IMG/VR virus record: IMGVR_UViG_3300037440_000749
Location: 1 to 63,794 of that record
Length of the DNA stretch: 63,794 bases
DNA from: a virus
Lineage: Duplodnaviria > Caudoviricetes
Direction: 5' to 3' (one strand)
Positions 1 to 63,794 of the stretch are shown piece by piece. A program made the position numbers and the translations under genes. Numbering within the stretch: the stretch's first letter is position 1; each line of letters begins with the position of its first letter. Under the pieces are notes generated by a model. That model was not told the DNA's origin. It saw nothing but the letters and a program-made list of their open reading frames with translations, and searched no databases.

Positions 1-19
1 CCAAGGGCACAATTTCCGC

Positions 20-59
20 TTGACATGTGTATCTTACATGATACACTCAGTCACGTCAA
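20..59. promoter_or_regulatory. Overlapping divergent sigma70-type promoters with palindromic operator
   Basis: + strand TTGACA(20-25)-N16-TACACT(42-47) with TGn; - strand TTGACG(59-54)-N17-TAAGAT(36-31); palindrome GTGTATC-N6-GATACAC at 27-46. Same element at 58891-58930. Confidence 0.75.
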
Positions 60-144
60 GCATGAACGCTGTGCCCAATGCACACTTTCCCCTGTAAGTG
101 AGAGGCGCGAAGCGCGTCAACCCCTCTTCAAAGGAGAACACCTC

Positions 145-1362
145 ATGGCCCGTACCCTTCCCAGTAGTCCCAGAGAAATTGGCCGGATACGGTTGGGTGA
201 CCAGCAGCCGACCCGCACCGGCAAGATGGCCCCGCACAAGCTCGATCGCTTTCGCCTCACGAGTGATAGCCCGGCGGTCTTGCAGTCAGCCGCGAAAGCC
301 TATGGCGGCGACGTCGTGCCCTGGCCAGCGGATGACCGGCATCCCAGGGACGAATACCAGCTCTATACCACGGCTGATGCGATTCGGGTGACGATCCCGG
401 TGCATTATGCTCTGCACGTGAGCTACGAGCAGTGGAGTGCAGGCGGCTGCATTCAGCGCTGCGATGGCAGCCTGATCACGCACTGCCCCTTGACGCCAGA
501 GAAGATCGGTACGGATTGCGAGTGCGAGGACCAGCAGGACAACGCCTGTCCGCGCCTCGTGCGCTTCAACGTGCTGCTGACGGAGGTGAGTGGCCTGGGC
601 GTCTGGCGCCTGGAAAGCAAGGGGTACTATGCCACCGCGCAACTGGTCAACGATATGGAGAAGTTCCAGGCGTTTGGCTTGCGCGGCATGATGGTACCGG
701 CCTGGTTGCGGCTGGCGTCCCAGGAACGGCGGTTGCTGGTGAAAGGCGACATCCGAGACTGCCCGATCTGTGGCCGGAGCCAGGCAGCAAAGACCATGAG
801 TGGCCCGAAAAAGGACCGGCATACGGAGAAACGGCAGTTTTATGTGCCGACGTTGGAGTTTCTGATTACGCCCGACGATTTTATGCTGGCTGCTGCTGAA
901 CGCCGTCCGGAGTTGCTCTTGCCGCCCAGTCAACGCCCGCAGTTGGCCTTGCCTGCCCCGCCAGAGGACTTCAAGAGCCGGGTCGATCTGCTCTACGGGG
1001 ACGAGACGAACCCCACCGCGCATGCCCCCGCGTCCCCACAGTCAGCCAATAGCACGCTCACTGCCCCACCTGAAGACGAGCGCGACAAGCGCGCCCTGGT
1101 GAACCAGATCAACATGGAGCTGCGCCGTCGCCAACTCCTCCAGGCTGACTTCTGGCCGGATATTCTGGCGTCGTATGGCGCCACGACGAAGGGACAGCTA
1201 CCGCTGGCGGTGTTGCGGGAGACGCGAGATGAGTTGCAGGCGTTGGAGGCGGAGGCGGACGTAGATGCGCCTTTGCCCTTTGCCCTGGTGAAGGAGGAGA
1301 CGGAGGCGCTGCCCTTTGGGAGTGATCCCGAGGAAGCAGCGGCCCAGGGCAGCGAGGCGTAA
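145..1362 (+). CDS. Gp3-like (recombination directionality factor-like) phage protein
   Basis: AAGGAG RBS before ATG 145; N-terminal IGRIRLG...PHKLDRFR and Cys-rich RCDG...CEC...CP pattern recalled for this family; same length as the copy at 59015. Confidence 0.7.
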   Translation: MARTLPSSPREIGRIRLGDQQPTRTGKMAPHKLDRFRLTSDSPAVLQSAAKAYGGDVVPWPADDRHPRDEYQLYTTADAIRVTIPVHYALHVSYEQWSAGGCIQRCDGSLITHCPLTPEKIGTDCECEDQQDNACPRLVRFNVLLTEVSGLGVWRLESKGYYATAQLVNDMEKFQAFGLRGMMVPAWLRLASQERRLLVKGDIRDCPICGRSQAAKTMSGPKKDRHTEKRQFYVPTLEFLITPDDFMLAAAERRPELLLPPSQRPQLALPAPPEDFKSRVDLLYGDETNPTAHAPASPQSANSTLTAPPEDERDKRALVNQINMELRRRQLLQADFWPDILASYGATTKGQLPLAVLRETRDELQALEAEADVDAPLPFALVKEETEALPFGSDPEEAAAQGSEA

Positions 1363-1385
1363 CCCTATTTCCCCTTGAGGCGCGC

Positions 1386-2648
1386 GTGGATACATTCGAA
1401 GACATTCAACGCAGATTAGCCGACGTGAAAGGGGACTTGTCACCAGAGGAGGTGTTGCAATTCGTGCTGGAGTCGGAGCCTTCGGAGTGGTTTGAGCCTG
1501 GGGCGCTCATCGTCCTGGCGCACTTCCGCACTGATCGGCATTGGGGCAAGATCAAAACCTTCGCGAAGCAACGCGGCATCTTTCCCCCGGACTTAGAGAA
1601 GGCTGTAGACGCCTTCTCGCTCCAGAACGGCCAGCAGCACAAGTCCATCATCTGGCCAGACCTGACCCCCTGGGACATCATCAACGCGACGGAATATGCC
1701 CCGCCTGCATGGGTCATCCGAGGGCTGATTCCCGAAGGACTGACCTTCATTGGCGGGTTGCCCAAGGCGGCAAAATCCTACCTGGCGTATGACCTGGCTG
1801 TCGCAACGGCTGGATACGGGAAAGCGCTCGGGCACTTTGACGCAGTGCGTGGACGCGCCGCGTATCTGGCCATTGAGGACCAGGAAGGCGACTCAAAAGA
1901 GCGTATCTTGTCGATTCGCCCAGACATCCACAATGCTTCTGACCTTTTTTTCCTGCATGGCGAAAAAATCCCGACGATTAGCACTGGACTCTTGCAGTTT
2001 TTGGATGCGCTGGTGACGAAATATCGTTTAACGCTGGTTATTATTGACCCGCTGATGTACGTCTATGATCCCCCGTCGGCCCGAAATACCGACCTGGCCC
2101 GTGAAGCGAAAGACTTTCTGCTTCCCTTACGCCAGCTCGCACGGGAGAAACATTTCTCGCTCGTCTTTGTGGATCACCGACGCAAGCAGGGACATCCTGA
2201 CGAGGATATCTTCCAAACACTCTACGGCAGCGTTGGCAAGTTTGCTATTGCCGATGCCTTGATTATGGTGGTGCGGCAAGAAGACGAAGTGACGCTGAAG
2301 TGCCTGGGACGACGCATTAAAGACCAACTTTTACATTTCCTCTTTCAACATGAACCACAGACCAATACGTTTCGTTGGGAATTTCGCGGCGTTGGCGAAT
2401 CCCATACCTCCAATTCATTGCAGAAGAAGATCCTTCAAGCCTTTCGTGATGCGAGAGCGAGAGGCGTAAAGACGCTGACGGTGAATGATGTGATTGACTT
2501 CGGGGAAATGATTCAGAGCCAGCAGGTCCGCAACAGTGTGCGGCAAACCATGTTCAAGATGTACAAGCGCGGTCAACTCTTCCGGATAGACAACGGACGC
2601 TTTCTCTTGAGTGAGGAGGATGATGAGAAAGAGGCTCTCCCATTTTGA
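1386..2648 (+). CDS. RecA-fold AAA_25/RepA-like replicative helicase
   Basis: Walker A-like GLPKAAKS, Walker B LVIIDP, VDHRRK and LYGS motifs; likely C-terminal winged helix; followed by iterons. Confidence 0.85.
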   Translation: MDTFEDIQRRLADVKGDLSPEEVLQFVLESEPSEWFEPGALIVLAHFRTDRHWGKIKTFAKQRGIFPPDLEKAVDAFSLQNGQQHKSIIWPDLTPWDIINATEYAPPAWVIRGLIPEGLTFIGGLPKAAKSYLAYDLAVATAGYGKALGHFDAVRGRAAYLAIEDQEGDSKERILSIRPDIHNASDLFFLHGEKIPTISTGLLQFLDALVTKYRLTLVIIDPLMYVYDPPSARNTDLAREAKDFLLPLRQLAREKHFSLVFVDHRRKQGHPDEDIFQTLYGSVGKFAIADALIMVVRQEDEVTLKCLGRRIKDQLLHFLFQHEPQTNTFRWEFRGVGESHTSNSLQKKILQAFRDARARGVKTLTVNDVIDFGEMIQSQQVRNSVRQTMFKMYKRGQLFRIDNGRFLLSEEDDEKEALPF

Positions 2649-2650
2649 TC

Positions 2651-2905
2651 GTTAACAGCCGTTTACACCCGTTAGCAGGCATAGCAACCATTAACAGGCG
2701 TTACCGCTCGTTGACACCCGTTTCAATCATTAACACACCCCGGATTTTAGGGTGTAAACACCTGCCCCGTTTACACCCCCCGTTTACAGGTCTATGTGAT
2801 TGAATTTATGGTTAAAACAGTCAAAGTGTAAACGTGTAACCATATATAAAGGGGGGGGGTGTGGATAACTTTTCGTTTACACCCGTTTACACCCGTTAGC
2901 AGTCA
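2651..2905. repeat. Putative replication origin 1: 10-bp iterons, AT-rich tract, DnaA box
   Basis: GTTTACACCC at 2661, 2769, 2875 and 2885, inverted at 2750-2759, plus degenerate 10-bp-period variants; TGTGGATAA at 2860-2868. Confidence 0.8.
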
Positions 2906-2953
2906 TTAGCATTTATTGGCAAAAAAGTGACAAACTGTCAGAAAGGTGACAAC

Positions 2954-3343
2954 ATGTCAGATAGATTTCTCAACATACAACCCATGACCGCAACGGAGCT
3001 GCTGGCTCTACAATTTTGCCTGGTCCCCTGGTGCGAGCAACGCAAAGACGAGACACACCCGCATTTCTGCACGTATCACGCCGAGCAAGAACGCCTCCAT
3101 CAACAAGAAATATCTTCCATCGAAGACCCTACAGAACCCTTTGCACTCAGCGTGCGCTTCCAAGTGCTCAAACGCGATCTGTATCGCTGTCAACTATGTG
3201 GGGTTGCCGCTCAGGACGGGCCACATGTCCGGCTTGAAGTCGATCACATTATCCCGAGAAGTAAAGGGGGAAGTGATGACATTGAGAATAAGCACACCCT
3301 CTGCTTTGCCTGCAATCGCGGCAAAGGGACGAGGGAGTTATAA
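2954..3343 (+). CDS. HNH endonuclease
   Basis: RDLYRCQLCG...LEVDHIIPRSKGG...NKHTLCFACN. Confidence 0.92.
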   Translation: MSDRFLNIQPMTATELLALQFCLVPWCEQRKDETHPHFCTYHAEQERLHQQEISSIEDPTEPFALSVRFQVLKRDLYRCQLCGVAAQDGPHVRLEVDHIIPRSKGGSDDIENKHTLCFACNRGKGTREL

Positions 3344-3346
3344 ATC

Positions 3347-3691
3347 ATGACCCCTACCCCCACGCCGCTGGCTAAGGCCACCGCGCACCTTGAAGCCCTG
3401 GGCTTTGCCGTCGAGGTGGTGCCTTCCCCTGAGCACCAGGCGCCCGTCACCCTCACCCCCGCCCTCCACCTGAAACAGTACCTCGCCGCCTACGTCCACA
3501 CCCATGCCCCCGACAGCGGCACGGCCATTGCCTGCGACCCGGCCTACCAGCGGCTCCTACGCCAGTTCGACGCCGCCTGCCTGGCGGGCGATCCTGTGGC
3601 CATCAAAACCACCGGCAATGCCGTGGCAACGCTGGTGAAGAAGGCCGTGACGAGTGGAGAGCGAAGAAGGGGAGAGACCGATGAGTTTTGA
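3347..3691 (+). CDS. Hypothetical protein
   Basis: ORF conserved in the second copy (62565-62915). Confidence 0.75.
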   Translation: MTPTPTPLAKATAHLEALGFAVEVVPSPEHQAPVTLTPALHLKQYLAAYVHTHAPDSGTAIACDPAYQRLLRQFDAACLAGDPVAIKTTGNAVATLVKKAVTSGERRRGETDEF

Positions 3692-3947
3692 CTGCGAACA
3701 GAGGATCTATCGCCAATGGGACCAGGAGGTCCATAAGGCCCGCGCTGCGGCAAAGGCTGCCAGGGAGGCATTGCGCCTGAGCAAGGAGGCCCCTCTAGAA
3801 CCGACAACCTATATCAATGTGCCGCACCTCAAAGGCACGATCCTCCGCCTGACGGAGGCGGAATACCGGCGCGCCTTACACCGTGGCAAACTTTGGCAAC
3901 GCGGCGAGCGCACCGCCGCGAGAAACCCAGTGGAGCGTGACGAGTGA
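3681..3947 (+). CDS. Hypothetical protein
   Basis: GGAG RBS; conserved in the second copy (62905-63180). Confidence 0.75.
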   Translation: MSFDCEQRIYRQWDQEVHKARAAAKAAREALRLSKEAPLEPTTYINVPHLKGTILRLTEAEYRRALHRGKLWQRGERTAARNPVERDE

Positions 3948-3978
3948 CGCCACCCCCGACACGCTGAAAGGAGCCCCC

Positions 3979-4167
3979 ATGCACCGACACCTCAATGATG
4001 GCCTGGCGCCAGACCGGATGCTCCCAGGGCACACGGTTCTCGATCCCTTTCAACCCGTCCACGAGCGTGAACGCACCGTCCAGCTCATGGCCCAGGCGAT
4101 TCGGGTCATGCACGCGGTCATCTGGGAAGCCTATCTGGCGGCGTATAAGCAACGGCTTAAGGAGTAA
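3979..4167 (+). CDS. Hypothetical protein
   Basis: AAGGAG RBS; conserved in the second copy (63586-63777). Confidence 0.75.
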   Translation: MHRHLNDGLAPDRMLPGHTVLDPFQPVHERERTVQLMAQAIRVMHAVIWEAYLAAYKQRLKE

Positions 4168-4170
4168 CCC

Positions 4171-4554
4171 ATGGCCTACTACCTGACCCACAAAGCCCCC
4201 TGCCCCACCTGCCACGGCGAGCCCCGCCCGCAGTGGTACTGCCTGCACTGCGAGGGCAGTGGGACGCTGACCACCGAAGTTCCGTTGAGCGAGGCGCTCC
4301 AGACGCTAGTAGAGAGCTTGGAGACGCGCCTGGAGAAACTGGAATGGCGCGCCGATATCCGCACGCTGAGCCTGGAGCACGTTGAGCAGCGCCTGCGGGC
4401 CCTCGAACACGCGCACGACATCCCCGTGCCAGAAGCCCGGGACGATTCTATGAGCACAGGACCAGGCCAGGATGTGCCAAATAACGCACCAGGGATAGCC
4501 TGCATTCCATTTACCTGGCTGGACGCGCACAAGGAGACGCCGAACACGCCCTGA
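4171..4554 (+). CDS. Small zinc-finger (CxxCxGxG-like) coiled-coil protein
   Basis: CPTCHG and CLHCEGSG motifs; AAGGAG RBS. Confidence 0.7.
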   Translation: MAYYLTHKAPCPTCHGEPRPQWYCLHCEGSGTLTTEVPLSEALQTLVESLETRLEKLEWRADIRTLSLEHVEQRLRALEHAHDIPVPEARDDSMSTGPGQDVPNNAPGIACIPFTWLDAHKETPNTP

Positions 4555-4604
4555 GGCCGCTGAGGGGTCTTATATGAGAATTCTTGCGAGATAAGGAGCC
4601 GCCC

Positions 4605-4991
4605 ATGTCGGATGTGATTGCTACCCTGCTAGCCGCCGGTTGGCGCTGGGAAATCCTGGATAGCGCTGAGCGACCTTGCCTGACGAATGCGCCGCCTGGC
4701 CAGACGTTCTGCATCGCCTGCGGTACCTGGCAAGCTAGCGCGACGTTTAACGCCCTGGCGTGTCGGAGATGCGCACTCATCCAGCGTCAACGCAGTGTCC
4801 AGAAGAAACCGGAGTTTTATCACGGCTATTCCCGTGGCTATAATCGTGCCTATTACTTGCGCAGGCGTGAAAAGCGTCTGGTCTATGCCAAGCAGTATTA
4901 TTCCCGCCACCGCGAGCGCCTCAATGCGCAACGGCGGGAGAGGTATGCCGCCCGGCGCCGTACCCTCCAACAGGAGCATGCTCCTGACTGA
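4605..4991 (+). CDS. Hypothetical zinc-binding basic protein
   Basis: CIAC...CRRC, Arg/Tyr-rich tail; AAGGAG RBS. Confidence 0.65.
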   Translation: MSDVIATLLAAGWRWEILDSAERPCLTNAPPGQTFCIACGTWQASATFNALACRRCALIQRQRSVQKKPEFYHGYSRGYNRAYYLRRREKRLVYAKQYYSRHRERLNAQRRERYAARRRTLQQEHAPD

Positions 4992-5158
4992 GATCCTTCC
5001 CTCCGGTGAGCAGCTACGGGTGTCGCCTCTCGATAGCCACGATACGCGGCAAGCAGTGCAAGCGGGGCTTGCGAAGACCCGGAGGGAAGGAAACAGTGAC
5101 GAGTGCATAGTCAAAAGAAGTGCATAGTGGGGGAAGACCCCCCCCTAGGAGAACTGAC

Positions 5159-5377
5159 ATGGACAGAGACCTCTATCTGATTCGTCTTAGAGCCCTTGAA
5201 ACCGAGTTATCGCACTATGCGTACGGCCGTGAGGATGCGCGCGGCGAGCGCTATCCCGCCTGGGAAGCCCTCGCCCGGGCCCAGGCGGCTCTTGAGGATG
5301 CCATCGCAGAGGTGGAGGATCTGGAGGATGCCTTGAAGCCGCACCCTCAAGACGAAAGTGAGGCAGCCCATGCCTAA
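5159..5377 (+). CDS. Hypothetical protein
   Basis: AGGAG RBS, tight operon packing. Confidence 0.65.
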   Translation: MDRDLYLIRLRALETELSHYAYGREDARGERYPAWEALARAQAALEDAIAEVEDLEDALKPHPQDESEAAHA

Positions 5378-5798
5378 CCCCGCCCCCCTACGCCGTCGAT
5401 TCCGGATTGCCGATGTTGAGCTGAAGAGCTTTTCAACAGACTTCACCTTATGCGTTCTTGATGACCCCAATCCCGCAATATTGATGTCGCCTGCGGGGAT
5501 GCTGCATCATCTGGGGGTGCTGGTTGGCCGAGAGTTTGCAGCCTCAAAGGGCCTCGAATTTACCGTGGAAATTACTGATTCTGCCCCAGTGCAGGGGCCC
5601 GCTCCCGTGAGGCTCCTTGACAAACTCCACGCCCTCGACGTCTGGAGTGAGGGAGACTGCGGCTGCGACCAGCTTTCGTGCGTTACGTGCGTGGCCTGGC
5701 AAGGGTATGTGTGGGCCGCCGAGATCATTCAGGAGACCTACAGACGCTGTCTCGCGCTTGGGGCGAAAACTCAGGAGCCTCCCCATGCAGCCCAGTGA
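5370..5798 (+). CDS. Hypothetical protein
   Basis: GAGG RBS, overlaps neighbours, CGC...CVTC cluster. Confidence 0.65.
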   Translation: MPNPAPLRRRFRIADVELKSFSTDFTLCVLDDPNPAILMSPAGMLHHLGVLVGREFAASKGLEFTVEITDSAPVQGPAPVRLLDKLHALDVWSEGDCGCDQLSCVTCVAWQGYVWAAEIIQETYRRCLALGAKTQEPPHAAQ

Positions 5799-6045
5799 CC
5801 ACACCGGTGTCCTCCGCCCCTGTCCGTCCTGTGCCATCCCCGTGCTGCATGCGCAAACAGGCCAGGGCATTGATGAACGCTGGTTCACCCTGGACAAACA
5901 GTCCGGCAATGGTGGCCAGCGCTGGGTGAGCCGGGGTACCAGTCGGCAGAAGAATAGTGACGATTGGCGGCTTGAGGTGGTGCAAAGTGCCGGGGACGGG
6001 TACCGGATGCACCAGTGTAAAAACCCAGTGAATAGTGGAGAGTGA
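5785..6045 (+). CDS. Hypothetical protein
   Basis: AGGAG RBS; CPSC...HQC zinc-like motif. Confidence 0.6.
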   Translation: MQPSDHTGVLRPCPSCAIPVLHAQTGQGIDERWFTLDKQSGNGGQRWVSRGTSRQKNSDDWRLEVVQSAGDGYRMHQCKNPVNSGE

Positions 6046-6107
6046 AGAAGTGGAGAGCAGGGAGAACACGATGATTGACACTCTTGGCGACGTGAAAGGC
6101 AATCCCC

Positions 6108-7355
6108 ATGACACCGTACTACCAGGATGCGTCTGTGACCCTCTACCATGGGGATATGCGCGAGATTGTGCCGCAGCTCAGTGGCCTGACGGCGGTTGTG
6201 ACCGATCCGCCATATGGCCTCGAATTTATGGGTGCAGAGTGGGATCACGGGGTACCGGGTGAGGTGTTCTGGAGACAGATCCTCACCGCCTGCTTGCCTG
6301 GCGCGCCCCTACTGGCCTTTGGAGGCACGCGCACCTTTCACCGGCTGGTGTGTGCCATTGAAGACGCTGGGTGGGAGATCAGGGATACGCTCATGTGGGT
6401 GTACAGTGCGGGGTATCCAAAAAGTACATCGGTGAGTAAACAACTCGACAAAGCTCAAGGCTTGGAGCGGGAGATTGTCGCCACGGTCAAAAAAACACCA
6501 AGCGCATCAAGTACGAATATGCACGAGGGATGGCGGCGACCATGGGCAGAAGGGCACCCTAAGACGATGGATATCACCGCTCCTGCCTCACCCCTGGCCC
6601 GTCTCTGGGAAGGTTACGGCTCCGCGCTAGCTCCTGCATACGAACCCATCACCCTGGCCAGGAAGCCTCTCGATGGCACGCTGGCGCAGAACGTCATGCA
6701 GCATGGGGTCGGGGGGTTGAACATTGACGGAACGCGCATTGCGACAGCGGATGATACGACAACACGACACAACTCCTCCTCCTCCTCCTACCATACTCGC
6801 CTGATTGGGCACCGGCAACCCCGGCAAGAGCCTTACGTGACTGGCTCAACTCAGGGCCGGTGGCCGAAAAACTTCTTGATCTCCGACAGCCCTGAGGTAC
6901 GGGCGTTGTTTCCGGAAACAACCGTAGGAGAGTTTAGTGGCCACCGCAATCTCCCCAAGACCAAGAATGCGTTTGGCACTTTTGCCCTGCAGGATGAAAA
7001 ATCACATCCAGGAAGCTCCGGCTCTGCCGCCCGCTTCTTCCAGACCTGCGCCTACACCGACGCCGAGCGCGAGCAACTTGCCCGGCTTCACTACGCCGGG
7101 AAAGCCTCCCCGGCTGAACGGGGCCGCTTCAACGATCACCCTACGGTGAAACCCTTGGCCCTCATGACCTACCTGCTGAAGCTCGTGAGACAACCTGAAC
7201 GCAACCTGATACTTGATCCCTTCTGCGGGTCTGGCAGTACGCTGGTTGCCGCCAAAGAACTGCGTTTGCCATGTATCGGCATTGACCAGAACGAACACGC
7301 TCTTGACATTGCGATACGCCGCCTTCGGCAAGAAGTCCTACCCTTCGTGACCTGA
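6108..7355 (+). CDS. DNA amino-methyltransferase (N6A/N4C, beta class), orphan
   Basis: TDPPY catalytic motif near the N-terminus; HPTVKP and DPFCGSGST SAM-binding motif near the C-terminus. Confidence 0.95.
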   Translation: MTPYYQDASVTLYHGDMREIVPQLSGLTAVVTDPPYGLEFMGAEWDHGVPGEVFWRQILTACLPGAPLLAFGGTRTFHRLVCAIEDAGWEIRDTLMWVYSAGYPKSTSVSKQLDKAQGLEREIVATVKKTPSASSTNMHEGWRRPWAEGHPKTMDITAPASPLARLWEGYGSALAPAYEPITLARKPLDGTLAQNVMQHGVGGLNIDGTRIATADDTTTRHNSSSSSYHTRLIGHRQPRQEPYVTGSTQGRWPKNFLISDSPEVRALFPETTVGEFSGHRNLPKTKNAFGTFALQDEKSHPGSSGSAARFFQTCAYTDAEREQLARLHYAGKASPAERGRFNDHPTVKPLALMTYLLKLVRQPERNLILDPFCGSGSTLVAAKELRLPCIGIDQNEHALDIAIRRLRQEVLPFVT

Positions 7356-7367
7356 AAGGGACCCCCC

Positions 7368-7811
7368 ATGAATCATACTGTCCTGTGCGAAGCCCTCGCC
7401 ATCCGGCTTTTTCGCTGGGCATTTTCGCCAGAGTGGGCCGCTCTTCTCCCGCCGGGATGGCCCGCGAAAGCCGACAATCTCAACCGCATCGAAGAAGAGG
7501 TGGTGATCGTGGCATTACGGGAGGGCCTCGATCTCGATTGGAATCTGTGCCCCTACGTCCCGGACTACGCGGGCGATCCCATGGCCACCGGCCGGGTCTG
7601 GGCCTGGTTGGAAGCCCAGACGACGTTGCAGGACGTGACCTTTCATTATTGCCCGCAACGCCGGGCCTTGCGCCAGCACGGGAACGTCTGTTGTACGATC
7701 CGGCTGCTGGGAGAGCCCGCCTGTGCCGCCCTGGGGGAGAGCGCCCCGGAAGCGTTCTGCCGCGCGGTGCTGATGGTAGCGGATGTTCTCAAGCCCCAGG
7801 AGGCCCTATGA
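7368..7811 (+). CDS. Hypothetical phage protein (possibly ABA-sandwich-like)
   Basis: VPDY...W...ESAPEAFCRA pattern; operon packing. Confidence 0.55.
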   Translation: MNHTVLCEALAIRLFRWAFSPEWAALLPPGWPAKADNLNRIEEEVVIVALREGLDLDWNLCPYVPDYAGDPMATGRVWAWLEAQTTLQDVTFHYCPQRRALRQHGNVCCTIRLLGEPACAALGESAPEAFCRAVLMVADVLKPQEAL

Positions 7812-8077
7812 CCTCAGTGCCCGTGATCCTGACGCATCATGTCCGGCTCGGCTACCGTGTCGGCTGGATTCTCGACACGGACGCCCGGACCGGCTGGGCC
7901 GTGGTGCAACTGGCCCGCATTGGCCGAGAACGGCGCCGGAAGCAACTGTGCCTCCCTTACCATTGGCTGAAGCCCTGGACCCCAGAGAACGAAGCGATCT
8001 TGCAGGCCGCTGGCGCCTGGCAACCGCCGAAGGATACGCATCCTGAAAAGGAGAAAACCCCATGCATGACTCCCTGA
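7808..8077 (+). CDS. Hypothetical protein
   Basis: AGGAGG RBS and ATGA overlap. Confidence 0.65.
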   Translation: MTSVPVILTHHVRLGYRVGWILDTDARTGWAVVQLARIGRERRRKQLCLPYHWLKPWTPENEAILQAAGAWQPPKDTHPEKEKTPCMTP

Positions 8078-8394
8078 CCGACACCGAACGACGGCGGCTC
8101 CTGCGGGACTGCCGCTATGTGGGCGCAAGCCGGAAGTGCCTGGGCGATCCCTGACCTGGCATCTGCCTCGCCAGGTGGCGACAGGAGGACCAGTTTGCCA
8201 TGTATGCTTTACTCGAACGGTATCTTGAAGAAGAGGAATTGCTTGAACAGAGCCAGGAAGCTGAAGGGCTGTCCTGGCTTTATCGGCTGTGCGAAAGCAA
8301 GGCGGATCGCGCGGAATTGCGGGCCCGGGGGATTACGCCGGAGACGCGGGTGCATCATGTGTCAGAGTTGCCACAAGGAGCCACGCCATGCTGA
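8062..8394 (+). CDS. Candidate selenoprotein A (in-frame TGA 8152-8154)
   Basis: AAGGAG RBS; frame continues past the TGA into ORF 8200-8394: ...KCLGDP-U-PGIC...; hairpin TCGCC-AGGT-GGCGA at 8168-8181. Confidence 0.5.
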
Positions 8395-8744
8395 CTCCAC
8401 ACGAAGAACGCGCCATCCTCGAAAACGCTAGCGACTACAAGCGCAACCGTATTGGCTACGTCGATGCGCGTGGCCAGCGGCATCTGTGACCCTGGGCCTG
8501 CGGGCTGGAAGCTCGCTTTCCCGGACGCGTCAGGTTCTCGCCGTGGTCACCAGCCGCAGGGCGCCTGAGCATCGATAAAAACCACATTCCTGAGAGTGCC
8601 CTGGACGCCTATACGACAGATTTCCTCGATTGGCTACAGATCCCGCCCGGCCTGACCCTTCTCCATCGCATGCAGCACTATCTCAGCCTGCTTGAGGCCG
8701 AAGGCCCGCGCATCTTTGAGCGAGTACGGGAGACCACCCCATGA
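8388..8744 (+). CDS. Candidate selenoprotein B (in-frame TGA 8487-8489)
   Basis: AAGGAG RBS; frame stays open for 84 codons after the TGA and ends in an ATGA overlap with the next gene: ...RHL-U-PWAC...; hairpin GCGGGC-TGGAA-GCTCGC at 8500-8516. Confidence 0.6.
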
Positions 8745-9088
8745 CTATCCACTTCCCCATGAGTGACTACCCCCACATCAAGGAGGAATGCGCCATGCCG
8801 CATGCGTGCCCGAACAGTCCTGAGCGCGAATACCCCTGCAATGCCTGGTGTCAGCCAGGCGACGGGCTCCATGTCGATCTGGCCTATGCCGAGGCGGCGA
8901 AAAGCATGGGGGAGTTGCAGGCGGCGCATGACCAGAAATACGCCTGTAGGCACTGCCGCATCCTCGCCTGTGTGCTCGCGCATGAAGCCCCGACGGTCCA
9001 TGTCCGCTTTCCCGACCAGCCCGCCTCGCGCCCGCTGCCTGTTGCCTATCGCATCACCTATCACGTGAGCAGGGAGGCCAGGCTATGA
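8741..9088 (+). CDS. Cys/His-rich hypothetical protein
   Basis: ATGA overlaps at both ends; multiple Cys. Confidence 0.65.
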   Translation: MTIHFPMSDYPHIKEECAMPHACPNSPEREYPCNAWCQPGDGLHVDLAYAEAAKSMGELQAAHDQKYACRHCRILACVLAHEAPTVHVRFPDQPASRPLPVAYRITYHVSREARL

Positions 9089-9471
9089 CCATCCACCTGC
9101 CCATTGCCCCGGTCGGCTATCTGCGCCGGACCCACCAGGGACGCTTCAGCCCAGCCGCCAAAGCCTATCACCAGTATCTCGAACAGGTGCGTCTCTTGTG
9201 GCTGGTGCAGGCCCCAGGACTGGTACTCCCTGACCTGGTGGGTGAGATACGATTTCTGCTGGCTATGCCGCCAAGCTGGAGCAAGAAGCAGCAAGCCGCC
9301 ATGGCCCTTCAGCCGCACCAGGGCCGTCTTGATGTGGATAACATGCTTAAAATGCTGTTCGATGCGCTCCGCCCCGGCGATGATGCACGAATCTGGCGGT
9401 GTGGCCCGGTCGAAAAGCGCTGGGATCACATCGGCGGGAGCGGGAGTATTACGATTACCATTTGCCCCTGA
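9085..9471 (+). CDS. rusA: RusA-family Holliday junction resolvase
   Basis: MPPSWSKK...DVDNMLKMLFDAL...DDARI...KRW signature. Confidence 0.85.
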   Translation: MTIHLPIAPVGYLRRTHQGRFSPAAKAYHQYLEQVRLLWLVQAPGLVLPDLVGEIRFLLAMPPSWSKKQQAAMALQPHQGRLDVDNMLKMLFDALRPGDDARIWRCGPVEKRWDHIGGSGSITITICP

Positions 9472-9483
9472 AAGGAGGTTCCC

Positions 9484-9858
9484 ATGCTTCCCCTGCTCCT
9501 CGTGCTTATCCTCAGCCTTCCGCTCACCCTAGTGCACGCCTCGCATGTGCCCTCCCTGGCCTGGATGGGCGGTCTGTCCGGCAACGGTCCCTGTTGCGGG
9601 ACCTACGATTGTGTCGAAGCCACGGTCGTGCTTCTCGGCTTTGAGGCCGAACATACCTTGGTGCAGGTTGGGGAAACGGTCCTGACCCTCCCATCAACCT
9701 GGGTGCATCCCTCAGAAGATGGCCAGGGCTGGTGGTGTTTTTCCCCCGCCGCGCCCATCCAGACCTACCGTGATGTTCATGGAGTGCGGCGTGCCGTCGC
9801 TCCAGCGGTGCCGACGAAAGCCAATAGCCGCTGCGTCTTCTATCACGCCGCGTGGTAA
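9484..9858 (+). CDS. Small exported Cys-rich protein
   Basis: Signal-peptide-like N-terminus ending VHA; CC...DC...WCF...C pattern. Confidence 0.7.
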   Translation: MLPLLLVLILSLPLTLVHASHVPSLAWMGGLSGNGPCCGTYDCVEATVVLLGFEAEHTLVQVGETVLTLPSTWVHPSEDGQGWWCFSPAAPIQTYRDVHGVRRAVAPAVPTKANSRCVFYHAAW

Positions 9859-10123
9859 ACAGGAGCCCCCTCATGCGAGACACCTATGACTTGATGCACG
9901 ACACCACCGCGACCCTGGCCCTCTACCCTGGCCGCGAGGACGGCGAGGTGGCCCGCTACCGCCCGCCTCACCGGCAGCGTGACGTCTTTATCCCGCGCTA
10001 CCGCCAGGGGCAAGCCCGGCGCGGCCTGGCGAAGACTGAGGTAGCAAGGCGAATGGGGCTGGTCCAACGGTAACGTGACCATCGCCCCAGGAGATATCCC
10101 CAAAAACCAAGAAGGAAAAGCGT

Positions 10124-10759
10124 ATGTCACGGTATCTCATTCAGTCCCATGGAGATGGTTACGATCTCTGGATACAAGATAGCCAGACACAAGAACCTTT
10201 GACACCGTTCTGTGAGGATACCCCAGAGAACTTTGCGCGACTCAAAGTCTTGCGCGACCGACTTGAACTGGGTGAGAACCTTGATTATAGCGCACGGTTT
10301 AAAACGATGCGTCATATGGAAACCGTCAGGAATTACCTTCAGGCATGTATCCATGAACTCTTATGCCGCGCTGCAGCGCATGATCAAACCAAGTTGGAGT
10401 CTCCGGAAGTGGAAGCCTTTGACGCGATTACGCATGAGCTGCGGGGGATGACCTATGGATCTGAGGAATACAAAGCCACGCTCAAGAAGTACCAACCAGC
10501 CATTGATCATCATTACCATTTCAACCGACACCATCCGGAATATCATGGCACCGTAGAAGGCATGAACCTCATCGACCTGCTAGAGATGCTCTGCGACTGG
10601 AAAGCCGCAACCATGCGTCATGATGATGGGAATCTTCACACCTCGATCACGATCAACAAGGAACGATTTCAGTACGGGGAACAACTGGCGCAGATCTTTC
10701 GCAATACGGCAATTTGGCTCGAAGAAACGCGCGTGTTTCACAAAGCACATGAATCATAA
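10124..10759 (+). CDS. HD-like protein (DUF5662-like)
   Basis: HDQTK, HHYHFNRHHPEY and EMLCDWKAA motifs. Confidence 0.8.
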   Translation: MSRYLIQSHGDGYDLWIQDSQTQEPLTPFCEDTPENFARLKVLRDRLELGENLDYSARFKTMRHMETVRNYLQACIHELLCRAAAHDQTKLESPEVEAFDAITHELRGMTYGSEEYKATLKKYQPAIDHHYHFNRHHPEYHGTVEGMNLIDLLEMLCDWKAATMRHDDGNLHTSITINKERFQYGEQLAQIFRNTAIWLEETRVFHKAHES

Positions 10760-10770
10760 AGGACTCGCCT

Positions 10771-11304
10771 ATGCTGCATCACCCCTTGCCCTACAAGCTC
10801 CTCATTCTGGACGTCGACGGTACGCTCCGCCGCTGCGTCATCCCTGGCCAGCCCTGCCCCAATAAGCCTGGGGAATGGGAGGTGCTGCCGAATGTCAAGG
10901 CGACGCTGGCACGCTACAACTCGTTTACGACCGGGATCGCCCTGGCCACCAATCAAGGCGGCGTGGCGTTGGGCTATCTGAGTGCGACGATGGCGGCGGA
11001 GCTGTGCGAAGTCCTGCTTGACGACCTTCTTGAGGACTCCGAGTCTTACCGAAGCGTCTATCTGTGCCCGCACGGCCTGACGGAGTATTGCCACTGCCGC
11101 AAGCCATCACCATTCATGCTCCTGCTCGCCGTACACGACTTCAACGCGCGGCGGCAGGACCTGGTAGGCTTGCCCCAGGTGCTCTATGTCGGTGATCAAC
11201 CCAGCGACCAGGAAGCGGCGCGCCGGGCGGGCATCGATTTCCATTGGGCAAGTGACTTTTTCGGCTGGCCGGAGCCCTCGCCGATCTATCAACCGGCGTG
11301 GTGA
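10771..11304 (+). CDS. HAD-IIIA phosphatase (GmhB/HisB-like)
   Basis: DVDGT, TNQGG, CPH...CHCRKP, VGD...D motifs. Confidence 0.9.
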   Translation: MLHHPLPYKLLILDVDGTLRRCVIPGQPCPNKPGEWEVLPNVKATLARYNSFTTGIALATNQGGVALGYLSATMAAELCEVLLDDLLEDSESYRSVYLCPHGLTEYCHCRKPSPFMLLLAVHDFNARRQDLVGLPQVLYVGDQPSDQEAARRAGIDFHWASDFFGWPEPSPIYQPAW

Positions 11305-11315
11305 AAGGAGCCCCC

Positions 11316-11618
11316 ATGCCCCACCCCTGGACCCGTCAGGATGCCCTGGCCTATCTCGCGGCGTATGCTGAGCGCCACGGAATGCCCAAGAACGCCACGG
11401 CCTGGCGGGAGGCGCCGGGCCATCCCTCGTATATCGTCTTGCAACGGCTCTTCGGGCGTGACCAGACCTGGCAGCGCTTTCTTGCGGCGTACGAGGATGG
11501 CCGTGTCGATGTAGACCCCGATCCCATGTCGCCGTATACGCGACTCAGCCGCGACCTATTCACCACAGCGCTGGCGCGCCTGGAGTGTGCCTGCCCGCGC
11601 TGTGACAGGAGAAGATAA
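11316..11618 (+). CDS. Homing-endonuclease-associated-repeat-like protein
   Basis: WT...HGMP...W...HPS...RLFG..TW pattern. Confidence 0.55.
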   Translation: MPHPWTRQDALAYLAAYAERHGMPKNATAWREAPGHPSYIVLQRLFGRDQTWQRFLAAYEDGRVDVDPDPMSPYTRLSRDLFTTALARLECACPRCDRRR

Positions 11619-11620
11619 CC

Positions 11621-11905
11621 ATGCCGAAATTTGACGTCGTTGAAACCACTATCTACCAGGTCCAAACCCGGCGCCGTGTCGAGGCGAGTAATGAGGATGT
11701 CGCCCGGCGTCAGGGCCAGGTTCGGGCTATTCGCGATGCCGACATCATGCAACAGCTCCTGCAACTGCCCGAGCCGACGACCACAGAGGATCGCCCCGCG
11801 TCGTTCTCGAATCCGGTGGTGCAGCAGGTCCGGCGCTGGACGCTGACCCGCGTCAAGAGCGCCTCGCAGACGATTCAAACCACAGCATTGGAGGTGAAAC
11901 CATGA
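11621..11905 (+). CDS. Hypothetical protein
   Basis: AGGAG RBS, operon packing. Confidence 0.6.
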   Translation: MPKFDVVETTIYQVQTRRRVEASNEDVARRQGQVRAIRDADIMQQLLQLPEPTTTEDRPASFSNPVVQQVRRWTLTRVKSASQTIQTTALEVKP

Positions 11906-12096
11906 ACGTCACCTGCCCGCTCTGTCGCGGGACGAGATATGTGCGCCGGCTCGCGTGGACGACTAGTACAATTTGGCAAGAATCGGCACCCCGCGAAGAG
12001 ACCGGCGCGACGCTGTGCCCTAAATGCCTGGGTGATGGCACGATCGTGCAGGCTGGAGCCCATACAGGCGCAACCAATACGGCGGTGCAACCCTGA
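11902..12096 (+). CDS. Small CxxCxGxG zinc-finger protein
   Basis: CPLCRG and CPKCLGDG; GGAGG RBS. Confidence 0.7.
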   Translation: MNVTCPLCRGTRYVRRLAWTTSTIWQESAPREETGATLCPKCLGDGTIVQAGAHTGATNTAVQP

Positions 12097-12126
12097 CACC
12101 TATGCACATAGGCGGGAGGATTTCTT

Positions 12127-12381
12127 ATGGCACGTCCACGCGAAGCGCATGACTCCCCATTGCGCTGTTGGGCCGACACGGTGCTACAAGATCGACTGCA
12201 ACTCCTGGGACTGCTGTGTGCAATCAATAGAATGACCCCTCACCTGGTTGAGCAGGCGATAGGAAAAGGTTCCAGTTACATGCTTCGCTGGCAAACGGAG
12301 TACCGGGCTTGCGCGTATGAATGGCACCGTCGCCAGGTGAAACAGCAACGATTGCGCCGTCATCGACGGCGCGGGAGGTAA
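12127..12381 (+). CDS. Hypothetical protein
   Basis: GGAGG RBS. Confidence 0.6.
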   Translation: MARPREAHDSPLRCWADTVLQDRLQLLGLLCAINRMTPHLVEQAIGKGSSYMLRWQTEYRACAYEWHRRQVKQQRLRRHRRRGR

Positions 12382-12385
12382 AGCT

Positions 12386-12727
12386 ATGACGCTGCAAATG
12401 CGTTACGACCCCGAGCGAGGCGTCTATCGCGAGTGCCGGTTTTGCGCCGGTTTGGGGTGTCTGGCCTGCCCCGGAGAGGCCCGAAAAGCCTATGATGCAG
12501 CGCAGCCGACCCTCGTGGCCCGGTTCGACATGACGTCCCCGCTCGACCAGGAAACCCTGCGGGCGATCATCCATATTGACCGTGTTCGCCATGCCTTTTC
12601 TCCTGGAGGCGGAGGGCATGATGAACTGGAGGCCGTGGCGCGTGAGAGCTATCTGCACCGACTGCTTCAGGCGTTGCGGACCCGCGTGGCACATACGAAA
12701 CACCTGAGTGGAGGAGGGAGCGCATGA
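12386..12727 (+). CDS. Hypothetical zinc-binding protein
   Basis: CRFCAGLGCLAC; ATGA overlap with the endolysin gene. Confidence 0.65.
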   Translation: MTLQMRYDPERGVYRECRFCAGLGCLACPGEARKAYDAAQPTLVARFDMTSPLDQETLRAIIHIDRVRHAFSPGGGGHDELEAVARESYLHRLLQALRTRVAHTKHLSGGGSA

Positions 12728-13257
12728 CCTCTGAACCGTATTTCACCGCCCTGGGAGCCGTCTTGAAACACGAAGGCGGCTTTAGCGACCACAACGACGA
12801 CCCTGGTGGGGCAACAAACCAGGGGGTCACTCTGGCCACATTTCGCCAGTGGTATGGCGAGCAACAAACCGTCGAGGATCTCCGGCGGATCACCGCCGCA
12901 CAATTGGCTCTGATCTATCACCAGGGCTATTGGGCCGCCTGCCACTGCGACCAGCTGCCTGTGGGCATTGCGTATGTGGTGTTTGACCAGGCCGTTCATT
13001 CCGGCCCACGCCAATCCATGCGCTGGTTGCAAGAGGCGGTTGGGGCCGAGAGGGATGGACTCATGGGGCCGAAGACCCTTACGGCGGTGGGCCAGCATGC
13101 CGCCGGGGACATCATTCGCCAGATGTGCGTCTCCCGGATTCGCTTTCTCCATTCGCTGCACAGCGGCGGCCTCTGGCAGACGTTTGGCCGGGGCTGGCAA
13201 CGCCGCGTTGACGGGGTGTGCGCACGAGGGCTCCAGATGACCTGGGGCGAGGGATGA
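12724..13257 (+). CDS. Endolysin, glycoside hydrolase family 108 with peptidoglycan-binding domain
   Basis: HEGGFSDHNDDPGGATNQGVT, FDQAVHSG, FGRGWQRR. Confidence 0.95.
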   Translation: MTSEPYFTALGAVLKHEGGFSDHNDDPGGATNQGVTLATFRQWYGEQQTVEDLRRITAAQLALIYHQGYWAACHCDQLPVGIAYVVFDQAVHSGPRQSMRWLQEAVGAERDGLMGPKTLTAVGQHAAGDIIRQMCVSRIRFLHSLHSGGLWQTFGRGWQRRVDGVCARGLQMTWGEG

Positions 13258-13418
13258 TGACGCCTCTCACCCGTCTCAGCACCCGCCAGTACCGGCGCCA
13301 GCTATGCCCCAGGACGCCGACCCTCGCCGCCATGCCCTGGTGGTTTCGGGCCCTGCTGATCGCGGCGGGGTATATCGTGGTGGCGTGGCTCGAGGTGGTG
13401 TTTTCCCCTGCTCCGTAG
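13254..13418 (+). CDS. Small membrane protein (possible lysis accessory)
   Basis: One hydrophobic segment; ATGA overlap with the endolysin gene. Confidence 0.45.
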   Translation: MMTPLTRLSTRQYRRQLCPRTPTLAAMPWWFRALLIAAGYIVVAWLEVVFSPAP

Positions 13419-13459
13419 CCCTGCCCGTGCCCAACACACAGAACCCGCCATCATAGTGC

Positions 13460-13488
13460 TTGACAAGCCCGCCGTAGCCGTGTATGGT
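13460..13488 (+). promoter_or_regulatory. Sigma70-type promoter ahead of the exported-protein block
   Basis: TTGACA-N17-TATGGT in an intergenic gap. Confidence 0.65.
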
Positions 13489-13546
13489 GTGCATGCCTCT
13501 GTCTTTGTGCGTGTGATCGCCATTACGCTCTGCCATGGGAGGTCCT

Positions 13547-14338
13547 ATGCCTTGTGTGTTGCTTGCCTTCACGCTGCTGCTTCTGTGGCCTGCCTTTGCT
13601 GTCGCCCAAACCTCCTGCTTGCTGGCCTGGCAAGCGCCACTCACCATGGAGAACGGCGAGCCACTCACCCAGGTAGATTTCTACACAGCGTATCAAAGCG
13701 ACAATGCTGTGTTTATGACCTCAGTCGTGACAAAAATTGATGGAGACGCGGTAACGCAGGCACTCCCCTGTACGGATGGGCAGTATTTTTATCTGACCGC
13801 CACGGCCTGTACCAATCCCATGGCGCAGACAGGGTGCCAAGAGAGCAAACCTAGCAACGTGATACAGGCCCAAAAGCCTCTTGCTGTCACGATCCCCAGT
13901 CCGCCGACGCTGATTGTCATTGACCTGGGGCCTTCACCGGTACCCGTAGAGCCCCCGCCCGACCCGATCACCATCCCTAACGTAGGCTACTACCTCTTGC
14001 TGAGTCCTCATGCCGACCGGAGGGAACCTGTCGCGCTCGATGGGCAAGTGCTCTCGGGCACGGTGTATGTCTTTGCTGAGCGCGTGGTACATCTGGCTTT
14101 TCAAGAGCCTCCCGCCATCACGCGGGTGAACTTCTGGCTCGTGCCTCTGCCTACGGCCAGTAATCCGTATCGTAGTGAGAATGGGTATCCATACGATCTG
14201 GGCGGAGGGAGCGCCACACAAGCCGATCCCTGGGACACGCGCATGCTGCCCAATGGCGAGCAGACGATTAGTGCCCGGTTTCTGCTGGACGATGGCACGC
14301 GGGAAGAGGTGAGTGCCACCGTCACGGTGGCGAATTGA
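13547..14338 (+). CDS. Exported protein with FnIII/Ig-like domains
   Basis: Signal peptide; LAWQAP...YFYLTA...ESKPSN FnIII-like pattern, Pro-rich linker, Ig-like WDT...NG C-terminal domain. Confidence 0.7.
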   Translation: MPCVLLAFTLLLLWPAFAVAQTSCLLAWQAPLTMENGEPLTQVDFYTAYQSDNAVFMTSVVTKIDGDAVTQALPCTDGQYFYLTATACTNPMAQTGCQESKPSNVIQAQKPLAVTIPSPPTLIVIDLGPSPVPVEPPPDPITIPNVGYYLLLSPHADRREPVALDGQVLSGTVYVFAERVVHLAFQEPPAITRVNFWLVPLPTASNPYRSENGYPYDLGGGSATQADPWDTRMLPNGEQTISARFLLDDGTREEVSATVTVAN

Positions 14339-14351
14339 GGAGCAGTGACTC

Positions 14352-14702
14352 GTGACAAGCAAAGCAGTGAATAGCCAGGAAGTGGAGAGCAGCGACTTCG
14401 GCCTACGCATCGCTGGCGAATGCGCCATGCGTGATGACGGCCGGGAGATACCCATCCAGCCGACGTATCCCTCCCTTCGCCAGATCGTCCACCTCGGTAC
14501 TCAAATCGTCCAGGGGCAAGTGGTGTCGCTCTTAGGGGAAATTCAGGCGCATGAAGTCACAGCACGACGCCAGATTGCCACGCCCTTCCCCGATCTGATG
14601 GCACTGCCGGGAATCCTGGAAGCGAGCCAGGCACTGCTCCAGCATCATGAGGCGGTGCTGAAAGCCAAGGCCGCCTGGGAGGGAGAGAAGCGTGCCGTAT
14701 AG
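14352..14702 (+). CDS. Hypothetical protein (start uncertain)
   Basis: ORF fills the gap; its 5' part overlaps heptamer repeats. Confidence 0.45.
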   Translation: MTSKAVNSQEVESSDFGLRIAGECAMRDDGREIPIQPTYPSLRQIVHLGTQIVQGQVVSLLGEIQAHEVTARRQIATPFPDLMALPGILEASQALLQHHEAVLKAKAAWEGEKRAV

Positions 14703-15660
14703 CAAGACCGTTGACGTCGACGAACTCCTGCTCTGGACTGGTGGGGCCACCGGGGATATCCCCTACTGGAACGGCAGCGCCTTTGTGCCCAGCGTGCTCA
14801 CCTATGTTGACGCGGCGCAAGATGAGCTGGTGGTCAACGAGGCCGGGGCTGATGTCGACTTTCGTGTTGAGGCGGTGGGGCAGACCAATGCGGTGGTTGT
14901 GCAGGGGAGTGATGGCAAGGTAGGCATTGGGACAGGGAGCCCCTCCGATCTCCTTGATGTGCGGGGCGATGTGTGGTTTGGGCAGCATAGTACGGCGTCC
15001 TTGATTAAGATAGGGGCAATCGGCAATAACAATTTTGGTTCATTATCAAAGTTTTCTCTCAAGTTTAATGGGAGGCAGACGCTAGATTACAATGTCACTG
15101 ATGGCTCCCTCGATATCAGTGCGCCTGTGCTGAATTATATTCGCCTGAACCACCGCACTATAGTGGGGACAGGCACTATTGTCGCAGGCATTGGCTTGGC
15201 AGTGATGAACGGCAAAGTCGGCATTGGGACAGTAGCCCCTGGCACTCAGCTCACCGTGTATGAGTCCACCGCGCAGACCAATACGGTCCAGAATCTCTTC
15301 ACCCTGAATCATTTCTCGACGGCAACGCCCGTCGCCGGATTCGGCGGGGGCATCAGCCTCAAGCTGAAATCGTCCGTCACGGCGGACCGCGACGCGGCGG
15401 CTATCGAGTGGCTCTGGAATGTCCCGACCGACGCCGTGCGCCAGGGCGAGCTGATCCTGTCCGCCTACGACACGGCGAAGCGTCGCGGCGTCCATATCCG
15501 AGCGAGTGGAACTGCTCCAGAGCTAGGGTTTCTGGAGGCTGATCCTGTGCCTCGTCAGGCGCATATTGCTGACGCCAGTGGCGGTGGGGGCAATATCGAC
15601 GCTACGGTCAACGCCATCCTGGACGCGTTGGAAGCCTTTGGTCTGGTGGCGACGTCGTAA
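14692..15660 (+). CDS. Fibre-like structural protein
   Basis: VVNEAGADVDFRVE, two GKVGIGT..P motifs, C-terminal VNAILDALEAFGLVA typical of phage fibres. Confidence 0.7.
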   Translation: MPYSKTVDVDELLLWTGGATGDIPYWNGSAFVPSVLTYVDAAQDELVVNEAGADVDFRVEAVGQTNAVVVQGSDGKVGIGTGSPSDLLDVRGDVWFGQHSTASLIKIGAIGNNNFGSLSKFSLKFNGRQTLDYNVTDGSLDISAPVLNYIRLNHRTIVGTGTIVAGIGLAVMNGKVGIGTVAPGTQLTVYESTAQTNTVQNLFTLNHFSTATPVAGFGGGISLKLKSSVTADRDAAAIEWLWNVPTDAVRQGELILSAYDTAKRRGVHIRASGTAPELGFLEADPVPRQAHIADASGGGGNIDATVNAILDALEAFGLVATS

Positions 15661-15661
15661 G

Positions 15662-15755
15662 AGAGTGGATAGTCGATAGCGAAGAAGTGACTAGCGGGAA
15701 AACTTCACGCGATGCTGTCCTGGCTATCCCCTATTCACTCGTCACTATTCACTGT
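15662..15755. repeat. Inverted heptamer-repeat element
   Basis: AGTGGAT/AGTGACT units followed by complementary CTATTCA/CTCGTCA units. Confidence 0.75.
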
Positions 15756-15772
15756 TTCCAGAAAGGAAACTC

Positions 15773-16036
15773 ATGGCCACTGAAGCCCGGAAAAATGATT
15801 TTGCGACCCTGGTCCGCCAGCAGACGCGGGTGTTGTGGGACACGTATCACAGCCTCCTCAGCCTGCAAGATGAGTGGGATGCACAGGACTACACCGCGTC
15901 GCTCGCCTCTGGCCTTGCTGGTGAGAATGCGGAGATCACGGTAGGCCAGCTCAGCTCCGTGGTCTTTGACACGACGAATGCGGTCAAGGTGTTAATGGAT
16001 GGAGGCCACGCGACGAACGTCACGAATATTTTGTAA
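15773..16036 (+). CDS. Hypothetical (putative structural) protein
   Basis: AAGGA RBS, clean ORF. Confidence 0.7.
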   Translation: MATEARKNDFATLVRQQTRVLWDTYHSLLSLQDEWDAQDYTASLASGLAGENAEITVGQLSSVVFDTTNAVKVLMDGGHATNVTNIL

Positions 16037-16048
16037 GGTGGATGACCT

Positions 16049-16825
16049 ATGTCCGGAGAAATCGTTATTGACGCTCCTGCCCTCTCGGGTAGTACGCTCT
16101 TCGCCCTGCTCTTTAATGATACCGGGCTGGTGTGGGATAGCGTCGATGAGCAAGACGAGGTCTTCACTGATGCGCAGATTGGGCAGTACGACATTGCGCT
16201 GGCAGAACAGGGCACCGCCAGTGGGCTCTTCGCTGGCGATATGCCGGCCAATGTGCCTGCAAGCATGCGCTGGTATAGCGTGCGACGGCAAGCCGGGGGA
16301 AGCCCGGCGGTCACAGACCCGGCCGTTGGCGGCAGTGAAGTCCGCGCCTGGACGGGCACGGCCTGGTTAGATCTGAATACGCTGGGCGGCGCCACTGCCG
16401 AGGCAGTCCGGGAGGAGATAGACGCCAATAGCACACAACTGGCGGCGATTATTGTCGATACCGAGGATCTGCAGAACCGGGTGCCCGCCGCCCTGACGGG
16501 CGCTGGCCACATGCCGAGTGACCTGCTGGCCTTGAACGGCGTGGTCGCCTCTGCGGCGAAGCTCGAACGGTCCGCCTCAACGATTGTCACCGGCACGGTG
16601 GATACCGGAACCTTTAGCCCGACGGCGACGGAGTTTGAGGCCGATGACATTACCGAGGCCACGGCCGATCATTACAACGGGCGGGTGATTCTGTTCACGT
16701 CAGGCGCCTTGCTTGGCCAGGCGACGGACATTATGGATTACGCGCTGGCGGGCAGTAACGGGCACTTCACGGTGACGAGCTTGACCGAGCCGCCCGGCAA
16801 TGACGCGACGTTTGTGATTGTGTAG
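16049..16825 (+). CDS. Acidic putative structural protein
   Basis: Beta-rich acidic ORF; DHYNGRVILFTSG...DY C-terminal module. Confidence 0.7.
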   Translation: MSGEIVIDAPALSGSTLFALLFNDTGLVWDSVDEQDEVFTDAQIGQYDIALAEQGTASGLFAGDMPANVPASMRWYSVRRQAGGSPAVTDPAVGGSEVRAWTGTAWLDLNTLGGATAEAVREEIDANSTQLAAIIVDTEDLQNRVPAALTGAGHMPSDLLALNGVVASAAKLERSASTIVTGTVDTGTFSPTATEFEADDITEATADHYNGRVILFTSGALLGQATDIMDYALAGSNGHFTVTSLTEPPGNDATFVIV

Positions 16826-16826
16826 C

Positions 16827-17060
16827 ATGGCAGGCATCACCCGACTCAGCCCATCAGGCACGCCTGGCGTCCCGTATAGCCCCTTCGCCGGGAAGAGCAG
16901 TAGTGGAGGCCCCAGACCACCGGGGCAGTATACGCGCTTAGGGGTGATGGCGACTCCCACGCGGCGTTACAGATCGTTCAGTCAGGAAGGCGGGGACGAG
17001 GGCATAGAGAGCCTCTATATCCTGTTACGGCGGCGACGACTCGGCAGGACGGCCGAATGA
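16827..17060 (+). CDS. Small hypothetical protein with internal duplication
   Basis: TRL...TP...Y..F occurs twice; poly-Arg tail. Confidence 0.6.
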   Translation: MAGITRLSPSGTPGVPYSPFAGKSSSGGPRPPGQYTRLGVMATPTRRYRSFSQEGGDEGIESLYILLRRRRLGRTAE

Positions 17061-17067
17061 GGATGTC

Positions 17068-17460
17068 ATGGCAGTCAGCCCGACGGTGTTAAGCGAGGAC
17101 GAGTATCACGTGCTGCTGCAATGGACGCTCACCAGTGCGGACGATGTGGCGTTGCCCTCACCGGCGTTTCCCCATCGCAGTGAGAAGACCGTCGACGTTT
17201 ACGAAGCCGGGGGGAGCGGTTGGAACGGCGCGACCGTGGACGTGCAGGGCGACCTGAACAAGACGGGCACGGGTGAGTTTAAACTGCTCAACTCGATTCC
17301 GCACACGCAAGACTTACGTTTTACGGCGGACTCGACCAAGCAGTGGGTCATTTTGCCCAACGTCACCCGCCTCAAACCCGTCAGGAGCGCCGGCACGTTG
17401 GGCACCGCCGGGGTCATCGTCAAAGTGCTGGTGGTATCATACGTCAAACGTTTTCGTTGA
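17068..17460 (+). CDS. Hypothetical beta-sandwich protein
   Basis: GAGG RBS; GATVDVQG motif. Confidence 0.7.
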   Translation: MAVSPTVLSEDEYHVLLQWTLTSADDVALPSPAFPHRSEKTVDVYEAGGSGWNGATVDVQGDLNKTGTGEFKLLNSIPHTQDLRFTADSTKQWVILPNVTRLKPVRSAGTLGTAGVIVKVLVVSYVKRFR

Positions 17461-17471
17461 AAGGAAACGGC

Positions 17472-17993
17472 ATGGAGCAATCCCCGCCACTTGACCTGGC
17501 TGACACCAAGGCCCTCCTGGCTGAACTGGATGCGTTCTTACGCCTGTTCCATGGCATAGCGCGGGTGCGGGCGTCGCTGGGCACGGAGATCCAGACGCTC
17601 CTGACCCAGGTGCGCGACCGTGAAACGATTCTGGCGCAGTGGGACGCCAGGATTCAGGCCGCGCAGCAGCAGGCCCAGCAGGAAGAATCGGCCGGCAAGC
17701 ACAGCCTGGCCCGACTGCAGCAGGCCATTCACGACTTGCGAGGCACCTACGAGACCAGGCGGGCGGCAGCGGAGCACACGCACGCGGAACAGTGCCAGGC
17801 GTTGCAGGACGCCTATGGCGAGGCTGCCGGAGCACACGCGGCGCGGCTTGAGGCACTGACCGTCAGCGAGCACGAGGCGCTGGCCCAGCATGAAGACCGC
17901 CTGGAAGGCATGCGGCGCGCCGAAGCGCGCGCGCAGGAGCGGCTCAAGGACATTGAAACCCGGCTGGCGTCCTTACGCCAGGCCGTAGGCTAA
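17472..17993 (+). CDS. Coiled-coil protein
   Basis: Ala/Glu/Gln/Arg-rich heptads; AAGGA RBS. Confidence 0.7.
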   Translation: MEQSPPLDLADTKALLAELDAFLRLFHGIARVRASLGTEIQTLLTQVRDRETILAQWDARIQAAQQQAQQEESAGKHSLARLQQAIHDLRGTYETRRAAAEHTHAEQCQALQDAYGEAAGAHAARLEALTVSEHEALAQHEDRLEGMRRAEARAQERLKDIETRLASLRQAVG

Positions 17994-18004
17994 CGGAGGT
18001 GCGT

Positions 18005-20902
18005 ATGAGGGTTCGCGTCTTGGCGCTGGTGCTGCTCTTCCCCGTGCTCGTTGCAGCCCAGGGACGGCAAAAAGTTCTCCATGCCGTCCCTGGCACGGGT
18101 GACGATGCGAGCGCCAACGGCATTGTACTTCGGACCGAAGACTCCTCGGTGGTCACCGTGCAGAATACCCGCGCAGGGAGCTGGGACGGCACGCTGACCT
18201 ATGAAGTCACGGTTGATGGCACGAACTGGCTTGGCATGCTGTGTCGCCAACTGAGTGACAATACGTATGTGGCCAGCACGTCCAGCGCCGCGAATATCGT
18301 GGAGTGCCCGGTGGCCGGGACATGGGGATTCCGTGCCCGGATCTCCGGCCAAAGCACCGGCAGTACTGTCGTGACGGCCGGGGTGGCGCAAGTCGCGCGG
18401 GTGGCGCCGATGTCGAGCAGCATGGAGGACTTTGGGACCCTTGTCGACGGGGGCTTGTGTGTCTACGAGGAGGCCGCCGGCGAGGTCAACTGCGATGCCA
18501 GTCCTACGGCTGTTGGTGCCGATAGTATTGGCACCGCCGAACTCGATGACGGCGCGGATACGCCTGGCTCCGGCCAGTATCTGCGCGTGGATACCGTCGA
18601 TCAAGCCGGAATTGAATACCGGACGGTGGCTGAGGTGCTGGCTGATATTGGCGCCGAGTCAGCCACCAGCAACGATTTTGACCCGGATCGTCTTGCGGGT
18701 GATACGGGTGACGATAATTTGATTGATGACGCGATCATTGCCGCGTCCATTGCCAGGGACAGCGAGTTGCCTACGCAAGCCTCCCTCAGCGTTGATGACC
18801 TGATTAGCCTCTCTGGCGTGGCGGAGGGCGCGACCCATCTTTCAACGTTCACGGGCGACACGCTCACCGACAATGTCACGATTAAGGACGCCTTGCAGCT
18901 CCTCGAAACCGCCGTCGAGAGCGCCGGGGGATTGAGTACAGACAGTGTGGGGACCGTGGAACTCGACGATGACGCCAATACCCCCATTGCCGGCGATGTC
19001 GTGATTGTCGAAGCTGGCGCAGCCTCTTTTGATTACCTCACTCTTCATGCCGGCACGAATCTTGCCGCTGACCTGGAGGAAGAGACGCACGCCAGTGAGC
19101 ATGCCGAAAATGGCAACGATGAACTGCTGGGCGAAACCCTGGGGACGGCGTGTACTGAAAACCAGATCCTCAAAGCCAACGCGACCGGGGGGCTCGCCTG
19201 TGCGGCTGACGAAACCGGCAGCGGTGCACTCGGGGCCAATCTCTCCAGCACGACGAATGACATCCTCAGCGACACCGGCAGCGTCTTGCTGGGCGGCACC
19301 GGCAATATCTTCAACGAAAATTTGGTGTGCGATTTTGAGCTCGAGGATGAAATCGCTTGCACCAGTACGACGGGCGCCACCGTGTTCAATCTCCAGACGT
19401 TCACCGTGGAAGCTGGCGCCTTCTCGGGAAATATTACGGGGAATGTTACGGGAAACGCTGACACGGCCACGACCGCCTCCACGGCTACGGCGCTGGCGGC
19501 AAACCCAACCGATTGCGACCCAAACGAATTTGCCACAACCATCGCTGCCAGTGGCAACCTGACGTGCGCCGCCCTCACCGATACGGACGTCCCCAACGAC
19601 ATTACGGTTGACCTGGCCACGCTCGCCTCGACAGTGACGGTCATCGACTCCACCGACGCTACCTCGTTCGTTGCCCTGTTCGATTCCGCTACAGGCACTT
19701 TGCCAGTCAAGACCGATGGCGCGCTGCTCTACGACGCGACGACTGGCGGCCTCAGCGCGACGTCCTTCACGGGTGCGGTCACTGGAAATGCCTCAACCGC
19801 TACGGCCCTGGTGGACAATCCCGCTGACTGCGACCCCAACGAATTTGCGACCACGATTGCCGCTGATGGAGACTTGACCTGTGCCGCCATTCAGGACGCT
19901 GACATTCCAGCAACTATAGCCCGTGACAGTGAATTACCGACGCAAGCAACGTTGAGCGTTGATGACCTGATTACCCTGTCTGGCCTCGCCGAAGGCGCGA
20001 CGCACCTCGGGAGTTTCACGGGCACGACGATCACCGACATGCTGCCTATCAAGGATGCCTTGCAGGAACTCGAAACTGCGATAGAGGCGGCTGGTGGGCT
20101 CGGCGCTGACAGCGTCGGGACTGACGAACTCGATGACGGCAGTGATGTGCCTGCGGTGAATGAACTCGTACGTGTCGATTCCGCGTCGAGTGGGCAGCTC
20201 GAATATGGCCCCTGCACGATGACGGACACTGGAGCAATCGACTGTCCCGCGCCTGCCACTGATGGCGGAGCCATGACCCTAAAGGAAGGGCAGGACGATG
20301 GCACGGATACCTTTAGCATTTCCATTCCTGCCACCGGCTTGACGGCCACTGTTGACCACGAAATGAATGCGAGTGGTGAACTGCCGGTCTCCGTCATTCA
20401 GCGGACTGGCTCAGACTCCACCGTGGTGACTGGCACGGCGGGGACCAGTGGGAATCTCGTGCAATGGAACGCGAGTGGGGGCGTCGCCGATAGCACGGTG
20501 GCAACGGCTGATGTGCTGACCACAGCAGAGAGTGGAGTCCCCGCAGGGGGCATCCCCGTCGTAACCAAGGTCGCGACGACAAGTTATACCATTGGGACGA
20601 CAGATGCTGCTGAGGCTTGGGGTGGTGTGATTTATGTGACTGGCGCGGCAACGATTACTGCTCCAGCTATTGCTGCTGGCATGTCGTTTACCGTGATTAC
20701 AATCGGTGCTGTTGCTGTGTCTGTTGATGTCAACGCGAGTGATCTCATGACGTTGGACGGTGTGGTTCTCGATGACGGCGACAAGGCCACCAATACAAGT
20801 ACGACTGGAGATATCCTCGTCTGTGTGTATAGAAATGTCAGTGGATGGTATTGTGCTTCAGGCAGTAACGATGGCGATCTCTGGATAGACGGAGGCGCCT
20901 AG
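18005..20902 (+). CDS. Large exported acidic fibre-like repeat protein
   Basis: Signal peptide; duplicated IARDSELPTQ...VGT.ELDD and GNA.TAT...CDPNEFATTIAA.G.LTC modules. Confidence 0.85.
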   Translation: MRVRVLALVLLFPVLVAAQGRQKVLHAVPGTGDDASANGIVLRTEDSSVVTVQNTRAGSWDGTLTYEVTVDGTNWLGMLCRQLSDNTYVASTSSAANIVECPVAGTWGFRARISGQSTGSTVVTAGVAQVARVAPMSSSMEDFGTLVDGGLCVYEEAAGEVNCDASPTAVGADSIGTAELDDGADTPGSGQYLRVDTVDQAGIEYRTVAEVLADIGAESATSNDFDPDRLAGDTGDDNLIDDAIIAASIARDSELPTQASLSVDDLISLSGVAEGATHLSTFTGDTLTDNVTIKDALQLLETAVESAGGLSTDSVGTVELDDDANTPIAGDVVIVEAGAASFDYLTLHAGTNLAADLEEETHASEHAENGNDELLGETLGTACTENQILKANATGGLACAADETGSGALGANLSSTTNDILSDTGSVLLGGTGNIFNENLVCDFELEDEIACTSTTGATVFNLQTFTVEAGAFSGNITGNVTGNADTATTASTATALAANPTDCDPNEFATTIAASGNLTCAALTDTDVPNDITVDLATLASTVTVIDSTDATSFVALFDSATGTLPVKTDGALLYDATTGGLSATSFTGAVTGNASTATALVDNPADCDPNEFATTIAADGDLTCAAIQDADIPATIARDSELPTQATLSVDDLITLSGLAEGATHLGSFTGTTITDMLPIKDALQELETAIEAAGGLGADSVGTDELDDGSDVPAVNELVRVDSASSGQLEYGPCTMTDTGAIDCPAPATDGGAMTLKEGQDDGTDTFSISIPATGLTATVDHEMNASGELPVSVIQRTGSDSTVVTGTAGTSGNLVQWNASGGVADSTVATADVLTTAESGVPAGGIPVVTKVATTSYTIGTTDAAEAWGGVIYVTGAATITAPAIAAGMSFTVITIGAVAVSVDVNASDLMTLDGVVLDDGDKATNTSTTGDILVCVYRNVSGWYCASGSNDGDLWIDGGA

Positions 20903-21693
20903 TGAGACGGTCTACATACCTCTATTATACTTTTCTGGTCCTGTGTTGCTGTAGCCTTCTGGCGTTTCCTGTTGGTGCCTCTCTCACCCAACAGTCTCTG
21001 ATGAAGGTTGCGAAAAGTCGCGTCCTCGCTGGAGGCGGGGAAACATGTGACCTCCTCGCCGACGACTTTGAAAACACCGACGGCGTCGAGCTAGTCACCC
21101 ACACCTGGACGGCAGATGGCACGACCTGCCTGACTGATGCCTGTGAGATTGATACAGCAAGAGCCAATGATGATAGTGTTGGTGGGCAATTTGGCAGTGC
21201 GGGAAGCAGCAGCGGCTTGCTGAATCACAGCGTCGACACCACGGCGTATCGGCTGGTCAAAACATTTGCTGAGCAGGCTAGCGGCACGTTTGTGGCCGAA
21301 TTTGCCATCCAATTTGACACGACCGCTACGACGAACAACGAGCAGTTGTTCAGTTTGACGGATGGCGCTCATGTCTTCGACGCCACCACAATGGTGTTTT
21401 TGCGTCGGCAAGGGACCGCGTTGCAGATCCGTACGCCGCCCACGGCGACCTGGGAAACGATCTGCGGGACGCCGTGTTTCACCGCTGACACCTGGCACCG
21501 TGTCGAAATCGAGGTGAATGCGACCGCTGAAACCTTCAACCTGTGGATTGATGACACGCAACGCGCCACAGATAAGCCCTTTGCCGTGTCAGGGGATATC
21601 GATCGAGTGACCATCCAGAAACGATCTTCCGCTGATGCGCAACCCTCGACATGGATTGATACGCTGTGTATCTACTCAGGAGCACGCCCGTGA
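20902..21693 (+). CDS. Exported lectin-like (beta-jelly-roll) protein
   Basis: Signal peptide; DDFE...DTWHRVEI...WID pattern; paired Cys. Confidence 0.7.
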   Translation: MRRSTYLYYTFLVLCCCSLLAFPVGASLTQQSLMKVAKSRVLAGGGETCDLLADDFENTDGVELVTHTWTADGTTCLTDACEIDTARANDDSVGGQFGSAGSSSGLLNHSVDTTAYRLVKTFAEQASGTFVAEFAIQFDTTATTNNEQLFSLTDGAHVFDATTMVFLRRQGTALQIRTPPTATWETICGTPCFTADTWHRVEIEVNATAETFNLWIDDTQRATDKPFAVSGDIDRVTIQKRSSADAQPSTWIDTLCIYSGARP

Positions 21694-22964
21694 AACAACT
21701 GCTCTGTCTGCTCTGCCTCCTGTGTTTTCCCCTCGTCGTCTGGGCGCAGTTTTCCTCTTGCGGCACCGATTGCCTGGAAGCGGATACGTGCAGTCAGGCC
21801 AATGTGGCTGCCACAGTGACAGCGGCTGATGCCGGGGATACGGTGCAGATTCCGGCAGGGAGTTGCACGTGGAGTGATCCAGTGGTAGTGACGAAGGCAC
21901 TCAATATTATTGGTGCTGGGCAGGGCGTCACGATCATTACCCAGAATGGCCAGTCCGATGGCACCTGGGATCTTGATCAAGCGTCTGGAACGCTGAGCCT
22001 CGGGGAAATGACCATTAACGGTACCATTGGCGGCTTTAATGGGAGCATCCAGAGCATCAAGCAGGACAATACTCGGGTGCACCATATGACCTTCGATTTT
22101 TCCACAGACCGGCATGCTATCCGCGTCAATGGCAACCGCAGCAATGTCCTCATTGACAATTGCATCTTCACCGGGTCCACCCGAGGGGTGAATATTTTCG
22201 CCAGCTCGGCCTACTGGACGACGGCGGCTGAATATGATCCAGGCACCAGCAAAGGCGTCTACATCGAGGAGAGCACCTTCAATAGGAGTGGCGTGGAAGT
22301 CGTTGATCTCAATGCTGGGGGCGCCTATGTCTTCCGGCACAACGACGTCCCCAATGGCGGCAATGTGATTATCCACGGCGCTGATTCTGGAGACCGCTCA
22401 GGCGGCTACGCCGAGATTTACAACAACACCTTTGATAATCCTGGCGCAACCAGAGACTTCCCGATGAATTTTCGTGGTGGGAGCCAGATTATTTATAACA
22501 ACACGATCACGGGTCCCTTCAATCAACCGATCAAAACACAAAACTATCGTTCGTGCTATACGGAAAACACGGGCCTATCGTTTCACGCGAATAATCAGAA
22601 CGACTGCGAGCATGATTCGGTGAATGTGCTAGACGGTGACGAGAGTCCCGAGGATAATGGGTGGCCATGTAAAGATCAAATTGGACGCGGACCGAATCAG
22701 AGTAGCAAACCCAGCTATGAATGGGACAACACCCACAACGGTGGCAATGCCAACTTTAACGTGAATAATCTGGGTGGGTGTAGCAACCCATCAACCAATG
22801 ACCATATACAAAGCGGGCGGGATTATTTCACCGACACAGAGATGCCCGGCTATACGGCCTATACCTATCCCCACCCACTGCAGGGTGAGCCACCCGAAGA
22901 CCCCCCGGCGCCCAGTAGTCCGATGCTCGAAGGCGTGCAACTGCAAGGAGGACGATTACCATAG
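21690..22964 (+). CDS. Exported right-handed beta-helix (pectin-lyase-fold) protein
   Basis: Signal peptide; GDTVQIPAGSCTW, IIGAG..T, Asn ladders (IYNNT), YTYPHPL. Confidence 0.85.
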   Translation: MKQLLCLLCLLCFPLVVWAQFSSCGTDCLEADTCSQANVAATVTAADAGDTVQIPAGSCTWSDPVVVTKALNIIGAGQGVTIITQNGQSDGTWDLDQASGTLSLGEMTINGTIGGFNGSIQSIKQDNTRVHHMTFDFSTDRHAIRVNGNRSNVLIDNCIFTGSTRGVNIFASSAYWTTAAEYDPGTSKGVYIEESTFNRSGVEVVDLNAGGAYVFRHNDVPNGGNVIIHGADSGDRSGGYAEIYNNTFDNPGATRDFPMNFRGGSQIIYNNTITGPFNQPIKTQNYRSCYTENTGLSFHANNQNDCEHDSVNVLDGDESPEDNGWPCKDQIGRGPNQSSKPSYEWDNTHNGGNANFNVNNLGGCSNPSTNDHIQSGRDYFTDTEMPGYTAYTYPHPLQGEPPEDPPAPSSPMLEGVQLQGGRLP

Positions 22965-23024
22965 AGGAAGGAGCCCTATCACCCGACGTGGCCTTTTCAC
23001 CCTGACGATAAACGGAGGAATAGC

Positions 23025-23681
23025 ATGCATCGTTCACGTGTCCTGCTGGCCAGCCTCGCCGGCGTGCTCGTCCTGCTCACCACGGTCATGGCCGCGACGT
23101 TCCGCGTCACGACCACGTATCAATTCGCCAGCGGCCTGCAAACGGACAGCATTACCAGTCTGAGTGGCACCACGGGCGATAGCGCCATGGCCTTGCCAGC
23201 GAACAGTGTGGGGGGCGCCGAAGTCTCCGGCATGCCCCTGACGCTCACCTTTTGCGGCCAAGCCGACGAAAACGGCACCATCTATCTGTCGCCCACCAGC
23301 GGCATCAACGGCGTCGATTTTGCCGATGGTGCGGATTATTCCATTGCCGGCACCGCCTGTGATGGCCTGGACGGTGCGACGGAGGGCACGCAAGACCTGG
23401 TCATTTTCCCCGAGGTGGCCTTCAAGGTGATGGGCATGTACTGCATGACCAACGGCACCCTGGGGGCGTCCGAGGCGCTGACGTTGACGTTGCGCAGTGC
23501 CGCCGCCAATGTGACACCGTCCGTGAGTTGCGCTGTGGGCGAAGCGGCCACGAGCTGCCGTAGCCTGAGTGGGACAACGACCGATGTCGCCGCGGGTGCC
23601 GCGGTCGCGGTGCGGGCGGTCCAGGTGAGCAATAACTCCGATGACGATCTGTGGTGTCAGGTTGCCATCATGCTGCAATAA
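23025..23681 (+). CDS. Exported Cys-paired protein
   Basis: Signal peptide; six Cys; GGAGG RBS. Confidence 0.75.
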   Translation: MHRSRVLLASLAGVLVLLTTVMAATFRVTTTYQFASGLQTDSITSLSGTTGDSAMALPANSVGGAEVSGMPLTLTFCGQADENGTIYLSPTSGINGVDFADGADYSIAGTACDGLDGATEGTQDLVIFPEVAFKVMGMYCMTNGTLGASEALTLTLRSAAANVTPSVSCAVGEAATSCRSLSGTTTDVAAGAAVAVRAVQVSNNSDDDLWCQVAIMLQ

Positions 23682-23690
23682 GGAGTCTCC

Positions 23691-24119
23691 ATGACCGAAA
23701 CAGGCCCGATTGGCACCTTACAGCGCCGTGTCCGAGAACTGGACGCGCGGCTGGACGCCCTCGAACAGAGCGACACGGTGCGCCCCATGCTGTCAGACGC
23801 CGACAAAGCCGCCTTTGTGCAACAGGTCTATGAAGGCGTAGTGCAGGAGCTGGTGCAGCGCACCCCGACCGCAGCGGCGGAGCTTGGCCAGGTGCGCGAT
23901 GACCTGAGCGACATCGCCGGCAAACTCGAACAGCGGCTCTTTCGTCTGGAGACGCAGGTGCAGGCCACGGACCGCGCGTCACTGAATATCGGCCCACTGC
24001 TCACGGCGCTGCGCGGCGACAAACGCGCAGCACAAGGGCTGGTGTTGTGGGCCAAGCGGACGCAGGGAGGGACACGCGGGGCGTTGGTAGAGATCGTGGA
24101 AGCTCTTATAGGGCTGTAA
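23691..24119 (+). CDS. Coiled-coil hypothetical protein
   Basis: AAGGAG RBS. Confidence 0.7.
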   Translation: MTETGPIGTLQRRVRELDARLDALEQSDTVRPMLSDADKAAFVQQVYEGVVQELVQRTPTAAAELGQVRDDLSDIAGKLEQRLFRLETQVQATDRASLNIGPLLTALRGDKRAAQGLVLWAKRTQGGTRGALVEIVEALIGL

Positions 24120-24122
24120 AAT

Positions 24123-24536
24123 ATGACATTATCTGCATTTACAGGACTTTCGAAGCGACAGCAAGCCATGATTCCTGTGTTGTTATCGCAGCCCTCCATT
24201 CGCGCTGCAGCGCAGCATGGGAACGTCCAGGAGCGGACCATTTATCGGTGGTTGCAAGATCCCGGCTTCCAAGCGGCGTACCGTGACGCCCGTTATCTCG
24301 TCATGGATGAAGCTTTTGTCTTACTCCAGAAGCATTGCAGCGCCGCAGCGCAGGTTTTTATTGATATGATGCACAACGACGAAGCGCTGCCCTTTACCCG
24401 GTTGAAAGCCGCTGAAGCGGTCCTGAACACGGCCTTAAAAGGACGATCGATTTATGAGTTGGAACAGCGCCTCGCTGAGCTTGAGGGAAAATATTCCCTG
24501 GTCAGTGCTGCATCGAATGGACAAGCTCACGGGTAA
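24123..24536 (+). CDS. Terminase small subunit-like HTH protein
   Basis: N-terminal HTH (IRAAAQ...ERTIYRW), RLKAA motif, directly upstream of the terminase ATPase. Confidence 0.75.
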   Translation: MTLSAFTGLSKRQQAMIPVLLSQPSIRAAAQHGNVQERTIYRWLQDPGFQAAYRDARYLVMDEAFVLLQKHCSAAAQVFIDMMHNDEALPFTRLKAAEAVLNTALKGRSIYELEQRLAELEGKYSLVSAASNGQAHG

Positions 24537-25473
24537 AGCCGAGCGGGTCGCCAGTGCGCAGGAACCCCCGACGACCTCGCACGCCCACAGCGCCACCACC
24601 CTCATGCGCCTGGCGGGCATGGAGCCGGACCCCTGGCAAGAGCGCGTCGCCACGACTGACGGCGATCAACTCTTGCTGTGCCATCGGCAGGCGGGGAAGA
24701 GTACCATTGTGGGCGCCGTGGCCTTAGAAGATGCGACGAGCGAAGAGGAAAGCCTGGTGTTGTGTGTGTCCCCCTCACTGCGGCAATCGGGAGAACTCTA
24801 TCGCAAGGTGAAACAGTTCTACAATGCCGCGCGTCCCATGGCGCTGCGCCGTGATACGGCACTGTCGATGGAGTTGGCGAACGGCAGTCGCATTATGAGT
24901 CTGCCAGGCAACGAGCAAACGCTCGTCGGGTTTTCGCGGGTCAAACGGCTGATCATTGACGAGGCCGCCAGAACGACCGATGCCATGTACTACGCCTTGC
25001 GTCCCATGCTGGCCGTCAGTCAGGGGAACATTTTAGCCCTCAGCACGCCCTGGGGCAAGCGCGGATGGTTTTACGAAGCCTGGCAAGGCAAGGAGGCAAC
25101 CCAAGACGCGCTTCTGCGGCTGGAGGATATTGTCACCATTCTCGCCGGGCTCGGGATCACCGTCACCGAGGCCGACCTTCCGTCAGCGGCCCAATTGGCG
25201 CGGCTGGACTGGCACCGGACGCTCGTGACGGCGAAAGACAGCACGCGCCTGGCGAAAGCCTTTTTGGCAAGGGAACGACGGGATGTTCCGGACCTCTACT
25301 TCCGGCAAGAGTGGTTGTGCGAGTTTGTCGAAGCCATGGACGCGGTCTTTCGCTACGACGATTTGCAGGCGACCCTGCATCCGGAATTGACGCCGTTGTT
25401 TGTGCCGAAACCGGAGGAGACCCTGTTAGATAGCAAGGTGCATCCGTTGTTCCAAGGAGTATCGATATGTTAG
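24517..25473 (+). CDS. Terminase large subunit, ATPase part
   Basis: PWQ, RQAGKST (Walker A), IIDEAA (Walker B), LSTP, FRQEW.CEF. Confidence 0.92.
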   Translation: MDKLTGKAERVASAQEPPTTSHAHSATTLMRLAGMEPDPWQERVATTDGDQLLLCHRQAGKSTIVGAVALEDATSEEESLVLCVSPSLRQSGELYRKVKQFYNAARPMALRRDTALSMELANGSRIMSLPGNEQTLVGFSRVKRLIIDEAARTTDAMYYALRPMLAVSQGNILALSTPWGKRGWFYEAWQGKEATQDALLRLEDIVTILAGLGITVTEADLPSAAQLARLDWHRTLVTAKDSTRLAKAFLARERRDVPDLYFRQEWLCEFVEAMDAVFRYDDLQATLHPELTPLFVPKPEETLLDSKVHPLFQGVSIC

Positions 25474-26192
25474 CGCCCTTCCTTGTGGGGCTGGACGTCG
25501 GCCAGCAGCACGACCCCGCCGCGTTGGCGATTGCCCAGCGCGAGACCGTGACGCTCGGAGACGAGACGCAGCCGCGCTACCTGGTGCGCCACCTGGAACG
25601 CTTTGAGCTCGGCACGGCGTACCCCACCATGGTGAAGCAGTGCCAGGCATACCTCGGCGCCCTGCCACACCTGCCGACCTGGCGCGGCGGGACGCCCCTG
25701 GAGAAGCCGTACCGCTTCCTGGTGGATGCCACCGCGGTGGGACGGCCCGTGGTGGATATGTTTCGGCATGAAGGCATCCCGGCCATTGCCGTGACTATGA
25801 CGCATGGAGAGCGCATCACCCAGCATGCGTGGAACGATTTTACCGTGCCCAAGCGGGCGCTTGTGGCCGCGACGATTGTGGCCATGCAGCAACGCCGCTT
25901 GCTGGTCGCGAAGGAATTGCCCCACGCCGCAACGTTCGTCAAGGAGGCGCAGAATTTCCAGTACCGGCTGACCCTCAAGGGCAATGACCAGTACGGCGCC
26001 TGGCGCGAAGGCACCCATGATGATGTGCTCTTCAGCGTCATGCTGCTGGTGTGGTACGGCGAGCAGACCAAGGCGTTCCCGCACCAGCGGCAAGGGCAGG
26101 CACAGACCTATGAAGCGGCGGGTTCGCCGCATAGCCGGATGACGACAACGCCCAGGACCCCATCCATGAACCCGTTTCAGCGAGGCATATAA
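25467..26192 (+). CDS. Terminase large subunit, RNase H-like nuclease part
   Basis: GLDVGQQHD, VDATAVG, HDDVL; has its own AAGGAG RBS. Confidence 0.88.
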   Translation: MLAPFLVGLDVGQQHDPAALAIAQRETVTLGDETQPRYLVRHLERFELGTAYPTMVKQCQAYLGALPHLPTWRGGTPLEKPYRFLVDATAVGRPVVDMFRHEGIPAIAVTMTHGERITQHAWNDFTVPKRALVAATIVAMQQRRLLVAKELPHAATFVKEAQNFQYRLTLKGNDQYGAWREGTHDDVLFSVMLLVWYGEQTKAFPHQRQGQAQTYEAAGSPHSRMTTTPRTPSMNPFQRGI

Positions 26193-26194
26193 CC

Positions 26195-26347
26195 ATGGCC
26201 ACAGACACCGACCGACTCAACTGGCTTGATGCCGACGAGTACCGTTTGAGGGCGTGCGTTGACTATCTGCAATGCAATACCTGTTCTGTCCGTGAGGCCA
26301 TTGACGCGGTTGCAGCGACGGACAAGGAGCCCCAACTATGGCCGTAG
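26195..26347 (+). CDS. Small hypothetical protein
   Basis: MATDTDRLNWLD...VREAID; fills the gap before the portal gene. Confidence 0.55.
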   Translation: MATDTDRLNWLDADEYRLRACVDYLQCNTCSVREAIDAVAATDKEPQLWP

Positions 26348-28044
26348 CCGAAAGCTCCCTGTCTGCCTATGCGCTGTACGACCGTTGGGAGTCGCTCAAT
26401 AGTCGGATGCAGACGCAGTTGACCCGCTGGCGGGATATCGCTGATCTGGGGTGGCCGGCCAAGAGTGACATTTTACGCGGGGATTCCGGGTATTACGACG
26501 ATGCGAGAGACCGAACCTTAGAGCTGTACGATCCGACGATGCTCCGGTCGCGCCGCCTACTCGCCGGGAACCTGCAAGCCGCCGTCACCAACCCGGCGCT
26601 GCAATGGTTCCGCCTGCGGTTTCGCCGCGACGAAGTGAACGAAGACGCCCAGGTGGGCAGCTGGCTCAGCGCCGTCGATGACCTGATGCTGCTGTCCTAC
26701 AACAGCAGCAACGCCTATGCCGAGTTTTTTCAGCACTACGCGCAACTGGCGGCCTTTGGCACCGCGGCGACGTTCATCAACCAGCGCCAGGACTTGTGGC
26801 TCGACCATGGCACCTTTGCCTTGCGCTTCCAGACTCTGTATCCCGGCACGTACGTTATTGCCGAGGGGCAGCACGGGCAGGTCGACACCCTGATGCGCAA
26901 GCTCTACTTTTCGCCCCGCCAGGCCATGCAGCGCTGGGGCAACGAAGCCCCAGAACGGGTCAGGCGCATCATGGGCACCACCATGAATGGCCGGCCCATG
27001 GTGAGCCGCATCGACGAGCGTGAGCCGTATGTGCATATCGTCTGCCCACGGGAAGACCGGCACTACGGCAAGGAAGACAATCGCAATATGCCGTTTGCGG
27101 ACGTGGTCATTGACTGCGACAGCAAAGACCTTGTCGCCGAGAGTGGCTGGGAAGAATTTCCCTTTGTGGTGTCGCGCTGGGAACGGGAGGGCCTGAGCGC
27201 CTGGGGCTACGGCCCCGGCCATGAAGCGCTGTCGGACGCCCGCACCCTGAACCGGCTCATCGAACTGTGGCTGCAAATGGCCGAACTCATGGTGCAGCCG
27301 CCCCTGCAAGTGCTCAACCAGGCGTTTACCGGCGTGCTCCGCTTCGCCCCACTGCACATCAATATTGTCGAGCAGCGCGACGCCGTAACGCCTATGAACG
27401 TGCAAGGCAATCCGTCGCAGATTCCCTTAGAGATTGCGCGCTTACAAAAGAGTATCCGCGACGCCTTCTACGTCGATGACTTACTGGCCTTGCCGCCGCC
27501 AGACGCCACCGGCAAGATGACCGCCACCGAAGTGGCGCAGCGCATCGCCCTCATGCAGCAGTACATGGGGCCGGTGTTTACCATGCTGCTCAGCGACTTT
27601 CTGGACCCCCTGGCCGACCGGGTGTTTGGGTTAGGCTTGCGCGCCAAGATTTTCCCACCGGCGCCGACGGCGGTCCTCCTGGAAGCGCAGCGCGCCGGTG
27701 GGCAACTCGATGTCGAATACGACGGGCCGCTGGCGCGCAGTCAGCGCATTGGTGAAGTGACCGCCTTTGACGACTTGTTGACGCTCGGCGACAAAATGAC
27801 CGCCGTCACCCAGACCACCAGTTGGCAAGACAATTTTGACCTGGATAAAGGGATTCGCAACGCCGCGACGATTCTGGGGATCCGCCGCGATCAACTGCGC
27901 GATCCCCGGGCGGTGAGGCAGATCCGCCAGACCAGGGAACAGCAAGCCGCCATGATGCAGCAGGCGCAACTGCTCCGCGAAGGCGCGGCAGCACTGAAAG
28001 ACGGCGCCGCAGGGATCCAAGGACTGCAGGAGGTCGCCGCATAA
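26338..28044 (+). CDS. Portal (head-tail connector), podovirus type
   Basis: FPFVVSRW...WGYGPG...D, PPL, MTATEV motifs; size and position fit. Confidence 0.93.
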   Translation: MAVAESSLSAYALYDRWESLNSRMQTQLTRWRDIADLGWPAKSDILRGDSGYYDDARDRTLELYDPTMLRSRRLLAGNLQAAVTNPALQWFRLRFRRDEVNEDAQVGSWLSAVDDLMLLSYNSSNAYAEFFQHYAQLAAFGTAATFINQRQDLWLDHGTFALRFQTLYPGTYVIAEGQHGQVDTLMRKLYFSPRQAMQRWGNEAPERVRRIMGTTMNGRPMVSRIDEREPYVHIVCPREDRHYGKEDNRNMPFADVVIDCDSKDLVAESGWEEFPFVVSRWEREGLSAWGYGPGHEALSDARTLNRLIELWLQMAELMVQPPLQVLNQAFTGVLRFAPLHINIVEQRDAVTPMNVQGNPSQIPLEIARLQKSIRDAFYVDDLLALPPPDATGKMTATEVAQRIALMQQYMGPVFTMLLSDFLDPLADRVFGLGLRAKIFPPAPTAVLLEAQRAGGQLDVEYDGPLARSQRIGEVTAFDDLLTLGDKMTAVTQTTSWQDNFDLDKGIRNAATILGIRRDQLRDPRAVRQIRQTREQQAAMMQQAQLLREGAAALKDGAAGIQGLQEVAA

Positions 28045-28373
28045 TGGCTGACCAGGATTTTACAGATTTCATGCACCAGTTGCGGCACCCGCAACTGGAG
28101 AGACAACGCGGGGAGGGCTTCCGGGACTTCGTAGCCTTCATGCAACAGCTCCGCCGGCCACTGTTAGGCCCGGACGGCGCGCAACTCCTGGACTACCTGG
28201 AGGTGCACTTCTGCGAACGCCGGGACGTCCTACTCGAAAAAACCGCTGCGGGGGCAATCCAGGTCGTGCGGCGCATGTCCAGCTTTGCGGCCGACCCGTA
28301 CACCACCGCCTGGCGCGAAGGCCAGCGCAGTGTGGTATTATTCTTGAAGGACTTACGAGACATGGAGGGCTAA
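28044..28373 (+). CDS. Bbp19-like protein
   Basis: DPYTTAWREGQRSVVL motif immediately after the portal gene. Confidence 0.75.
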   Translation: MADQDFTDFMHQLRHPQLERQRGEGFRDFVAFMQQLRRPLLGPDGAQLLDYLEVHFCERRDVLLEKTAAGAIQVVRRMSSFAADPYTTAWREGQRSVVLFLKDLRDMEG

Positions 28374-28526
28374 CACCATGGAAAGCACCCACCAGAGCAT
28401 GAGCTACGGCAAGAAGAAAAAGAAACCAGGCGCCGCCATGGCCATGGCCATGGCCAACCCCATGGCGCGGCGCAAGCGGTTGCCGGCCAGTGCGGCGGCC
28501 AGTGCGGCGAAGGGAGGCGTACGGTA

Positions 28527-28796
28527 ATGTTGAACGGCTATCCGGTCCCACAATCCGAGCCCCAAGAGCGCATGGTGTTTATCCCGTTTACGCTGCTTCC
28601 TGGCGGCCAACTGCGTATCGATCAACTCAGTTTCCGGGGCATGCCGCACCAGCACGGAAAGCCCTGGACCAGCTGGAAGCACACCCATGATCTGCTCCTG
28701 ATGGCGGCGCAGATGGCCCAAAACAAAATGCTCGAAGAGATGCAGCGCGAGTCGCGCATTGCTGTGGCGCAGCGCCTGCCAGGGGAGGCGCAGTGA
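28527..28796 (+). CDS. Hypothetical protein
   Basis: GGAGG RBS. Confidence 0.6.
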   Translation: MLNGYPVPQSEPQERMVFIPFTLLPGGQLRIDQLSFRGMPHQHGKPWTSWKHTHDLLLMAAQMAQNKMLEEMQRESRIAVAQRLPGEAQ

Positions 28797-29161
28797 TGCG
28801 ACTGTTTCCAGCGTTTACGCTGAAGTGGCCTCCTCTCATAACGATGATTACGCCCTCTCAGGAGGCAGTACAGTCCTATCTCGATACCTGTGCAAGACGG
28901 ATCGCCGAGCACATAGAGCAGCAAATGCTTGCGGCGCTGGAAAACGGCAGCACCCTGAACCGGCCCAGCGTCGTGGTGATAGATGAGTTCTCTCGGGAGG
29001 CAGTACAACGCTACCTCTATCACACAGACCAGGAAATGCTTGCGGCGACGGGAAACGGCAGACTACTTGAGACGATGACCGCAGAAGACATGGACGCCTG
29101 GATACGCCAGGAAGAGGAGTGGCTACGAACCCAGCAAGAGGAGTGGCCACGAACCCACTAA
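28793..29161 (+). CDS. Hypothetical protein with internal duplication
   Basis: S.EAVQ.YL...Q.MLAA..NG occurs twice. Confidence 0.6.
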   Translation: MMRLFPAFTLKWPPLITMITPSQEAVQSYLDTCARRIAEHIEQQMLAALENGSTLNRPSVVVIDEFSREAVQRYLYHTDQEMLAATGNGRLLETMTAEDMDAWIRQEEEWLRTQQEEWPRTH

Positions 29162-29235
29162 GACCGTAAGACCGACACAACCGCATACCCCGCGTTCCTG
29201 CCCGGATTAGCTCCCCGACGCAGAGCGCACTCTCG

Positions 29236-29280
29236 AAGCCAGAGAGACTGTAGCTACAGGCAGTCTTTCTGGCTTTTTTT
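29236..29280 (+). terminator. Intrinsic terminator
   Basis: AAGCCAGAGAGACTG...CAGTCTTTCTGGCTT followed by a T-run. Confidence 0.75.
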
Positions 29281-29317
29281 GTGACCGAACGCGGGGGCAC
29301 ACTCGAAAGGATATGGT

Positions 29318-30238
29318 ATGGCTGAAGCAACAGTAGAGACTCCCCCGGTGGCTGACGCGGCCCCACCCGAAGATCCCGGCGCCCAGGTGGCCACGGCCGG
29401 GAACTATGACCCGATGGACTGGCGCAGTCTGCCAGACCTGAGCGAGTTGCGGGCCGACCCCAAAGTCGCCAATGTGATCGACGTCTATCCCGACATGAAG
29501 CACTTCGTCCGGGACGCCGTCGAATGGCGCCAGGAAGTCGGCCGCCGCGTGCGCTTGCCGAGCGGCGAGAACGTCACCCCCGAAGACATGCAGCGTTTCT
29601 GGCAACAGGTCCCGGGCTATCCCAAGTCACCGCAAGGCTACGGCGACGCGGTCCAACTGCCCAGTCTCGGCCAGGATGCCGAGGGGCAAGATCTCGCCTG
29701 GGACCCCAACCAGCTCACCACATTCTGGGACACCGCGCACAGCATCGGCCTCACGGCCCCCCAGGCGCAGGCGGTCCTGGAGCAGTATGCCCGCAATCTG
29801 AGCGAGTCCCGCAACATCCTGGACGCGCAACAAGCGCAGACCGTCGAAGAGACGCAGCGCGAGCTGCAAAAGCGCTTTGGCGCCAGTCTCAACCGCCGGG
29901 TGGCCGCCGCCAGAAACTATTTCATGCGGACCCTGGGCAATACCGAACTGGGCGACCGTATCTGGCACAATGCCATGGAGCAAGGCTGGGGCAACGATCC
30001 CGACGTCATTGAGTTTTTCTCCATGCAGTACGATCGTTTTGGCGAGCCCGCAGACTTGCTCAGCGATAATCTCTTCCCCGTCACCCCCACCATGAGTGAG
30101 ATGACGGAAGAGAAGCAGAAAGTGTTAAGCGTGGTCAATGATCCCAAGAAGACCCCAGCCGAGCGCGAGCTGGCCTGGACGCGCCTCAATCGGCTCAATG
30201 ACCAGCTAGGACGCATGAGCGGCGCCACGCGCCGCTAA
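29318..30238 (+). CDS. Capsid scaffolding protein
   Basis: DWRSLP, AHSIGLT..QAQ, GNDPDVI; lies between portal and capsid genes. Confidence 0.85.
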   Translation: MAEATVETPPVADAAPPEDPGAQVATAGNYDPMDWRSLPDLSELRADPKVANVIDVYPDMKHFVRDAVEWRQEVGRRVRLPSGENVTPEDMQRFWQQVPGYPKSPQGYGDAVQLPSLGQDAEGQDLAWDPNQLTTFWDTAHSIGLTAPQAQAVLEQYARNLSESRNILDAQQAQTVEETQRELQKRFGASLNRRVAAARNYFMRTLGNTELGDRIWHNAMEQGWGNDPDVIEFFSMQYDRFGEPADLLSDNLFPVTPTMSEMTEEKQKVLSVVNDPKKTPAERELAWTRLNRLNDQLGRMSGATRR

Positions 30239-30398
30239 CCGCCCCAGGGCACTGGAGGCAAGACCAGCCCGCAACGCATGGTCCCTCCTGACCGGGTGGA
30301 ACAGGCACCTCGTAGACGCCACGACACGGCGAAGTCAGACCGGACGCCCGCAAGTCTGACGCCACCGACAGGGACTTTCCCATCACGAGGGGAAAGGT

Positions 30399-31319
30399 AT
30401 GGCCGAAAGTATCTCTCAGTCTTTTGTGGTCTCGTTTAACGACATGGTGCAACACCTGGCGCAACAGAGGAACTCCCGCTTCGCCATGCACTGCTTGATG
30501 CATGAAGGCGTACATGGCGACCGCGATCCGTTTGAACAACTGCACTCAACACAGTCCAAGGAGATTACCGGCGACCGCTTTAGTCCGCGAGCACTCGGAG
30601 ATGCGAGTCATGTCCGGCGCAGCGTCTGGAAGCGCGACTATGAATGGTCAGAAGGGATCAAGACGCAAGATGAACTGGCGCTGAATATCAACCTGCGCAT
30701 GGAGTATGCCAAAAGCGCCGCGATGGACTACGCCCGCAGAAAGGACACCATCCTCCTTGATGCGTTGTTGGGCACGTCCTACACCGGCAAAAACGGCGAC
30801 GTCACCGAGGCCTTTGATACCACCGCCTATAGTTCTGGCGGGCATGTCATTGACGCCACGGGTGGGATGACCGAGGCGATTATGCGGACGATACGGGAAG
30901 CCTTCGACGTCTCCGAAGAGATGTTGGAGGACATGGAGGATGGCGACCGCGATGCCTTCTGCCTGGCCCTGGCGCCCAAAGCGCACAGCGAACTACTGTC
31001 CGAAACGCAAACCACCAGTCGGGATTTTTACATGGATCCCATTTTTGGGCAAATGCCGCTGGTCAATGGGCGCATTCCGTTCTTCATGGGCTTCCGCATT
31101 CGGATCAGCAACCGCCTGACCTTGGCGTCCACCACGAGGCACAACATCGCGTGGCACCGAGACGCGGTCGGCTGTTCGGTGTGGCAGAATCCCATGGTGT
31201 CGATTGATAAACGTCCAGACCTCACCGGCAATCCGTGGCAGGTGGCCTTTAACTACTCGATGGGGGCGGTACGACTCAAACAAAGTGGCGTGTATCGCGT
31301 CGATACGTCTGAAGCGTAA
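30399..31319 (+). CDS. Major capsid protein
   Basis: QQRNSR, R.D.ILL, TSRDF...L.NG.I..FMGF, MGAVR motifs of podoviral capsid proteins. Confidence 0.9.
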   Translation: MAESISQSFVVSFNDMVQHLAQQRNSRFAMHCLMHEGVHGDRDPFEQLHSTQSKEITGDRFSPRALGDASHVRRSVWKRDYEWSEGIKTQDELALNINLRMEYAKSAAMDYARRKDTILLDALLGTSYTGKNGDVTEAFDTTAYSSGGHVIDATGGMTEAIMRTIREAFDVSEEMLEDMEDGDRDAFCLALAPKAHSELLSETQTTSRDFYMDPIFGQMPLVNGRIPFFMGFRIRISNRLTLASTTRHNIAWHRDAVGCSVWQNPMVSIDKRPDLTGNPWQVAFNYSMGAVRLKQSGVYRVDTSEA

Positions 31320-31433
31320 TTCTGCGTCACGCCAGTCCTGGAGATGGCGGGCGCAGGCGCCACCCTGCGGACGACATGAACAGGCGGCGTGATGTCTGGC
31401 ACCATCCATACCACCCGGAGAAAGGGGTAGGCT

Positions 31434-31955
31434 ATGGCGACTGTAGGACCTTATTATTCAACCGAGTACGATCTTCTTTATCGGACCTTGCCGGCAGATG
31501 TCGGCGTGCATCGCAACAAGCGCAGTCACAAGCGTATTGAGCGCTTCAGTTATGCCCAGGCTGCCACGGGCACCGATGGCGATCTGGTCTATGCCGTCAA
31601 AGTCCCAGGCGTGTCCCGCATCCTCCTGCCGGAGCTGTTCATTTATATGAGCGACTGGACCACCTCCACCACGCTGGACGTTGGCTGGGACGCCTATACC
31701 GAAGTGGACGGCGACGCCGTCGCCGCAGACCCAGACGGCCTGATCGATGGCCTGGATATCAGCAATGGCGGGGTGGCCGTGTTCTTTGGCATGGTGCTCA
31801 CCGTGACCACCACGAACACCCTGACGATTGTCCCAGCAGCAACGATTGACAAGGAGTTCAATAGTCGGCATCCCGTGGATATCACGTTTACGATTGCGGG
31901 TGCGGCGCCCTTGGCGGCGGCCGTGCTCCATGGCTACGTGACGCTCGTTGTGTAA
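31434..31955 (+). CDS. Capsid decoration/cement protein (Bbp16-like)
   Basis: TLDVG...DPDGLIDG pattern directly after the capsid gene. Confidence 0.65.
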   Translation: MATVGPYYSTEYDLLYRTLPADVGVHRNKRSHKRIERFSYAQAATGTDGDLVYAVKVPGVSRILLPELFIYMSDWTTSTTLDVGWDAYTEVDGDAVAADPDGLIDGLDISNGGVAVFFGMVLTVTTTNTLTIVPAATIDKEFNSRHPVDITFTIAGAAPLAAAVLHGYVTLVV

Positions 31956-31983
31956 TGGCAACCCCGTCTAAGGAGTCCCCGCT

Positions 31984-32583
31984 ATGCCCGGCACCTCGTT
32001 GCGTCCCCCAAGCTTCGACAGCACCGAGACGCAGCGCTGGGCGAATGACGTGACCCTGGCGCTGCAGCAGTTGTTGCAGCGCTATCGACAACCGGCCTTT
32101 GGGCGTCCCGTGACGTTTAAAGGCCAGCGGGCGACCGCGTTAGCACCCGCCGTGCAGCCGACCGACGCCACCCGGCTGGATCAAGTGGAGGCGCTCATTG
32201 CGGGCATTGACCTCGAAGCCCTGACCAATTACAGCCAGGGCAGCTTTACCATGACGGCCACCGACATGACCACCTCGGTCACCGGAACGGCCGTGTATAC
32301 CAAAGTCGGGCGTGTGGTCACCCTGGCGATTCCGAGCTTGACCGGCACCAGCAACGGCACCACGTTCGCCTTGAGCGGGCTCCCGGCCGACATTACGCCG
32401 TCGCAGACCAGTTTTTTTCGTGTTCCGGCGCAAGATAACACGGTGTGGCTGGAGACGGCCTGGCTGGAGACGGACGAGGGGTCAACCACCCTCAACCTGT
32501 ATACGAATGTGTTGGCCTCCGGGTGGACGGCCAGCGGCACCAAGAGCCTGTGGTTCTGCCAGATCACATATCAAGCGTTGTAA
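31984..32583 (+). CDS. Short fibre-like virion protein
   Basis: DAT..QV neck-like motif; YTKVGRVVTL...GLP C-terminal fibre domain. Confidence 0.6.
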   Translation: MPGTSLRPPSFDSTETQRWANDVTLALQQLLQRYRQPAFGRPVTFKGQRATALAPAVQPTDATRLDQVEALIAGIDLEALTNYSQGSFTMTATDMTTSVTGTAVYTKVGRVVTLAIPSLTGTSNGTTFALSGLPADITPSQTSFFRVPAQDNTVWLETAWLETDEGSTTLNLYTNVLASGWTASGTKSLWFCQITYQAL

Positions 32584-32592
32584 GGGCATCCT

Positions 32593-33192
32593 ATGACGAG
32601 TCCTACTGATATCTGCAACGTGGCGTTAGGTCTGCTAGGCGACCAACGCATTGCCGACATTAACGCCCCAGGCAGCGGCTTAGCGGAGCTGCTGCAACGC
32701 TTCTACGTCCCGGCGCGGCGGGCGCTTCTGGCCATGAACCGCTGGCAATTCGCCTCGGGCTGGATGCGGCTGAGCTTGCTCACCGAAGCGCCTGCTGCAG
32801 AGTGGCTAGCGCAGTACGCCATTGCCCAGAGCCATGCAACCGCCCCGCAGCCCGTCGCCATCTGGGACCTCAGTGACCATGATGTGCAGTGGGCGCGTGG
32901 CTATGATCCGATCACCCGGCAGCAAGTCGTCTATACCGATACCGAGCACGCCAGCCTGGCGGCCTATGCCACCTTCGACCTGCCCGATACCAGCCAGTGG
33001 AACCCCCTGGCGGTCCAAGTGCTGGCGCACAAACTGGCTGCGGATATTGTCCTGTCGCGCACCGGGCAAACGGCGAAATGGCAGGCGATGACGCAGGCCA
33101 TGCAGTTCTGGATAGGCCAGGCGACCGCCAAGGACGGCATGGGACGCGCGCAGGCCGTGCAGCTCAACCGGGGCTTGACCCGCATTCGTTAA
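32593..33192 (+). CDS. Tail adaptor (tubular protein A-like)
   Basis: DICNVALGLLG...WQFA...LA.KLA. Confidence 0.85.
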   Translation: MTSPTDICNVALGLLGDQRIADINAPGSGLAELLQRFYVPARRALLAMNRWQFASGWMRLSLLTEAPAAEWLAQYAIAQSHATAPQPVAIWDLSDHDVQWARGYDPITRQQVVYTDTEHASLAAYATFDLPDTSQWNPLAVQVLAHKLAADIVLSRTGQTAKWQAMTQAMQFWIGQATAKDGMGRAQAVQLNRGLTRIR

Positions 33193-33202
33193 GGAGACGA
33201 CC

Positions 33203-33439
33203 ATGGACCTTCGCTGGACTCTCGTGGCCTTTGGGGGCACGCCGCCCTTACCGGCGAAAGCCCCCAACCCGCCGCCCCCGCCGCCCCCACTGCCGCCCGC
33301 CGCACCGCCGAGCGAGACGGAAGGCGGGGACATTGTCCGCCGGGAGCAGGGGCGCACCCGACGCCGCTTTGGTGTGCGGCAGACGATCCTTACCGGCAGC
33401 GGCATTGGTTTAACCGGCGACCGGCCACTCGGAGCGTAA
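33203..33439 (+). CDS. Small Pro-rich virion protein
   Basis: Poly-Pro followed by RRR.G...TILTG, typical of podoviral tail-assembly peptides. Confidence 0.7.
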   Translation: MDLRWTLVAFGGTPPLPAKAPNPPPPPPPLPPAAPPSETEGGDIVRREQGRTRRRFGVRQTILTGSGIGLTGDRPLGA

Positions 33440-36277
33440 ATGGCCAAAGCGCATCTACTCCGCAACAATTTTACCAGCGGGGAACTGAGTCCGATCATGC
33501 TCGGACGCAGCGACCACCCGCGCTACGCCAACGGCCTGGCGATCCAGGAAAACTGGCAGACGCTCTCCCAGGGTGGCCTGCGTCGCCGTCCGGGGACGCG
33601 CTACGTTGGCGCGTCGAAGTATCCCAACCGCCTGGCCATTCTGCTCACGTTTGAGGCCAGCCTGACCGACGTGTACGTGCTCGAAGTGGGGCATGAGTAC
33701 CTCTGGATCTACAAGGATGGCGCGCGGCTGAGCGCCATCGAACTCACCACGCCGTATCAGGAAAGCGAACTACGGCAGCTGCGGACCGCGCAAGCCAACG
33801 ATATCCTGTTTTTGACCCATCCGTCCTACGCCGTGCGACGCCTGGCGCGCCTCTCAGACACGTCCTGGACTTTGACCACCGTGCGCTTTGACCCCCCGGC
33901 AACCTACGAGGCCGGCCATGCCGGGGTCGGCGATCTCACCCCGAGCGCCACGACGGGCCCCATTACCCTGACCTCCACCAGCAGCAGCGCCTTTTTGGAG
34001 GCTGACGTGACGCGGCAGATTCAGACCGGCACCGCCCGCCTGCTGCTGACCGCCTTGACGTCGGGCAGCGTGGTCACGGCCCGCGTCCTCGACCCGCTGT
34101 CCAGCACCGACCCGATTCCGGCGAGCGACTGGCGGCTGCTCGGGAGCCCCGGCGTCGAGTGCAAGCCCAGCGCCGCCGGCCCCATCGGCAAGGTGATTGA
34201 CCTGGACCTGCAAGCCGTCCAGGACACCGAAGCCGAGCTGGTCACCAACGGCACCTTTGCGACAGACACCGACTGGACGGATTACAGCGCCCCCACCGTC
34301 GCCACCGGCACCACAGATACGGTGGGCACGGATACCGCCCTGACCGATACCGGCGCGACCTTTCTCAGTGCCGGGGTGGAAATTGGACACATCGCCTATA
34401 ACACCACCGACAGTGCGCAGGACCGCATTGAAGGCGTCCCCGACGACACCACGCTGGTGACGGCAGAAGGCGGCGCCGGGTGGGATACCGGCAAAGCCTA
34501 TACCATTCGCCAGACGGGAATCAGCAGCATCAGTAATAATGCGCTCAGCCTGCACGGACAGGAAAACGGCCTGGCCTGGCGCGAGCAAATCCTTGCGACG
34601 GTGACTGGACGGCGCTACCGTTGGCAATTTGACGTCGTGGAACAATCCGTCAGCGCGCAAGTGGGCAGCGCCTCCACCCTGTCCGACGTGGTGAGCGAGC
34701 AAAGCTATGTTGTCGGCAATGAACATGTGGTGGTGTTTACCGCTACCAGCACCACAACGGCGCTGCAATTCCGCAATAACCAGGACTATGCTGGCAAAGT
34801 CGCCAATGTTTCCTGCAAACTGTATTCGGCGGAGGGATGGCGCAGTGTCGACGACAACCAATGGGTGTACATCAATGGCGGGTTGTGCCGCATTCTGAGC
34901 ATCACCGACGCCACCAAGGCCCGGGCCATGATCCTGGCCCCGCTCACCTCAGACGACGCCGCTGCGGCGGGCGCCTGGAGCCTGGAAAGCCAGGCGTGGA
35001 GCAGTACGCTGGGCTGGCCGCGCGCCATCCTCTTTCAGGGAGGGCGCATGATCCTGGCCGGGAGCGCCACCTTCTCGCAAACCGTGTGGATGAGCGAGAG
35101 CGACGGCCTGATCAACTTTTTCCATGGCGTCAATCCCGATGATGCCGTGGTCTTGCATCTTACGCAGAGCGGCGGCAATATCACGCTCAACCAGATTCTC
35201 TGGGCACTCCCCAGTGACCGCCTGGTCGTTGGCACCTCGCATGCGGAATACAGCCTGGTCGGTGCCAATGAAGACGCGATCACCCCGACAAACCAACCCA
35301 CCGTGCGGCAGGGCAACACGCTGGGCAGCACGGACGCCGTTGCGCCGCTCCTGCTGTCGCGGTCGATCCTCATGGTGCAGCGGCAAGGCTCGAAAGTCTG
35401 GGAGTTGCAGTTCAATCCGCAAACCGAGAAGTTTGACGCCCGCGACGTGACCATTCTCAGCTCGCATCTCCTCGCCAGCAGCAGGCACCTGGTGCAATGG
35501 GCCTACCAGCAAGAGCCGATCAACACGGTCTGGAGCGTCCGCAGTGACGGGCAACTCCTGTCGTTGACCTATGATCTGGTGGAAAACGTCATTGCCTGGG
35601 CCCGGCATACCCTGGGCGGGAATGGCGCCGTAGAAAGCGTCTGCACCCTTCCGGACCAGAACGCCAATCAGCATCAGGTCTGGCTCCTGGTGCGTCGCAC
35701 CATTGACGGGCAGACCGTGCGCCATCTGGAATATTTCGAGACGCAGCACCCGACCGAGCCGCTGACCGGGCAAGTCGGCTGCCACCTGGACAGCGCGGTG
35801 ATCTCCGACGTCCCCACCCCCAGCACCACGGTGAGCGGCCTGGAGCATCTGGAAGGCGAGACCATCCAGGTCGTCGGGGACGGCGCGCTCTTTGCCGACC
35901 TGGTGGTCAGTGGCGGCCAGGTGACACTGGACTTTGCCACCAGCACCCGCATTGCCGGATTGCCGTACATCGCCACCGCCCGCCCGTTGCCGCCGGACAT
36001 TCCACAACTCGGGACCATCCGGGCCCGGCAGAAGCGCTGGAACCAGCTCACCGCGATCCTGGATACCACTATCGGGCTCCAGATTGCCGGCGCCCGCATG
36101 CCGCTCTTGCGCCACGAGGCGCCAGCGGGCCAGGGGCTGGCGCCCTTTACCGGGGCAAAGGCGTTCCATCCCCTGGGCTGGGACGAAGAAGGGCAATATG
36201 ACATCGTAGCCGACCTGCCGTACCCGGCCACGGTGCTGGCGGTGGTTGGGGAACTCGATGTGGATACGGAAGGATAA
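33440..36277 (+). CDS. Tail nozzle (tubular protein B-like) with inserted domain
   Basis: NFTSGELSP, GGLRRRPGT, AWARH, GLEHLEG, GLPY motifs. Confidence 0.92.
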   Translation: MAKAHLLRNNFTSGELSPIMLGRSDHPRYANGLAIQENWQTLSQGGLRRRPGTRYVGASKYPNRLAILLTFEASLTDVYVLEVGHEYLWIYKDGARLSAIELTTPYQESELRQLRTAQANDILFLTHPSYAVRRLARLSDTSWTLTTVRFDPPATYEAGHAGVGDLTPSATTGPITLTSTSSSAFLEADVTRQIQTGTARLLLTALTSGSVVTARVLDPLSSTDPIPASDWRLLGSPGVECKPSAAGPIGKVIDLDLQAVQDTEAELVTNGTFATDTDWTDYSAPTVATGTTDTVGTDTALTDTGATFLSAGVEIGHIAYNTTDSAQDRIEGVPDDTTLVTAEGGAGWDTGKAYTIRQTGISSISNNALSLHGQENGLAWREQILATVTGRRYRWQFDVVEQSVSAQVGSASTLSDVVSEQSYVVGNEHVVVFTATSTTTALQFRNNQDYAGKVANVSCKLYSAEGWRSVDDNQWVYINGGLCRILSITDATKARAMILAPLTSDDAAAAGAWSLESQAWSSTLGWPRAILFQGGRMILAGSATFSQTVWMSESDGLINFFHGVNPDDAVVLHLTQSGGNITLNQILWALPSDRLVVGTSHAEYSLVGANEDAITPTNQPTVRQGNTLGSTDAVAPLLLSRSILMVQRQGSKVWELQFNPQTEKFDARDVTILSSHLLASSRHLVQWAYQQEPINTVWSVRSDGQLLSLTYDLVENVIAWARHTLGGNGAVESVCTLPDQNANQHQVWLLVRRTIDGQTVRHLEYFETQHPTEPLTGQVGCHLDSAVISDVPTPSTTVSGLEHLEGETIQVVGDGALFADLVVSGGQVTLDFATSTRIAGLPYIATARPLPPDIPQLGTIRARQKRWNQLTAILDTTIGLQIAGARMPLLRHEAPAGQGLAPFTGAKAFHPLGWDEEGQYDIVADLPYPATVLAVVGELDVDTEG

Positions 36278-36281
36278 CGCC

Positions 36282-36743
36282 ATGCCCCACTATACTTGTC
36301 GGCCCTTTCATCCTGACGACCTGGTGTTGCTTCCCATGCGGGGCCGCGATCGGGCGCTCTGGCAGGGGTATGACCTCGTCACTTTAGGGACCGCGCGGAT
36401 ACAGCATCCGGGGCGGACCATTCTGGCGGATGACATGCCGCTCGTGTGCTACGGCGTGATCTTTATTTATGCCCATTATGCCTATCTTTGGAGCTTCTTT
36501 GGCGCGCAGGCCCCCCGCCATCGTTTTACGCTCGTCAAGACGCTCTATCAGGAATGGCGCGCCCTGCTCAGCCAGTATTCGACCATTCAGCGCGTCGAAA
36601 CCTACACGGTCTTGGGCGACCAGGCCGCTGAACGCCTGATGCTGCACCTGGGCTTTACGCGCGGCGTGCTGAAGCCCTGGCACAACCCCCAGGGGGGCAG
36701 TAATTACGAATGGACCTGGATACGAGGAGAGAAACATGGGTGA
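36282..36743 (+). CDS. GNAT-like protein (T7 gp13 position)
   Basis: A.RL..HLGF motif; lies after the nozzle gene. Confidence 0.65.
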   Translation: MPHYTCRPFHPDDLVLLPMRGRDRALWQGYDLVTLGTARIQHPGRTILADDMPLVCYGVIFIYAHYAYLWSFFGAQAPRHRFTLVKTLYQEWRALLSQYSTIQRVETYTVLGDQAAERLMLHLGFTRGVLKPWHNPQGGSNYEWTWIRGEKHG

Positions 36744-37365
36744 TGGAGGGTTAGGCCTGGCCGTCGCGATTGCGGGGGTGGCCATCGCCGCTGCTGGGAC
36801 CACCGTGAGTGTCGTGCAGCAGCAGCAAGTCGCCAAAGCCAATCAACGGTTACTCAACCGTCAGGCCGAAAACGAAGCCACCGCCGCTGGGATCGACGCC
36901 CAGCAACGCGACCAGGCGTCGGCCCTGGCTGAGCAGGAAGCCGCCCGGGAAGCCGATGCCCAGAAATTCCGGGAACGTCGCGAACGGGAACGGCAACGCT
37001 TTCTGACCGGGCATATTCGCGCCACGACGGCCGCCAGCGGTCTGCTTCTGGAAGGCTCCCCTCTGTTTGTTTTACACGAGCAACTGCGTCAGACCGAGCT
37101 TGGCTTACTGGCGGGCCGAGCCGAATCCGAAGCGCGCCAGGTGGCCTTACGCCGGGAAGGCCAGCAGCAGGCGTATGCCGCCGACGTGACGCGCTTCGCT
37201 GGGGCCAACCGCTTGCGCTTAGGCCGCTTTGCCGCCGGCCTGACCGCCTATGAAGGCACCCAGGGCGCCATTGCCACCGGGCTTGAGGGCACCGGCTCAC
37301 TGCTCGCCGGGTCGGCCAAGGCGTACCGCGACTACCAGTATGGGCAGTATCTTCAGCGGCAATGA
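36736..37365 (+). CDS. Internal virion/ejection protein (gp14-like)
   Basis: Hydrophobic Gly/Ala N-terminus, AASG...GSP motif. Confidence 0.8.
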   Translation: MGDGGLGLAVAIAGVAIAAAGTTVSVVQQQQVAKANQRLLNRQAENEATAAGIDAQQRDQASALAEQEAAREADAQKFRERRERERQRFLTGHIRATTAASGLLLEGSPLFVLHEQLRQTELGLLAGRAESEARQVALRREGQQQAYAADVTRFAGANRLRLGRFAAGLTAYEGTQGAIATGLEGTGSLLAGSAKAYRDYQYGQYLQRQ

Positions 37366-37460
37366 CTGGCTGGTGAGTAAAATGGGGAAGAGAAAGGCAA
37401 AAACCGTTCTTGATGCGATAGAGCACTATTGTAAACAGTGTCGCCAGAAAGGGGAATGCT

Positions 37461-39659
37461 ATCCCTAGGTTACCATTCGACATTGCCAACGCGCCACTCA
37501 ACTTGCAGGGCCAACCGCGCGGCGTGGTGCCGATTCCGGTGGAGCGCACGCCGCTCATTTCCCCGGACGCCGCCGGGGCTGTCGGGACGGCCATTGCGCG
37601 CCTGGGCGGCAGTCTGCAGCACGCCGGCGGCAGTCTCCTCGAGGCCCAGGCCATACAAGTGCGCGGGCAAGAACTGGAGGCGCAACGACGCAAGGCGCAG
37701 GACGTGCTGGACGGCGAAACGGCGATTCAGGACTACAAGCCTGCGCTCGATAAATGGTATGACGCCCTCCGGCGCGAAGGCAATCCGAGCACGCTCCCAG
37801 AAGACCTGGAAGCGCGGGGGAAAGACCTCATCTTTCAGCACGGCGAGCCCCTCACCCCCGGCGCCCGCCAACGCTTCGAGGCGCAGGCCAACGCCTATGT
37901 GGGGATACTCACCGGCAAGGCGCGAGACGCCCGCTTTGAAGCCCAGGAAGCGCAGAAGCAGGTCTTGACGCTGCACAGCATCCGGCATTATACCCAGGCG
38001 ATGACCGAAGCGACTGACCCTGCCGAGCGACAATTCTACCGCACCCAGGCAGAACAATTGCTGACAGATGGGACGATTGTAAACCTCATTACCCCTGGCG
38101 AAGCCGACAAATTCTTGCAGGCGCTGGATATCAATGTGCGACGCGAAGACTTGCGCCGCGACATACGCCTTGACCCTCTTGGCAAGCTGGAAGAACTCTT
38201 ACACGCTTCCGCAGCGGGCATGACCACCTTGGCTGGACGGCCGATGGCCGAGTGGATTGACGAAACGCGAACCGAAGCCCGCGAGCAATTCACGGACGCC
38301 CAAACGCACGACCTTGTGCAGCGCCGCGAGCGCGATCTGCGCAGCGCCAATCGTCGCGTCGGGCTCCTGGAATTGAGCATTCAGCACGCGGATAACGCGG
38401 GGATCCTTCGAGAACTGCAAACGCTTGGCCGCACAGACCGGCAGAACGGCATCCTCGTTTCGAGTGATGCCGAGGCCGTCCAGCAGACCCTCTATGAGCG
38501 ACTCCGCTCCCTGGAAGCCGACACGCACCAAGCCAGAAACACCACCGACCCGGCCATGCTTCAGGAATACTTTGCTTTACTCCTGGACAATCCGCCTGCT
38601 GCACGAGAATTTGTCGCCGCCCATGCCGGCCAGGGCATCAGTGTCAGCGCCGCGCCAGGATTCTTTGCCTCAGCCGGCCAGGCGACCGATGAGCGGCACT
38701 GGCGCAATCTGGCCGAGACGAAAGACGCGATTGCCTTTGTGCAAGGCGAACTCAGCACCAGCGGCAACCCGATCATTGATCTGTTTGAGAGTACGACCAT
38801 TAGCAGCGTGCGCGCCCAAGCCATCAATGACCTGCTGCTTGGCACACAAACCCTGGCAGGGCGGGACGGCCTGGGGGCTGAGGCGGTACGGGAAGGCTTG
38901 CCGGCATTACGAGACGAGATCGTGCGGAGCGCCAAGAGTCGCCTCCAGACGTCGCTGGACCAGAAAGGCTCACAACTGGGGGTCCCACAGGTGCCAACGA
39001 TTACCGACGCGGCAAGGCGCTGGCATACGATGGTGTCGCAGGGCATCTCCCTCCACGAAGCCAATCGCTGGCTGGGGCTGGAACTCATTCGACACGGCAC
39101 CGCACGGCCTGAAGGGATGACGTCCGCCGAGAAAGCCGCTGCGGATAACGTGGAATTGCAGCAAGCGTTACGTGCGTTGCCGCCCCTGCAACCGGCACGG
39201 CCCCCACGGCAGACGACCCCCCCGACGTCGCAACTACTCCCAGCAGAGATCGAGACGGAGATCGACACGGTGGCGACAACACACCACGTTGACCCAGCGC
39301 TAGTCAGGGCCGTGATTCAGGTGGAGTCCAGCGGCAATCCCCATGCCGTCTCTCCAGCGCCTGACCGAGCCAAAGGGCTGATGCAACTCATGGACGCCAC
39401 GGCCGCCGCCTATGGCGTCACGGACCCCTTTGACACACGCCAAAACCTTCAGGGGGGTATCCGCTATCTGGCGGACTTGCAACGCAAATACCCCGGACGC
39501 CTGGACGTGCAACTGGCCGCCTATAACGCCGGAGAACCCGCAGTGGATCGCTATGGGGGCATCCCGCCGTATCCAGAGACCCAGGCCTATGTGCAAAAGG
39601 TGCTCGCCCTGTATCAAGGCCAGCAAGGCGAAGACCCTCAACCGGAAGGACCGCGCTAG
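37461..39659 (+). CDS. Ejection protein (gp15-like) with C-terminal lytic transglycosylase; start uncertain
   Basis: AVIQVES, GLMQLM, AAYNAG, ETQAYV SLT motifs; no in-frame ATG near the 5' end (ATC 37461 or TTG 37503). Confidence 0.88.
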   Translation: MPRLPFDIANAPLNLQGQPRGVVPIPVERTPLISPDAAGAVGTAIARLGGSLQHAGGSLLEAQAIQVRGQELEAQRRKAQDVLDGETAIQDYKPALDKWYDALRREGNPSTLPEDLEARGKDLIFQHGEPLTPGARQRFEAQANAYVGILTGKARDARFEAQEAQKQVLTLHSIRHYTQAMTEATDPAERQFYRTQAEQLLTDGTIVNLITPGEADKFLQALDINVRREDLRRDIRLDPLGKLEELLHASAAGMTTLAGRPMAEWIDETRTEAREQFTDAQTHDLVQRRERDLRSANRRVGLLELSIQHADNAGILRELQTLGRTDRQNGILVSSDAEAVQQTLYERLRSLEADTHQARNTTDPAMLQEYFALLLDNPPAAREFVAAHAGQGISVSAAPGFFASAGQATDERHWRNLAETKDAIAFVQGELSTSGNPIIDLFESTTISSVRAQAINDLLLGTQTLAGRDGLGAEAVREGLPALRDEIVRSAKSRLQTSLDQKGSQLGVPQVPTITDAARRWHTMVSQGISLHEANRWLGLELIRHGTARPEGMTSAEKAAADNVELQQALRALPPLQPARPPRQTTPPTSQLLPAEIETEIDTVATTHHVDPALVRAVIQVESSGNPHAVSPAPDRAKGLMQLMDATAAAYGVTDPFDTRQNLQGGIRYLADLQRKYPGRLDVQLAAYNAGEPAVDRYGGIPPYPETQAYVQKVLALYQGQQGEDPQPEGPR

Positions 39660-42600
39660 ATGGCTGAAGCACTCACCCAAGACGCCCTTGACTCTGGGCA
39701 GGACGACACAAGCGCCACAGCGGTGATCACAGACGACGCGCCAGAGGTGCCTGCCGCTCCGCCGGCCGCCCAGGAACCGCCTGCGCCTGTTCCGTCACCC
39801 CAGGCCATGACCAGTGACGATTTGGTGCAAGGCATGCTGGCCTCTGGGGCGATCCAAAATCCTCATGTCGGCTATGCGCACCAGATGCTCAGAGCCGCCG
39901 GCTATGCACCCGATGGCAGTCCGCTGCCCCAGGGCACGGCAACAGCACTGCCCAGTCGGGAACAGAGGCAGCAGGCGGGGGTCCAGGTTGAACCCGCACC
40001 CCAGGACGACGCCCCACCAGGGCCACCCGTACGCGGCACAGGCGAACGCCTCCTGCGTCTGCCGCTCATGGTCATTCGTGCGCCCATGGATGCTGCCGCC
40101 AATATGGTCACGCAACTGGATAACCTGCGGGCGGCCACCATGGCACAGATTGGGAACACTTTTGGCCCGGCCTTTCAGGAGGCATTTGGCTACCTGTCCG
40201 GGGTATCGCCGGATATTGCGGACCCCGCCGGTGAGCAACCGCTGGGCTTTGGTGAGCAACTGGAGACGCTCGTTGATGCGGTGCTGGCGCAGCCCGAGAC
40301 CGGCCTGGAAAAGGGCGTGCATGACGTGGCAATGTTCCTGACCGCCATGGTCCCTGCCGTCAAGGGCCTGCAAGCCGCTGGCCTGGGAATGAGGGGGAGT
40401 CTCATTGCAGGATCGAGCGTGAGCGAGTTTTTCGCGCTGGACCCCCATGCACCGTCGGTTCTTGACGCCGTCCACACCTGGCTCCCCGTGGAATGGCAAC
40501 AATTCATCAAAAACTACATCAAAGACCCGGCGCCAGACGACCAGGCCGCACAGCATTTCCGCACGGCCTTAGAGCAGAGCGGTTTTCGCGCGCTCTTTGA
40601 TGGCATTGTCCTTGGCGCCTTGTTTGAAGGGCTCATCAGCACCAGTGCGCTCCTACGGCATGGGCATAAGTCACAGCGTGTGGCGGGAGAACTCCCGCAA
40701 TTCAGCGACCAAACGCTCGCCGAAGTCGCGGCACAACGGCAACGCCCGACGCAAGTGCTTGACGCGGAGTTTGCCGACATTGGTCGGCCGCAACTCCAGC
40801 ACGCCGCCCGCGAAGGCGCCGACCCGACCCAAGCTGGGCGACTGCTGCCGCCTCGGGCGGGAGAAACCGGCAGGGCCGGGCGTCCGACGATTGAAGCCTT
40901 CCCCTCAGTGGAACGTGCGCCCATTCAGGCCGCAACGCAAGCGGCGCTGCCCGCTGGCCGTCCGGTGCTGGCCCTCCCGCAAGGCGTCACTCCCGCGCAA
41001 GCGGTGGAGGAACTGTACACCATTCTGCGTCAGGGATCAGGCCGGGTGAGTACGCCCGATGTGCAAGCCGCCATCCCCATACTCGCGCGGAAGTTTGGCC
41101 GCTCTGACGAGGAAGTCCTGCAAATGCTGCGCCTGGGGGAACGCCTGGAAACATTCAAAACCCAAGGCTTCCGGCGGGTGCCCCTGGAAAGCCCCAGCGC
41201 AACGTTTACCAGCGCCGAAGGCGAAATCATGGCGGCCACCGCCTACTTTCGCAAGCAAGGGTTGCCAGAAGGCACCATCCCCAGTCTGGTGGCGTTGGTC
41301 GGCCTGGCGGGTGGGGCAGGCGCCGCAGCGTTCTTTGGTGACGATCCAGACCTCACCGGCGTGCAAGCCGAACTGCGCGAAGCCGGAATAGGGGCGGCTG
41401 CGGCCAGAGGGCTCGCTCGATTACTCAAGTCACTCGGGCAGGGGCTCGATGACGCCACAGAAGAAGTCACCAAGCGCCGCGCGGCATCCAGTGCCGCTGC
41501 AGAACGCGGCGGACGGCGCTTAGTCCATGACCCTGCGACGCTGGAAGAGCCGGTGCAGGCCACTACAGAAACGGCCGGCAAGACGGCCAGTGAAGGCAGC
41601 GGTGTGCCAGCCAGTGAAGCCGCCAAAGCCGCGACGTTGTTGGACACCGCCGAGCCGATCACGATTCACGGCGTCCGCAAGGATATCCCCTTTCACAAGC
41701 TGGATACTGACGAGGATGTGCAGCAGGTCTTGGCGCACATCTCCGACCTCTACGAACCGGCCATTACCGAAGCCCGGCGGCTCGGGACGCCCATGCGTCA
41801 TGAAGCAGCCTTAGCGAAGACCATGGGCATGACGGTTGACGACTTGCATGCCTTTGCCGGGGCGGCCAGCGTGCTCCCCAAAGTGGCCGCCGCCGCCAAT
41901 GAAATGCTCGTCGCCTCTGGCAAACGCCTCACCGCGCTTCGTGACGCGGTCCTTGCTGGTGGCGATCAGGCCGTGCAAGACGAGTACGTAAAACAGTTTG
42001 TCATCCACGGCAAAATCCAACGCTCGGTGGGCGCCATTCGGGCCGAGTCCGGCCGCACGCTGGGCATGTACCGCCTCACCCGGACTGGCGATATCGATTT
42101 GCTCCATCGCCTCAGTGCGGAAGCGCAACGGGTCAGGCGCAAAACTGGCGTCACGGCGCGGCAACTGGCAGAAGCACACAAGACGCTCCCCCCAGAGCAG
42201 GCCACCAAGCTGGCACGGGACATGACGAAGCCCAACGCCAGCGGCGCGCTCATGGAATACTGGATCAATAGCATTCTCTCCAGCCCCAAGACGCTCCTGG
42301 CCAATGTCTCAGGCACCGCCATGGGGCTGATGTTGGCCCCCACTGAGCGCGCGATCACCCGGCAATGGGCACGGGTCACCGGCGCCGATGTCGCCAGCGG
42401 CGAGGCCACCGCCATGCTGTACGGCTATATGAACAGCGTGCAAGATGCCATGCAGCTGTTTTGGACGCTCGCACGGGATGAAAAGACGGGGATCATGGGC
42501 AGCACGCGCCTAGAAGCCCCAAAATACGCGCCCCAGTTTACCGCCGAAGCCTTCAACCTGGATCCGCAGAGCGCCAGCGGCGCGCTCGTGAACACGCTCG

Positions 42601-44102
42601 GCTACTGGATTCGCACGCCGGGTCGGCTCCTGAGCGCCACGGACTCAGCCGCCAAGTTGCTCTTGTACCGGGCCGAACTGGCTGCGCAGGCCACCCGGGA
42701 AGCGTCAAGGCAGAGCGTCCGCCCCGAGCAGTGGGATGCGTTTGTGGCGAAATTCGTCAGCGACCCGCCCGAAGGCGCGATTGTTGAGGCCGCCCACAAA
42801 AGCGAAATCTATACCTTTACCAACGCGCTGAATGATCCCAGCTCGTCGTTTCAGACCCTCCGCATTCTCGGCGAGTCCGTGCAGATGGCCAAGAGCAAAA
42901 GCCCCATGCTGGCTCTGCTGGCCCCGTTCGTCCGCACGCCGGTCAACCTGGCGGTGTTTGGCGCTGAACGGACCCCCGTGCTCAATCTGATGTCGCGGAC
43001 CTTTCAGAAACAACTCCGGAGCGCCGACCCCCTGGTCCGGAGCGAAGCCCTGACCAAGCTCACCATGAGCGGCGGCGTCATGGGACTCATTGCCACCTTG
43101 TCCGCCAGCGGGCTCGTCACCGGATCTGGCCCGCGTGACCCCTATCTGAAGCGGCGGCTCGAAGAGCAAGGCGTCCAGTGGAACGCGATTCGTGTGGGGG
43201 AGAAGTGGGTTGACTTGAATCGGGCTGACCCCCTTGGCATGATGTTTGGGGTGTCGAGCGATCTCGCATCGATTATAGGTGTCGCCGAACAACACGGCAT
43301 TCCTGAGCGCGACATCCAGGCGCTGGCCGGTGGGGCGATCCTGGCCTTTGCCAACATCTTTACCAATCGCACGTACCTACGCGGGGTGGCACAAACTCTG
43401 GACGCCGTGCGCGGCGGCAAATTCGGGGAACAAAAACTTGACGCGGCCACCCGGATCACCGTGGATATGCTGGGCGGCATGGTCCCGAACGTGGTAGCCG
43501 AGATGCGCCGAACCCTCGATCCCGTACGGCGGGAAATGGAGACCGCCATTGACCGGATCAGCAACCGCATTCCTGGCTTGTCGCCCACCCTGGCCCCAGA
43601 CACCAACGATTGGGGCGATCCAGTCCTCTACGGGCATGGGCTCGGCGCTGGCATCGTCAATGGCCTGTACCAGTTCCTCTCCCCCTTTCGCATGACCAAC
43701 GCCACCACCGACCCGGTCTCTAATGCCTTAGCCGACAACGATATTGCCTACGGCGGTCCGTCGAAATTTTTGATGGGGGTAGAACTCACAGCGGCGGAAC
43801 ACAACGCCTACAAGAAACTGTCTGCCGACACGCTGGTGCCCGCCATGGAGCGGCTCATTGCCTCCCCCTCCTGGGAGCGGCTCACCGCTGGCCGGGACGG
43901 CGGCAGAGCCATGCTGTTTGCGCGTATCCGGGATCAAGCCATCCAGCGGGCCCAAGCCCTCCTCTTGCGCGATCCGGCCTATGAGCCGCTCCGCCAGCGG
44001 ATACAGACCTACAACGTGCCGGGACGACTGGTGCAACCCGCGCAAACGGCGCCCCAGGCGCCAACCGGCAGCGCGACAGACCGGCTGCGTATCGCCAACT
44101 AG
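39660..44102 (+). CDS. Large ejection protein (gp16-like)
   Basis: 1480 aa, helical; NSILSSPKT, PFVRTPVN, VTGSGP, R.DP motifs. Confidence 0.85.
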   Translation: MAEALTQDALDSGQDDTSATAVITDDAPEVPAAPPAAQEPPAPVPSPQAMTSDDLVQGMLASGAIQNPHVGYAHQMLRAAGYAPDGSPLPQGTATALPSREQRQQAGVQVEPAPQDDAPPGPPVRGTGERLLRLPLMVIRAPMDAAANMVTQLDNLRAATMAQIGNTFGPAFQEAFGYLSGVSPDIADPAGEQPLGFGEQLETLVDAVLAQPETGLEKGVHDVAMFLTAMVPAVKGLQAAGLGMRGSLIAGSSVSEFFALDPHAPSVLDAVHTWLPVEWQQFIKNYIKDPAPDDQAAQHFRTALEQSGFRALFDGIVLGALFEGLISTSALLRHGHKSQRVAGELPQFSDQTLAEVAAQRQRPTQVLDAEFADIGRPQLQHAAREGADPTQAGRLLPPRAGETGRAGRPTIEAFPSVERAPIQAATQAALPAGRPVLALPQGVTPAQAVEELYTILRQGSGRVSTPDVQAAIPILARKFGRSDEEVLQMLRLGERLETFKTQGFRRVPLESPSATFTSAEGEIMAATAYFRKQGLPEGTIPSLVALVGLAGGAGAAAFFGDDPDLTGVQAELREAGIGAAAARGLARLLKSLGQGLDDATEEVTKRRAASSAAAERGGRRLVHDPATLEEPVQATTETAGKTASEGSGVPASEAAKAATLLDTAEPITIHGVRKDIPFHKLDTDEDVQQVLAHISDLYEPAITEARRLGTPMRHEAALAKTMGMTVDDLHAFAGAASVLPKVAAAANEMLVASGKRLTALRDAVLAGGDQAVQDEYVKQFVIHGKIQRSVGAIRAESGRTLGMYRLTRTGDIDLLHRLSAEAQRVRRKTGVTARQLAEAHKTLPPEQATKLARDMTKPNASGALMEYWINSILSSPKTLLANVSGTAMGLMLAPTERAITRQWARVTGADVASGEATAMLYGYMNSVQDAMQLFWTLARDEKTGIMGSTRLEAPKYAPQFTAEAFNLDPQSASGALVNTLGYWIRTPGRLLSATDSAAKLLLYRAELAAQATREASRQSVRPEQWDAFVAKFVSDPPEGAIVEAAHKSEIYTFTNALNDPSSSFQTLRILGESVQMAKSKSPMLALLAPFVRTPVNLAVFGAERTPVLNLMSRTFQKQLRSADPLVRSEALTKLTMSGGVMGLIATLSASGLVTGSGPRDPYLKRRLEEQGVQWNAIRVGEKWVDLNRADPLGMMFGVSSDLASIIGVAEQHGIPERDIQALAGGAILAFANIFTNRTYLRGVAQTLDAVRGGKFGEQKLDAATRITVDMLGGMVPNVVAEMRRTLDPVRREMETAIDRISNRIPGLSPTLAPDTNDWGDPVLYGHGLGAGIVNGLYQFLSPFRMTNATTDPVSNALADNDIAYGGPSKFLMGVELTAAEHNAYKKLSADTLVPAMERLIASPSWERLTAGRDGGRAMLFARIRDQAIQRAQALLLRDPAYEPLRQRIQTYNVPGRLVQPAQTAPQAPTGSATDRLRIAN

Positions 44103-44239
44103 AGCGCCGTGAAGAGCGATTGGATGAGCAACATGACACATAGAATCGCAATAATCAGGATCGCCCGGGCAATCTTTTGTAGGGCACGAACCACGATAGG
44201 CATACGCACTCCTGAGAGGATGAGGCCATGACCGTTGTG

Positions 44240-44923
44240 TTATGCGACATGTTTCCAGGTCTTGTATTGCACAAGACAGCGAACAGTGGCTTTGCGGACA
44301 TTAAAGGCATGGGCAAGAGATCGAAGCGTTTCTCCCTCACGAAAAAGACGGCGGATGACAACAACATTCGCCTCAGTCAGTTTCGCAAGATGACTTCGCG
44401 ACCCATGCGCCATCCGTTGTTGTTGCGCGGCGTGCTGAGTGTTGGCTTTTGGAGTCCCAAGAAACAGATGGAGCGGGTTCACGCACCGACGATTATTACA
44501 CCAGTGACAGACAAACATGTCTTGAGGAATCACAGTGTTATGCCAATCTTCAAAGGCAAAGCGATGCGCCCTAACCGGATGACCAGGCGCTTTATGAAAT
44601 TGACCATACCCGCTCTGAAGCACATTCGCTTGCCACTCCCAACAGCAATACAGACACGTACCGTGAGCGCAGCGCGTGACATAACGCCAAAAACGCGACG
44701 AAGGGACGCAGAACGCCGTTCGACACGTTGCCGAACAGCATTGTTGTGTTCGGCGAGAGGCATGATACTGCATGCCGCAGTGCTGGCATACATAGTCAAA
44801 AAACAACGTGCGGAAAAGATTATGGCATTGAGGTGAACAAAACTTTGCACGGCCCCGGTTCACATCTGCGGGGTTCGCAAGAAAGGACTGCTGGCAATGG
44901 TGACATGTTCTCATAACAGGCAT
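44240..44923 (-). CDS. Free-standing HNH homing endonuclease (HNH_3 type) with zinc-ribbon N-terminus
   Basis: [25 protein letters not shown]...N, AKLT HTH tail; GGAGGT RBS. Confidence 0.92.
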
Positions 44924-44963
44924 GATGGCAACCTCCGTTCGTTGACAGCCGTGAAGGTGAAGG

Positions 44964-45025
44964 TGCGGCAACCCTGCACGGAATCAGGGTGTTCGTGCTG
45001 GGTCATGACCCCAGCACTAGCCGCA
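44964..45025 (-). ncRNA. Putative three-way-junction RNA leader of the HNH gene
   Basis: Stems TGCGGC/GCCGCA, ACCCTG/CAGGGT, GTGCTGGG/CCCAGCAC; TGnTATACT -10 at 45039-45031. Confidence 0.5.
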
Positions 45026-45040
45026 GAAGGAGTATAGCAC

Positions 45041-45943
45041 ATGGTCATGTTTTCGAACAGCAATCCCGTCATTTATGCTGGTGACGGCGCCAAGACGACG
45101 TTTCCGCACCCCTGGTATCTGCTCGACACCAGTCATCTCATTGTCCAAATTATCAGCAACGATGGCACGGAATCGATCCCAGCTTTGGGCGTGGATTTCA
45201 CGGTAGCCCCCGCCCCGCCTGCCCTGGGTGGGACCATCACGTTTCTGTCGCACGCCATTCCCCAGAGCGGGGAGAACGTCATGCTGGCCCGCCGCCTCCT
45301 CCCGGAACAACCCACCAGTCTGCCGGTCACCAGCTACATCGATCTGCCCACCATTGAGCTAGCGCTGGACCGGCTTTCCATGGTGGACGATACGCAGGAA
45401 GAAGCCCTCAGCCGGCGACCCGCCTTCCGCTTCAGCTCGCTCAACAATATCCGCAATATGGTGATTCCGCAACCCGTGGCCCTCAAGCTGCTCCAGTTTA
45501 ATGCCACGGCGGATGGCCTGTCCTTAGTGGACCCGGCAATCATCACCGCCACGCCCAGCGCGGTTTCTCAGCTCGTCTATACCCAGGGCAGCGTCAGCGT
45601 GACCCCCGACGCCAGCGATATTGAGGAAGTCGCCAGCGCCTTTGTGCCCGCCGGCATTATTCTGCTGGGTGTCGTCGCCTATGTGCTGACCACCCTCGGC
45701 GACGCCAACGGCCTCACCACCTGGAGCCTCGGCACCAACGCTAACCGCAGCAAATGGGGCAGCGGCCATGCCCGCACCGCCCTGACCCAGACCAACGCCG
45801 GGCAGTTTCTCGGCTATCAGGGCGGCGAGCCCGTGCCCACTGCGCTGGATGTCGTGCTCACCGCCGACGCCGGCGCCTTCGAGGATGGTGAGGTCATTCT
45901 GACCTACACGGGCTTTGCCATCAGCCCGGCAGTCTCTGTATAG
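45041..45943 (+). CDS. Tail fibre adaptor (T7 gp17 N-terminal-like)
   Basis: YAGDGAKTTF, GGTITF, IELALDRL motifs. Confidence 0.85.
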   Translation: MVMFSNSNPVIYAGDGAKTTFPHPWYLLDTSHLIVQIISNDGTESIPALGVDFTVAPAPPALGGTITFLSHAIPQSGENVMLARRLLPEQPTSLPVTSYIDLPTIELALDRLSMVDDTQEEALSRRPAFRFSSLNNIRNMVIPQPVALKLLQFNATADGLSLVDPAIITATPSAVSQLVYTQGSVSVTPDASDIEEVASAFVPAGIILLGVVAYVLTTLGDANGLTTWSLGTNANRSKWGSGHARTALTQTNAGQFLGYQGGEPVPTALDVVLTADAGAFEDGEVILTYTGFAISPAVSV

Positions 45944-45958
45944 CATAAAGGACCAACT

Positions 45959-48175
45959 ATGACTCGCGTATTCACGTCTCTGCTGGCCGCCCTGCTCCTC
46001 CTCACCGGCATAGCCCAGGGCGCCACCAATTTCGGCAGCGCTACCGTCACCGAAGAACTGCAACAGCAGCTCGGCGCCGGGCAAAGCTCGTACCTCTGGG
46101 ACGGCTGTCAGCCTGCCGTGCCCGTTTCCTCTCTGACCATGACCAGCCTCACCTGCAAAGCGCTGGTGCAGGACAGCAGTTCGCCCCCCCGGCAAATCCC
46201 CGTCGTGCAAGGGACCATTGCCCTCACCCTGCCTGCCGTTGATGGCACCTACTGGATTGCCCTGACCATTGCCGATCTCGGCAGCCCCGGCGGCAGTTGG
46301 AGTCGCGAAAGTAACAAGCGCACGCACTTTACCTACCAGCTCAGCGCCAGCCATCCTGCCGAGCCCAGTGACGGCATGATCGTCGCCAAGGTCACCGTCG
46401 CCAGCAGCATCATTAGCGAGGTCGATCTGTACGGCATGCGGGTCATCACCGGCCCCCTGACGATTAGCGCCTCGCAGGACTGGTACGGCCTGGCGGTGAT
46501 TCAACCGCGTGGCAAGATTACCGTCGCCAGCGGCATCACGCTGACCTTGCACACCTGCCCCGATGCCAGCCCAGGCCAGCAGATTTTCGACGCCGATAAT
46601 GTCACCACCGGGCTGGCCGTGCTCAACTGTGACACCATCTGGGTCGACTGGTACGGCGTCATGGGCGATGATGCGACGGATGGAGAAGTGCCGCTGGAGG
46701 GGCTGTGCGCCACTTTCAGCACCCTCAAAACCAGCTACCCCAAGCCCCGCCACATTCGCTTTCGTAGTGGCTCGACCTACCGCTTGGGGAATGTCGCCTG
46801 TCAAATCCCTGACGGCGTGCCGAACACCCTCTTTACCGTCGATCTCGGCAGCAGCATGATCAAGGCGACTGAGGCCGGGATTCTTTTCGATTTTAACCCG
46901 ATAGGCGATTGTACGACCACGCCGTTCTACACCAATGCCCTGCGCTTCTTCCGCCTGGTGGGCAACTCGGCGGTGATCGACGGCGATGCGATCACCGGCG
47001 CCCTGGACGTGACGGCCGTCAAGCTCTACGTGACGCGGGATGTGCGCGTGAGTGGCATAGTCTTTCGCGATCTGAAACTCGGTGTCCAGGGATGCTTCCA
47101 GGACAATACGTTATTTCAGTACAATCGCTTTATCAACGTGATTAACGGCATTGTCCAGCTCAACGACTGGCCGGAAGATCCGAGCTGGAATGTGAGCAAT
47201 GCTGCCAACGGGTTCACCACCTCCCAGTTTTTCCAGAATACCTTCAATCTCACACCCGATGTTGCCGAGCGGGCCATTCATATTGAAGGCGCGACCTCGG
47301 CCCTGTTTCAGAATAATGTGTATGCGGGGAAGGGGACCGATGGGGTGCTTTGCCACGTCTTGCTCAACAATACGCACACCATCCAAACCGCCCAGGGCAC
47401 CATGTTTATCCGCGAGCACCACGAAGCGCTGTCCAATGAGGGCCGCTACCTGTGCCTCAACGATACCGGCGGCATGGGCTGGGATGCGCCGGTGGTTATC
47501 GGCGGGCACTGGGAGTTCCCGACCGCGTGCAACGACGATTGCACCGCCATTGTCGTCAATAATGCCACGGGCCTGGTCATCGAGGGCCTGGCGGTCAGCT
47601 GCTCGGCCGGCACCAATATGGTCACCGTGCGCCTGCGGAACAGCACGACCAACGCGGTCATCGGCGCCAATGATTTTGACAAAGACTGCACCCCGGTCGA
47701 CTGGGATGGGACCATGGTGCGCGAGGATTTCCAACGCCTGCCGAGTACGGTGTTGTTCGCCACCCCGGTCCGCACCGAAGAGGACAGCACAGGCACCACG
47801 TACTTTGACCGGACGGTCACGCTCTCGGACATGTCGGTGACGTTGGATACCAGCCGAACCAACAATGTCGGGGTGCTCTCCCCGCAGGTCATCCCGCGGC
47901 GCTGGTTGGTGCGCATCGTCTTGACGGACTCAGACTGGAGCATTGGCACCACGGGCAACTACCCCCGCCCGAGCATCATCCTCCGGACGGATGCGACCAA
48001 ATCCACCGTTGCGGACGCCTTTGCGTGCGGTGTCAACGGGATCACCAACGATGACTGGCTGTTCTGCGAGGGCAGTGTGATCCCTGACGCGAATGGCGAT
48101 TTTCTGGTTGTCGTGGACGCCAGCGGCACAAACACCATGCTGGCGGCGATCTATCTTATGGGCTATGAACAATAG
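45959..48175 (+). CDS. Tailspike-like beta-helix protein bearing a signal peptide
   Basis: PGQQIF, VDWYG..GD..TD spike motif, Asn ladders, many Cys; N-terminal signal peptide. Confidence 0.8.
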   Translation: MTRVFTSLLAALLLLTGIAQGATNFGSATVTEELQQQLGAGQSSYLWDGCQPAVPVSSLTMTSLTCKALVQDSSSPPRQIPVVQGTIALTLPAVDGTYWIALTIADLGSPGGSWSRESNKRTHFTYQLSASHPAEPSDGMIVAKVTVASSIISEVDLYGMRVITGPLTISASQDWYGLAVIQPRGKITVASGITLTLHTCPDASPGQQIFDADNVTTGLAVLNCDTIWVDWYGVMGDDATDGEVPLEGLCATFSTLKTSYPKPRHIRFRSGSTYRLGNVACQIPDGVPNTLFTVDLGSSMIKATEAGILFDFNPIGDCTTTPFYTNALRFFRLVGNSAVIDGDAITGALDVTAVKLYVTRDVRVSGIVFRDLKLGVQGCFQDNTLFQYNRFINVINGIVQLNDWPEDPSWNVSNAANGFTTSQFFQNTFNLTPDVAERAIHIEGATSALFQNNVYAGKGTDGVLCHVLLNNTHTIQTAQGTMFIREHHEALSNEGRYLCLNDTGGMGWDAPVVIGGHWEFPTACNDDCTAIVVNNATGLVIEGLAVSCSAGTNMVTVRLRNSTTNAVIGANDFDKDCTPVDWDGTMVREDFQRLPSTVLFATPVRTEEDSTGTTYFDRTVTLSDMSVTLDTSRTNNVGVLSPQVIPRRWLVRIVLTDSDWSIGTTGNYPRPSIILRTDATKSTVADAFACGVNGITNDDWLFCEGSVIPDANGDFLVVVDASGTNTMLAAIYLMGYEQ

Positions 48176-48185
48176 AGGAGGACGT

Positions 48186-48509
48186 ATGGCTACACTACTC
48201 TGGGTGGCTCTCGTTGTGCTGCTCACCACCGGACTGGCTTGCGCGCAGAGTCGACAACTCGTCGTGCAAGTCACCTTGTCGGAAGAACTCTCTGAGGCAC
48301 TGCGGGTACAGTATGCGCACCTGACTGATGCGCAAATTATTCAACTCTACGCGCAGGGGTTGACGGAGAGTGCCAGTAAAGTCGTGGAAGAAAGTAACGC
48401 CAGCGCCAATCGCGTGTTGGGTCAACGCTTGCAACGGGCCACGACGCTCACGACCCAGCAAAAGGACGCCATTGAAGCGATCCTGGATACACAACCCAAT
48501 AGCCGTTAG
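48186..48509 (+). CDS. Small exported protein
   Basis: Signal peptide ending ACA-Q. Confidence 0.7.
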   Translation: MATLLWVALVVLLTTGLACAQSRQLVVQVTLSEELSEALRVQYAHLTDAQIIQLYAQGLTESASKVVEESNASANRVLGQRLQRATTLTTQQKDAIEAILDTQPNSR

Positions 48510-48518
48510 GAGTTTCCC

Positions 48519-48968
48519 ATGCTAAAGAAACTGGGCGTTGTCCTCATGATCATCGCACTGGTGGGCGGCGGCATCACAGCCTGTACGCCGCAGCAACCCA
48601 GCCCTGTCCAGATGATTGAACGCCATCAGCTGCTCCTGGCGCTGGTGCTGACCCTGGCGACAGATGAATTTTTGAGTCGACACCAGGCCCTTGCCCAACC
48701 GTTTGCCGAGATTAGCGCGGCGGCAATTGCCACCGTGAGCACTACCGTCCTGACCGTCGATGCGCTCACCGAGTTTCTCCGGCAGGAATTGCGGCAGCAT
48801 GATCTGCAGCACCGACTCAGCGCCGTGTTGGATCTGTTCCTGGAGATTCTGCGAACGGAAGTGAATGCGTTGTTGGTCAAACATCAGCTAGGGGCGCCTG
48901 AGGAGATTCGGGTGCTCTCGACGTTGGTCCTCACCGTCATTCATGACTCGGCGGTCCGGTTCTTGTAA
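48519..48968 (+). CDS. Lipoprotein (possible spanin or lysis accessory)
   Basis: Lipobox ITAC after a hydrophobic helix. Confidence 0.7.
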   Translation: MLKKLGVVLMIIALVGGGITACTPQQPSPVQMIERHQLLLALVLTLATDEFLSRHQALAQPFAEISAAAIATVSTTVLTVDALTEFLRQELRQHDLQHRLSAVLDLFLEILRTEVNALLVKHQLGAPEEIRVLSTLVLTVIHDSAVRFL

Positions 48969-48986
48969 AAGGCAAAGGAGTCTCTC

Positions 48987-49211
48987 ATGATAAGAAGCCC
49001 AGTCAAAACTGGATGGAAATCCACTGAATTCTGGTTTACGCTGCTGGCCAATGTGGCGAGTATCGTGACCATGCTCGCCGATGTGCTACCGCCGGAGATC
49101 GGCATCCCGCTCATGACCGGACTCAATGGCCTGTACGCCATTCTTCGGACCCTGATCAAGGCGCCGGAGATCACGACGCTGGTGGAGGTCGTGGAGAAAG
49201 ACACGCGCTAA
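48987..49211 (+). CDS. Putative holin
   Basis: GWKSTEFW motif, two transmembrane segments, charged tail. Confidence 0.7.
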   Translation: MIRSPVKTGWKSTEFWFTLLANVASIVTMLADVLPPEIGIPLMTGLNGLYAILRTLIKAPEITTLVEVVEKDTR

Positions 49212-49220
49212 GGAGGCGTC

Positions 49221-49574
49221 ATGGCCAATGAAAGCGGACGCGGGGGCTATCAATCCGGGGTCATTATCGGCGCATCGATTGTGCTCTCATTGCTGGCTAA
49301 TCTGTTGGTGCCTTACTTCCTGGATATCGGACAGGAGAACTGGAGGGAACAGATCAAAACGACGGAATTCAGGGCCAATGCCAAACGCGATATTCTCGAC
49401 ATTCAGCTGGCGGTGGCCCGGATTGAAAAAACGCTCACCGAGCAGAGCAACATGTATTGGCGTGTGATTTCCCTCGAACGGGTATTAGAGTGGCAACGCG
49501 CGCGGCTGGATCTGGCCTGGCAAGCGATTCTCCGCCGCCATCCCAGCGAGCAGATGCCTCGGCAGGGAGAGTAG
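49221..49574 (+). CDS. Single-TM coiled-coil protein
   Basis: N-terminal TM then heptads; AAGGAGG RBS. Confidence 0.65.
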   Translation: MANESGRGGYQSGVIIGASIVLSLLANLLVPYFLDIGQENWREQIKTTEFRANAKRDILDIQLAVARIEKTLTEQSNMYWRVISLERVLEWQRARLDLAWQAILRRHPSEQMPRQGE

Positions 49575-49580
49575 GGCGCA

Positions 49581-49772
49581 TCACTCCACCGCTGTCCCCC
49601 GGTCTCGCCAGCGCCAGAGGAGCCGCCGGTACGTCGGCCAGTAGCACGGGGACGGCAGCGCGGCTGTCTCGGCATGCTGCGCGAGCCGGGCATACACCTG
49701 GCCGTACATCCGATACCAGCGCAAGATGTCACTATCGTCCAGGTGGTCCCTCGCGGGCGCGCGCTCGTCCAT
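49581..49772 (-). CDS. Hypothetical protein
   Basis: Coupled to the upstream minus-strand gene. Confidence 0.5.
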   Translation of the reverse strand: MDERAPARDHLDDSDILRWYRMYGQVYARLAQHAETAALPSPCYWPTYRRLLWRWRDRGTAVE

Positions 49773-50125
49773 TAATGGCGCCACTCAATCAGCGCCTCAC
49801 GCCGGGACATCTCAAACAGCGCATTATGCCAGGTGGTGCCCTGAAGATTCACGGTCAATGGCCGGTGCAGGGGTGGCGGCCGCACTGGCGAGGCAACGTA
49901 ATAGTTCCCTGGCGCCAGGCGCAGTTCAGCGACCTTGGCCGCTATCGCCTGCTCAAAGACCATTTGCAGCCAGGCCGTATGATTGTCGGTGCAGAAGTCT
50001 GGCGTGGCAACCAGGGAAGTCGCAGGCTCTGGCAGGACCACCGGAGCAGCGGGCGTAGCCCACCAGTGCAGTGTCAGGCCGATGACCAGGCCGCTAACTA
50101 TCCCTCCTAATACCCATCGAGTCAT
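49772..50125 (-). CDS. Membrane-anchored protein with beta-helix-like N-terminal fragment
   Basis: TM N-terminus; D.TA.LQ...LRLAPGNYYV; AAGGGAGG RBS. Confidence 0.6.
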   Translation of the reverse strand: MTRWVLGGIVSGLVIGLTLHWWATPAAPVVLPEPATSLVATPDFCTDNHTAWLQMVFEQAIAAKVAELRLAPGNYYVASPVRPPPLHRPLTVNLQGTTWHNALFEMSRREALIEWRH

Positions 50126-50135
50126 CTGTCCTCCC

Positions 50136-50744
50136 TTACGCGCGTGCGTTCCTTAGAGGGCCCAGTCCGAGAATGAGCGCCAGCCCCAAGAGGACGCCAA
50201 CCGTAACGGAGGGCTCTGGCACCGGGGACGGGACGGCAAACCGCGTGTAGTTCCCAAGCGCGAGAATATCGCCGGTGCTCGTGTTCGTCAGACGCCAGAG
50301 GGTCCCCCACACATTAAAATCCGCAACCACCCCGGCTACACTGAGTTTCCCGCCAACGGGCGCATAGTGAAAACCAACGATCAAGCCGTCCTCGAAAAAC
50401 ACGAGCGGCCCGGGATTCCCCTCAAGAAACGCCCGGTCGTCCAAGTCCTGGTTGAGGACGTCCGGGCCAATAGTGAACGTCAGCAAGGTGCCGCACTCGA
50501 TGGAAAAGAAGCACTCGCTCCCGGCATAGGCCAGCTGCTCACTCCCCACGCCCGTCAGCAGCGTATCCTCGTACAGCGTCTCACCGAACAGCTCATCCCC
50601 CACGCCCAGGCCAAACACATTGCCGGGGGCGGCAAATTCTGTCAGGCCGGAAAATTCCACGGAGACCAGGGTAGCAGACCCGACATTGGACAAGACCAGC
50701 AGACTGAAAATGCTACTCAGTAGAGCAATACAGTGGCGATGCAT
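50136..50744 (-). CDS. PEP-CTERM protein
   Basis: Signal peptide; C-terminal VPEPS, hydrophobic helix and basic RNARA. Confidence 0.9.
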   Translation of the reverse strand: MHRHCIALLSSIFSLLVLSNVGSATLVSVEFSGLTEFAAPGNVFGLGVGDELFGETLYEDTLLTGVGSEQLAYAGSECFFSIECGTLLTFTIGPDVLNQDLDDRAFLEGNPGPLVFFEDGLIVGFHYAPVGGKLSVAGVVADFNVWGTLWRLTNTSTGDILALGNYTRFAVPSPVPEPSVTVGVLLGLALILGLGPLRNARA

Positions 50745-50806
50745 AACGGTCCCTCCCAGGGGATAGGGTGTTGTCTGTGTATATATGTGGACGTGTGCGC
50801 GAGGGG

Positions 50807-51031
50807 TCATGGGGCTGCTCCATTATGGCCGAGCAGCTGATCGATGCTACAATGAAGCGCGCGCGCGAGGGCGATCAATTTTGCTGGATCGATCACGCGC
50901 CACTTCCCCTGCTCGATCCGACTCAAATAATCCCGTTGCCACCCTGCCAGCTTCGCCAGGTCCTTACCGAGGTAGTGCCGCTCCATCCGTAAGTGTCTGA
51001 TTCGTAAGCCTATATCTTCCTGAATCGTCAT
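50807..51031 (-). CDS. XRE-family HTH regulator
   Basis: IGLRIRHLR...LA...YLSRIEQG...LARAL..SIDQLLG. Confidence 0.92.
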   Translation of the reverse strand: MTIQEDIGLRIRHLRMERHYLGKDLAKLAGWQRDYLSRIEQGKWRVIDPAKLIALARALHCSIDQLLGHNGAAP

Positions 51032-51054
51032 AGACTCCCTCCTTTCTCCTAAGA

Positions 51055-51128
51055 AATATACTCTTTACATATTTTTTTGTCAAATGTGCATTTTACCCAT
51101 TGACAATAAGATGTACTGGTAGTATATT
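51055..51128. promoter_or_regulatory. Back-to-back sigma70 promoters
   Basis: + strand TTGACA(51100-51105)-N17-TATATT; - strand TTGACA(51083-51078)-N17-TATATT. Confidence 0.85.
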
Positions 51129-51173
51129 ATAGAGTGTAAGGAGAAGATGAAAACACCGAACAGGAGCCAGGCC

Positions 51174-51578
51174 ATGAGTACCCCAGTCAACCGCACGAAG
51201 CGCAACCAGGGTATGCGCTGGATACGCAGTGAAAAAAGATTGGCGATCTATCTACGCGATGGCTTGGCCTGCTCGTATTGTGGCGCTAGTGTTGAAGATG
51301 GCGCCAAGTTGACTCTCGATCACCTGACGCCGCACAGCCATGGCGGCAGCAACCACGAAACGAACCTTGTTACCGCGTGCCTGAAATGCAATAGCAGCCG
51401 GGGCAATCGCTGCTACAAGGCGTTCGCCATCGCCGTGGCGATGTACCTCAATCACGGGATCACGGCTTCAGAAATCCTCACCCACATCGAGGCAACCCGT
51501 ACCCGCCCGCTCGATGTCGCAGCGGCAAAAGCACTCATCAGCAGACGCGGCGGCTTCACGGCGGCCCTGAAAAACTAA
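51174..51578 (+). CDS. HNH endonuclease
   Basis: RDGLACSYCG...LDHLTP...GG...NLVTACLKCN. Confidence 0.92.
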   Translation: MSTPVNRTKRNQGMRWIRSEKRLAIYLRDGLACSYCGASVEDGAKLTLDHLTPHSHGGSNHETNLVTACLKCNSSRGNRCYKAFAIAVAMYLNHGITASEILTHIEATRTRPLDVAAAKALISRRGGFTAALKN

Positions 51579-51588
51579 GGAGCATACG

Positions 51589-51804
51589 ATGGCATTAACA
51601 AGAGAAGAGATGTGGAAGCGACTCCAGCAGGCCGACGAACGCGAGTACCGCCGGGTACTCGCAGAGGTCGCTGCTGGGTATACCACCCTCCGCAGCGCCT
51701 ATGCGGAAGCCATGGCGCTGCTCAGGAACATGGATCGTGAGGAGAAACGGATACAGGGTAACGACCATCACGGGGCATGCCGCCCCAGCAGGAGAGAGAC
51801 ATGA
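51589..51804 (+). CDS. Hypothetical early protein
   Basis: AAGGAG RBS. Confidence 0.6.
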   Translation: MALTREEMWKRLQQADEREYRRVLAEVAAGYTTLRSAYAEAMALLRNMDREEKRIQGNDHHGACRPSRRET

Positions 51805-52055
51805 GTACAAAATACAGTAAGAGATCGTTGCAGACGTGTCGGGCGTTGGGCATGAGCCCAGCATTTATACAAAAGATGCGGGGCTGGGATGTGCGTCTAG
51901 GCCCCATCGCCGTGGTGATGGGCCATGATCGGCCCTCGTGCGCCTACCTCGATGCACAAGGGCAACCCTGGGTTGAGACATCAACCCGCATTTACTCGGT
52001 AAGTTGGAGAGGGCATCTCGATGATTGCAGCCCCTCCACGACGGAAGGCGAATAA
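51801..52055 (+). CDS. Hypothetical early protein
   Basis: Follows a hairpin-RBS repeat. Confidence 0.6.
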   Translation: MSTKYSKRSLQTCRALGMSPAFIQKMRGWDVRLGPIAVVMGHDRPSCAYLDAQGQPWVETSTRIYSVSWRGHLDDCSPSTTEGE

Positions 52056-52058
52056 CCC

Positions 52059-52364
52059 ATGTACATCCGACTCGCTGAAAACCACCCCGTTGGCGATATA
52101 TCCTACGCCAACTGGGACGAAGAGCAGCCCCTGGATGGTGTGTGTTGCTACCGTGCTGCCGACCTCGAAGAGTGGGCCGGGTGGCGTTGGCCCGCTCTCA
52201 AACGCATGGGCTACACCCTGGACCAGATCGTTGAGGGTGAGCTGCGAGTATGGGACGTCGTAGGCGAGGCCTACTACGATGAAAGCGAGGATGACAGCTA
52301 CATTGTCGACGCGGTATCTGCGACGGATGTCACGGCAGACATTGTAGCGTTCCTCATTGCCTGA
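52059..52364 (+). CDS. Acidic hypothetical early protein
   Basis: Strongly Asp/Glu-rich clean ORF. Confidence 0.7.
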   Translation: MYIRLAENHPVGDISYANWDEEQPLDGVCCYRAADLEEWAGWRWPALKRMGYTLDQIVEGELRVWDVVGEAYYDESEDDSYIVDAVSATDVTADIVAFLIA

Positions 52365-52468
52365 GCGTGCGAGCGGCCACCGGGCCGCTACCCGAGACAA
52401 CGGGCGCCTCTCTGAGGCTGGCGTAGGGCGACAACACCCGGGGCATGCCGCCCCAGAAGGAGAAGACC

Positions 52469-52645
52469 ATGCAAATCCATAAATGCGAAAAGTGCAAGGT
52501 CGAGGGCTACTACGTCGCCACCACGGCGGGGGAAATTCTTGAGGCCGGTGAGGTGGTCGCCGTCGCTCCGGCAGACCGCCCCTGGCTCATGGTGGACGCC
52601 GACGGTGACTTGCTCTGTGACTCGTGTGCCGCAGAGACGGACTAA
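52469..52645 (+). CDS. Small zinc-ribbon protein
   Basis: CEKC...CDSC; follows a hairpin-RBS repeat. Confidence 0.7.
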   Translation: MQIHKCEKCKVEGYYVATTAGEILEAGEVVAVAPADRPWLMVDADGDLLCDSCAAETD

Positions 52646-52680
52646 CACCACGGGGCATGTAGCCCCAGAAGGAGACCGAG

Positions 52681-53178
52681 ATGGAAAAGACAGAGCTTAT
52701 TGCTTTGAGCGCAGACCCCAAAGCGCAGAGTCCCACCACGATCCGCCAGGTCATGCGGGCCTGGCAGGACGGGTACCTGATGACCACGGACGCCGACCTG
52801 GATGGCAGCGCCCAGTTTTTCATGGATTGCCTCACCGTTCGCCACCTCCTCGCAGACGGTGAAATCGCCCGCGCCGATCTGGTAGCCAGCCAGACTGGCG
52901 CCACGTTGGCCCAATTTGGCTATACTTCCCGGGCCGAATTGGTCATCACGAAGGCTGATGGCGTGCTGGACCTCCCAGCCATGCAGCAGGCATATACCGG
53001 CACGCCAGACCGGCTCCGGTTGCTACGCGAGCTGCGGGACCATGTAGCCCACAGTTGCCCCGAGATGAAAAGAGACGGGCAAAAGGAGCAGGTCCGGCTA
53101 GCGGCGAATGCCACAATGCGGTTACATGCTGGATCGGTCACTCTGGCAGAAGTCGCGGGCTATTACCCCCGCGACTAG
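52681..53178 (+). CDS. Hypothetical early protein
   Basis: Follows a hairpin-RBS repeat. Confidence 0.7.
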   Translation: MEKTELIALSADPKAQSPTTIRQVMRAWQDGYLMTTDADLDGSAQFFMDCLTVRHLLADGEIARADLVASQTGATLAQFGYTSRAELVITKADGVLDLPAMQQAYTGTPDRLRLLRELRDHVAHSCPEMKRDGQKEQVRLAANATMRLHAGSVTLAEVAGYYPRD

Positions 53179-53226
53179 ATGCCCCTACCACGCTGCGAGA
53201 CGGCTCGCAGCACTAAGGAGTACGAC

Positions 53227-53451
53227 ATGAGCTACTTTCGCGGCCACGGCGTAGGCCCTGCCCCCAGGCGCCGGTACAACCTCGGGTTAGTACCCCTGGC
53301 GCCTGAGCAGAAGCTCGACATCCAGGCCATCGGCATTGCCAACCTCGTCCGCAAAGGGCGGGCGGATGGTATTGCCCAGTGGTGCGAAATCGCCTACTGG
53401 ACGCAGGACCAGAAACTTACCGAGCGGGTCGAGCGTCTGCTGAATACGTGA
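53227..53451 (+). CDS. Hypothetical early protein
   Basis: AAGGAG RBS. Confidence 0.65.
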   Translation: MSYFRGHGVGPAPRRRYNLGLVPLAPEQKLDIQAIGIANLVRKGRADGIAQWCEIAYWTQDQKLTERVERLLNT

Positions 53452-53452
53452 G

Positions 53453-53468
53453 TGTTTCACGTGAAACT
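53453..53468. promoter_or_regulatory. parS-like site
   Basis: TGTTTCACGTGAAACT, 15/16 match to TGTTTCACGTGAAACA, intergenic. Confidence 0.8.
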
Positions 53469-53486
53469 ACAAGACAAGGAGGCGCC

Positions 53487-53738
53487 ATGGTTCGACTGAA
53501 GCTCACAGGCCCAACGGAAGGGCATATTGTCGGGGTGAGTCAGGGGAATTTTACCGTCCTCACTCGCACGGCAACGCACATTGCCGTCAAGCGAAAGGGC
53601 TATTCTTACAATCCTGGGAGCCGCACCAGCGGCCTACGCTTCTGGTTCCCTCCAGAGAGGGTAGTGTACCAAATCATCTCGGAGACAGAAGACACGCTGC
53701 GTTGTGAGAGATTGATTGGTTGGGAAGATCACAGATAA
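53487..53738 (+). CDS. Hypothetical early protein
   Basis: AAGGAGG RBS. Confidence 0.7.
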   Translation: MVRLKLTGPTEGHIVGVSQGNFTVLTRTATHIAVKRKGYSYNPGSRTSGLRFWFPPERVVYQIISETEDTLRCERLIGWEDHR

Positions 53739-53751
53739 GAGGAGAAACCGT

Positions 53752-54060
53752 ATGCAAATCCAACTCACAGCCAGGGAATTTATTAACCCCTGGGGTGTAG
53801 CCATGCCCTCAAATTACGTGGTGAGTCTCAGTGCCCCAATCGCGGATCTTGAGACATTCCTGGACATCATCACGGTGATCAGCAGAGACGATGGCTGGAG
53901 CGACTGCCACTATGCCGCCCAGCGGGAAACGGAGGGAGATTACCGCGAGGACGGAAACGAAATCGTGCGGTATCTCGTGCACCGCACTGAGTATGAAAAA
54001 TTTAAGCAGGCGGTGCGCGAGGCCAAGGCCAGCGTCATCGCCAAGGGAGAAGCCCCATGA
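53752..54060 (+). CDS. Hypothetical early protein
   Basis: GAGGAG RBS. Confidence 0.7.
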   Translation: MQIQLTAREFINPWGVAMPSNYVVSLSAPIADLETFLDIITVISRDDGWSDCHYAAQRETEGDYREDGNEIVRYLVHRTEYEKFKQAVREAKASVIAKGEAP

Positions 54061-54308
54061 CGGAACACCAACTCCCAACCCTGACGACCTGCCAGAACGC
54101 CTTTCTGAGGATGGGCAAGACGGGCGTGTATCGGCTTTTCCTCTACGCCGACGGCGCCATTAGCGTCGCCCGTGATGGTGCCGCCAAAGGCAATGGGACC
54201 GAAGTCGCTAGCATCCGCTGTGTGGCGAGTGACTTTGAAGAACTGAAGAAACGACAGGCGGCACGAGAGATTCGCCGCCGGTTTGCGGTGGCACTGGAAG
54301 GCGAGTAG
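54057..54308 (+). CDS. Hypothetical early protein
   Basis: ATGA overlap. Confidence 0.65.
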   Translation: MTEHQLPTLTTCQNAFLRMGKTGVYRLFLYADGAISVARDGAAKGNGTEVASIRCVASDFEELKKRQAAREIRRRFAVALEGE

Positions 54309-54492
54309 ACGCAACTCCCCCTACCCCCTAATAGAGTATTATAGAGGAGATATGTATAAGATATATACTCAAGTAAAGTCAATTAGTAGTCAATGCGCTT
54401 ATTCCTGGCCTGACGTGGCTGCAAACTCCGTCAGACCAGGCAGCATCACACAGACAACCATCCCCTGCTCCTACCACAAAGGAACAAGTAGC

Positions 54493-54987
54493 ATGAAGAG
54501 TACCACAACTGACTTGACCGCGCAAGACCTGTTCATGCTGGCCGTCGCACAAGCCGCCAGCAAGGCCCTGACCACGTACCCAGGCGACACAGACGTGATC
54601 ACCAAAGCCGTCGCCCTGGTCACCTCCGGTGCTGTCCGCCTGCATGGTGCCGGCATGCTGCACGAGGTGCGCAGTGGTAGCGGCAGCGGGAAGGTCTACG
54701 CCGTCAACGGCACCTGCACCTGTCCGGACACGATGTACCGGCACACGATCCGTTGCCCACATCGGTACGCCGTGTCGATCCTCAAACACGCCCTGGCCAC
54801 GCTGCAAAGCCAGGCCGAGGCCGACAACCAGGCCCGTGACGCCTGGTCCGCGACGACAGGGCAACCGCCCTTACCGTACCAACCGTGTCAGGCGCATGGG
54901 CGGATTCTGGCGAAGCGCAACAGCCCCACCGGCCCGGTGTGGGGCCATGTGGACCGCGCCAGGCGCTTCACGCCGTGCCTGGCGTAA
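54493..54987 (+). CDS. SWIM zinc-finger protein
   Basis: Y.V...CTCPD...CPH. Confidence 0.8.
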   Translation: MKSTTTDLTAQDLFMLAVAQAASKALTTYPGDTDVITKAVALVTSGAVRLHGAGMLHEVRSGSGSGKVYAVNGTCTCPDTMYRHTIRCPHRYAVSILKHALATLQSQAEADNQARDAWSATTGQPPLPYQPCQAHGRILAKRNSPTGPVWGHVDRARRFTPCLA

Positions 54988-55005
54988 CAACACGGGGAGG
55001 TGGAG

Positions 55006-55380
55006 ATGAGTACCGGACGCGGCAACACCTGTCCCCATTTTTGTCGCAATTGCTATAAACGCATCCATACAACTTTTTATGCGTGCCACAATAGTGGTAT
55101 TGCGTCTTCTTTGCATGCAGAGTGCGAAGAGCCCTACAAAAAAACCATGGCGACCTTTGCCATGAGTGCGGCGAAGCAACACCTGTGGGACATGGAGAAT
55201 CCCAAGCCCACAGTCAGGTTTGCGGACCTGACACCCTACGGAAAAACACAAACACGGATCCCCGCGCAGCTGACGGAGTGGGATAAGCACCCAGATCCGT
55301 ATCGGTGCTTCAAAGATGCGGCATTCGCCGCGAGGGTCCTCAACTGGTATGTCAAGTTCGCAGAAGAAAGGCCAAAGTGA
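55006..55380 (+). CDS. Hypothetical early protein
   Basis: Follows a partial repeat; Cys cluster at the N-terminus. Confidence 0.65.
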   Translation: MSTGRGNTCPHFCRNCYKRIHTTFYACHNSGIASSLHAECEEPYKKTMATFAMSAAKQHLWDMENPKPTVRFADLTPYGKTQTRIPAQLTEWDKHPDPYRCFKDAAFAARVLNWYVKFAEERPK

Positions 55381-55465
55381 CCGCTGTTCTCGGAGGGCGT
55401 CACGCCCTGCCTGGCGTAACCAGAACACAACGGGGAGGCGAGCCCTCCCCAGAAGGAGACAGACC

Positions 55466-55924
55466 ATGAAATATCGCTACAGCGAGGGAGATTTTGAGAA
55501 AGATCTCGACGCCCAGACCCTGGAAGATGCCCGGATCGAGGCCGCAGCCCTCCTCCATGAGGGCGACTGGGAGCCGGGGCTCGTCGAGGCAGACCTTCTC
55601 ACCCTGGACCAGGACGAGGCCGGGGAAGAGATGGTGGTCTCGTCAGAAACCATGACCCTTTCGATCCCAGAGCCAGAGCCCGAGTGCCCTGAGGGCGATC
55701 ACGATTGGCAATCGCCACATGCCCTGGTGGGTGGCATTCAGGAAAATCCCGGGGTGTGGGGCTCTGGGGCAGGAGTCACCATGCTTGAGGTGTGTGCCTC
55801 GTGTGGCACCTACCGCGAGACCGACACCGCCGCGCAGTGCCCGGCCACTGGCCGGACTTACCGCAAGGTCAGTTACAGAGAACCCGATGCCAGGTCTCGC
55901 GCCTGGGTAGAGCGCGAGAGCTAA
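55466..55924 (+). CDS. Acidic zinc-binding early protein
   Basis: C...HDW...GG..ENPGVW..G.G...C..CG; follows a hairpin-RBS repeat. Confidence 0.75.
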   Translation: MKYRYSEGDFEKDLDAQTLEDARIEAAALLHEGDWEPGLVEADLLTLDQDEAGEEMVVSSETMTLSIPEPEPECPEGDHDWQSPHALVGGIQENPGVWGSGAGVTMLEVCASCGTYRETDTAAQCPATGRTYRKVSYREPDARSRAWVERES

Positions 55925-56013
55925 CGCACAACGGGGAGGGGAGTCCTCCCCAAAGAGTGGATAGTGAATAGTAAAAACCCAGTGGATAGCAGCACTGGAA
56001 AGGAGAGAACACC

Positions 56014-56328
56014 ATGGATCTGGCCGCGCAGCGTGGCATTGTGCGAGGGTGGATCGAGGGAAACTACGAGATCCAGAGGGCGTTACGCCCTACGACGAGA
56101 CACAAGAGGGCCCAGGGCTTCATCGTCTTCGCGTGCAAGCATACCTTGAGTTGGCGCCCGGCCGGGAATACCCTCCCCAAGGGCGCCACGCCGCTGTATG
56201 CGGAGGACCAACATGGCACCGGGATCTATTTAGGCGGGGTAAGCGCGGGCTACCCCTACGACGGAAGGGTCATGCACCTGGGCCAGCTCATTGCTCAGGC
56301 CCGGAAAGAAATGGCGAAGCATGCCTAA
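56014..56328 (+). CDS. Hypothetical early protein
   Basis: AAGGAG RBS. Confidence 0.65.
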   Translation: MDLAAQRGIVRGWIEGNYEIQRALRPTTRHKRAQGFIVFACKHTLSWRPAGNTLPKGATPLYAEDQHGTGIYLGGVSAGYPYDGRVMHLGQLIAQARKEMAKHA

Positions 56329-56361
56329 CATCAGGGGCATGAGCCCCAGAAGGAGACACCC

Positions 56362-56979
56362 ATGCCCCAACCCATGACCGGCGATGAGGCCGAGCACTTC
56401 GCGAGCCTGCTCGGCCCCGCCTGGGAGTACTCCCCAGGCGACGAGGAACACGTGAACGTCTTCGCGTACTGTGGCCCCGATTCCACCCTGGCTGGCGCCG
56501 GGGTGACATGTGCACCAGGCCAGGCAGAAACAAGGACCTGGTACGCCACTCGGCAGATGCCCGACGGCACGTACTTGCACGAGTTTCTCACGAGCGAGAA
56601 GCTCCGCACGGCGCTCTGTCGGAAGATTCTCGTCAGCATGAGTAAGTCGCGTGAGGTGTTGGCCGCCGAGGTGCAGCGCCGATTGATCGCCCCGTACCTC
56701 CCGGCCTATGCAGCAGCGGTCAAGAACTATGTCGCAGCACAGCCGCAGATCGCCGCTGATAATGCGCTGGCCACAGAACTGGCCGCACTGTGTGGCACCA
56801 CGCCGCGCACGTTGCGCGGCCCAGAGCATGATGAAGCTATCGTCTGGTCAGGCAAGCCGACAGCCGCACATCCGCTGCGGCTGTGCATCCAGGCCGGGAA
56901 GGTGCGACTGGAAGGCTGCATCTTGACGCCGGAGCAGGCACGGCACGTGCTGGCGTTGATACAGAGTTGGCAACCATAA
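56362..56979 (+). CDS. Hypothetical early protein
   Basis: Follows a hairpin-RBS repeat. Confidence 0.7.
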   Translation: MPQPMTGDEAEHFASLLGPAWEYSPGDEEHVNVFAYCGPDSTLAGAGVTCAPGQAETRTWYATRQMPDGTYLHEFLTSEKLRTALCRKILVSMSKSREVLAAEVQRRLIAPYLPAYAAAVKNYVAAQPQIAADNALATELAALCGTTPRTLRGPEHDEAIVWSGKPTAAHPLRLCIQAGKVRLEGCILTPEQARHVLALIQSWQP

Positions 56980-56999
56980 ATCACAAGAAAGGAGCCCCT

Positions 57000-57527
57000 A
57001 TGCCAACCATGGGCTATCACGCTTTACTGGTGGCACTAGAAGACGAACGACACCACCTCCTCCCCGACACCAGCCAGGCGGGCCTCCGCCGGTACGCCCT
57101 GCTGGGCGACTACGCCAACCATGCCCGCAATGCCATAGCGGAGCGCGAGGCCATGGCTGAGGAGGAGATGGGATTAGCCAGAGCCGCCGTAACGGCGAGC
57201 CAGATGCACCGTACGCATGGCCACGGCGGGGTGGCCAGCGCCCCTGTGCCCGAAAAGGTCTGTGTCCCTCAGCTTGGCCTGGTTGGTGGGGATCGCCCGG
57301 CGAAGCTGTTTGGGGATCTCGCAATGGCCTGGCTAGCGTTGACCAATGCCCTGGATGCCCTGTGGCAGTGTGCGCCACAGGCGCGGAATTACCCGACGCC
57401 GGAGGTGTTCGCCCAGGCGCAGGCCCAGCACACCAGGCGCATGGAGATTCTTGACGCTCTGCGCGCGGAGATTTTTGCTGAGTCGCAGGGGATTGAAGCG
57501 CAGGGGACAGGGGGCGAGGCGCCATGA
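57000..57527 (+). CDS. Hypothetical early protein
   Basis: AAGGAG RBS. Confidence 0.7.
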   Translation: MPTMGYHALLVALEDERHHLLPDTSQAGLRRYALLGDYANHARNAIAEREAMAEEEMGLARAAVTASQMHRTHGHGGVASAPVPEKVCVPQLGLVGGDRPAKLFGDLAMAWLALTNALDALWQCAPQARNYPTPEVFAQAQAQHTRRMEILDALRAEIFAESQGIEAQGTGGEAP

Positions 57528-57733
57528 GGCACCAGAAGCCCCGCTGGGCGAAGGGTGGCGAGCCCGTCAATCTGGCCGCCGCCGCGCAAGATGCCCTGGA
57601 GTGGCTGGTGCTCTTTCACCAGCGAGGACTGACCCGGCATCGTCCGGAAGAGGATGCGCGCCTGGCACGGTGCATTCTGGCGCTGCAACAGTTTTTACCT
57701 GAACCAACGGAGACAGTGGAGGGTGTAGAGTGA
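57524..57733 (+). CDS. Hypothetical early protein
   Basis: ATGA overlap. Confidence 0.65.
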   Translation: MRHQKPRWAKGGEPVNLAAAAQDALEWLVLFHQRGLTRHRPEEDARLARCILALQQFLPEPTETVEGVE

Positions 57734-57812
57734 CGAGTGGAGAGCCAGGAACACTTCACGCTACGTGTCTTGTGTTGGCTCTCCACTTCTCTGCTAGTCA
57801 CTCTCCACTCTC
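57714..57812. repeat. Inverted heptamer-repeat hairpin between convergent genes
   Basis: AGAGTGAC-GAGTGGAGAGCCA ... TGGCTCTCCACTT...GTCACTCT. Confidence 0.75.
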
Positions 57813-58238
57813 TTCCCCCAGTTGCGGCAACCCGGCCAGGGTGCGCAAATCCTGGCAGATTTCGTAGCCGCGTTGGCCAGGCCGGTAATGGGATTCCAGC
57901 GCCAGAATAATCGGCACCAGGGCCTCATGCCGGCGCTGGTCCGGCATGCCGTACAGCAGGTCAGGGATGCGCGCTAAGGGCTCTTCTTTGTCCTCCCCCG
58001 GCTCCAGAAAAAACCGGTGCAGCGGAATGTGCAAGATGCTGGCAAGGCGCGTCATCACCTTAATGCTCGGGACCTTCTCGCCGCTCTCACAGCGCGCAAC
58101 GACGGTCCGCTCACCATTGATGGCCCTGGCCAATTCCTCCTGCGTCAACCCCTTCGCCGTGCGAAAAAGTTTCAGCCGTGCTCCTATCCTGTCCGCAGAT
58201 GCTCGCTCCTGGCTCACCGTCATGACTCCACTCATCAT
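57798..58238 (-). CDS. XRE-family repressor
   Basis: IGARLK..R..KGLTQEELA...RCESG...P. Confidence 0.92.
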   Translation of the reverse strand: MMSGVMTVSQERASADRIGARLKLFRTAKGLTQEELARAINGERTVVARCESGEKVPSIKVMTRLASILHIPLHRFFLEPGEDKEEPLARIPDLLYGMPDQRRHEALVPIILALESHYRPGQRGYEICQDLRTLAGLPQLGEESGE

Positions 58239-58287
58239 GTGTCTCTCCTCTGTGCTCTGGGCATAAAATCGTGCCTGAGTGTGGAGT

Positions 58288-58350
58288 GTGACACATCGTC
58301 ACGTTTTTGGCAAGTCCTGGCTTGTAGGACGGCAGCCGACGGCGTACAAT
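58288..58350 (+). promoter_or_regulatory. Promoter/operator between the divergent XRE genes
   Basis: TTGTAG-N17-TACAAT (58322-58350); palindrome GTGAC-N5-GTCAC near 58288-58302. Confidence 0.55.
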
Positions 58351-58400
58351 GAGGGTAACCTTCCTGTGTGGTTCACGTTGTGGCAAAGGAGACCCTGCAC

Positions 58401-58610
58401 ATGAAACTCTATCTACAAGCCTGGCGTTATGCCGCTGACCTCAGTCAAGAAACCGTGGCCGAGCAGCTTGGGATTACCCGGTCAGGACTGTCTCGCTACG
58501 AAGGCGGGTCGCGCCCGCTGCCGGTCTCCTTGCTCTGGCGAATCGCCGCCCTGTACGGGTGCTCCGTCGATGATTTGTCGCGGCCTCCGGCGCTCGTGAG
58601 CATCAGCTAA
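58401..58610 (+). CDS. XRE/Cro-like HTH regulator
   Basis: LSQETVAEQLGITRSGLSRYEGG. Confidence 0.9.
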   Translation: MKLYLQAWRYAADLSQETVAEQLGITRSGLSRYEGGSRPLPVSLLWRIAALYGCSVDDLSRPPALVSIS

Positions 58611-58852
58611 TTGCGCCGTTGCCTGGCGTCATCCCGGCGCTGCCGGGATTCTTCCTCGTCGCACCACTGTTCGATCACCGCTAGGGTTTCAATCGTCAGG
58701 TTACTCCCGCGTAGAAACCGCTCTAGGGTCATTCGCCCTGTGCCAGTCTCTTGCCCAACGACCACCAGGCTCACCCGCCCCCGTGGCCGCTGACGCCGCA
58801 GCAACTCAAACCGCTGCCGAAGCGCCGCAATACTCGCAATCACTGTAGACAC
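58607..58852 (-). CDS. Probable HTH protein
   Basis: AAGGAG RBS with GTG start; SL..VGQETG.GR.TL.RFL.G; downstream of the leftward promoter. Confidence 0.65.
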   Translation of the reverse strand: MSTVIASIAALRQRFELLRRQRPRGRVSLVVVGQETGTGRMTLERFLRGSNLTIETLAVIEQWCDEEESRQRRDDARQRRN

Positions 58853-59014
58853 AATTCTTCTCCTTTTTTTCCCAAGGGCACAATTTCCGCTTGACATGTG
58901 TATCTTACATGATACACTCAGTCACGTCAAGCATGAACGCTGTGCCCAATGCACACTTTCCCCTGTAAGTGAGAGGCGCGAAGCGCGCCAACCCCTCTTC
59001 AAAGGAAAACACCC

Positions 59015-60232
59015 ATGGCCCGTACCCTTCCCAGTAGTCCCAGAGAGATTGGCCGGATACGGTTGGGCGACCAGCAGCCGACCCGCAGCGGCAAGATGGC
59101 CCCGCATAAACTGGACCGCTTTCGCCTCACCAGTGATAGCCCGGCGGTGCTCCAGTCGGCTGCTAAAGCCTATGGCGGTGAGGTGGTTGACTGGCCAGCG
59201 GATGATCGGCACCCCAAGGATGAGTATCAACTGTACACGACGTCCGAGGCCATCCGCGTGACCATCCCGGTGCATTATGCTCTGCACGTGAGCTACGAGC
59301 AGTGGAGTGCAGGCGGCTGCATTCAGCGCTGCGATGGCAGCCTGATCACGCATTGCCCCTTGACGCCAGAGAAGATCGGTACGGATTGCGAGTGCGAGGA
59401 CCAGCAGGAGAACGCCTGTCCGCGCCTCGTGCGCTTCAACGTGCTCTTGACCGAGGTGAGCGGCCTGGGCGTCTGGCGCCTGGAAAGTAAGGGGTACTAC
59501 GCGACGGCACAATTGGTCAACGACATGGAGAAATTTCAGGCGTTTGGCTTGCGCGGCATGATGGTGCCTGCCTGGTTGCGGCTGGCCTCCCAGGAACGGC
59601 GGTTGCTGGTGAAAGGCGATCTACGCGATTGCCCGATCTGTAGCCGGAGCCAGGCGGCAAAGACCATGAGCGGACCGAAAAAAGATCGGCATACCGAGAC
59701 GCGCCAGTTTTTCGTCCCGACGCTGGAGTTTCTGATCACGCCCGAGGATTTCATGCTGGCTGCTGCTGAACGGCGCCCGGAGTTGTTGTTGCCACCCAGT
59801 CAACGCCCGCAGTTGGCCTTGCCTGCTCCGCCAGAGGACTTCAAGAGCCGGGTCGATCTCTTGTGCGGAGAGGAGACGAACCCCACCGCGCACACCCCCG
59901 CGTCCCCACAGCCAGCCAACGGTACGCTCAGTGCCCCACCTGAAGACGAGCGCGACAAACGCGCCCTGGTGAACCAGATCGATATGGAGCTCCGCCGACG
60001 CAAAATGCCCCAGGCCGACTTCTGGCCGGATATTCTGGCGTCGTATGGGGCGACTACGAAAGGGCAACTGCCCCTGGCGGTGTTGCGGGAGACCCGAGAC
60101 GACCTGTTGGCGACGGATTGGATTGCGGCAGCAGATGCGCCTTTGCCCTTTGCCCTCGTGAAGGAGGGGACGGAGGCGCTGCCCTTTGGGAGCGATCCCG
60201 AGGAAGCAGCGGCCCAGGGGAGTAAGGCGTAA
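59015..60232 (+). CDS. Gp3-like protein, second allele
   Basis: Near-identical protein to 145-1362 with many synonymous changes. Confidence 0.75.
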   Translation: MARTLPSSPREIGRIRLGDQQPTRSGKMAPHKLDRFRLTSDSPAVLQSAAKAYGGEVVDWPADDRHPKDEYQLYTTSEAIRVTIPVHYALHVSYEQWSAGGCIQRCDGSLITHCPLTPEKIGTDCECEDQQENACPRLVRFNVLLTEVSGLGVWRLESKGYYATAQLVNDMEKFQAFGLRGMMVPAWLRLASQERRLLVKGDLRDCPICSRSQAAKTMSGPKKDRHTETRQFFVPTLEFLITPEDFMLAAAERRPELLLPPSQRPQLALPAPPEDFKSRVDLLCGEETNPTAHTPASPQPANGTLSAPPEDERDKRALVNQIDMELRRRKMPQADFWPDILASYGATTKGQLPLAVLRETRDDLLATDWIAAADAPLPFALVKEGTEALPFGSDPEEAAAQGSKA

Positions 60233-60364
60233 AACAATGACGCGCCTGTGCAAATGTCTCCTGGTTTCCCTGCTCATCCGCGTGTGGGTGATCACGCCGT
60301 TAGGCGCCACGCGCCTGGCTGCCGTCATCCGCTGGTGTTGGCCAGGCTTTAAGGGAAGGTAGCT

Positions 60365-62137
60365 ATGGATATCGCCAGTATTGCCCAGCAATGTCAGGGC
60401 GCGCACAAGGACAAGGACGGCTGGCGAGCGAAGTGCCCGGTGCATCAAGGGCACTCGGATACCTCGTTGCATCTCTGGGAAGAGGGCGAGACGTTCCATG
60501 TTCATTGTTTTGCCGGGTGCGCGCCTGCTGATATTTTGCGTGTGCTCGATGTCGAGCGCCCAACAAAGCGCAGGGATGTCTACGAAGCCATTTATACCTA
60601 TCACGACGCGCAAGGCCATGGCGTCTATCAGGTGGTGCGTCTCCCGAAGAAACAGTTTCGCCAGCGTCGCCCAGATCCGGTACAACCTGGCGCCTGGATC
60701 TGGGATATGAAAGGCGTCTCTCGTCTCCTCTATCGCCTACCGGAAGTCCTCCAGGCCGTGACGATGAAACAGCCGGTGTATCTCGTTGAAGGAGAGAAAG
60801 ACGTCGAGACGCTCCGCAGGCTTGGCGTGGTAGCCACCTGCAATGTGGGTGGAGCCAACAAGTGGGATGATAATTACAACGAGAGTCTGCAAGACGCTGA
60901 GGTGGTCGTACTCCCGGACAACGATGCCCCCGGCCAGCAACACGCCCGCCTCCTTGCTGCCCGTTTACGCGGCATTGTCCGGCGGTTGACCATTGTCCAT
61001 TTGCCGGATCTCCCAGACAAGGGCGACGTGAGCGACTGGGTCACCGCTGGACACGGGATCACCGACCTCCAGGCACTCACGCTCACGACCCACCCGAGTA
61101 TTGAAGCCCCCCATCTCATTATCACGAAGCTTGCGGATGTTGAACCTGAAGCGGTGGCCTGGTTGTGGGAACCCTATATTGCGTGCAACAAACTCACCTT
61201 TCTTGAGGGCGATCCTGGCCAGGGGAAAACCTGGTTAATGCTGGCCATTGCCGCCGCCATCACCAGGGGCTACCACCTCCCTGACCAAGACGGACGGGTT
61301 GGTGTGCCACATCATGAGGCTGGCCACGTGATTTACATTACGGCTGAGGATGGCATTGCGGATACGCTCCGCCCACGTGCCGAGAAAGCCGGCGCCGACC
61401 TCTCAAAACTCTTTGTCGTTGAGGGCTGGAGCGCTGGCGGAAACATCGAACCGTTCTCCTTTCAACACCTTAGCCTGCTGGCCGACGTAATCCACGATAT
61501 GCAGGCTCGCATGGTCATTCTTGATCCGATTCAAGCCTTCCTAGGGGGGAAGGTGGATATGTTTCGCGCCAATGAAGTCCGGCCCTTTATGGCCCAGCTC
61601 GGGCGGCTGGCTGGCGTGCATCGCTGTGCCATTATCGCTATCCGGCATTTGACCAAAGGCACCGGCAAGGCGATGTATCGCGGGCAAGGCAGTATCGATT
61701 TTACGGCTGCAGCTCGTTCGGTACTGGTCGTAGGAGAAAGTCTCGAAGATGAAAGCAAGCGCATCCTGGCGCAGAGCAAGAATAGCCTGACTGAGAAAGG
61801 TGCCAGCCTGGTGTATCAGATCACCAATGAGGGCTTTTTCTGGTGTGGCACTACGCAAATAAATGCGGATGAACTGCTCTCGAATCAACCCCAGAAACAT
61901 CAACATCAACGACAGGCTGTCGCCGATTGGCTGCTTGACCTGCTCCGCCATGGCGCAAAACCCGCCACGCTTATCTATGACGAGGGCAGTGCGCAAGGCA
62001 TGGCCAAACGCACCATTGACCGGGCGAAGGCCAGTCTGCACGTGCTGACCTACAAACAGAATAGTCGCTCGTATTGGAAGTTGCCAGGCATTGCCCGATC
62101 CTGGGAAGGGGAGGACCGTGACGACTTGCCTTTCTGA
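60365..62137 (+). CDS. Primase-helicase (zinc finger + TOPRIM + AAA_25)
   Basis: KCPVH...HCFAGC, VEGEKD, PDND, GDPGQGKT, VILDP. Confidence 0.93.
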   Translation: MDIASIAQQCQGAHKDKDGWRAKCPVHQGHSDTSLHLWEEGETFHVHCFAGCAPADILRVLDVERPTKRRDVYEAIYTYHDAQGHGVYQVVRLPKKQFRQRRPDPVQPGAWIWDMKGVSRLLYRLPEVLQAVTMKQPVYLVEGEKDVETLRRLGVVATCNVGGANKWDDNYNESLQDAEVVVLPDNDAPGQQHARLLAARLRGIVRRLTIVHLPDLPDKGDVSDWVTAGHGITDLQALTLTTHPSIEAPHLIITKLADVEPEAVAWLWEPYIACNKLTFLEGDPGQGKTWLMLAIAAAITRGYHLPDQDGRVGVPHHEAGHVIYITAEDGIADTLRPRAEKAGADLSKLFVVEGWSAGGNIEPFSFQHLSLLADVIHDMQARMVILDPIQAFLGGKVDMFRANEVRPFMAQLGRLAGVHRCAIIAIRHLTKGTGKAMYRGQGSIDFTAAARSVLVVGESLEDESKRILAQSKNSLTEKGASLVYQITNEGFFWCGTTQINADELLSNQPQKHQHQRQAVADWLLDLLRHGAKPATLIYDEGSAQGMAKRTIDRAKASLHVLTYKQNSRSYWKLPGIARSWEGEDRDDLPF

Positions 62138-62138
62138 T

Positions 62139-62290
62139 GTTGGCAACCTTGGCAACCTTGGCAGTGTTGGCAATGTTGGCAGTGGCAACGTTGCCAACTT
62201 GAACAATCGCAACCAAGTTGGCAACGTTGGATTGTTGCATAGTTTTTCAATGAGTTGGAGAGATTTTTCTTCAAGGTTGCCAACTTCTGT
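62139..62290. repeat. Putative replication origin 2: 9-bp iterons
   Basis: Five tandem (G/C)TTGGCA(AC/GT/AT) units from 62139, palindrome GGCAACGTTGCC, further direct and inverted copies to ~62284. Confidence 0.8.
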
Positions 62291-62338
62291 GAAGTTACAC
62301 GCGCGCGTAGCAAACAACATGCCAGAAGAGGAAATAGG

Positions 62339-62554
62339 ATGGATTTTGATCAACTTCTCCAATGGATTCAACAGTGCTGTCCAGTGAAGGCTTTTGATTG
62401 TCGAGAGTTAGCCTGGCGTGTCGCCTCTGAAACCGCCTGGGATCCCTGTCTGCTGAATGAATCGACACATACGAGTGTTAGGCGGGCCTGTAACCGACTT
62501 GTCCGCGAGGGATTCTTTGTCCGCCTGCGTTTTCACCTCTACCAACGTCGTTGA
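62339..62554 (+). CDS. Small winged-helix-like protein
   Basis: SVRRACNRLVREGF pattern. Confidence 0.55.
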   Translation: MDFDQLLQWIQQCCPVKAFDCRELAWRVASETAWDPCLLNESTHTSVRRACNRLVREGFFVRLRFHLYQRR

Positions 62555-62564
62555 GGAGGCCGTG

Positions 62565-62915
62565 ATGAAGGAAGTATGTCCCCCCACGCCGCTGGCTGAG
62601 GCCACCGCGCAGCTTGAAGCCCTGGGCTTTACCGTCGAGGTGGTGCCTGCCCCTGAGCGCCAGGCGCCCGTCAACCTCACCCCCGCCCTCCACCTGAAAC
62701 AGTTCCTCGTGGCCTACGTCCACACCCATGCCCCCGCCCAGAGCACAGCCATTGCCGGCGACCCGGCATACCAACAGCTCCTGCGCCAGTTCGACGCCGC
62801 CTGCCTGGCGGGCGATGCGGCGGCCATCAAAACCACCGGCAACGCTGTGGCGCTGTGGGTGAAGAAGACAGTGACGAGTGGAGAGCGAAGAAGTGGAGAG
62901 ACCGATGAGTTTTGA
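62565..62915 (+). CDS. Hypothetical protein, allele of 3347-3691
   Basis: Protein similarity to the left copy. Confidence 0.75.
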   Translation: MKEVCPPTPLAEATAQLEALGFTVEVVPAPERQAPVNLTPALHLKQFLVAYVHTHAPAQSTAIAGDPAYQQLLRQFDAACLAGDAAAIKTTGNAVALWVKKTVTSGERRSGETDEF

Positions 62916-63180
62916 CTGCGAGCACAGGATCTATCGCCAATGGGACCAGGAGATCCATAAGGAACGCGCTGCGGCAAAGGCTGCCAGGGAGGCATTGCGC
63001 CTGAGCAAGGAGACCCCTCTGGGGCCAACAACCTATATCAATGTGCCACACCTGAAAGGCACGATCCTCCGCCTGACCGAGGCGGAATACCGGCGCGCCT
63101 TACACCGTGGCAAGCTCTGGCAACGCGGGGAGCGCACCGCCGCGAGAAACCCAGTGGAGCGTGACGAGCAGAAGAAGTGA
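62905..63180 (+). CDS. Hypothetical protein, allele of 3681-3947
   Basis: Protein similarity to the left copy. Confidence 0.75.
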
Positions 63181-63212
63181 CGAGCCACATCCACGCCAAG
63201 AAGGAGCATGAC

Positions 63213-63557
63213 ATGTCTACTGAGAATAACACGATCACTCGCCGCAACGGCAGCATTATCGCTGCTGGGGCTGAAACATTGCGTGACCTGGCTGAACGCC
63301 ACAAGACCGAGTTGACCGGGGCCAATTTACGCTTTGCCCATTTGTTCGAGGCTGATTTGTCCGGGGCCACATTAACCGGGGCCGATTTGACCGGGGCTAA
63401 TTTGTCTGGGGCCAATTTGTTCGAGGCTGATTTACGCGGGGCTGATTTGTCTGGAGCCGAGTTGGCCGGGGCTGATCTGCGCGGGGCTGATCTGCGCGGG
63501 GCTGATCTGCGCGGCGTCGCGACGCTCACGGAACAAGATAGGCGCATAAGTGACTAA
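63213..63557 (+). CDS. Pentapeptide-repeat protein
   Basis: Tandem A(D/N)LxG repeats; AAGGAG RBS. Confidence 0.9.
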
Positions 63558-63585
63558 TCACTATCCACTCTCTCAAGGAGCCCCC

Positions 63586-63777
63586 ATGCACCGACACCTC
63601 AATGATGGCCTGGCGCCCAACCGAGTGCACCCAGGCCAGATGATTCTTGATCCCTCACAACCCCACGACCGTGAACGCACCGTCGCTCTCATGGCGCAGG
63701 CCATCCGGGTGATGCACGCGGTCATCTGGGAAGCCTATCTGGCGGCGTATAAGCAACGGCGAGAAGACAGTGGATAG
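63586..63777 (+). CDS. Hypothetical protein, allele of 3979-4167
   Basis: Protein similarity to the left copy. Confidence 0.75.
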   Translation: MHRHLNDGLAPNRVHPGQMILDPSQPHDRERTVALMAQAIRVMHAVIWEAYLAAYKQRREDSG

Positions 63778-63794
63778 TGACTAGCGAAGAAGTG

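Follow-up and report, generated by a model that had tools for sequence, protein, structure and literature searches.

A phage late gene block with Sec-type leaders on a fibre and its neighbours

Gene content of the block and its setting

The window is the whole stretch of DNA analysed, 63,794 nucleotides of IMG/VR record IMGVR_UViG_3300037440_000749 (Caudoviricetes). No integrase was found among the ORFs scanned, and the genome is that of a lytic-looking podovirus; the features given here with start and end positions lie on the plus strand. The block at 13460..23681 is located between an endolysin gene (12724..13257) and the genes for TerS (24123) and TerL (24454). The endolysin, which is leaderless, combines GH108 and PG_binding_3 domains (PF05838 2.8e-28, PG_binding_3 1.5e-08, phrog_315 1.4e-43). 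The promoter that an earlier note had placed at the head of the block, TTGACA-N17-TATGGT, is present at 13460..13488; it is a sigma-70-like consensus match only (10 of 12 positions) and the top promoter-like site within 12500-24600, a region with 10 such sites versus 4.1 +/- 2.2 in shuffled sequence.

The first gene (13547..14338; GGGAGG upstream) encodes a 263-aa leader-bearing acidic protein (pI 4.27) with 4 Cys in its mature part. Its earlier description as FnIII/Ig-like is reduced to a lead, all fn3/Big_7 matches in the Atlas being below 0.9. Six leaderless genes follow. The 116-aa (14352..14702), 87-aa (15773..16036), 258-aa (16049..16825; Cys-free and very acidic, pI 4.05) and 130-aa (17068..17460; Cys-free) products are without family matches, and the ~173-aa product (17472..17993), helix-rich by eye, has only a far sub-threshold SMC-like match. 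The 322-aa Cys-free protein (14692..15660) shows weak tail-fibre likeness (phrog_18345 1.8e-05, phrog_9942 2.9e-05) and no relatives in homology searches; it might be an adaptor made in the cytoplasm.

Four leader-bearing genes complete the block: a 965-aa fibre (18005..20902; pI 4.05), a second 263-aa protein (20902..21693; 6 Cys in the mature part), a 424-aa right-handed beta-helix protein (21690..22964) and a 218-aa acidic protein (23025..23681; 6 Cys), whose AF2 model (pLDDT 38) predicts the leader helix alone. A 142-aa leaderless protein with only a sub-threshold coiled-coil Pfam match (23691..24119) directly precedes the TerS gene.

Outside the block, the only recognisable tail-docking fibre of the genome is a 300-aa leaderless, Cys-free protein (45041..45943) with a T7 gp17/Dpo-type N-terminal anchor (phrog_1640 8.6e-12; Dpo31/Dpo36 N-terminus 5.4e-11). 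Directly 3' of it lies the gene of a 738-aa leader-bearing acidic protein (45959..48175; 16 Cys), for which homology searches returned no relatives. Probable lysis genes, assigned by heuristic only and without hits in family searches, occupy 48093..49211: a membrane/leader protein with an internal start, a 149-aa protein with the lipobox GGITA/C (a candidate outer-membrane spanin) and a 74-aa membrane protein. Taken together, these genes point, on heuristic grounds, to a two-membrane host.

Leaders, starts and cysteines

Leaders were called by hydrophobicity and a cleavage-site rule, and the cleavage sites are our own reading. The leader of the 13547 protein is MPCVLLAFTLLLLWPAFAVA, followed by QTS, and its n-region is without K/R; those of the 18005, 20902, 21690 and 23025 proteins are MRVRVLALVLLFPVLVAA, MRRSTYLYYTFLVLCCCSLLAFPVGA, (M)KQLLCLLCLLCFPLVVWA and MHRSRVLLASLAGVLVLLTTVMA, followed by QGR, SLT, QFS and ATF, respectively. 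Gln thus follows the predicted site in three of the five (13547, 18005 and 21690), as the earlier note had stated. Each of the five starts that include the leader is preceded, at a distance of 6-8 nt, by GGAGG or AGGAG. Downstream displacement of the true starts, which would remove the leaders, is not favoured: the next in-frame starts are without a ribosome-binding site. Products stored in public protein sets begin at 18005 and 21690, and an Atlas entry is identical letter for letter to the product starting at 13547. With one fixed heuristic, 5 of the 11 ORFs in the block are leader-like; for the rest of the window the figure is 7 of 74 (one-sided Fisher p = 0.007), and the control, eight unrelated loci, yielded 5/129.

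The five predicted leader-bearing products are acidic (pI 4.05-4.54) and Cys-rich, which confirms what had been noted from the DNA. Among late ORFs, leader-bearing proteins hold 67 Cys in 3172 aa versus 26 in 7573 aa for leaderless ones, and the leaderless proteins of the block have 0-1 Cys each. The 16 Cys of the 965-aa fibre form 8 close pairs, spaced 10-21 residues.

It is very improbable that these hydrophobic N-termini fail to act as export signals and instead belong to proteins that fold in the cytoplasm, serve another role or reflect an annotation artefact. The missing basic n-region of the 13547 leader and the heuristic nature of the calls fit such a view. Against it stand the ribosome-binding sites, which offer no downstream alternative, the exact tracking of Cys content with leader presence in the block, and an n/h/c arrangement, small residues occupying -3 and -1, that is repeated in hundreds of relatives.

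Export and oxidative folding of the leader-bearing proteins, the first part of the earlier interpretation, are well supported by the sequence evidence: because Sec-type leaders and paired cysteines occur together, these host-recognition proteins probably fold outside the cytoplasm. Disulfides would not be general to the leader-bearing class, since several family members have only 0-2 Cys. Late phage proteins that use the host Sec pathway before lysis are known from exported endolysins (the fOg44 Lys44 signal peptide; SAR endolysins), as described in the available text (PMC6116005). Those are lysis enzymes, whereas the leader proteins of the window include a fibre and its endolysin is leaderless. 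In the literature, no description was found of Sec leaders on, or export of, tailed-phage fibres.

The fibre and its neighbours

The 965-aa product is a genuine fibre of the phage type. From N to C it comprises the leader, a ~130-aa N-domain, repeats (248-nt x2, 99-nt x2, 52-nt x3) and a terminal domain (20516..20899) with the motif LDGxxLDDGDKATNTSxxGD and a T4 gp10/CBA120 TSP4-XD-like fold. The fibre-type repeats reported earlier hold up, with matches to cyanophage tail-fibre and structural proteins and to fibres with Mtd_N. The collective label of fibre-like phage proteins suits this product and applies loosely to the others; the beta-helix family is also cellular.

In a structure search with the terminal-domain model (pLDDT 77), the highest-scoring rows were all spike or attachment proteins of phages, namely the Pa223 capsid spike (Z 12.0), KP1 baseplate (10.9), CBA120 TSP4 residues 58-187 (10.5) and Solidus tailspike (9.3), with unrelated rows at Z <= 4. 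The model matched 346 BFVD entries at E <= 0.001. A profile of the domain matched 1192 clusters, C-terminally in every case, and the leader is conserved in 95 of the 149 best.

The same fold occurs in branched RBP complexes (CBA120 TSP4 XD, T4 gp10, Klebsiella KP32/K11/KP34), and a branching domain with a conserved docking peptide has been demonstrated in Klebsiella podophages, according to the available text (PMC13352976). There the domain belongs to a cytoplasmic anchor protein, whereas in the window it forms the C-terminus of a leader-bearing fibre. The 20902 gene lies directly 3' of the fibre gene, its start overlapping the fibre stop. A gene occupies the same position in other phages too, and a short recurring motif after its leader resembles the RBP2 docking peptide as given in the accessible parts of two papers (PMC13352976, PMC8262889). 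By analogy with branched tailspike systems, the gp10-like end domain is probably a docking platform for the product of the next gene. The lectin-like domain previously ascribed to this product has only a match below cut-off to Pfam SO2946-like_C (E 0.0042), which leaves a candidate LamG/lectin-like partner; pairwise matches to same-position genes elsewhere are weak (E 0.011-0.036), and jackhmmer found no homologues.

The ~130-aa N-domain bears on a different fate, in which the exported proteins would stay on the envelope of the infected cell and either block the receptor used by the phage itself (superinfection exclusion) or bind neighbouring cells. As far as the available text describes them, the mosaic adhesive trimer (MAT) fibres of Bdellovibrio have a signal peptide, a ~130-aa beta-rich domain, a long trimeric phage-like fibre and swappable disulfide tips (PMC10769870), an architecture like that of the 965-aa fibre with its leader, beta-rich domain of about equal size, variable tip and predicted disulfides. 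MAT fibres are, however, cellular surface proteins of a predator, and the window's fibre lies in a phage late operon; the N-domain cannot be linked to them because it has only one relative. Leader-bearing genes with Gln at +1 are also reported in P. gingivalis phages, their function given as unknown and outer-membrane modification suggested in the part of the paper available (PMC10367356). They share Sec leaders and Gln at +1 with the window (three of five there), yet are not reported in that text as fibres and might modify the host, whereas the window set includes a fibre. Such surface display or receptor masking is doubtful: profile searches and inspection revealed no lipobox, beta-barrel or T9SS domain in the five proteins, and the podovirus looks lytic.

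The beta-helix assignment of the 424-aa protein is borne out by 652 homologues, several with PF13229, PF12708 or PF22842. It is 25-56% identical to its family, in which the C-terminal PGYTxYxYPHPL motif and the leader are conserved; among the 120 relatives listed, 100 begin with a hydrophobic segment. A sequence search of the PDB found no relative. The protein is predicted to be a polysaccharide-active enzyme, although we know of no enzyme activity for any member of this family. Most members are cellular and lie in exopolysaccharide biosynthesis loci (L044, L045). The window gene differs in being phage-encoded and linked to fibre and lectin-like genes.

Recurrence and the possible destination of the exported proteins

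Among 22 IMG/VR contigs with a terminal-domain ORF, the matching ORF is leader-bearing in 14, and leader ORFs follow one another in series: they make up 9 of 18 ORFs in L018, L021/22 and L028 have series of 4-5, and L024 and L025 have 4 each. Beta_helix/NosD and Laminin_G_3 proteins are among the products of these series. Contigs with a leaderless tip protein have 0-1 leader ORFs. The same pattern appears in three further phage contigs reached through the beta-helix family, and L009, a distant backbone relative of the window, has a run of leader ORFs too.

Cellulophaga baltica phages resemble the window in having four to five successive late leader genes, including pectate-lyase-type and fibre-type genes, near membrane proteins and a GH108-type lysin. 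In phi46:3 (KC821622), five leader genes in a row (gp079-gp083) adjoin membrane proteins and such a lysin. In phi10:1 (KC821618), four consecutive proteins with leader-like N-termini, gp091-gp094, carry the GenBank note 'structural protein, annotation based on experimental MS/MS proteomics analysis', the sole source of their virion status; gp094 (317 aa) corresponds by length to BFVD hit R9ZYK6, which has the terminal-domain fold. Sequence homology to the window proteins was not detected, and the Cellulophaga proteins differ in having few Cys (0-2) and a low-GC Bacteroidota host. Phages that share a host but are otherwise unrelated have the cassette at 92-94% nucleotide identity, a transfer resembling that of receptor-binding modules. 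No published discussion of leaders on these structural proteins was found. Abundant secreted proteins can co-purify with particles, a caveat for this virion annotation.

Gln at +1 after a Sec leader is the Bacteroidetes Q-rule, as stated in the available text of two papers (PMC5837995, PMC10653852). Its share in the wider families is low (12/95, 7/92 and 6/28); because of this and a window GC of ~60%, the host is not pinned to Bacteroidota.

We put at about 0.5 the probability that exported, oxidatively folded proteins join the particle at lysis, the block and the 738-aa gene (45959) supplying outer host-recognition and sugar-cutting proteins built in another compartment than the particle. Late in infection, the 965-aa fibre, the lectin-like protein, the beta-helix enzyme, the Ig-like protein and the 218-aa protein would be made with Sec-type leaders, cross the inner membrane and lose them; in the oxidising periplasm they would fold, their paired cysteines forming disulfides. 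Capsid, tail and leaderless Cys-free proteins, including the anchor fibre (45041) and the 14692, 16049 and 17068 products, would assemble in the cytoplasm. Once the envelope has been breached by holin, endolysin and spanins, the periplasmic proteins could meet the particles and dock onto leaderless adaptors. Of the two destinations proposed earlier, the virion gains indirect support, by analogy, from the MS/MS-annotated leader proteins of phi10:1.

A serious rival, possible though we hold it tentatively, is that the proteins are exported and never reach the particle, the beta-helix enzyme, lectin-like proteins and fibre acting on the capsule, exopolysaccharide or envelope of the infected cell or being set free at lysis as soluble factors that cut or bind sugars; the matrix would be cleared for progeny, and progeny kept from sticking to debris. 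A free enzyme would also fit the beta-helix family, most of whose members are cellular, lie in exopolysaccharide loci and have hydrophobic N-termini. Family profile searches recognised no tail-anchor domain in any leader-bearing protein, and the particle might not need the exported set, given that the phage encodes an anchor fibre without a leader. The cassette adjoins packaging and lysis genes, not the tail-fibre slot, in the window, L009, L010 and L025, and release of soluble depolymerase from infected cells is described in the available text (PMC6116005). However, the 965-aa protein has full phage-fibre architecture with an end-domain fold that serves attachment inside virions, the Cellulophaga leader proteins are annotated from virion MS/MS in a cassette that moves like receptor-binding modules, and some contigs have leaders on all the fibre-like genes observed in them.

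Leader-like proteins also occur outside the block, at 9484 and 45959, which the first reading of the DNA had overlooked.

Leaders, starts and cysteines of the block genes

Five genes of the block between the endolysin and terminase genes, at 13547 (263 aa), 18005 (the 965-aa fibre), 20902 (263 aa), 21690 (424 aa) and 23025 (218 aa), begin with leader-type N-termini, and GGAGG or AGGAG lies 6–8 nt upstream of each start. The next in-frame starts downstream have no such site. Public protein sets contain independent gene calls with starts at 18005 and 21690, and the Atlas contains the product of the 13547 start. Leaders were called by one fixed heuristic (a hydrophobic core of 10–15 residues, then small residues at −3/−1), and it calls all five, with predicted cuts at AVA↓Q (13547), VAA↓Q (18005), VGA↓S (20902), VWA↓Q (21690) and VMA↓A (23025). 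K/R precedes the hydrophobic core in four leaders and is absent from that of 13547. The promoter proposed earlier, TTGACA-N17-TATGGT at 13460–13488, is by consensus match the best such site in the region.

Leader-like ORFs are concentrated in the block, at 5 of 11 versus 7 of 74 for the rest of the window (one-sided Fisher p = 0.007); eight control loci contain 5 among 129 ORFs. The seven outside the block comprise three ORFs on the minus strand, probably not real genes, two genes of the likely lysis cassette (48093, 48519) and two candidates (9484, 45959). Leaders also occur in homologues: leader-like N-termini are found in 95 of the best 149 clusters of the family defined by the fibre's C-terminal end domain, and hydrophobic N-termini in 100 of the 120 listed among the 652 relatives of the 424-aa protein. 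From the sequence of the N-termini we infer Sec export of the five proteins.

The products are acidic (pI 4.05–4.54) and have closely paired cysteines, as the earlier note had stated. The 16 Cys of the 965-aa protein fall into eight pairs with a spacing of 10–21 residues, two of these pairs sitting within a repeated CDPNEFATTIAAxGxLTC unit. Among late ORFs, those with leaders contain 67 Cys in 3172 aa and those without contain 26 in 7573 aa; each leaderless protein of the block, like the anchor fibre (45041), has 0–1 Cys. The observation of a leader-bearing block as a whole is confirmed in its starts, leaders and cysteine split.

The candidate at 9484–9858, in the early or middle region, encodes a 124-aa protein with a strong ribosome-binding site, the leader MLPLLLVLILSLPLTLVHA↓S and 5 Cys. 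The other, at 45959–48175, encodes an acidic, leader-bearing 738-aa protein with 16 Cys, directly after 45041 and before likely holin/spanin genes; searches of IMG/VR and cultured phages gave no relatives for it. The same holds for the leaderless 322-aa protein (14692), with which a PDB sequence search also gave no significant match. For the 218-aa protein, a single-sequence AF2 model has a pLDDT of only 37.6.

The 965-aa fibre and the predicted 424-aa beta-helix protein

The fibre-type repeats attributed to the 965-aa protein are present internally, and its repeat modules match 15 cyanophage records annotated as tail fiber, structural protein, predicted protein or hypothetical protein. It also matches phrog_24595 (2e-13) and PHROG "virion structural protein" families, and to judge from these matches it is a phage fibre. 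Overlap with its metagenomic relatives is confined to the repeat modules (4–19% of the query). Hydrophobic N-termini occur in 31 of 62 of these relatives, which by eye are of two kinds: leaderless and Cys-poor (several with Mtd_N), and leader-bearing and mostly Cys-rich. The fibre's N-domain (residues 20–165) has one relative among 5.8 billion proteins, and a PDB sequence search with the fibre returned nothing significant.

The end domain, the last ~110 residues of the fibre, is 50–60% identical to C-termini in otherwise unrelated IMG/VR phages (GC 0.38–0.49). Its AF2 model (seven sequences, pLDDT 77) matches the Pa223 capsid spike (Z 12.0), a KP1 baseplate protein (10.9), residues 58–187 of CBA120 TSP4 (10.5), a phage protein (10.1) and the Solidus tailspike (9.3); no unrelated row exceeds 4. 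These Z scores come from an aligner independent of Foldseek, which agrees on the fold (top E 1.3e-06). As modelled, the end domain has a T4 gp10/CBA120 TSP4 XD-like fold. Its neighbours in the Atlas are viral, and BFVD has 346 viral entries matching at E ≤ 0.001. An end-domain profile retrieves 1192 clusters from 1.84 billion representatives; 253 score at E ≤ 1e-30, and the 150 matches listed all sit at the extreme C-terminus. A search of 185,579 species genomes with its most conserved pattern, LDDGDKAT, did not find the domain. An acidic post-leader motif, D-x-D-x-D-x-N...(K)GGTN, is common in leader-bearing members of the family (e.g. proteins P0196, P0204, P0236, P0247, P0253, P0255, P0258 and P0289, and contig L011 at 8699–10321); a role in calcium binding or docking is possible, and the window fibre does not carry the motif.

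The 424-aa protein had been described as a beta-helix. This stands for its homologues at 34–58% identity, which carry PF13229, PF12708 or PF22842; the window protein itself has no Pfam match and scores 22 bits against TIGR03805 (cut-off 141.5). A PDB sequence search found no solved relative, searches of IMG/VR and cultured phages found no relatives or matches, and an alignment search gave a single match, on a 3-kb MAG contig. Its relatives are found on many long cellular contigs and on some of phage size. In three phage contigs (L052, L056, L062) they lie in runs of leader-bearing proteins with 5–29 Cys, whose members include collagen with CBM5_12, LamG, and a beta-helix with a papain-like protease and a lectin. 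Distant relatives lie within exopolysaccharide biosynthesis clusters on metagenome contigs (L044, L045). The 424-aa protein is read as a predicted exported polysaccharide-active enzyme. Cellular cluster neighbours in L044, L045 and L047 are glycosyltransferases, Polysacc_synt_3, a pyruvyl transferase and UDP-galactopyranose mutase, and the L045 relative is fused to FG-GAP repeats. The idea that mis-binning of the contig had brought in an ordinary host gene was considered and rejected, because the gene is embedded in a co-oriented phage operon, with endolysin and terminase on either side.

That cellular members of the beta-helix family lie in exopolysaccharide loci favours the main rival to a virion role, in which the leader-bearing proteins are free exo-proteins that never join the particle. 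Two further points lean the same way. A virion-anchor family domain was found in none of the five leader-bearing block proteins nor in the 738-aa protein (45959), and the one protein that has such a domain is the leaderless anchor fibre (45041), so that the phage already possesses an anchored fibre. We regard free exo-proteins as a serious rival, though less probable than capture by the particle.

Recurrence in other phages and a proposed assembly in two compartments

The end-domain ORF is leader-bearing in 14 of 22 IMG/VR contigs, a set that includes near-identical contigs and one in which no ORF was called over the match. Consecutive runs of leader ORFs beside it reach five (L021/L022) and four (L028); L018 has leaders on 9 of 18 ORFs, and L024 and L025 each have four, not all adjacent. 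Contigs with a leaderless tip protein, i.e. one ending in such a domain, have 0–1 leader ORFs. The runs include a Beta_helix/NosD protein (L010) and a Laminin_G_3 protein (L015), kinds also found in the window. The most extreme case seen is L018 36–10949 (GC 0.48), with leaders on eight of the first nine ORFs, including ones of 718, 613 and 577 aa. A distant backbone relative (L009, portal 27% identical) has three leader ORFs between TerL and portal, of which the two large ones have 12–13 Cys.

In almost every leader-run contig the gene directly 3' of the tip-fibre gene is leader-bearing as well, and its product starts after the leader with a short recurring motif, MKVAKSR in the window protein and forms such as MKVAKTR and VIARKN in other contigs. 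The 20902 protein aligns weakly with its positional counterparts in L025 and L022 (pairwise E 0.011–0.036). When window proteins were compared with related-locus ORFs by jackhmmer/phmmer, the end domain alone matched and the 20902 protein had no match; as a candidate concanavalin A-like/LamG lectin, this protein scores 17.5 bits against SO2946-like_C (cut-off 27). At the equivalent position in L015 lies a Laminin_G_3 gene (1.9e-36).

Tailed-phage assembly is held by the textbooks to take place wholly in the cytoplasm. We give a probability of about 40% to a different reading, in which the particles of many tailed phages, including this one, are completed across two compartments: capsid, tail and adaptors would be put together in the cytoplasm, and distal fibres, lectins and depolymerases would be Sec-exported, disulfide-bonded in the periplasm and captured only at lysis, the end domain and the product of the following leader gene forming an exported two-part adhesin. 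For this phage we favour the two-compartment route: Sec would export the leader-bearing proteins, with cleavage of their leaders, and their disulfides would form in the periplasm. The particle would assemble in the cytoplasm with Cys-free adaptors and would capture the exported proteins once the inner membrane is breached at lysis. The next gene's product would dock on the gp10-like end domain, as in Klebsiella podophages, whose branching domains bind docking peptides (PMC13352976, PMC8262889). Physical docking of the next gene's N-terminus on the domain is what defines such branched receptor-binding systems; the window offers conserved gene order and a short motif. The block would be a phage receptor-binding system with export followed by incorporation as its key step. 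The appendage system proposed in the earlier note is partly supported: its genes, starts, leaders, cysteine split, folds and recurrence were found in the sequences, and from them export, oxidation, docking and incorporation are inferred.

Cultured Cellulophaga phages offer a parallel. In phi46:3, five consecutive genes (gp079–gp083) have canonical leader-like N-termini and adjoin membrane proteins and a GH108-type lysin; gp079–082 are called structural by similarity. In phi10:1, gp091–gp094 are leader-like at the N-terminus, and their GenBank note reads "annotation based on experimental MS/MS proteomics analysis"; gp094 (317 aa) has the same length as BFVD entry R9ZYK6, a fold match of the window end domain. 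The cassette is common to different Cellulophaga phage families at 92–94% nucleotide identity, a sharing that resembles that of receptor-binding modules. These leader-bearing proteins show no detectable sequence kinship with the window proteins.

In full-text literature searches, no paper turned up that describes tailed-phage fibres with Sec leaders. The nearest items concern exported phage endolysins (PMC6116005), Q-rule leader genes of P. gingivalis phages, given there as of unknown function (PMC10367356), counts of signal peptides in rumen Bacteroides phages (PMC5723332) and Bdellovibrio MAT fibres (PMC10769870). [quoted passage not shown]

If true, the two-compartment route would be a way of assembly new to Caudoviricetes, phage infectivity would require the host's Sec and Dsb functions, and lysis timing would be part of morphogenesis. 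If receptor-binding proteins are routinely exported and oxidised, then Sec, signal peptidase and the disulfide machinery become hidden host factors. Such fibres would misfold under cytoplasmic expression for engineering or structural work, and pipelines that count a signal peptide against "virion protein" would mislabel them. The end-domain family, with about two thirds of its best matches leader-bearing, is a handle for finding such phages.

Genome setting, lysis genes and host

The window is a linear virus record of 63,794 bases (estimated 95% complete) with all credible genes on the + strand and a T7-type podovirus structural module. On that strand lie the endolysin (GH108 + PG_binding_3; 12724), TerS (24123), TerL (24454, with a second piece at 25467), portal (26338; PF12236, 2e-98), a scaffold-like gene (29318), capsid (30399), tubular proteins (32593, 33440), internal virion proteins (36736; 37503, with an SLT domain; 39660) and the 300-aa fibre with a T7 gp17/Dpo-type N-terminal anchor (45041; phrog_1640 8.6e-12, Dpo31/Dpo36 N-terminus 5.4e-11). 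TerL consists of two overlapping ORFs, the ATPase part at 24454–25473 (Terminase_6N) and 25467–26192, which matches phrog_27743 (7.5e-30) and is presumably the nuclease part; possible causes are a split gene, a frameshift and a sequencing error. The closest cultured portals are those of Pelagibacter podophages (31–33% identity), and IMG/VR searches with TerL or portal matched only distant or unrelated phages. One sequencing run contains the block, a sediment metagenome that is the probable source; no RNA sequencing run is listed.

Membrane proteins and a lipobox protein (48519) at 48093–49211 form a likely lysis cassette, which suggests a host with two membranes. A small ORF at 13254–13418, directly 3' of the endolysin, has a C-terminal hydrophobic helix (WWFRALLIAAGYIVVAWLEVVF) and may encode a lysis accessory protein; if so, lysis genes adjoin both leader-bearing loci (13.2 kb and 48–49 kb). 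Under the Bacteroidetes Q-rule, Gln occupies +1 of most SPI substrates of an organism (PMC5837995). Gln at +1 in three of the five block leaders, or three of seven counting 9484 and 45959, may hint at a Bacteroidota host, but these are small numbers and the wider families have it in only 8–21% of leaders. Neither the end-domain pattern search of species genomes nor the alignment search with the 424-aa protein pointed to a host.

The record ends (25–4250 and 59015–63794) are diverged copies of one another. Their Gp3-like ORFs (25–1362 and 59015–60232) are 92% identical in protein, ORFs 3347–3691 and 62457–62915 are 83% identical, and an AAA_25 protein is present at both. The assembly could have wrapped into a strain variant, or the duplication could be a real terminal one; under either reading the true genome may be ~59 kb. 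Two HNH endonuclease genes (2927–3343 and 51147–51578) are 38% identical across 60 aa.
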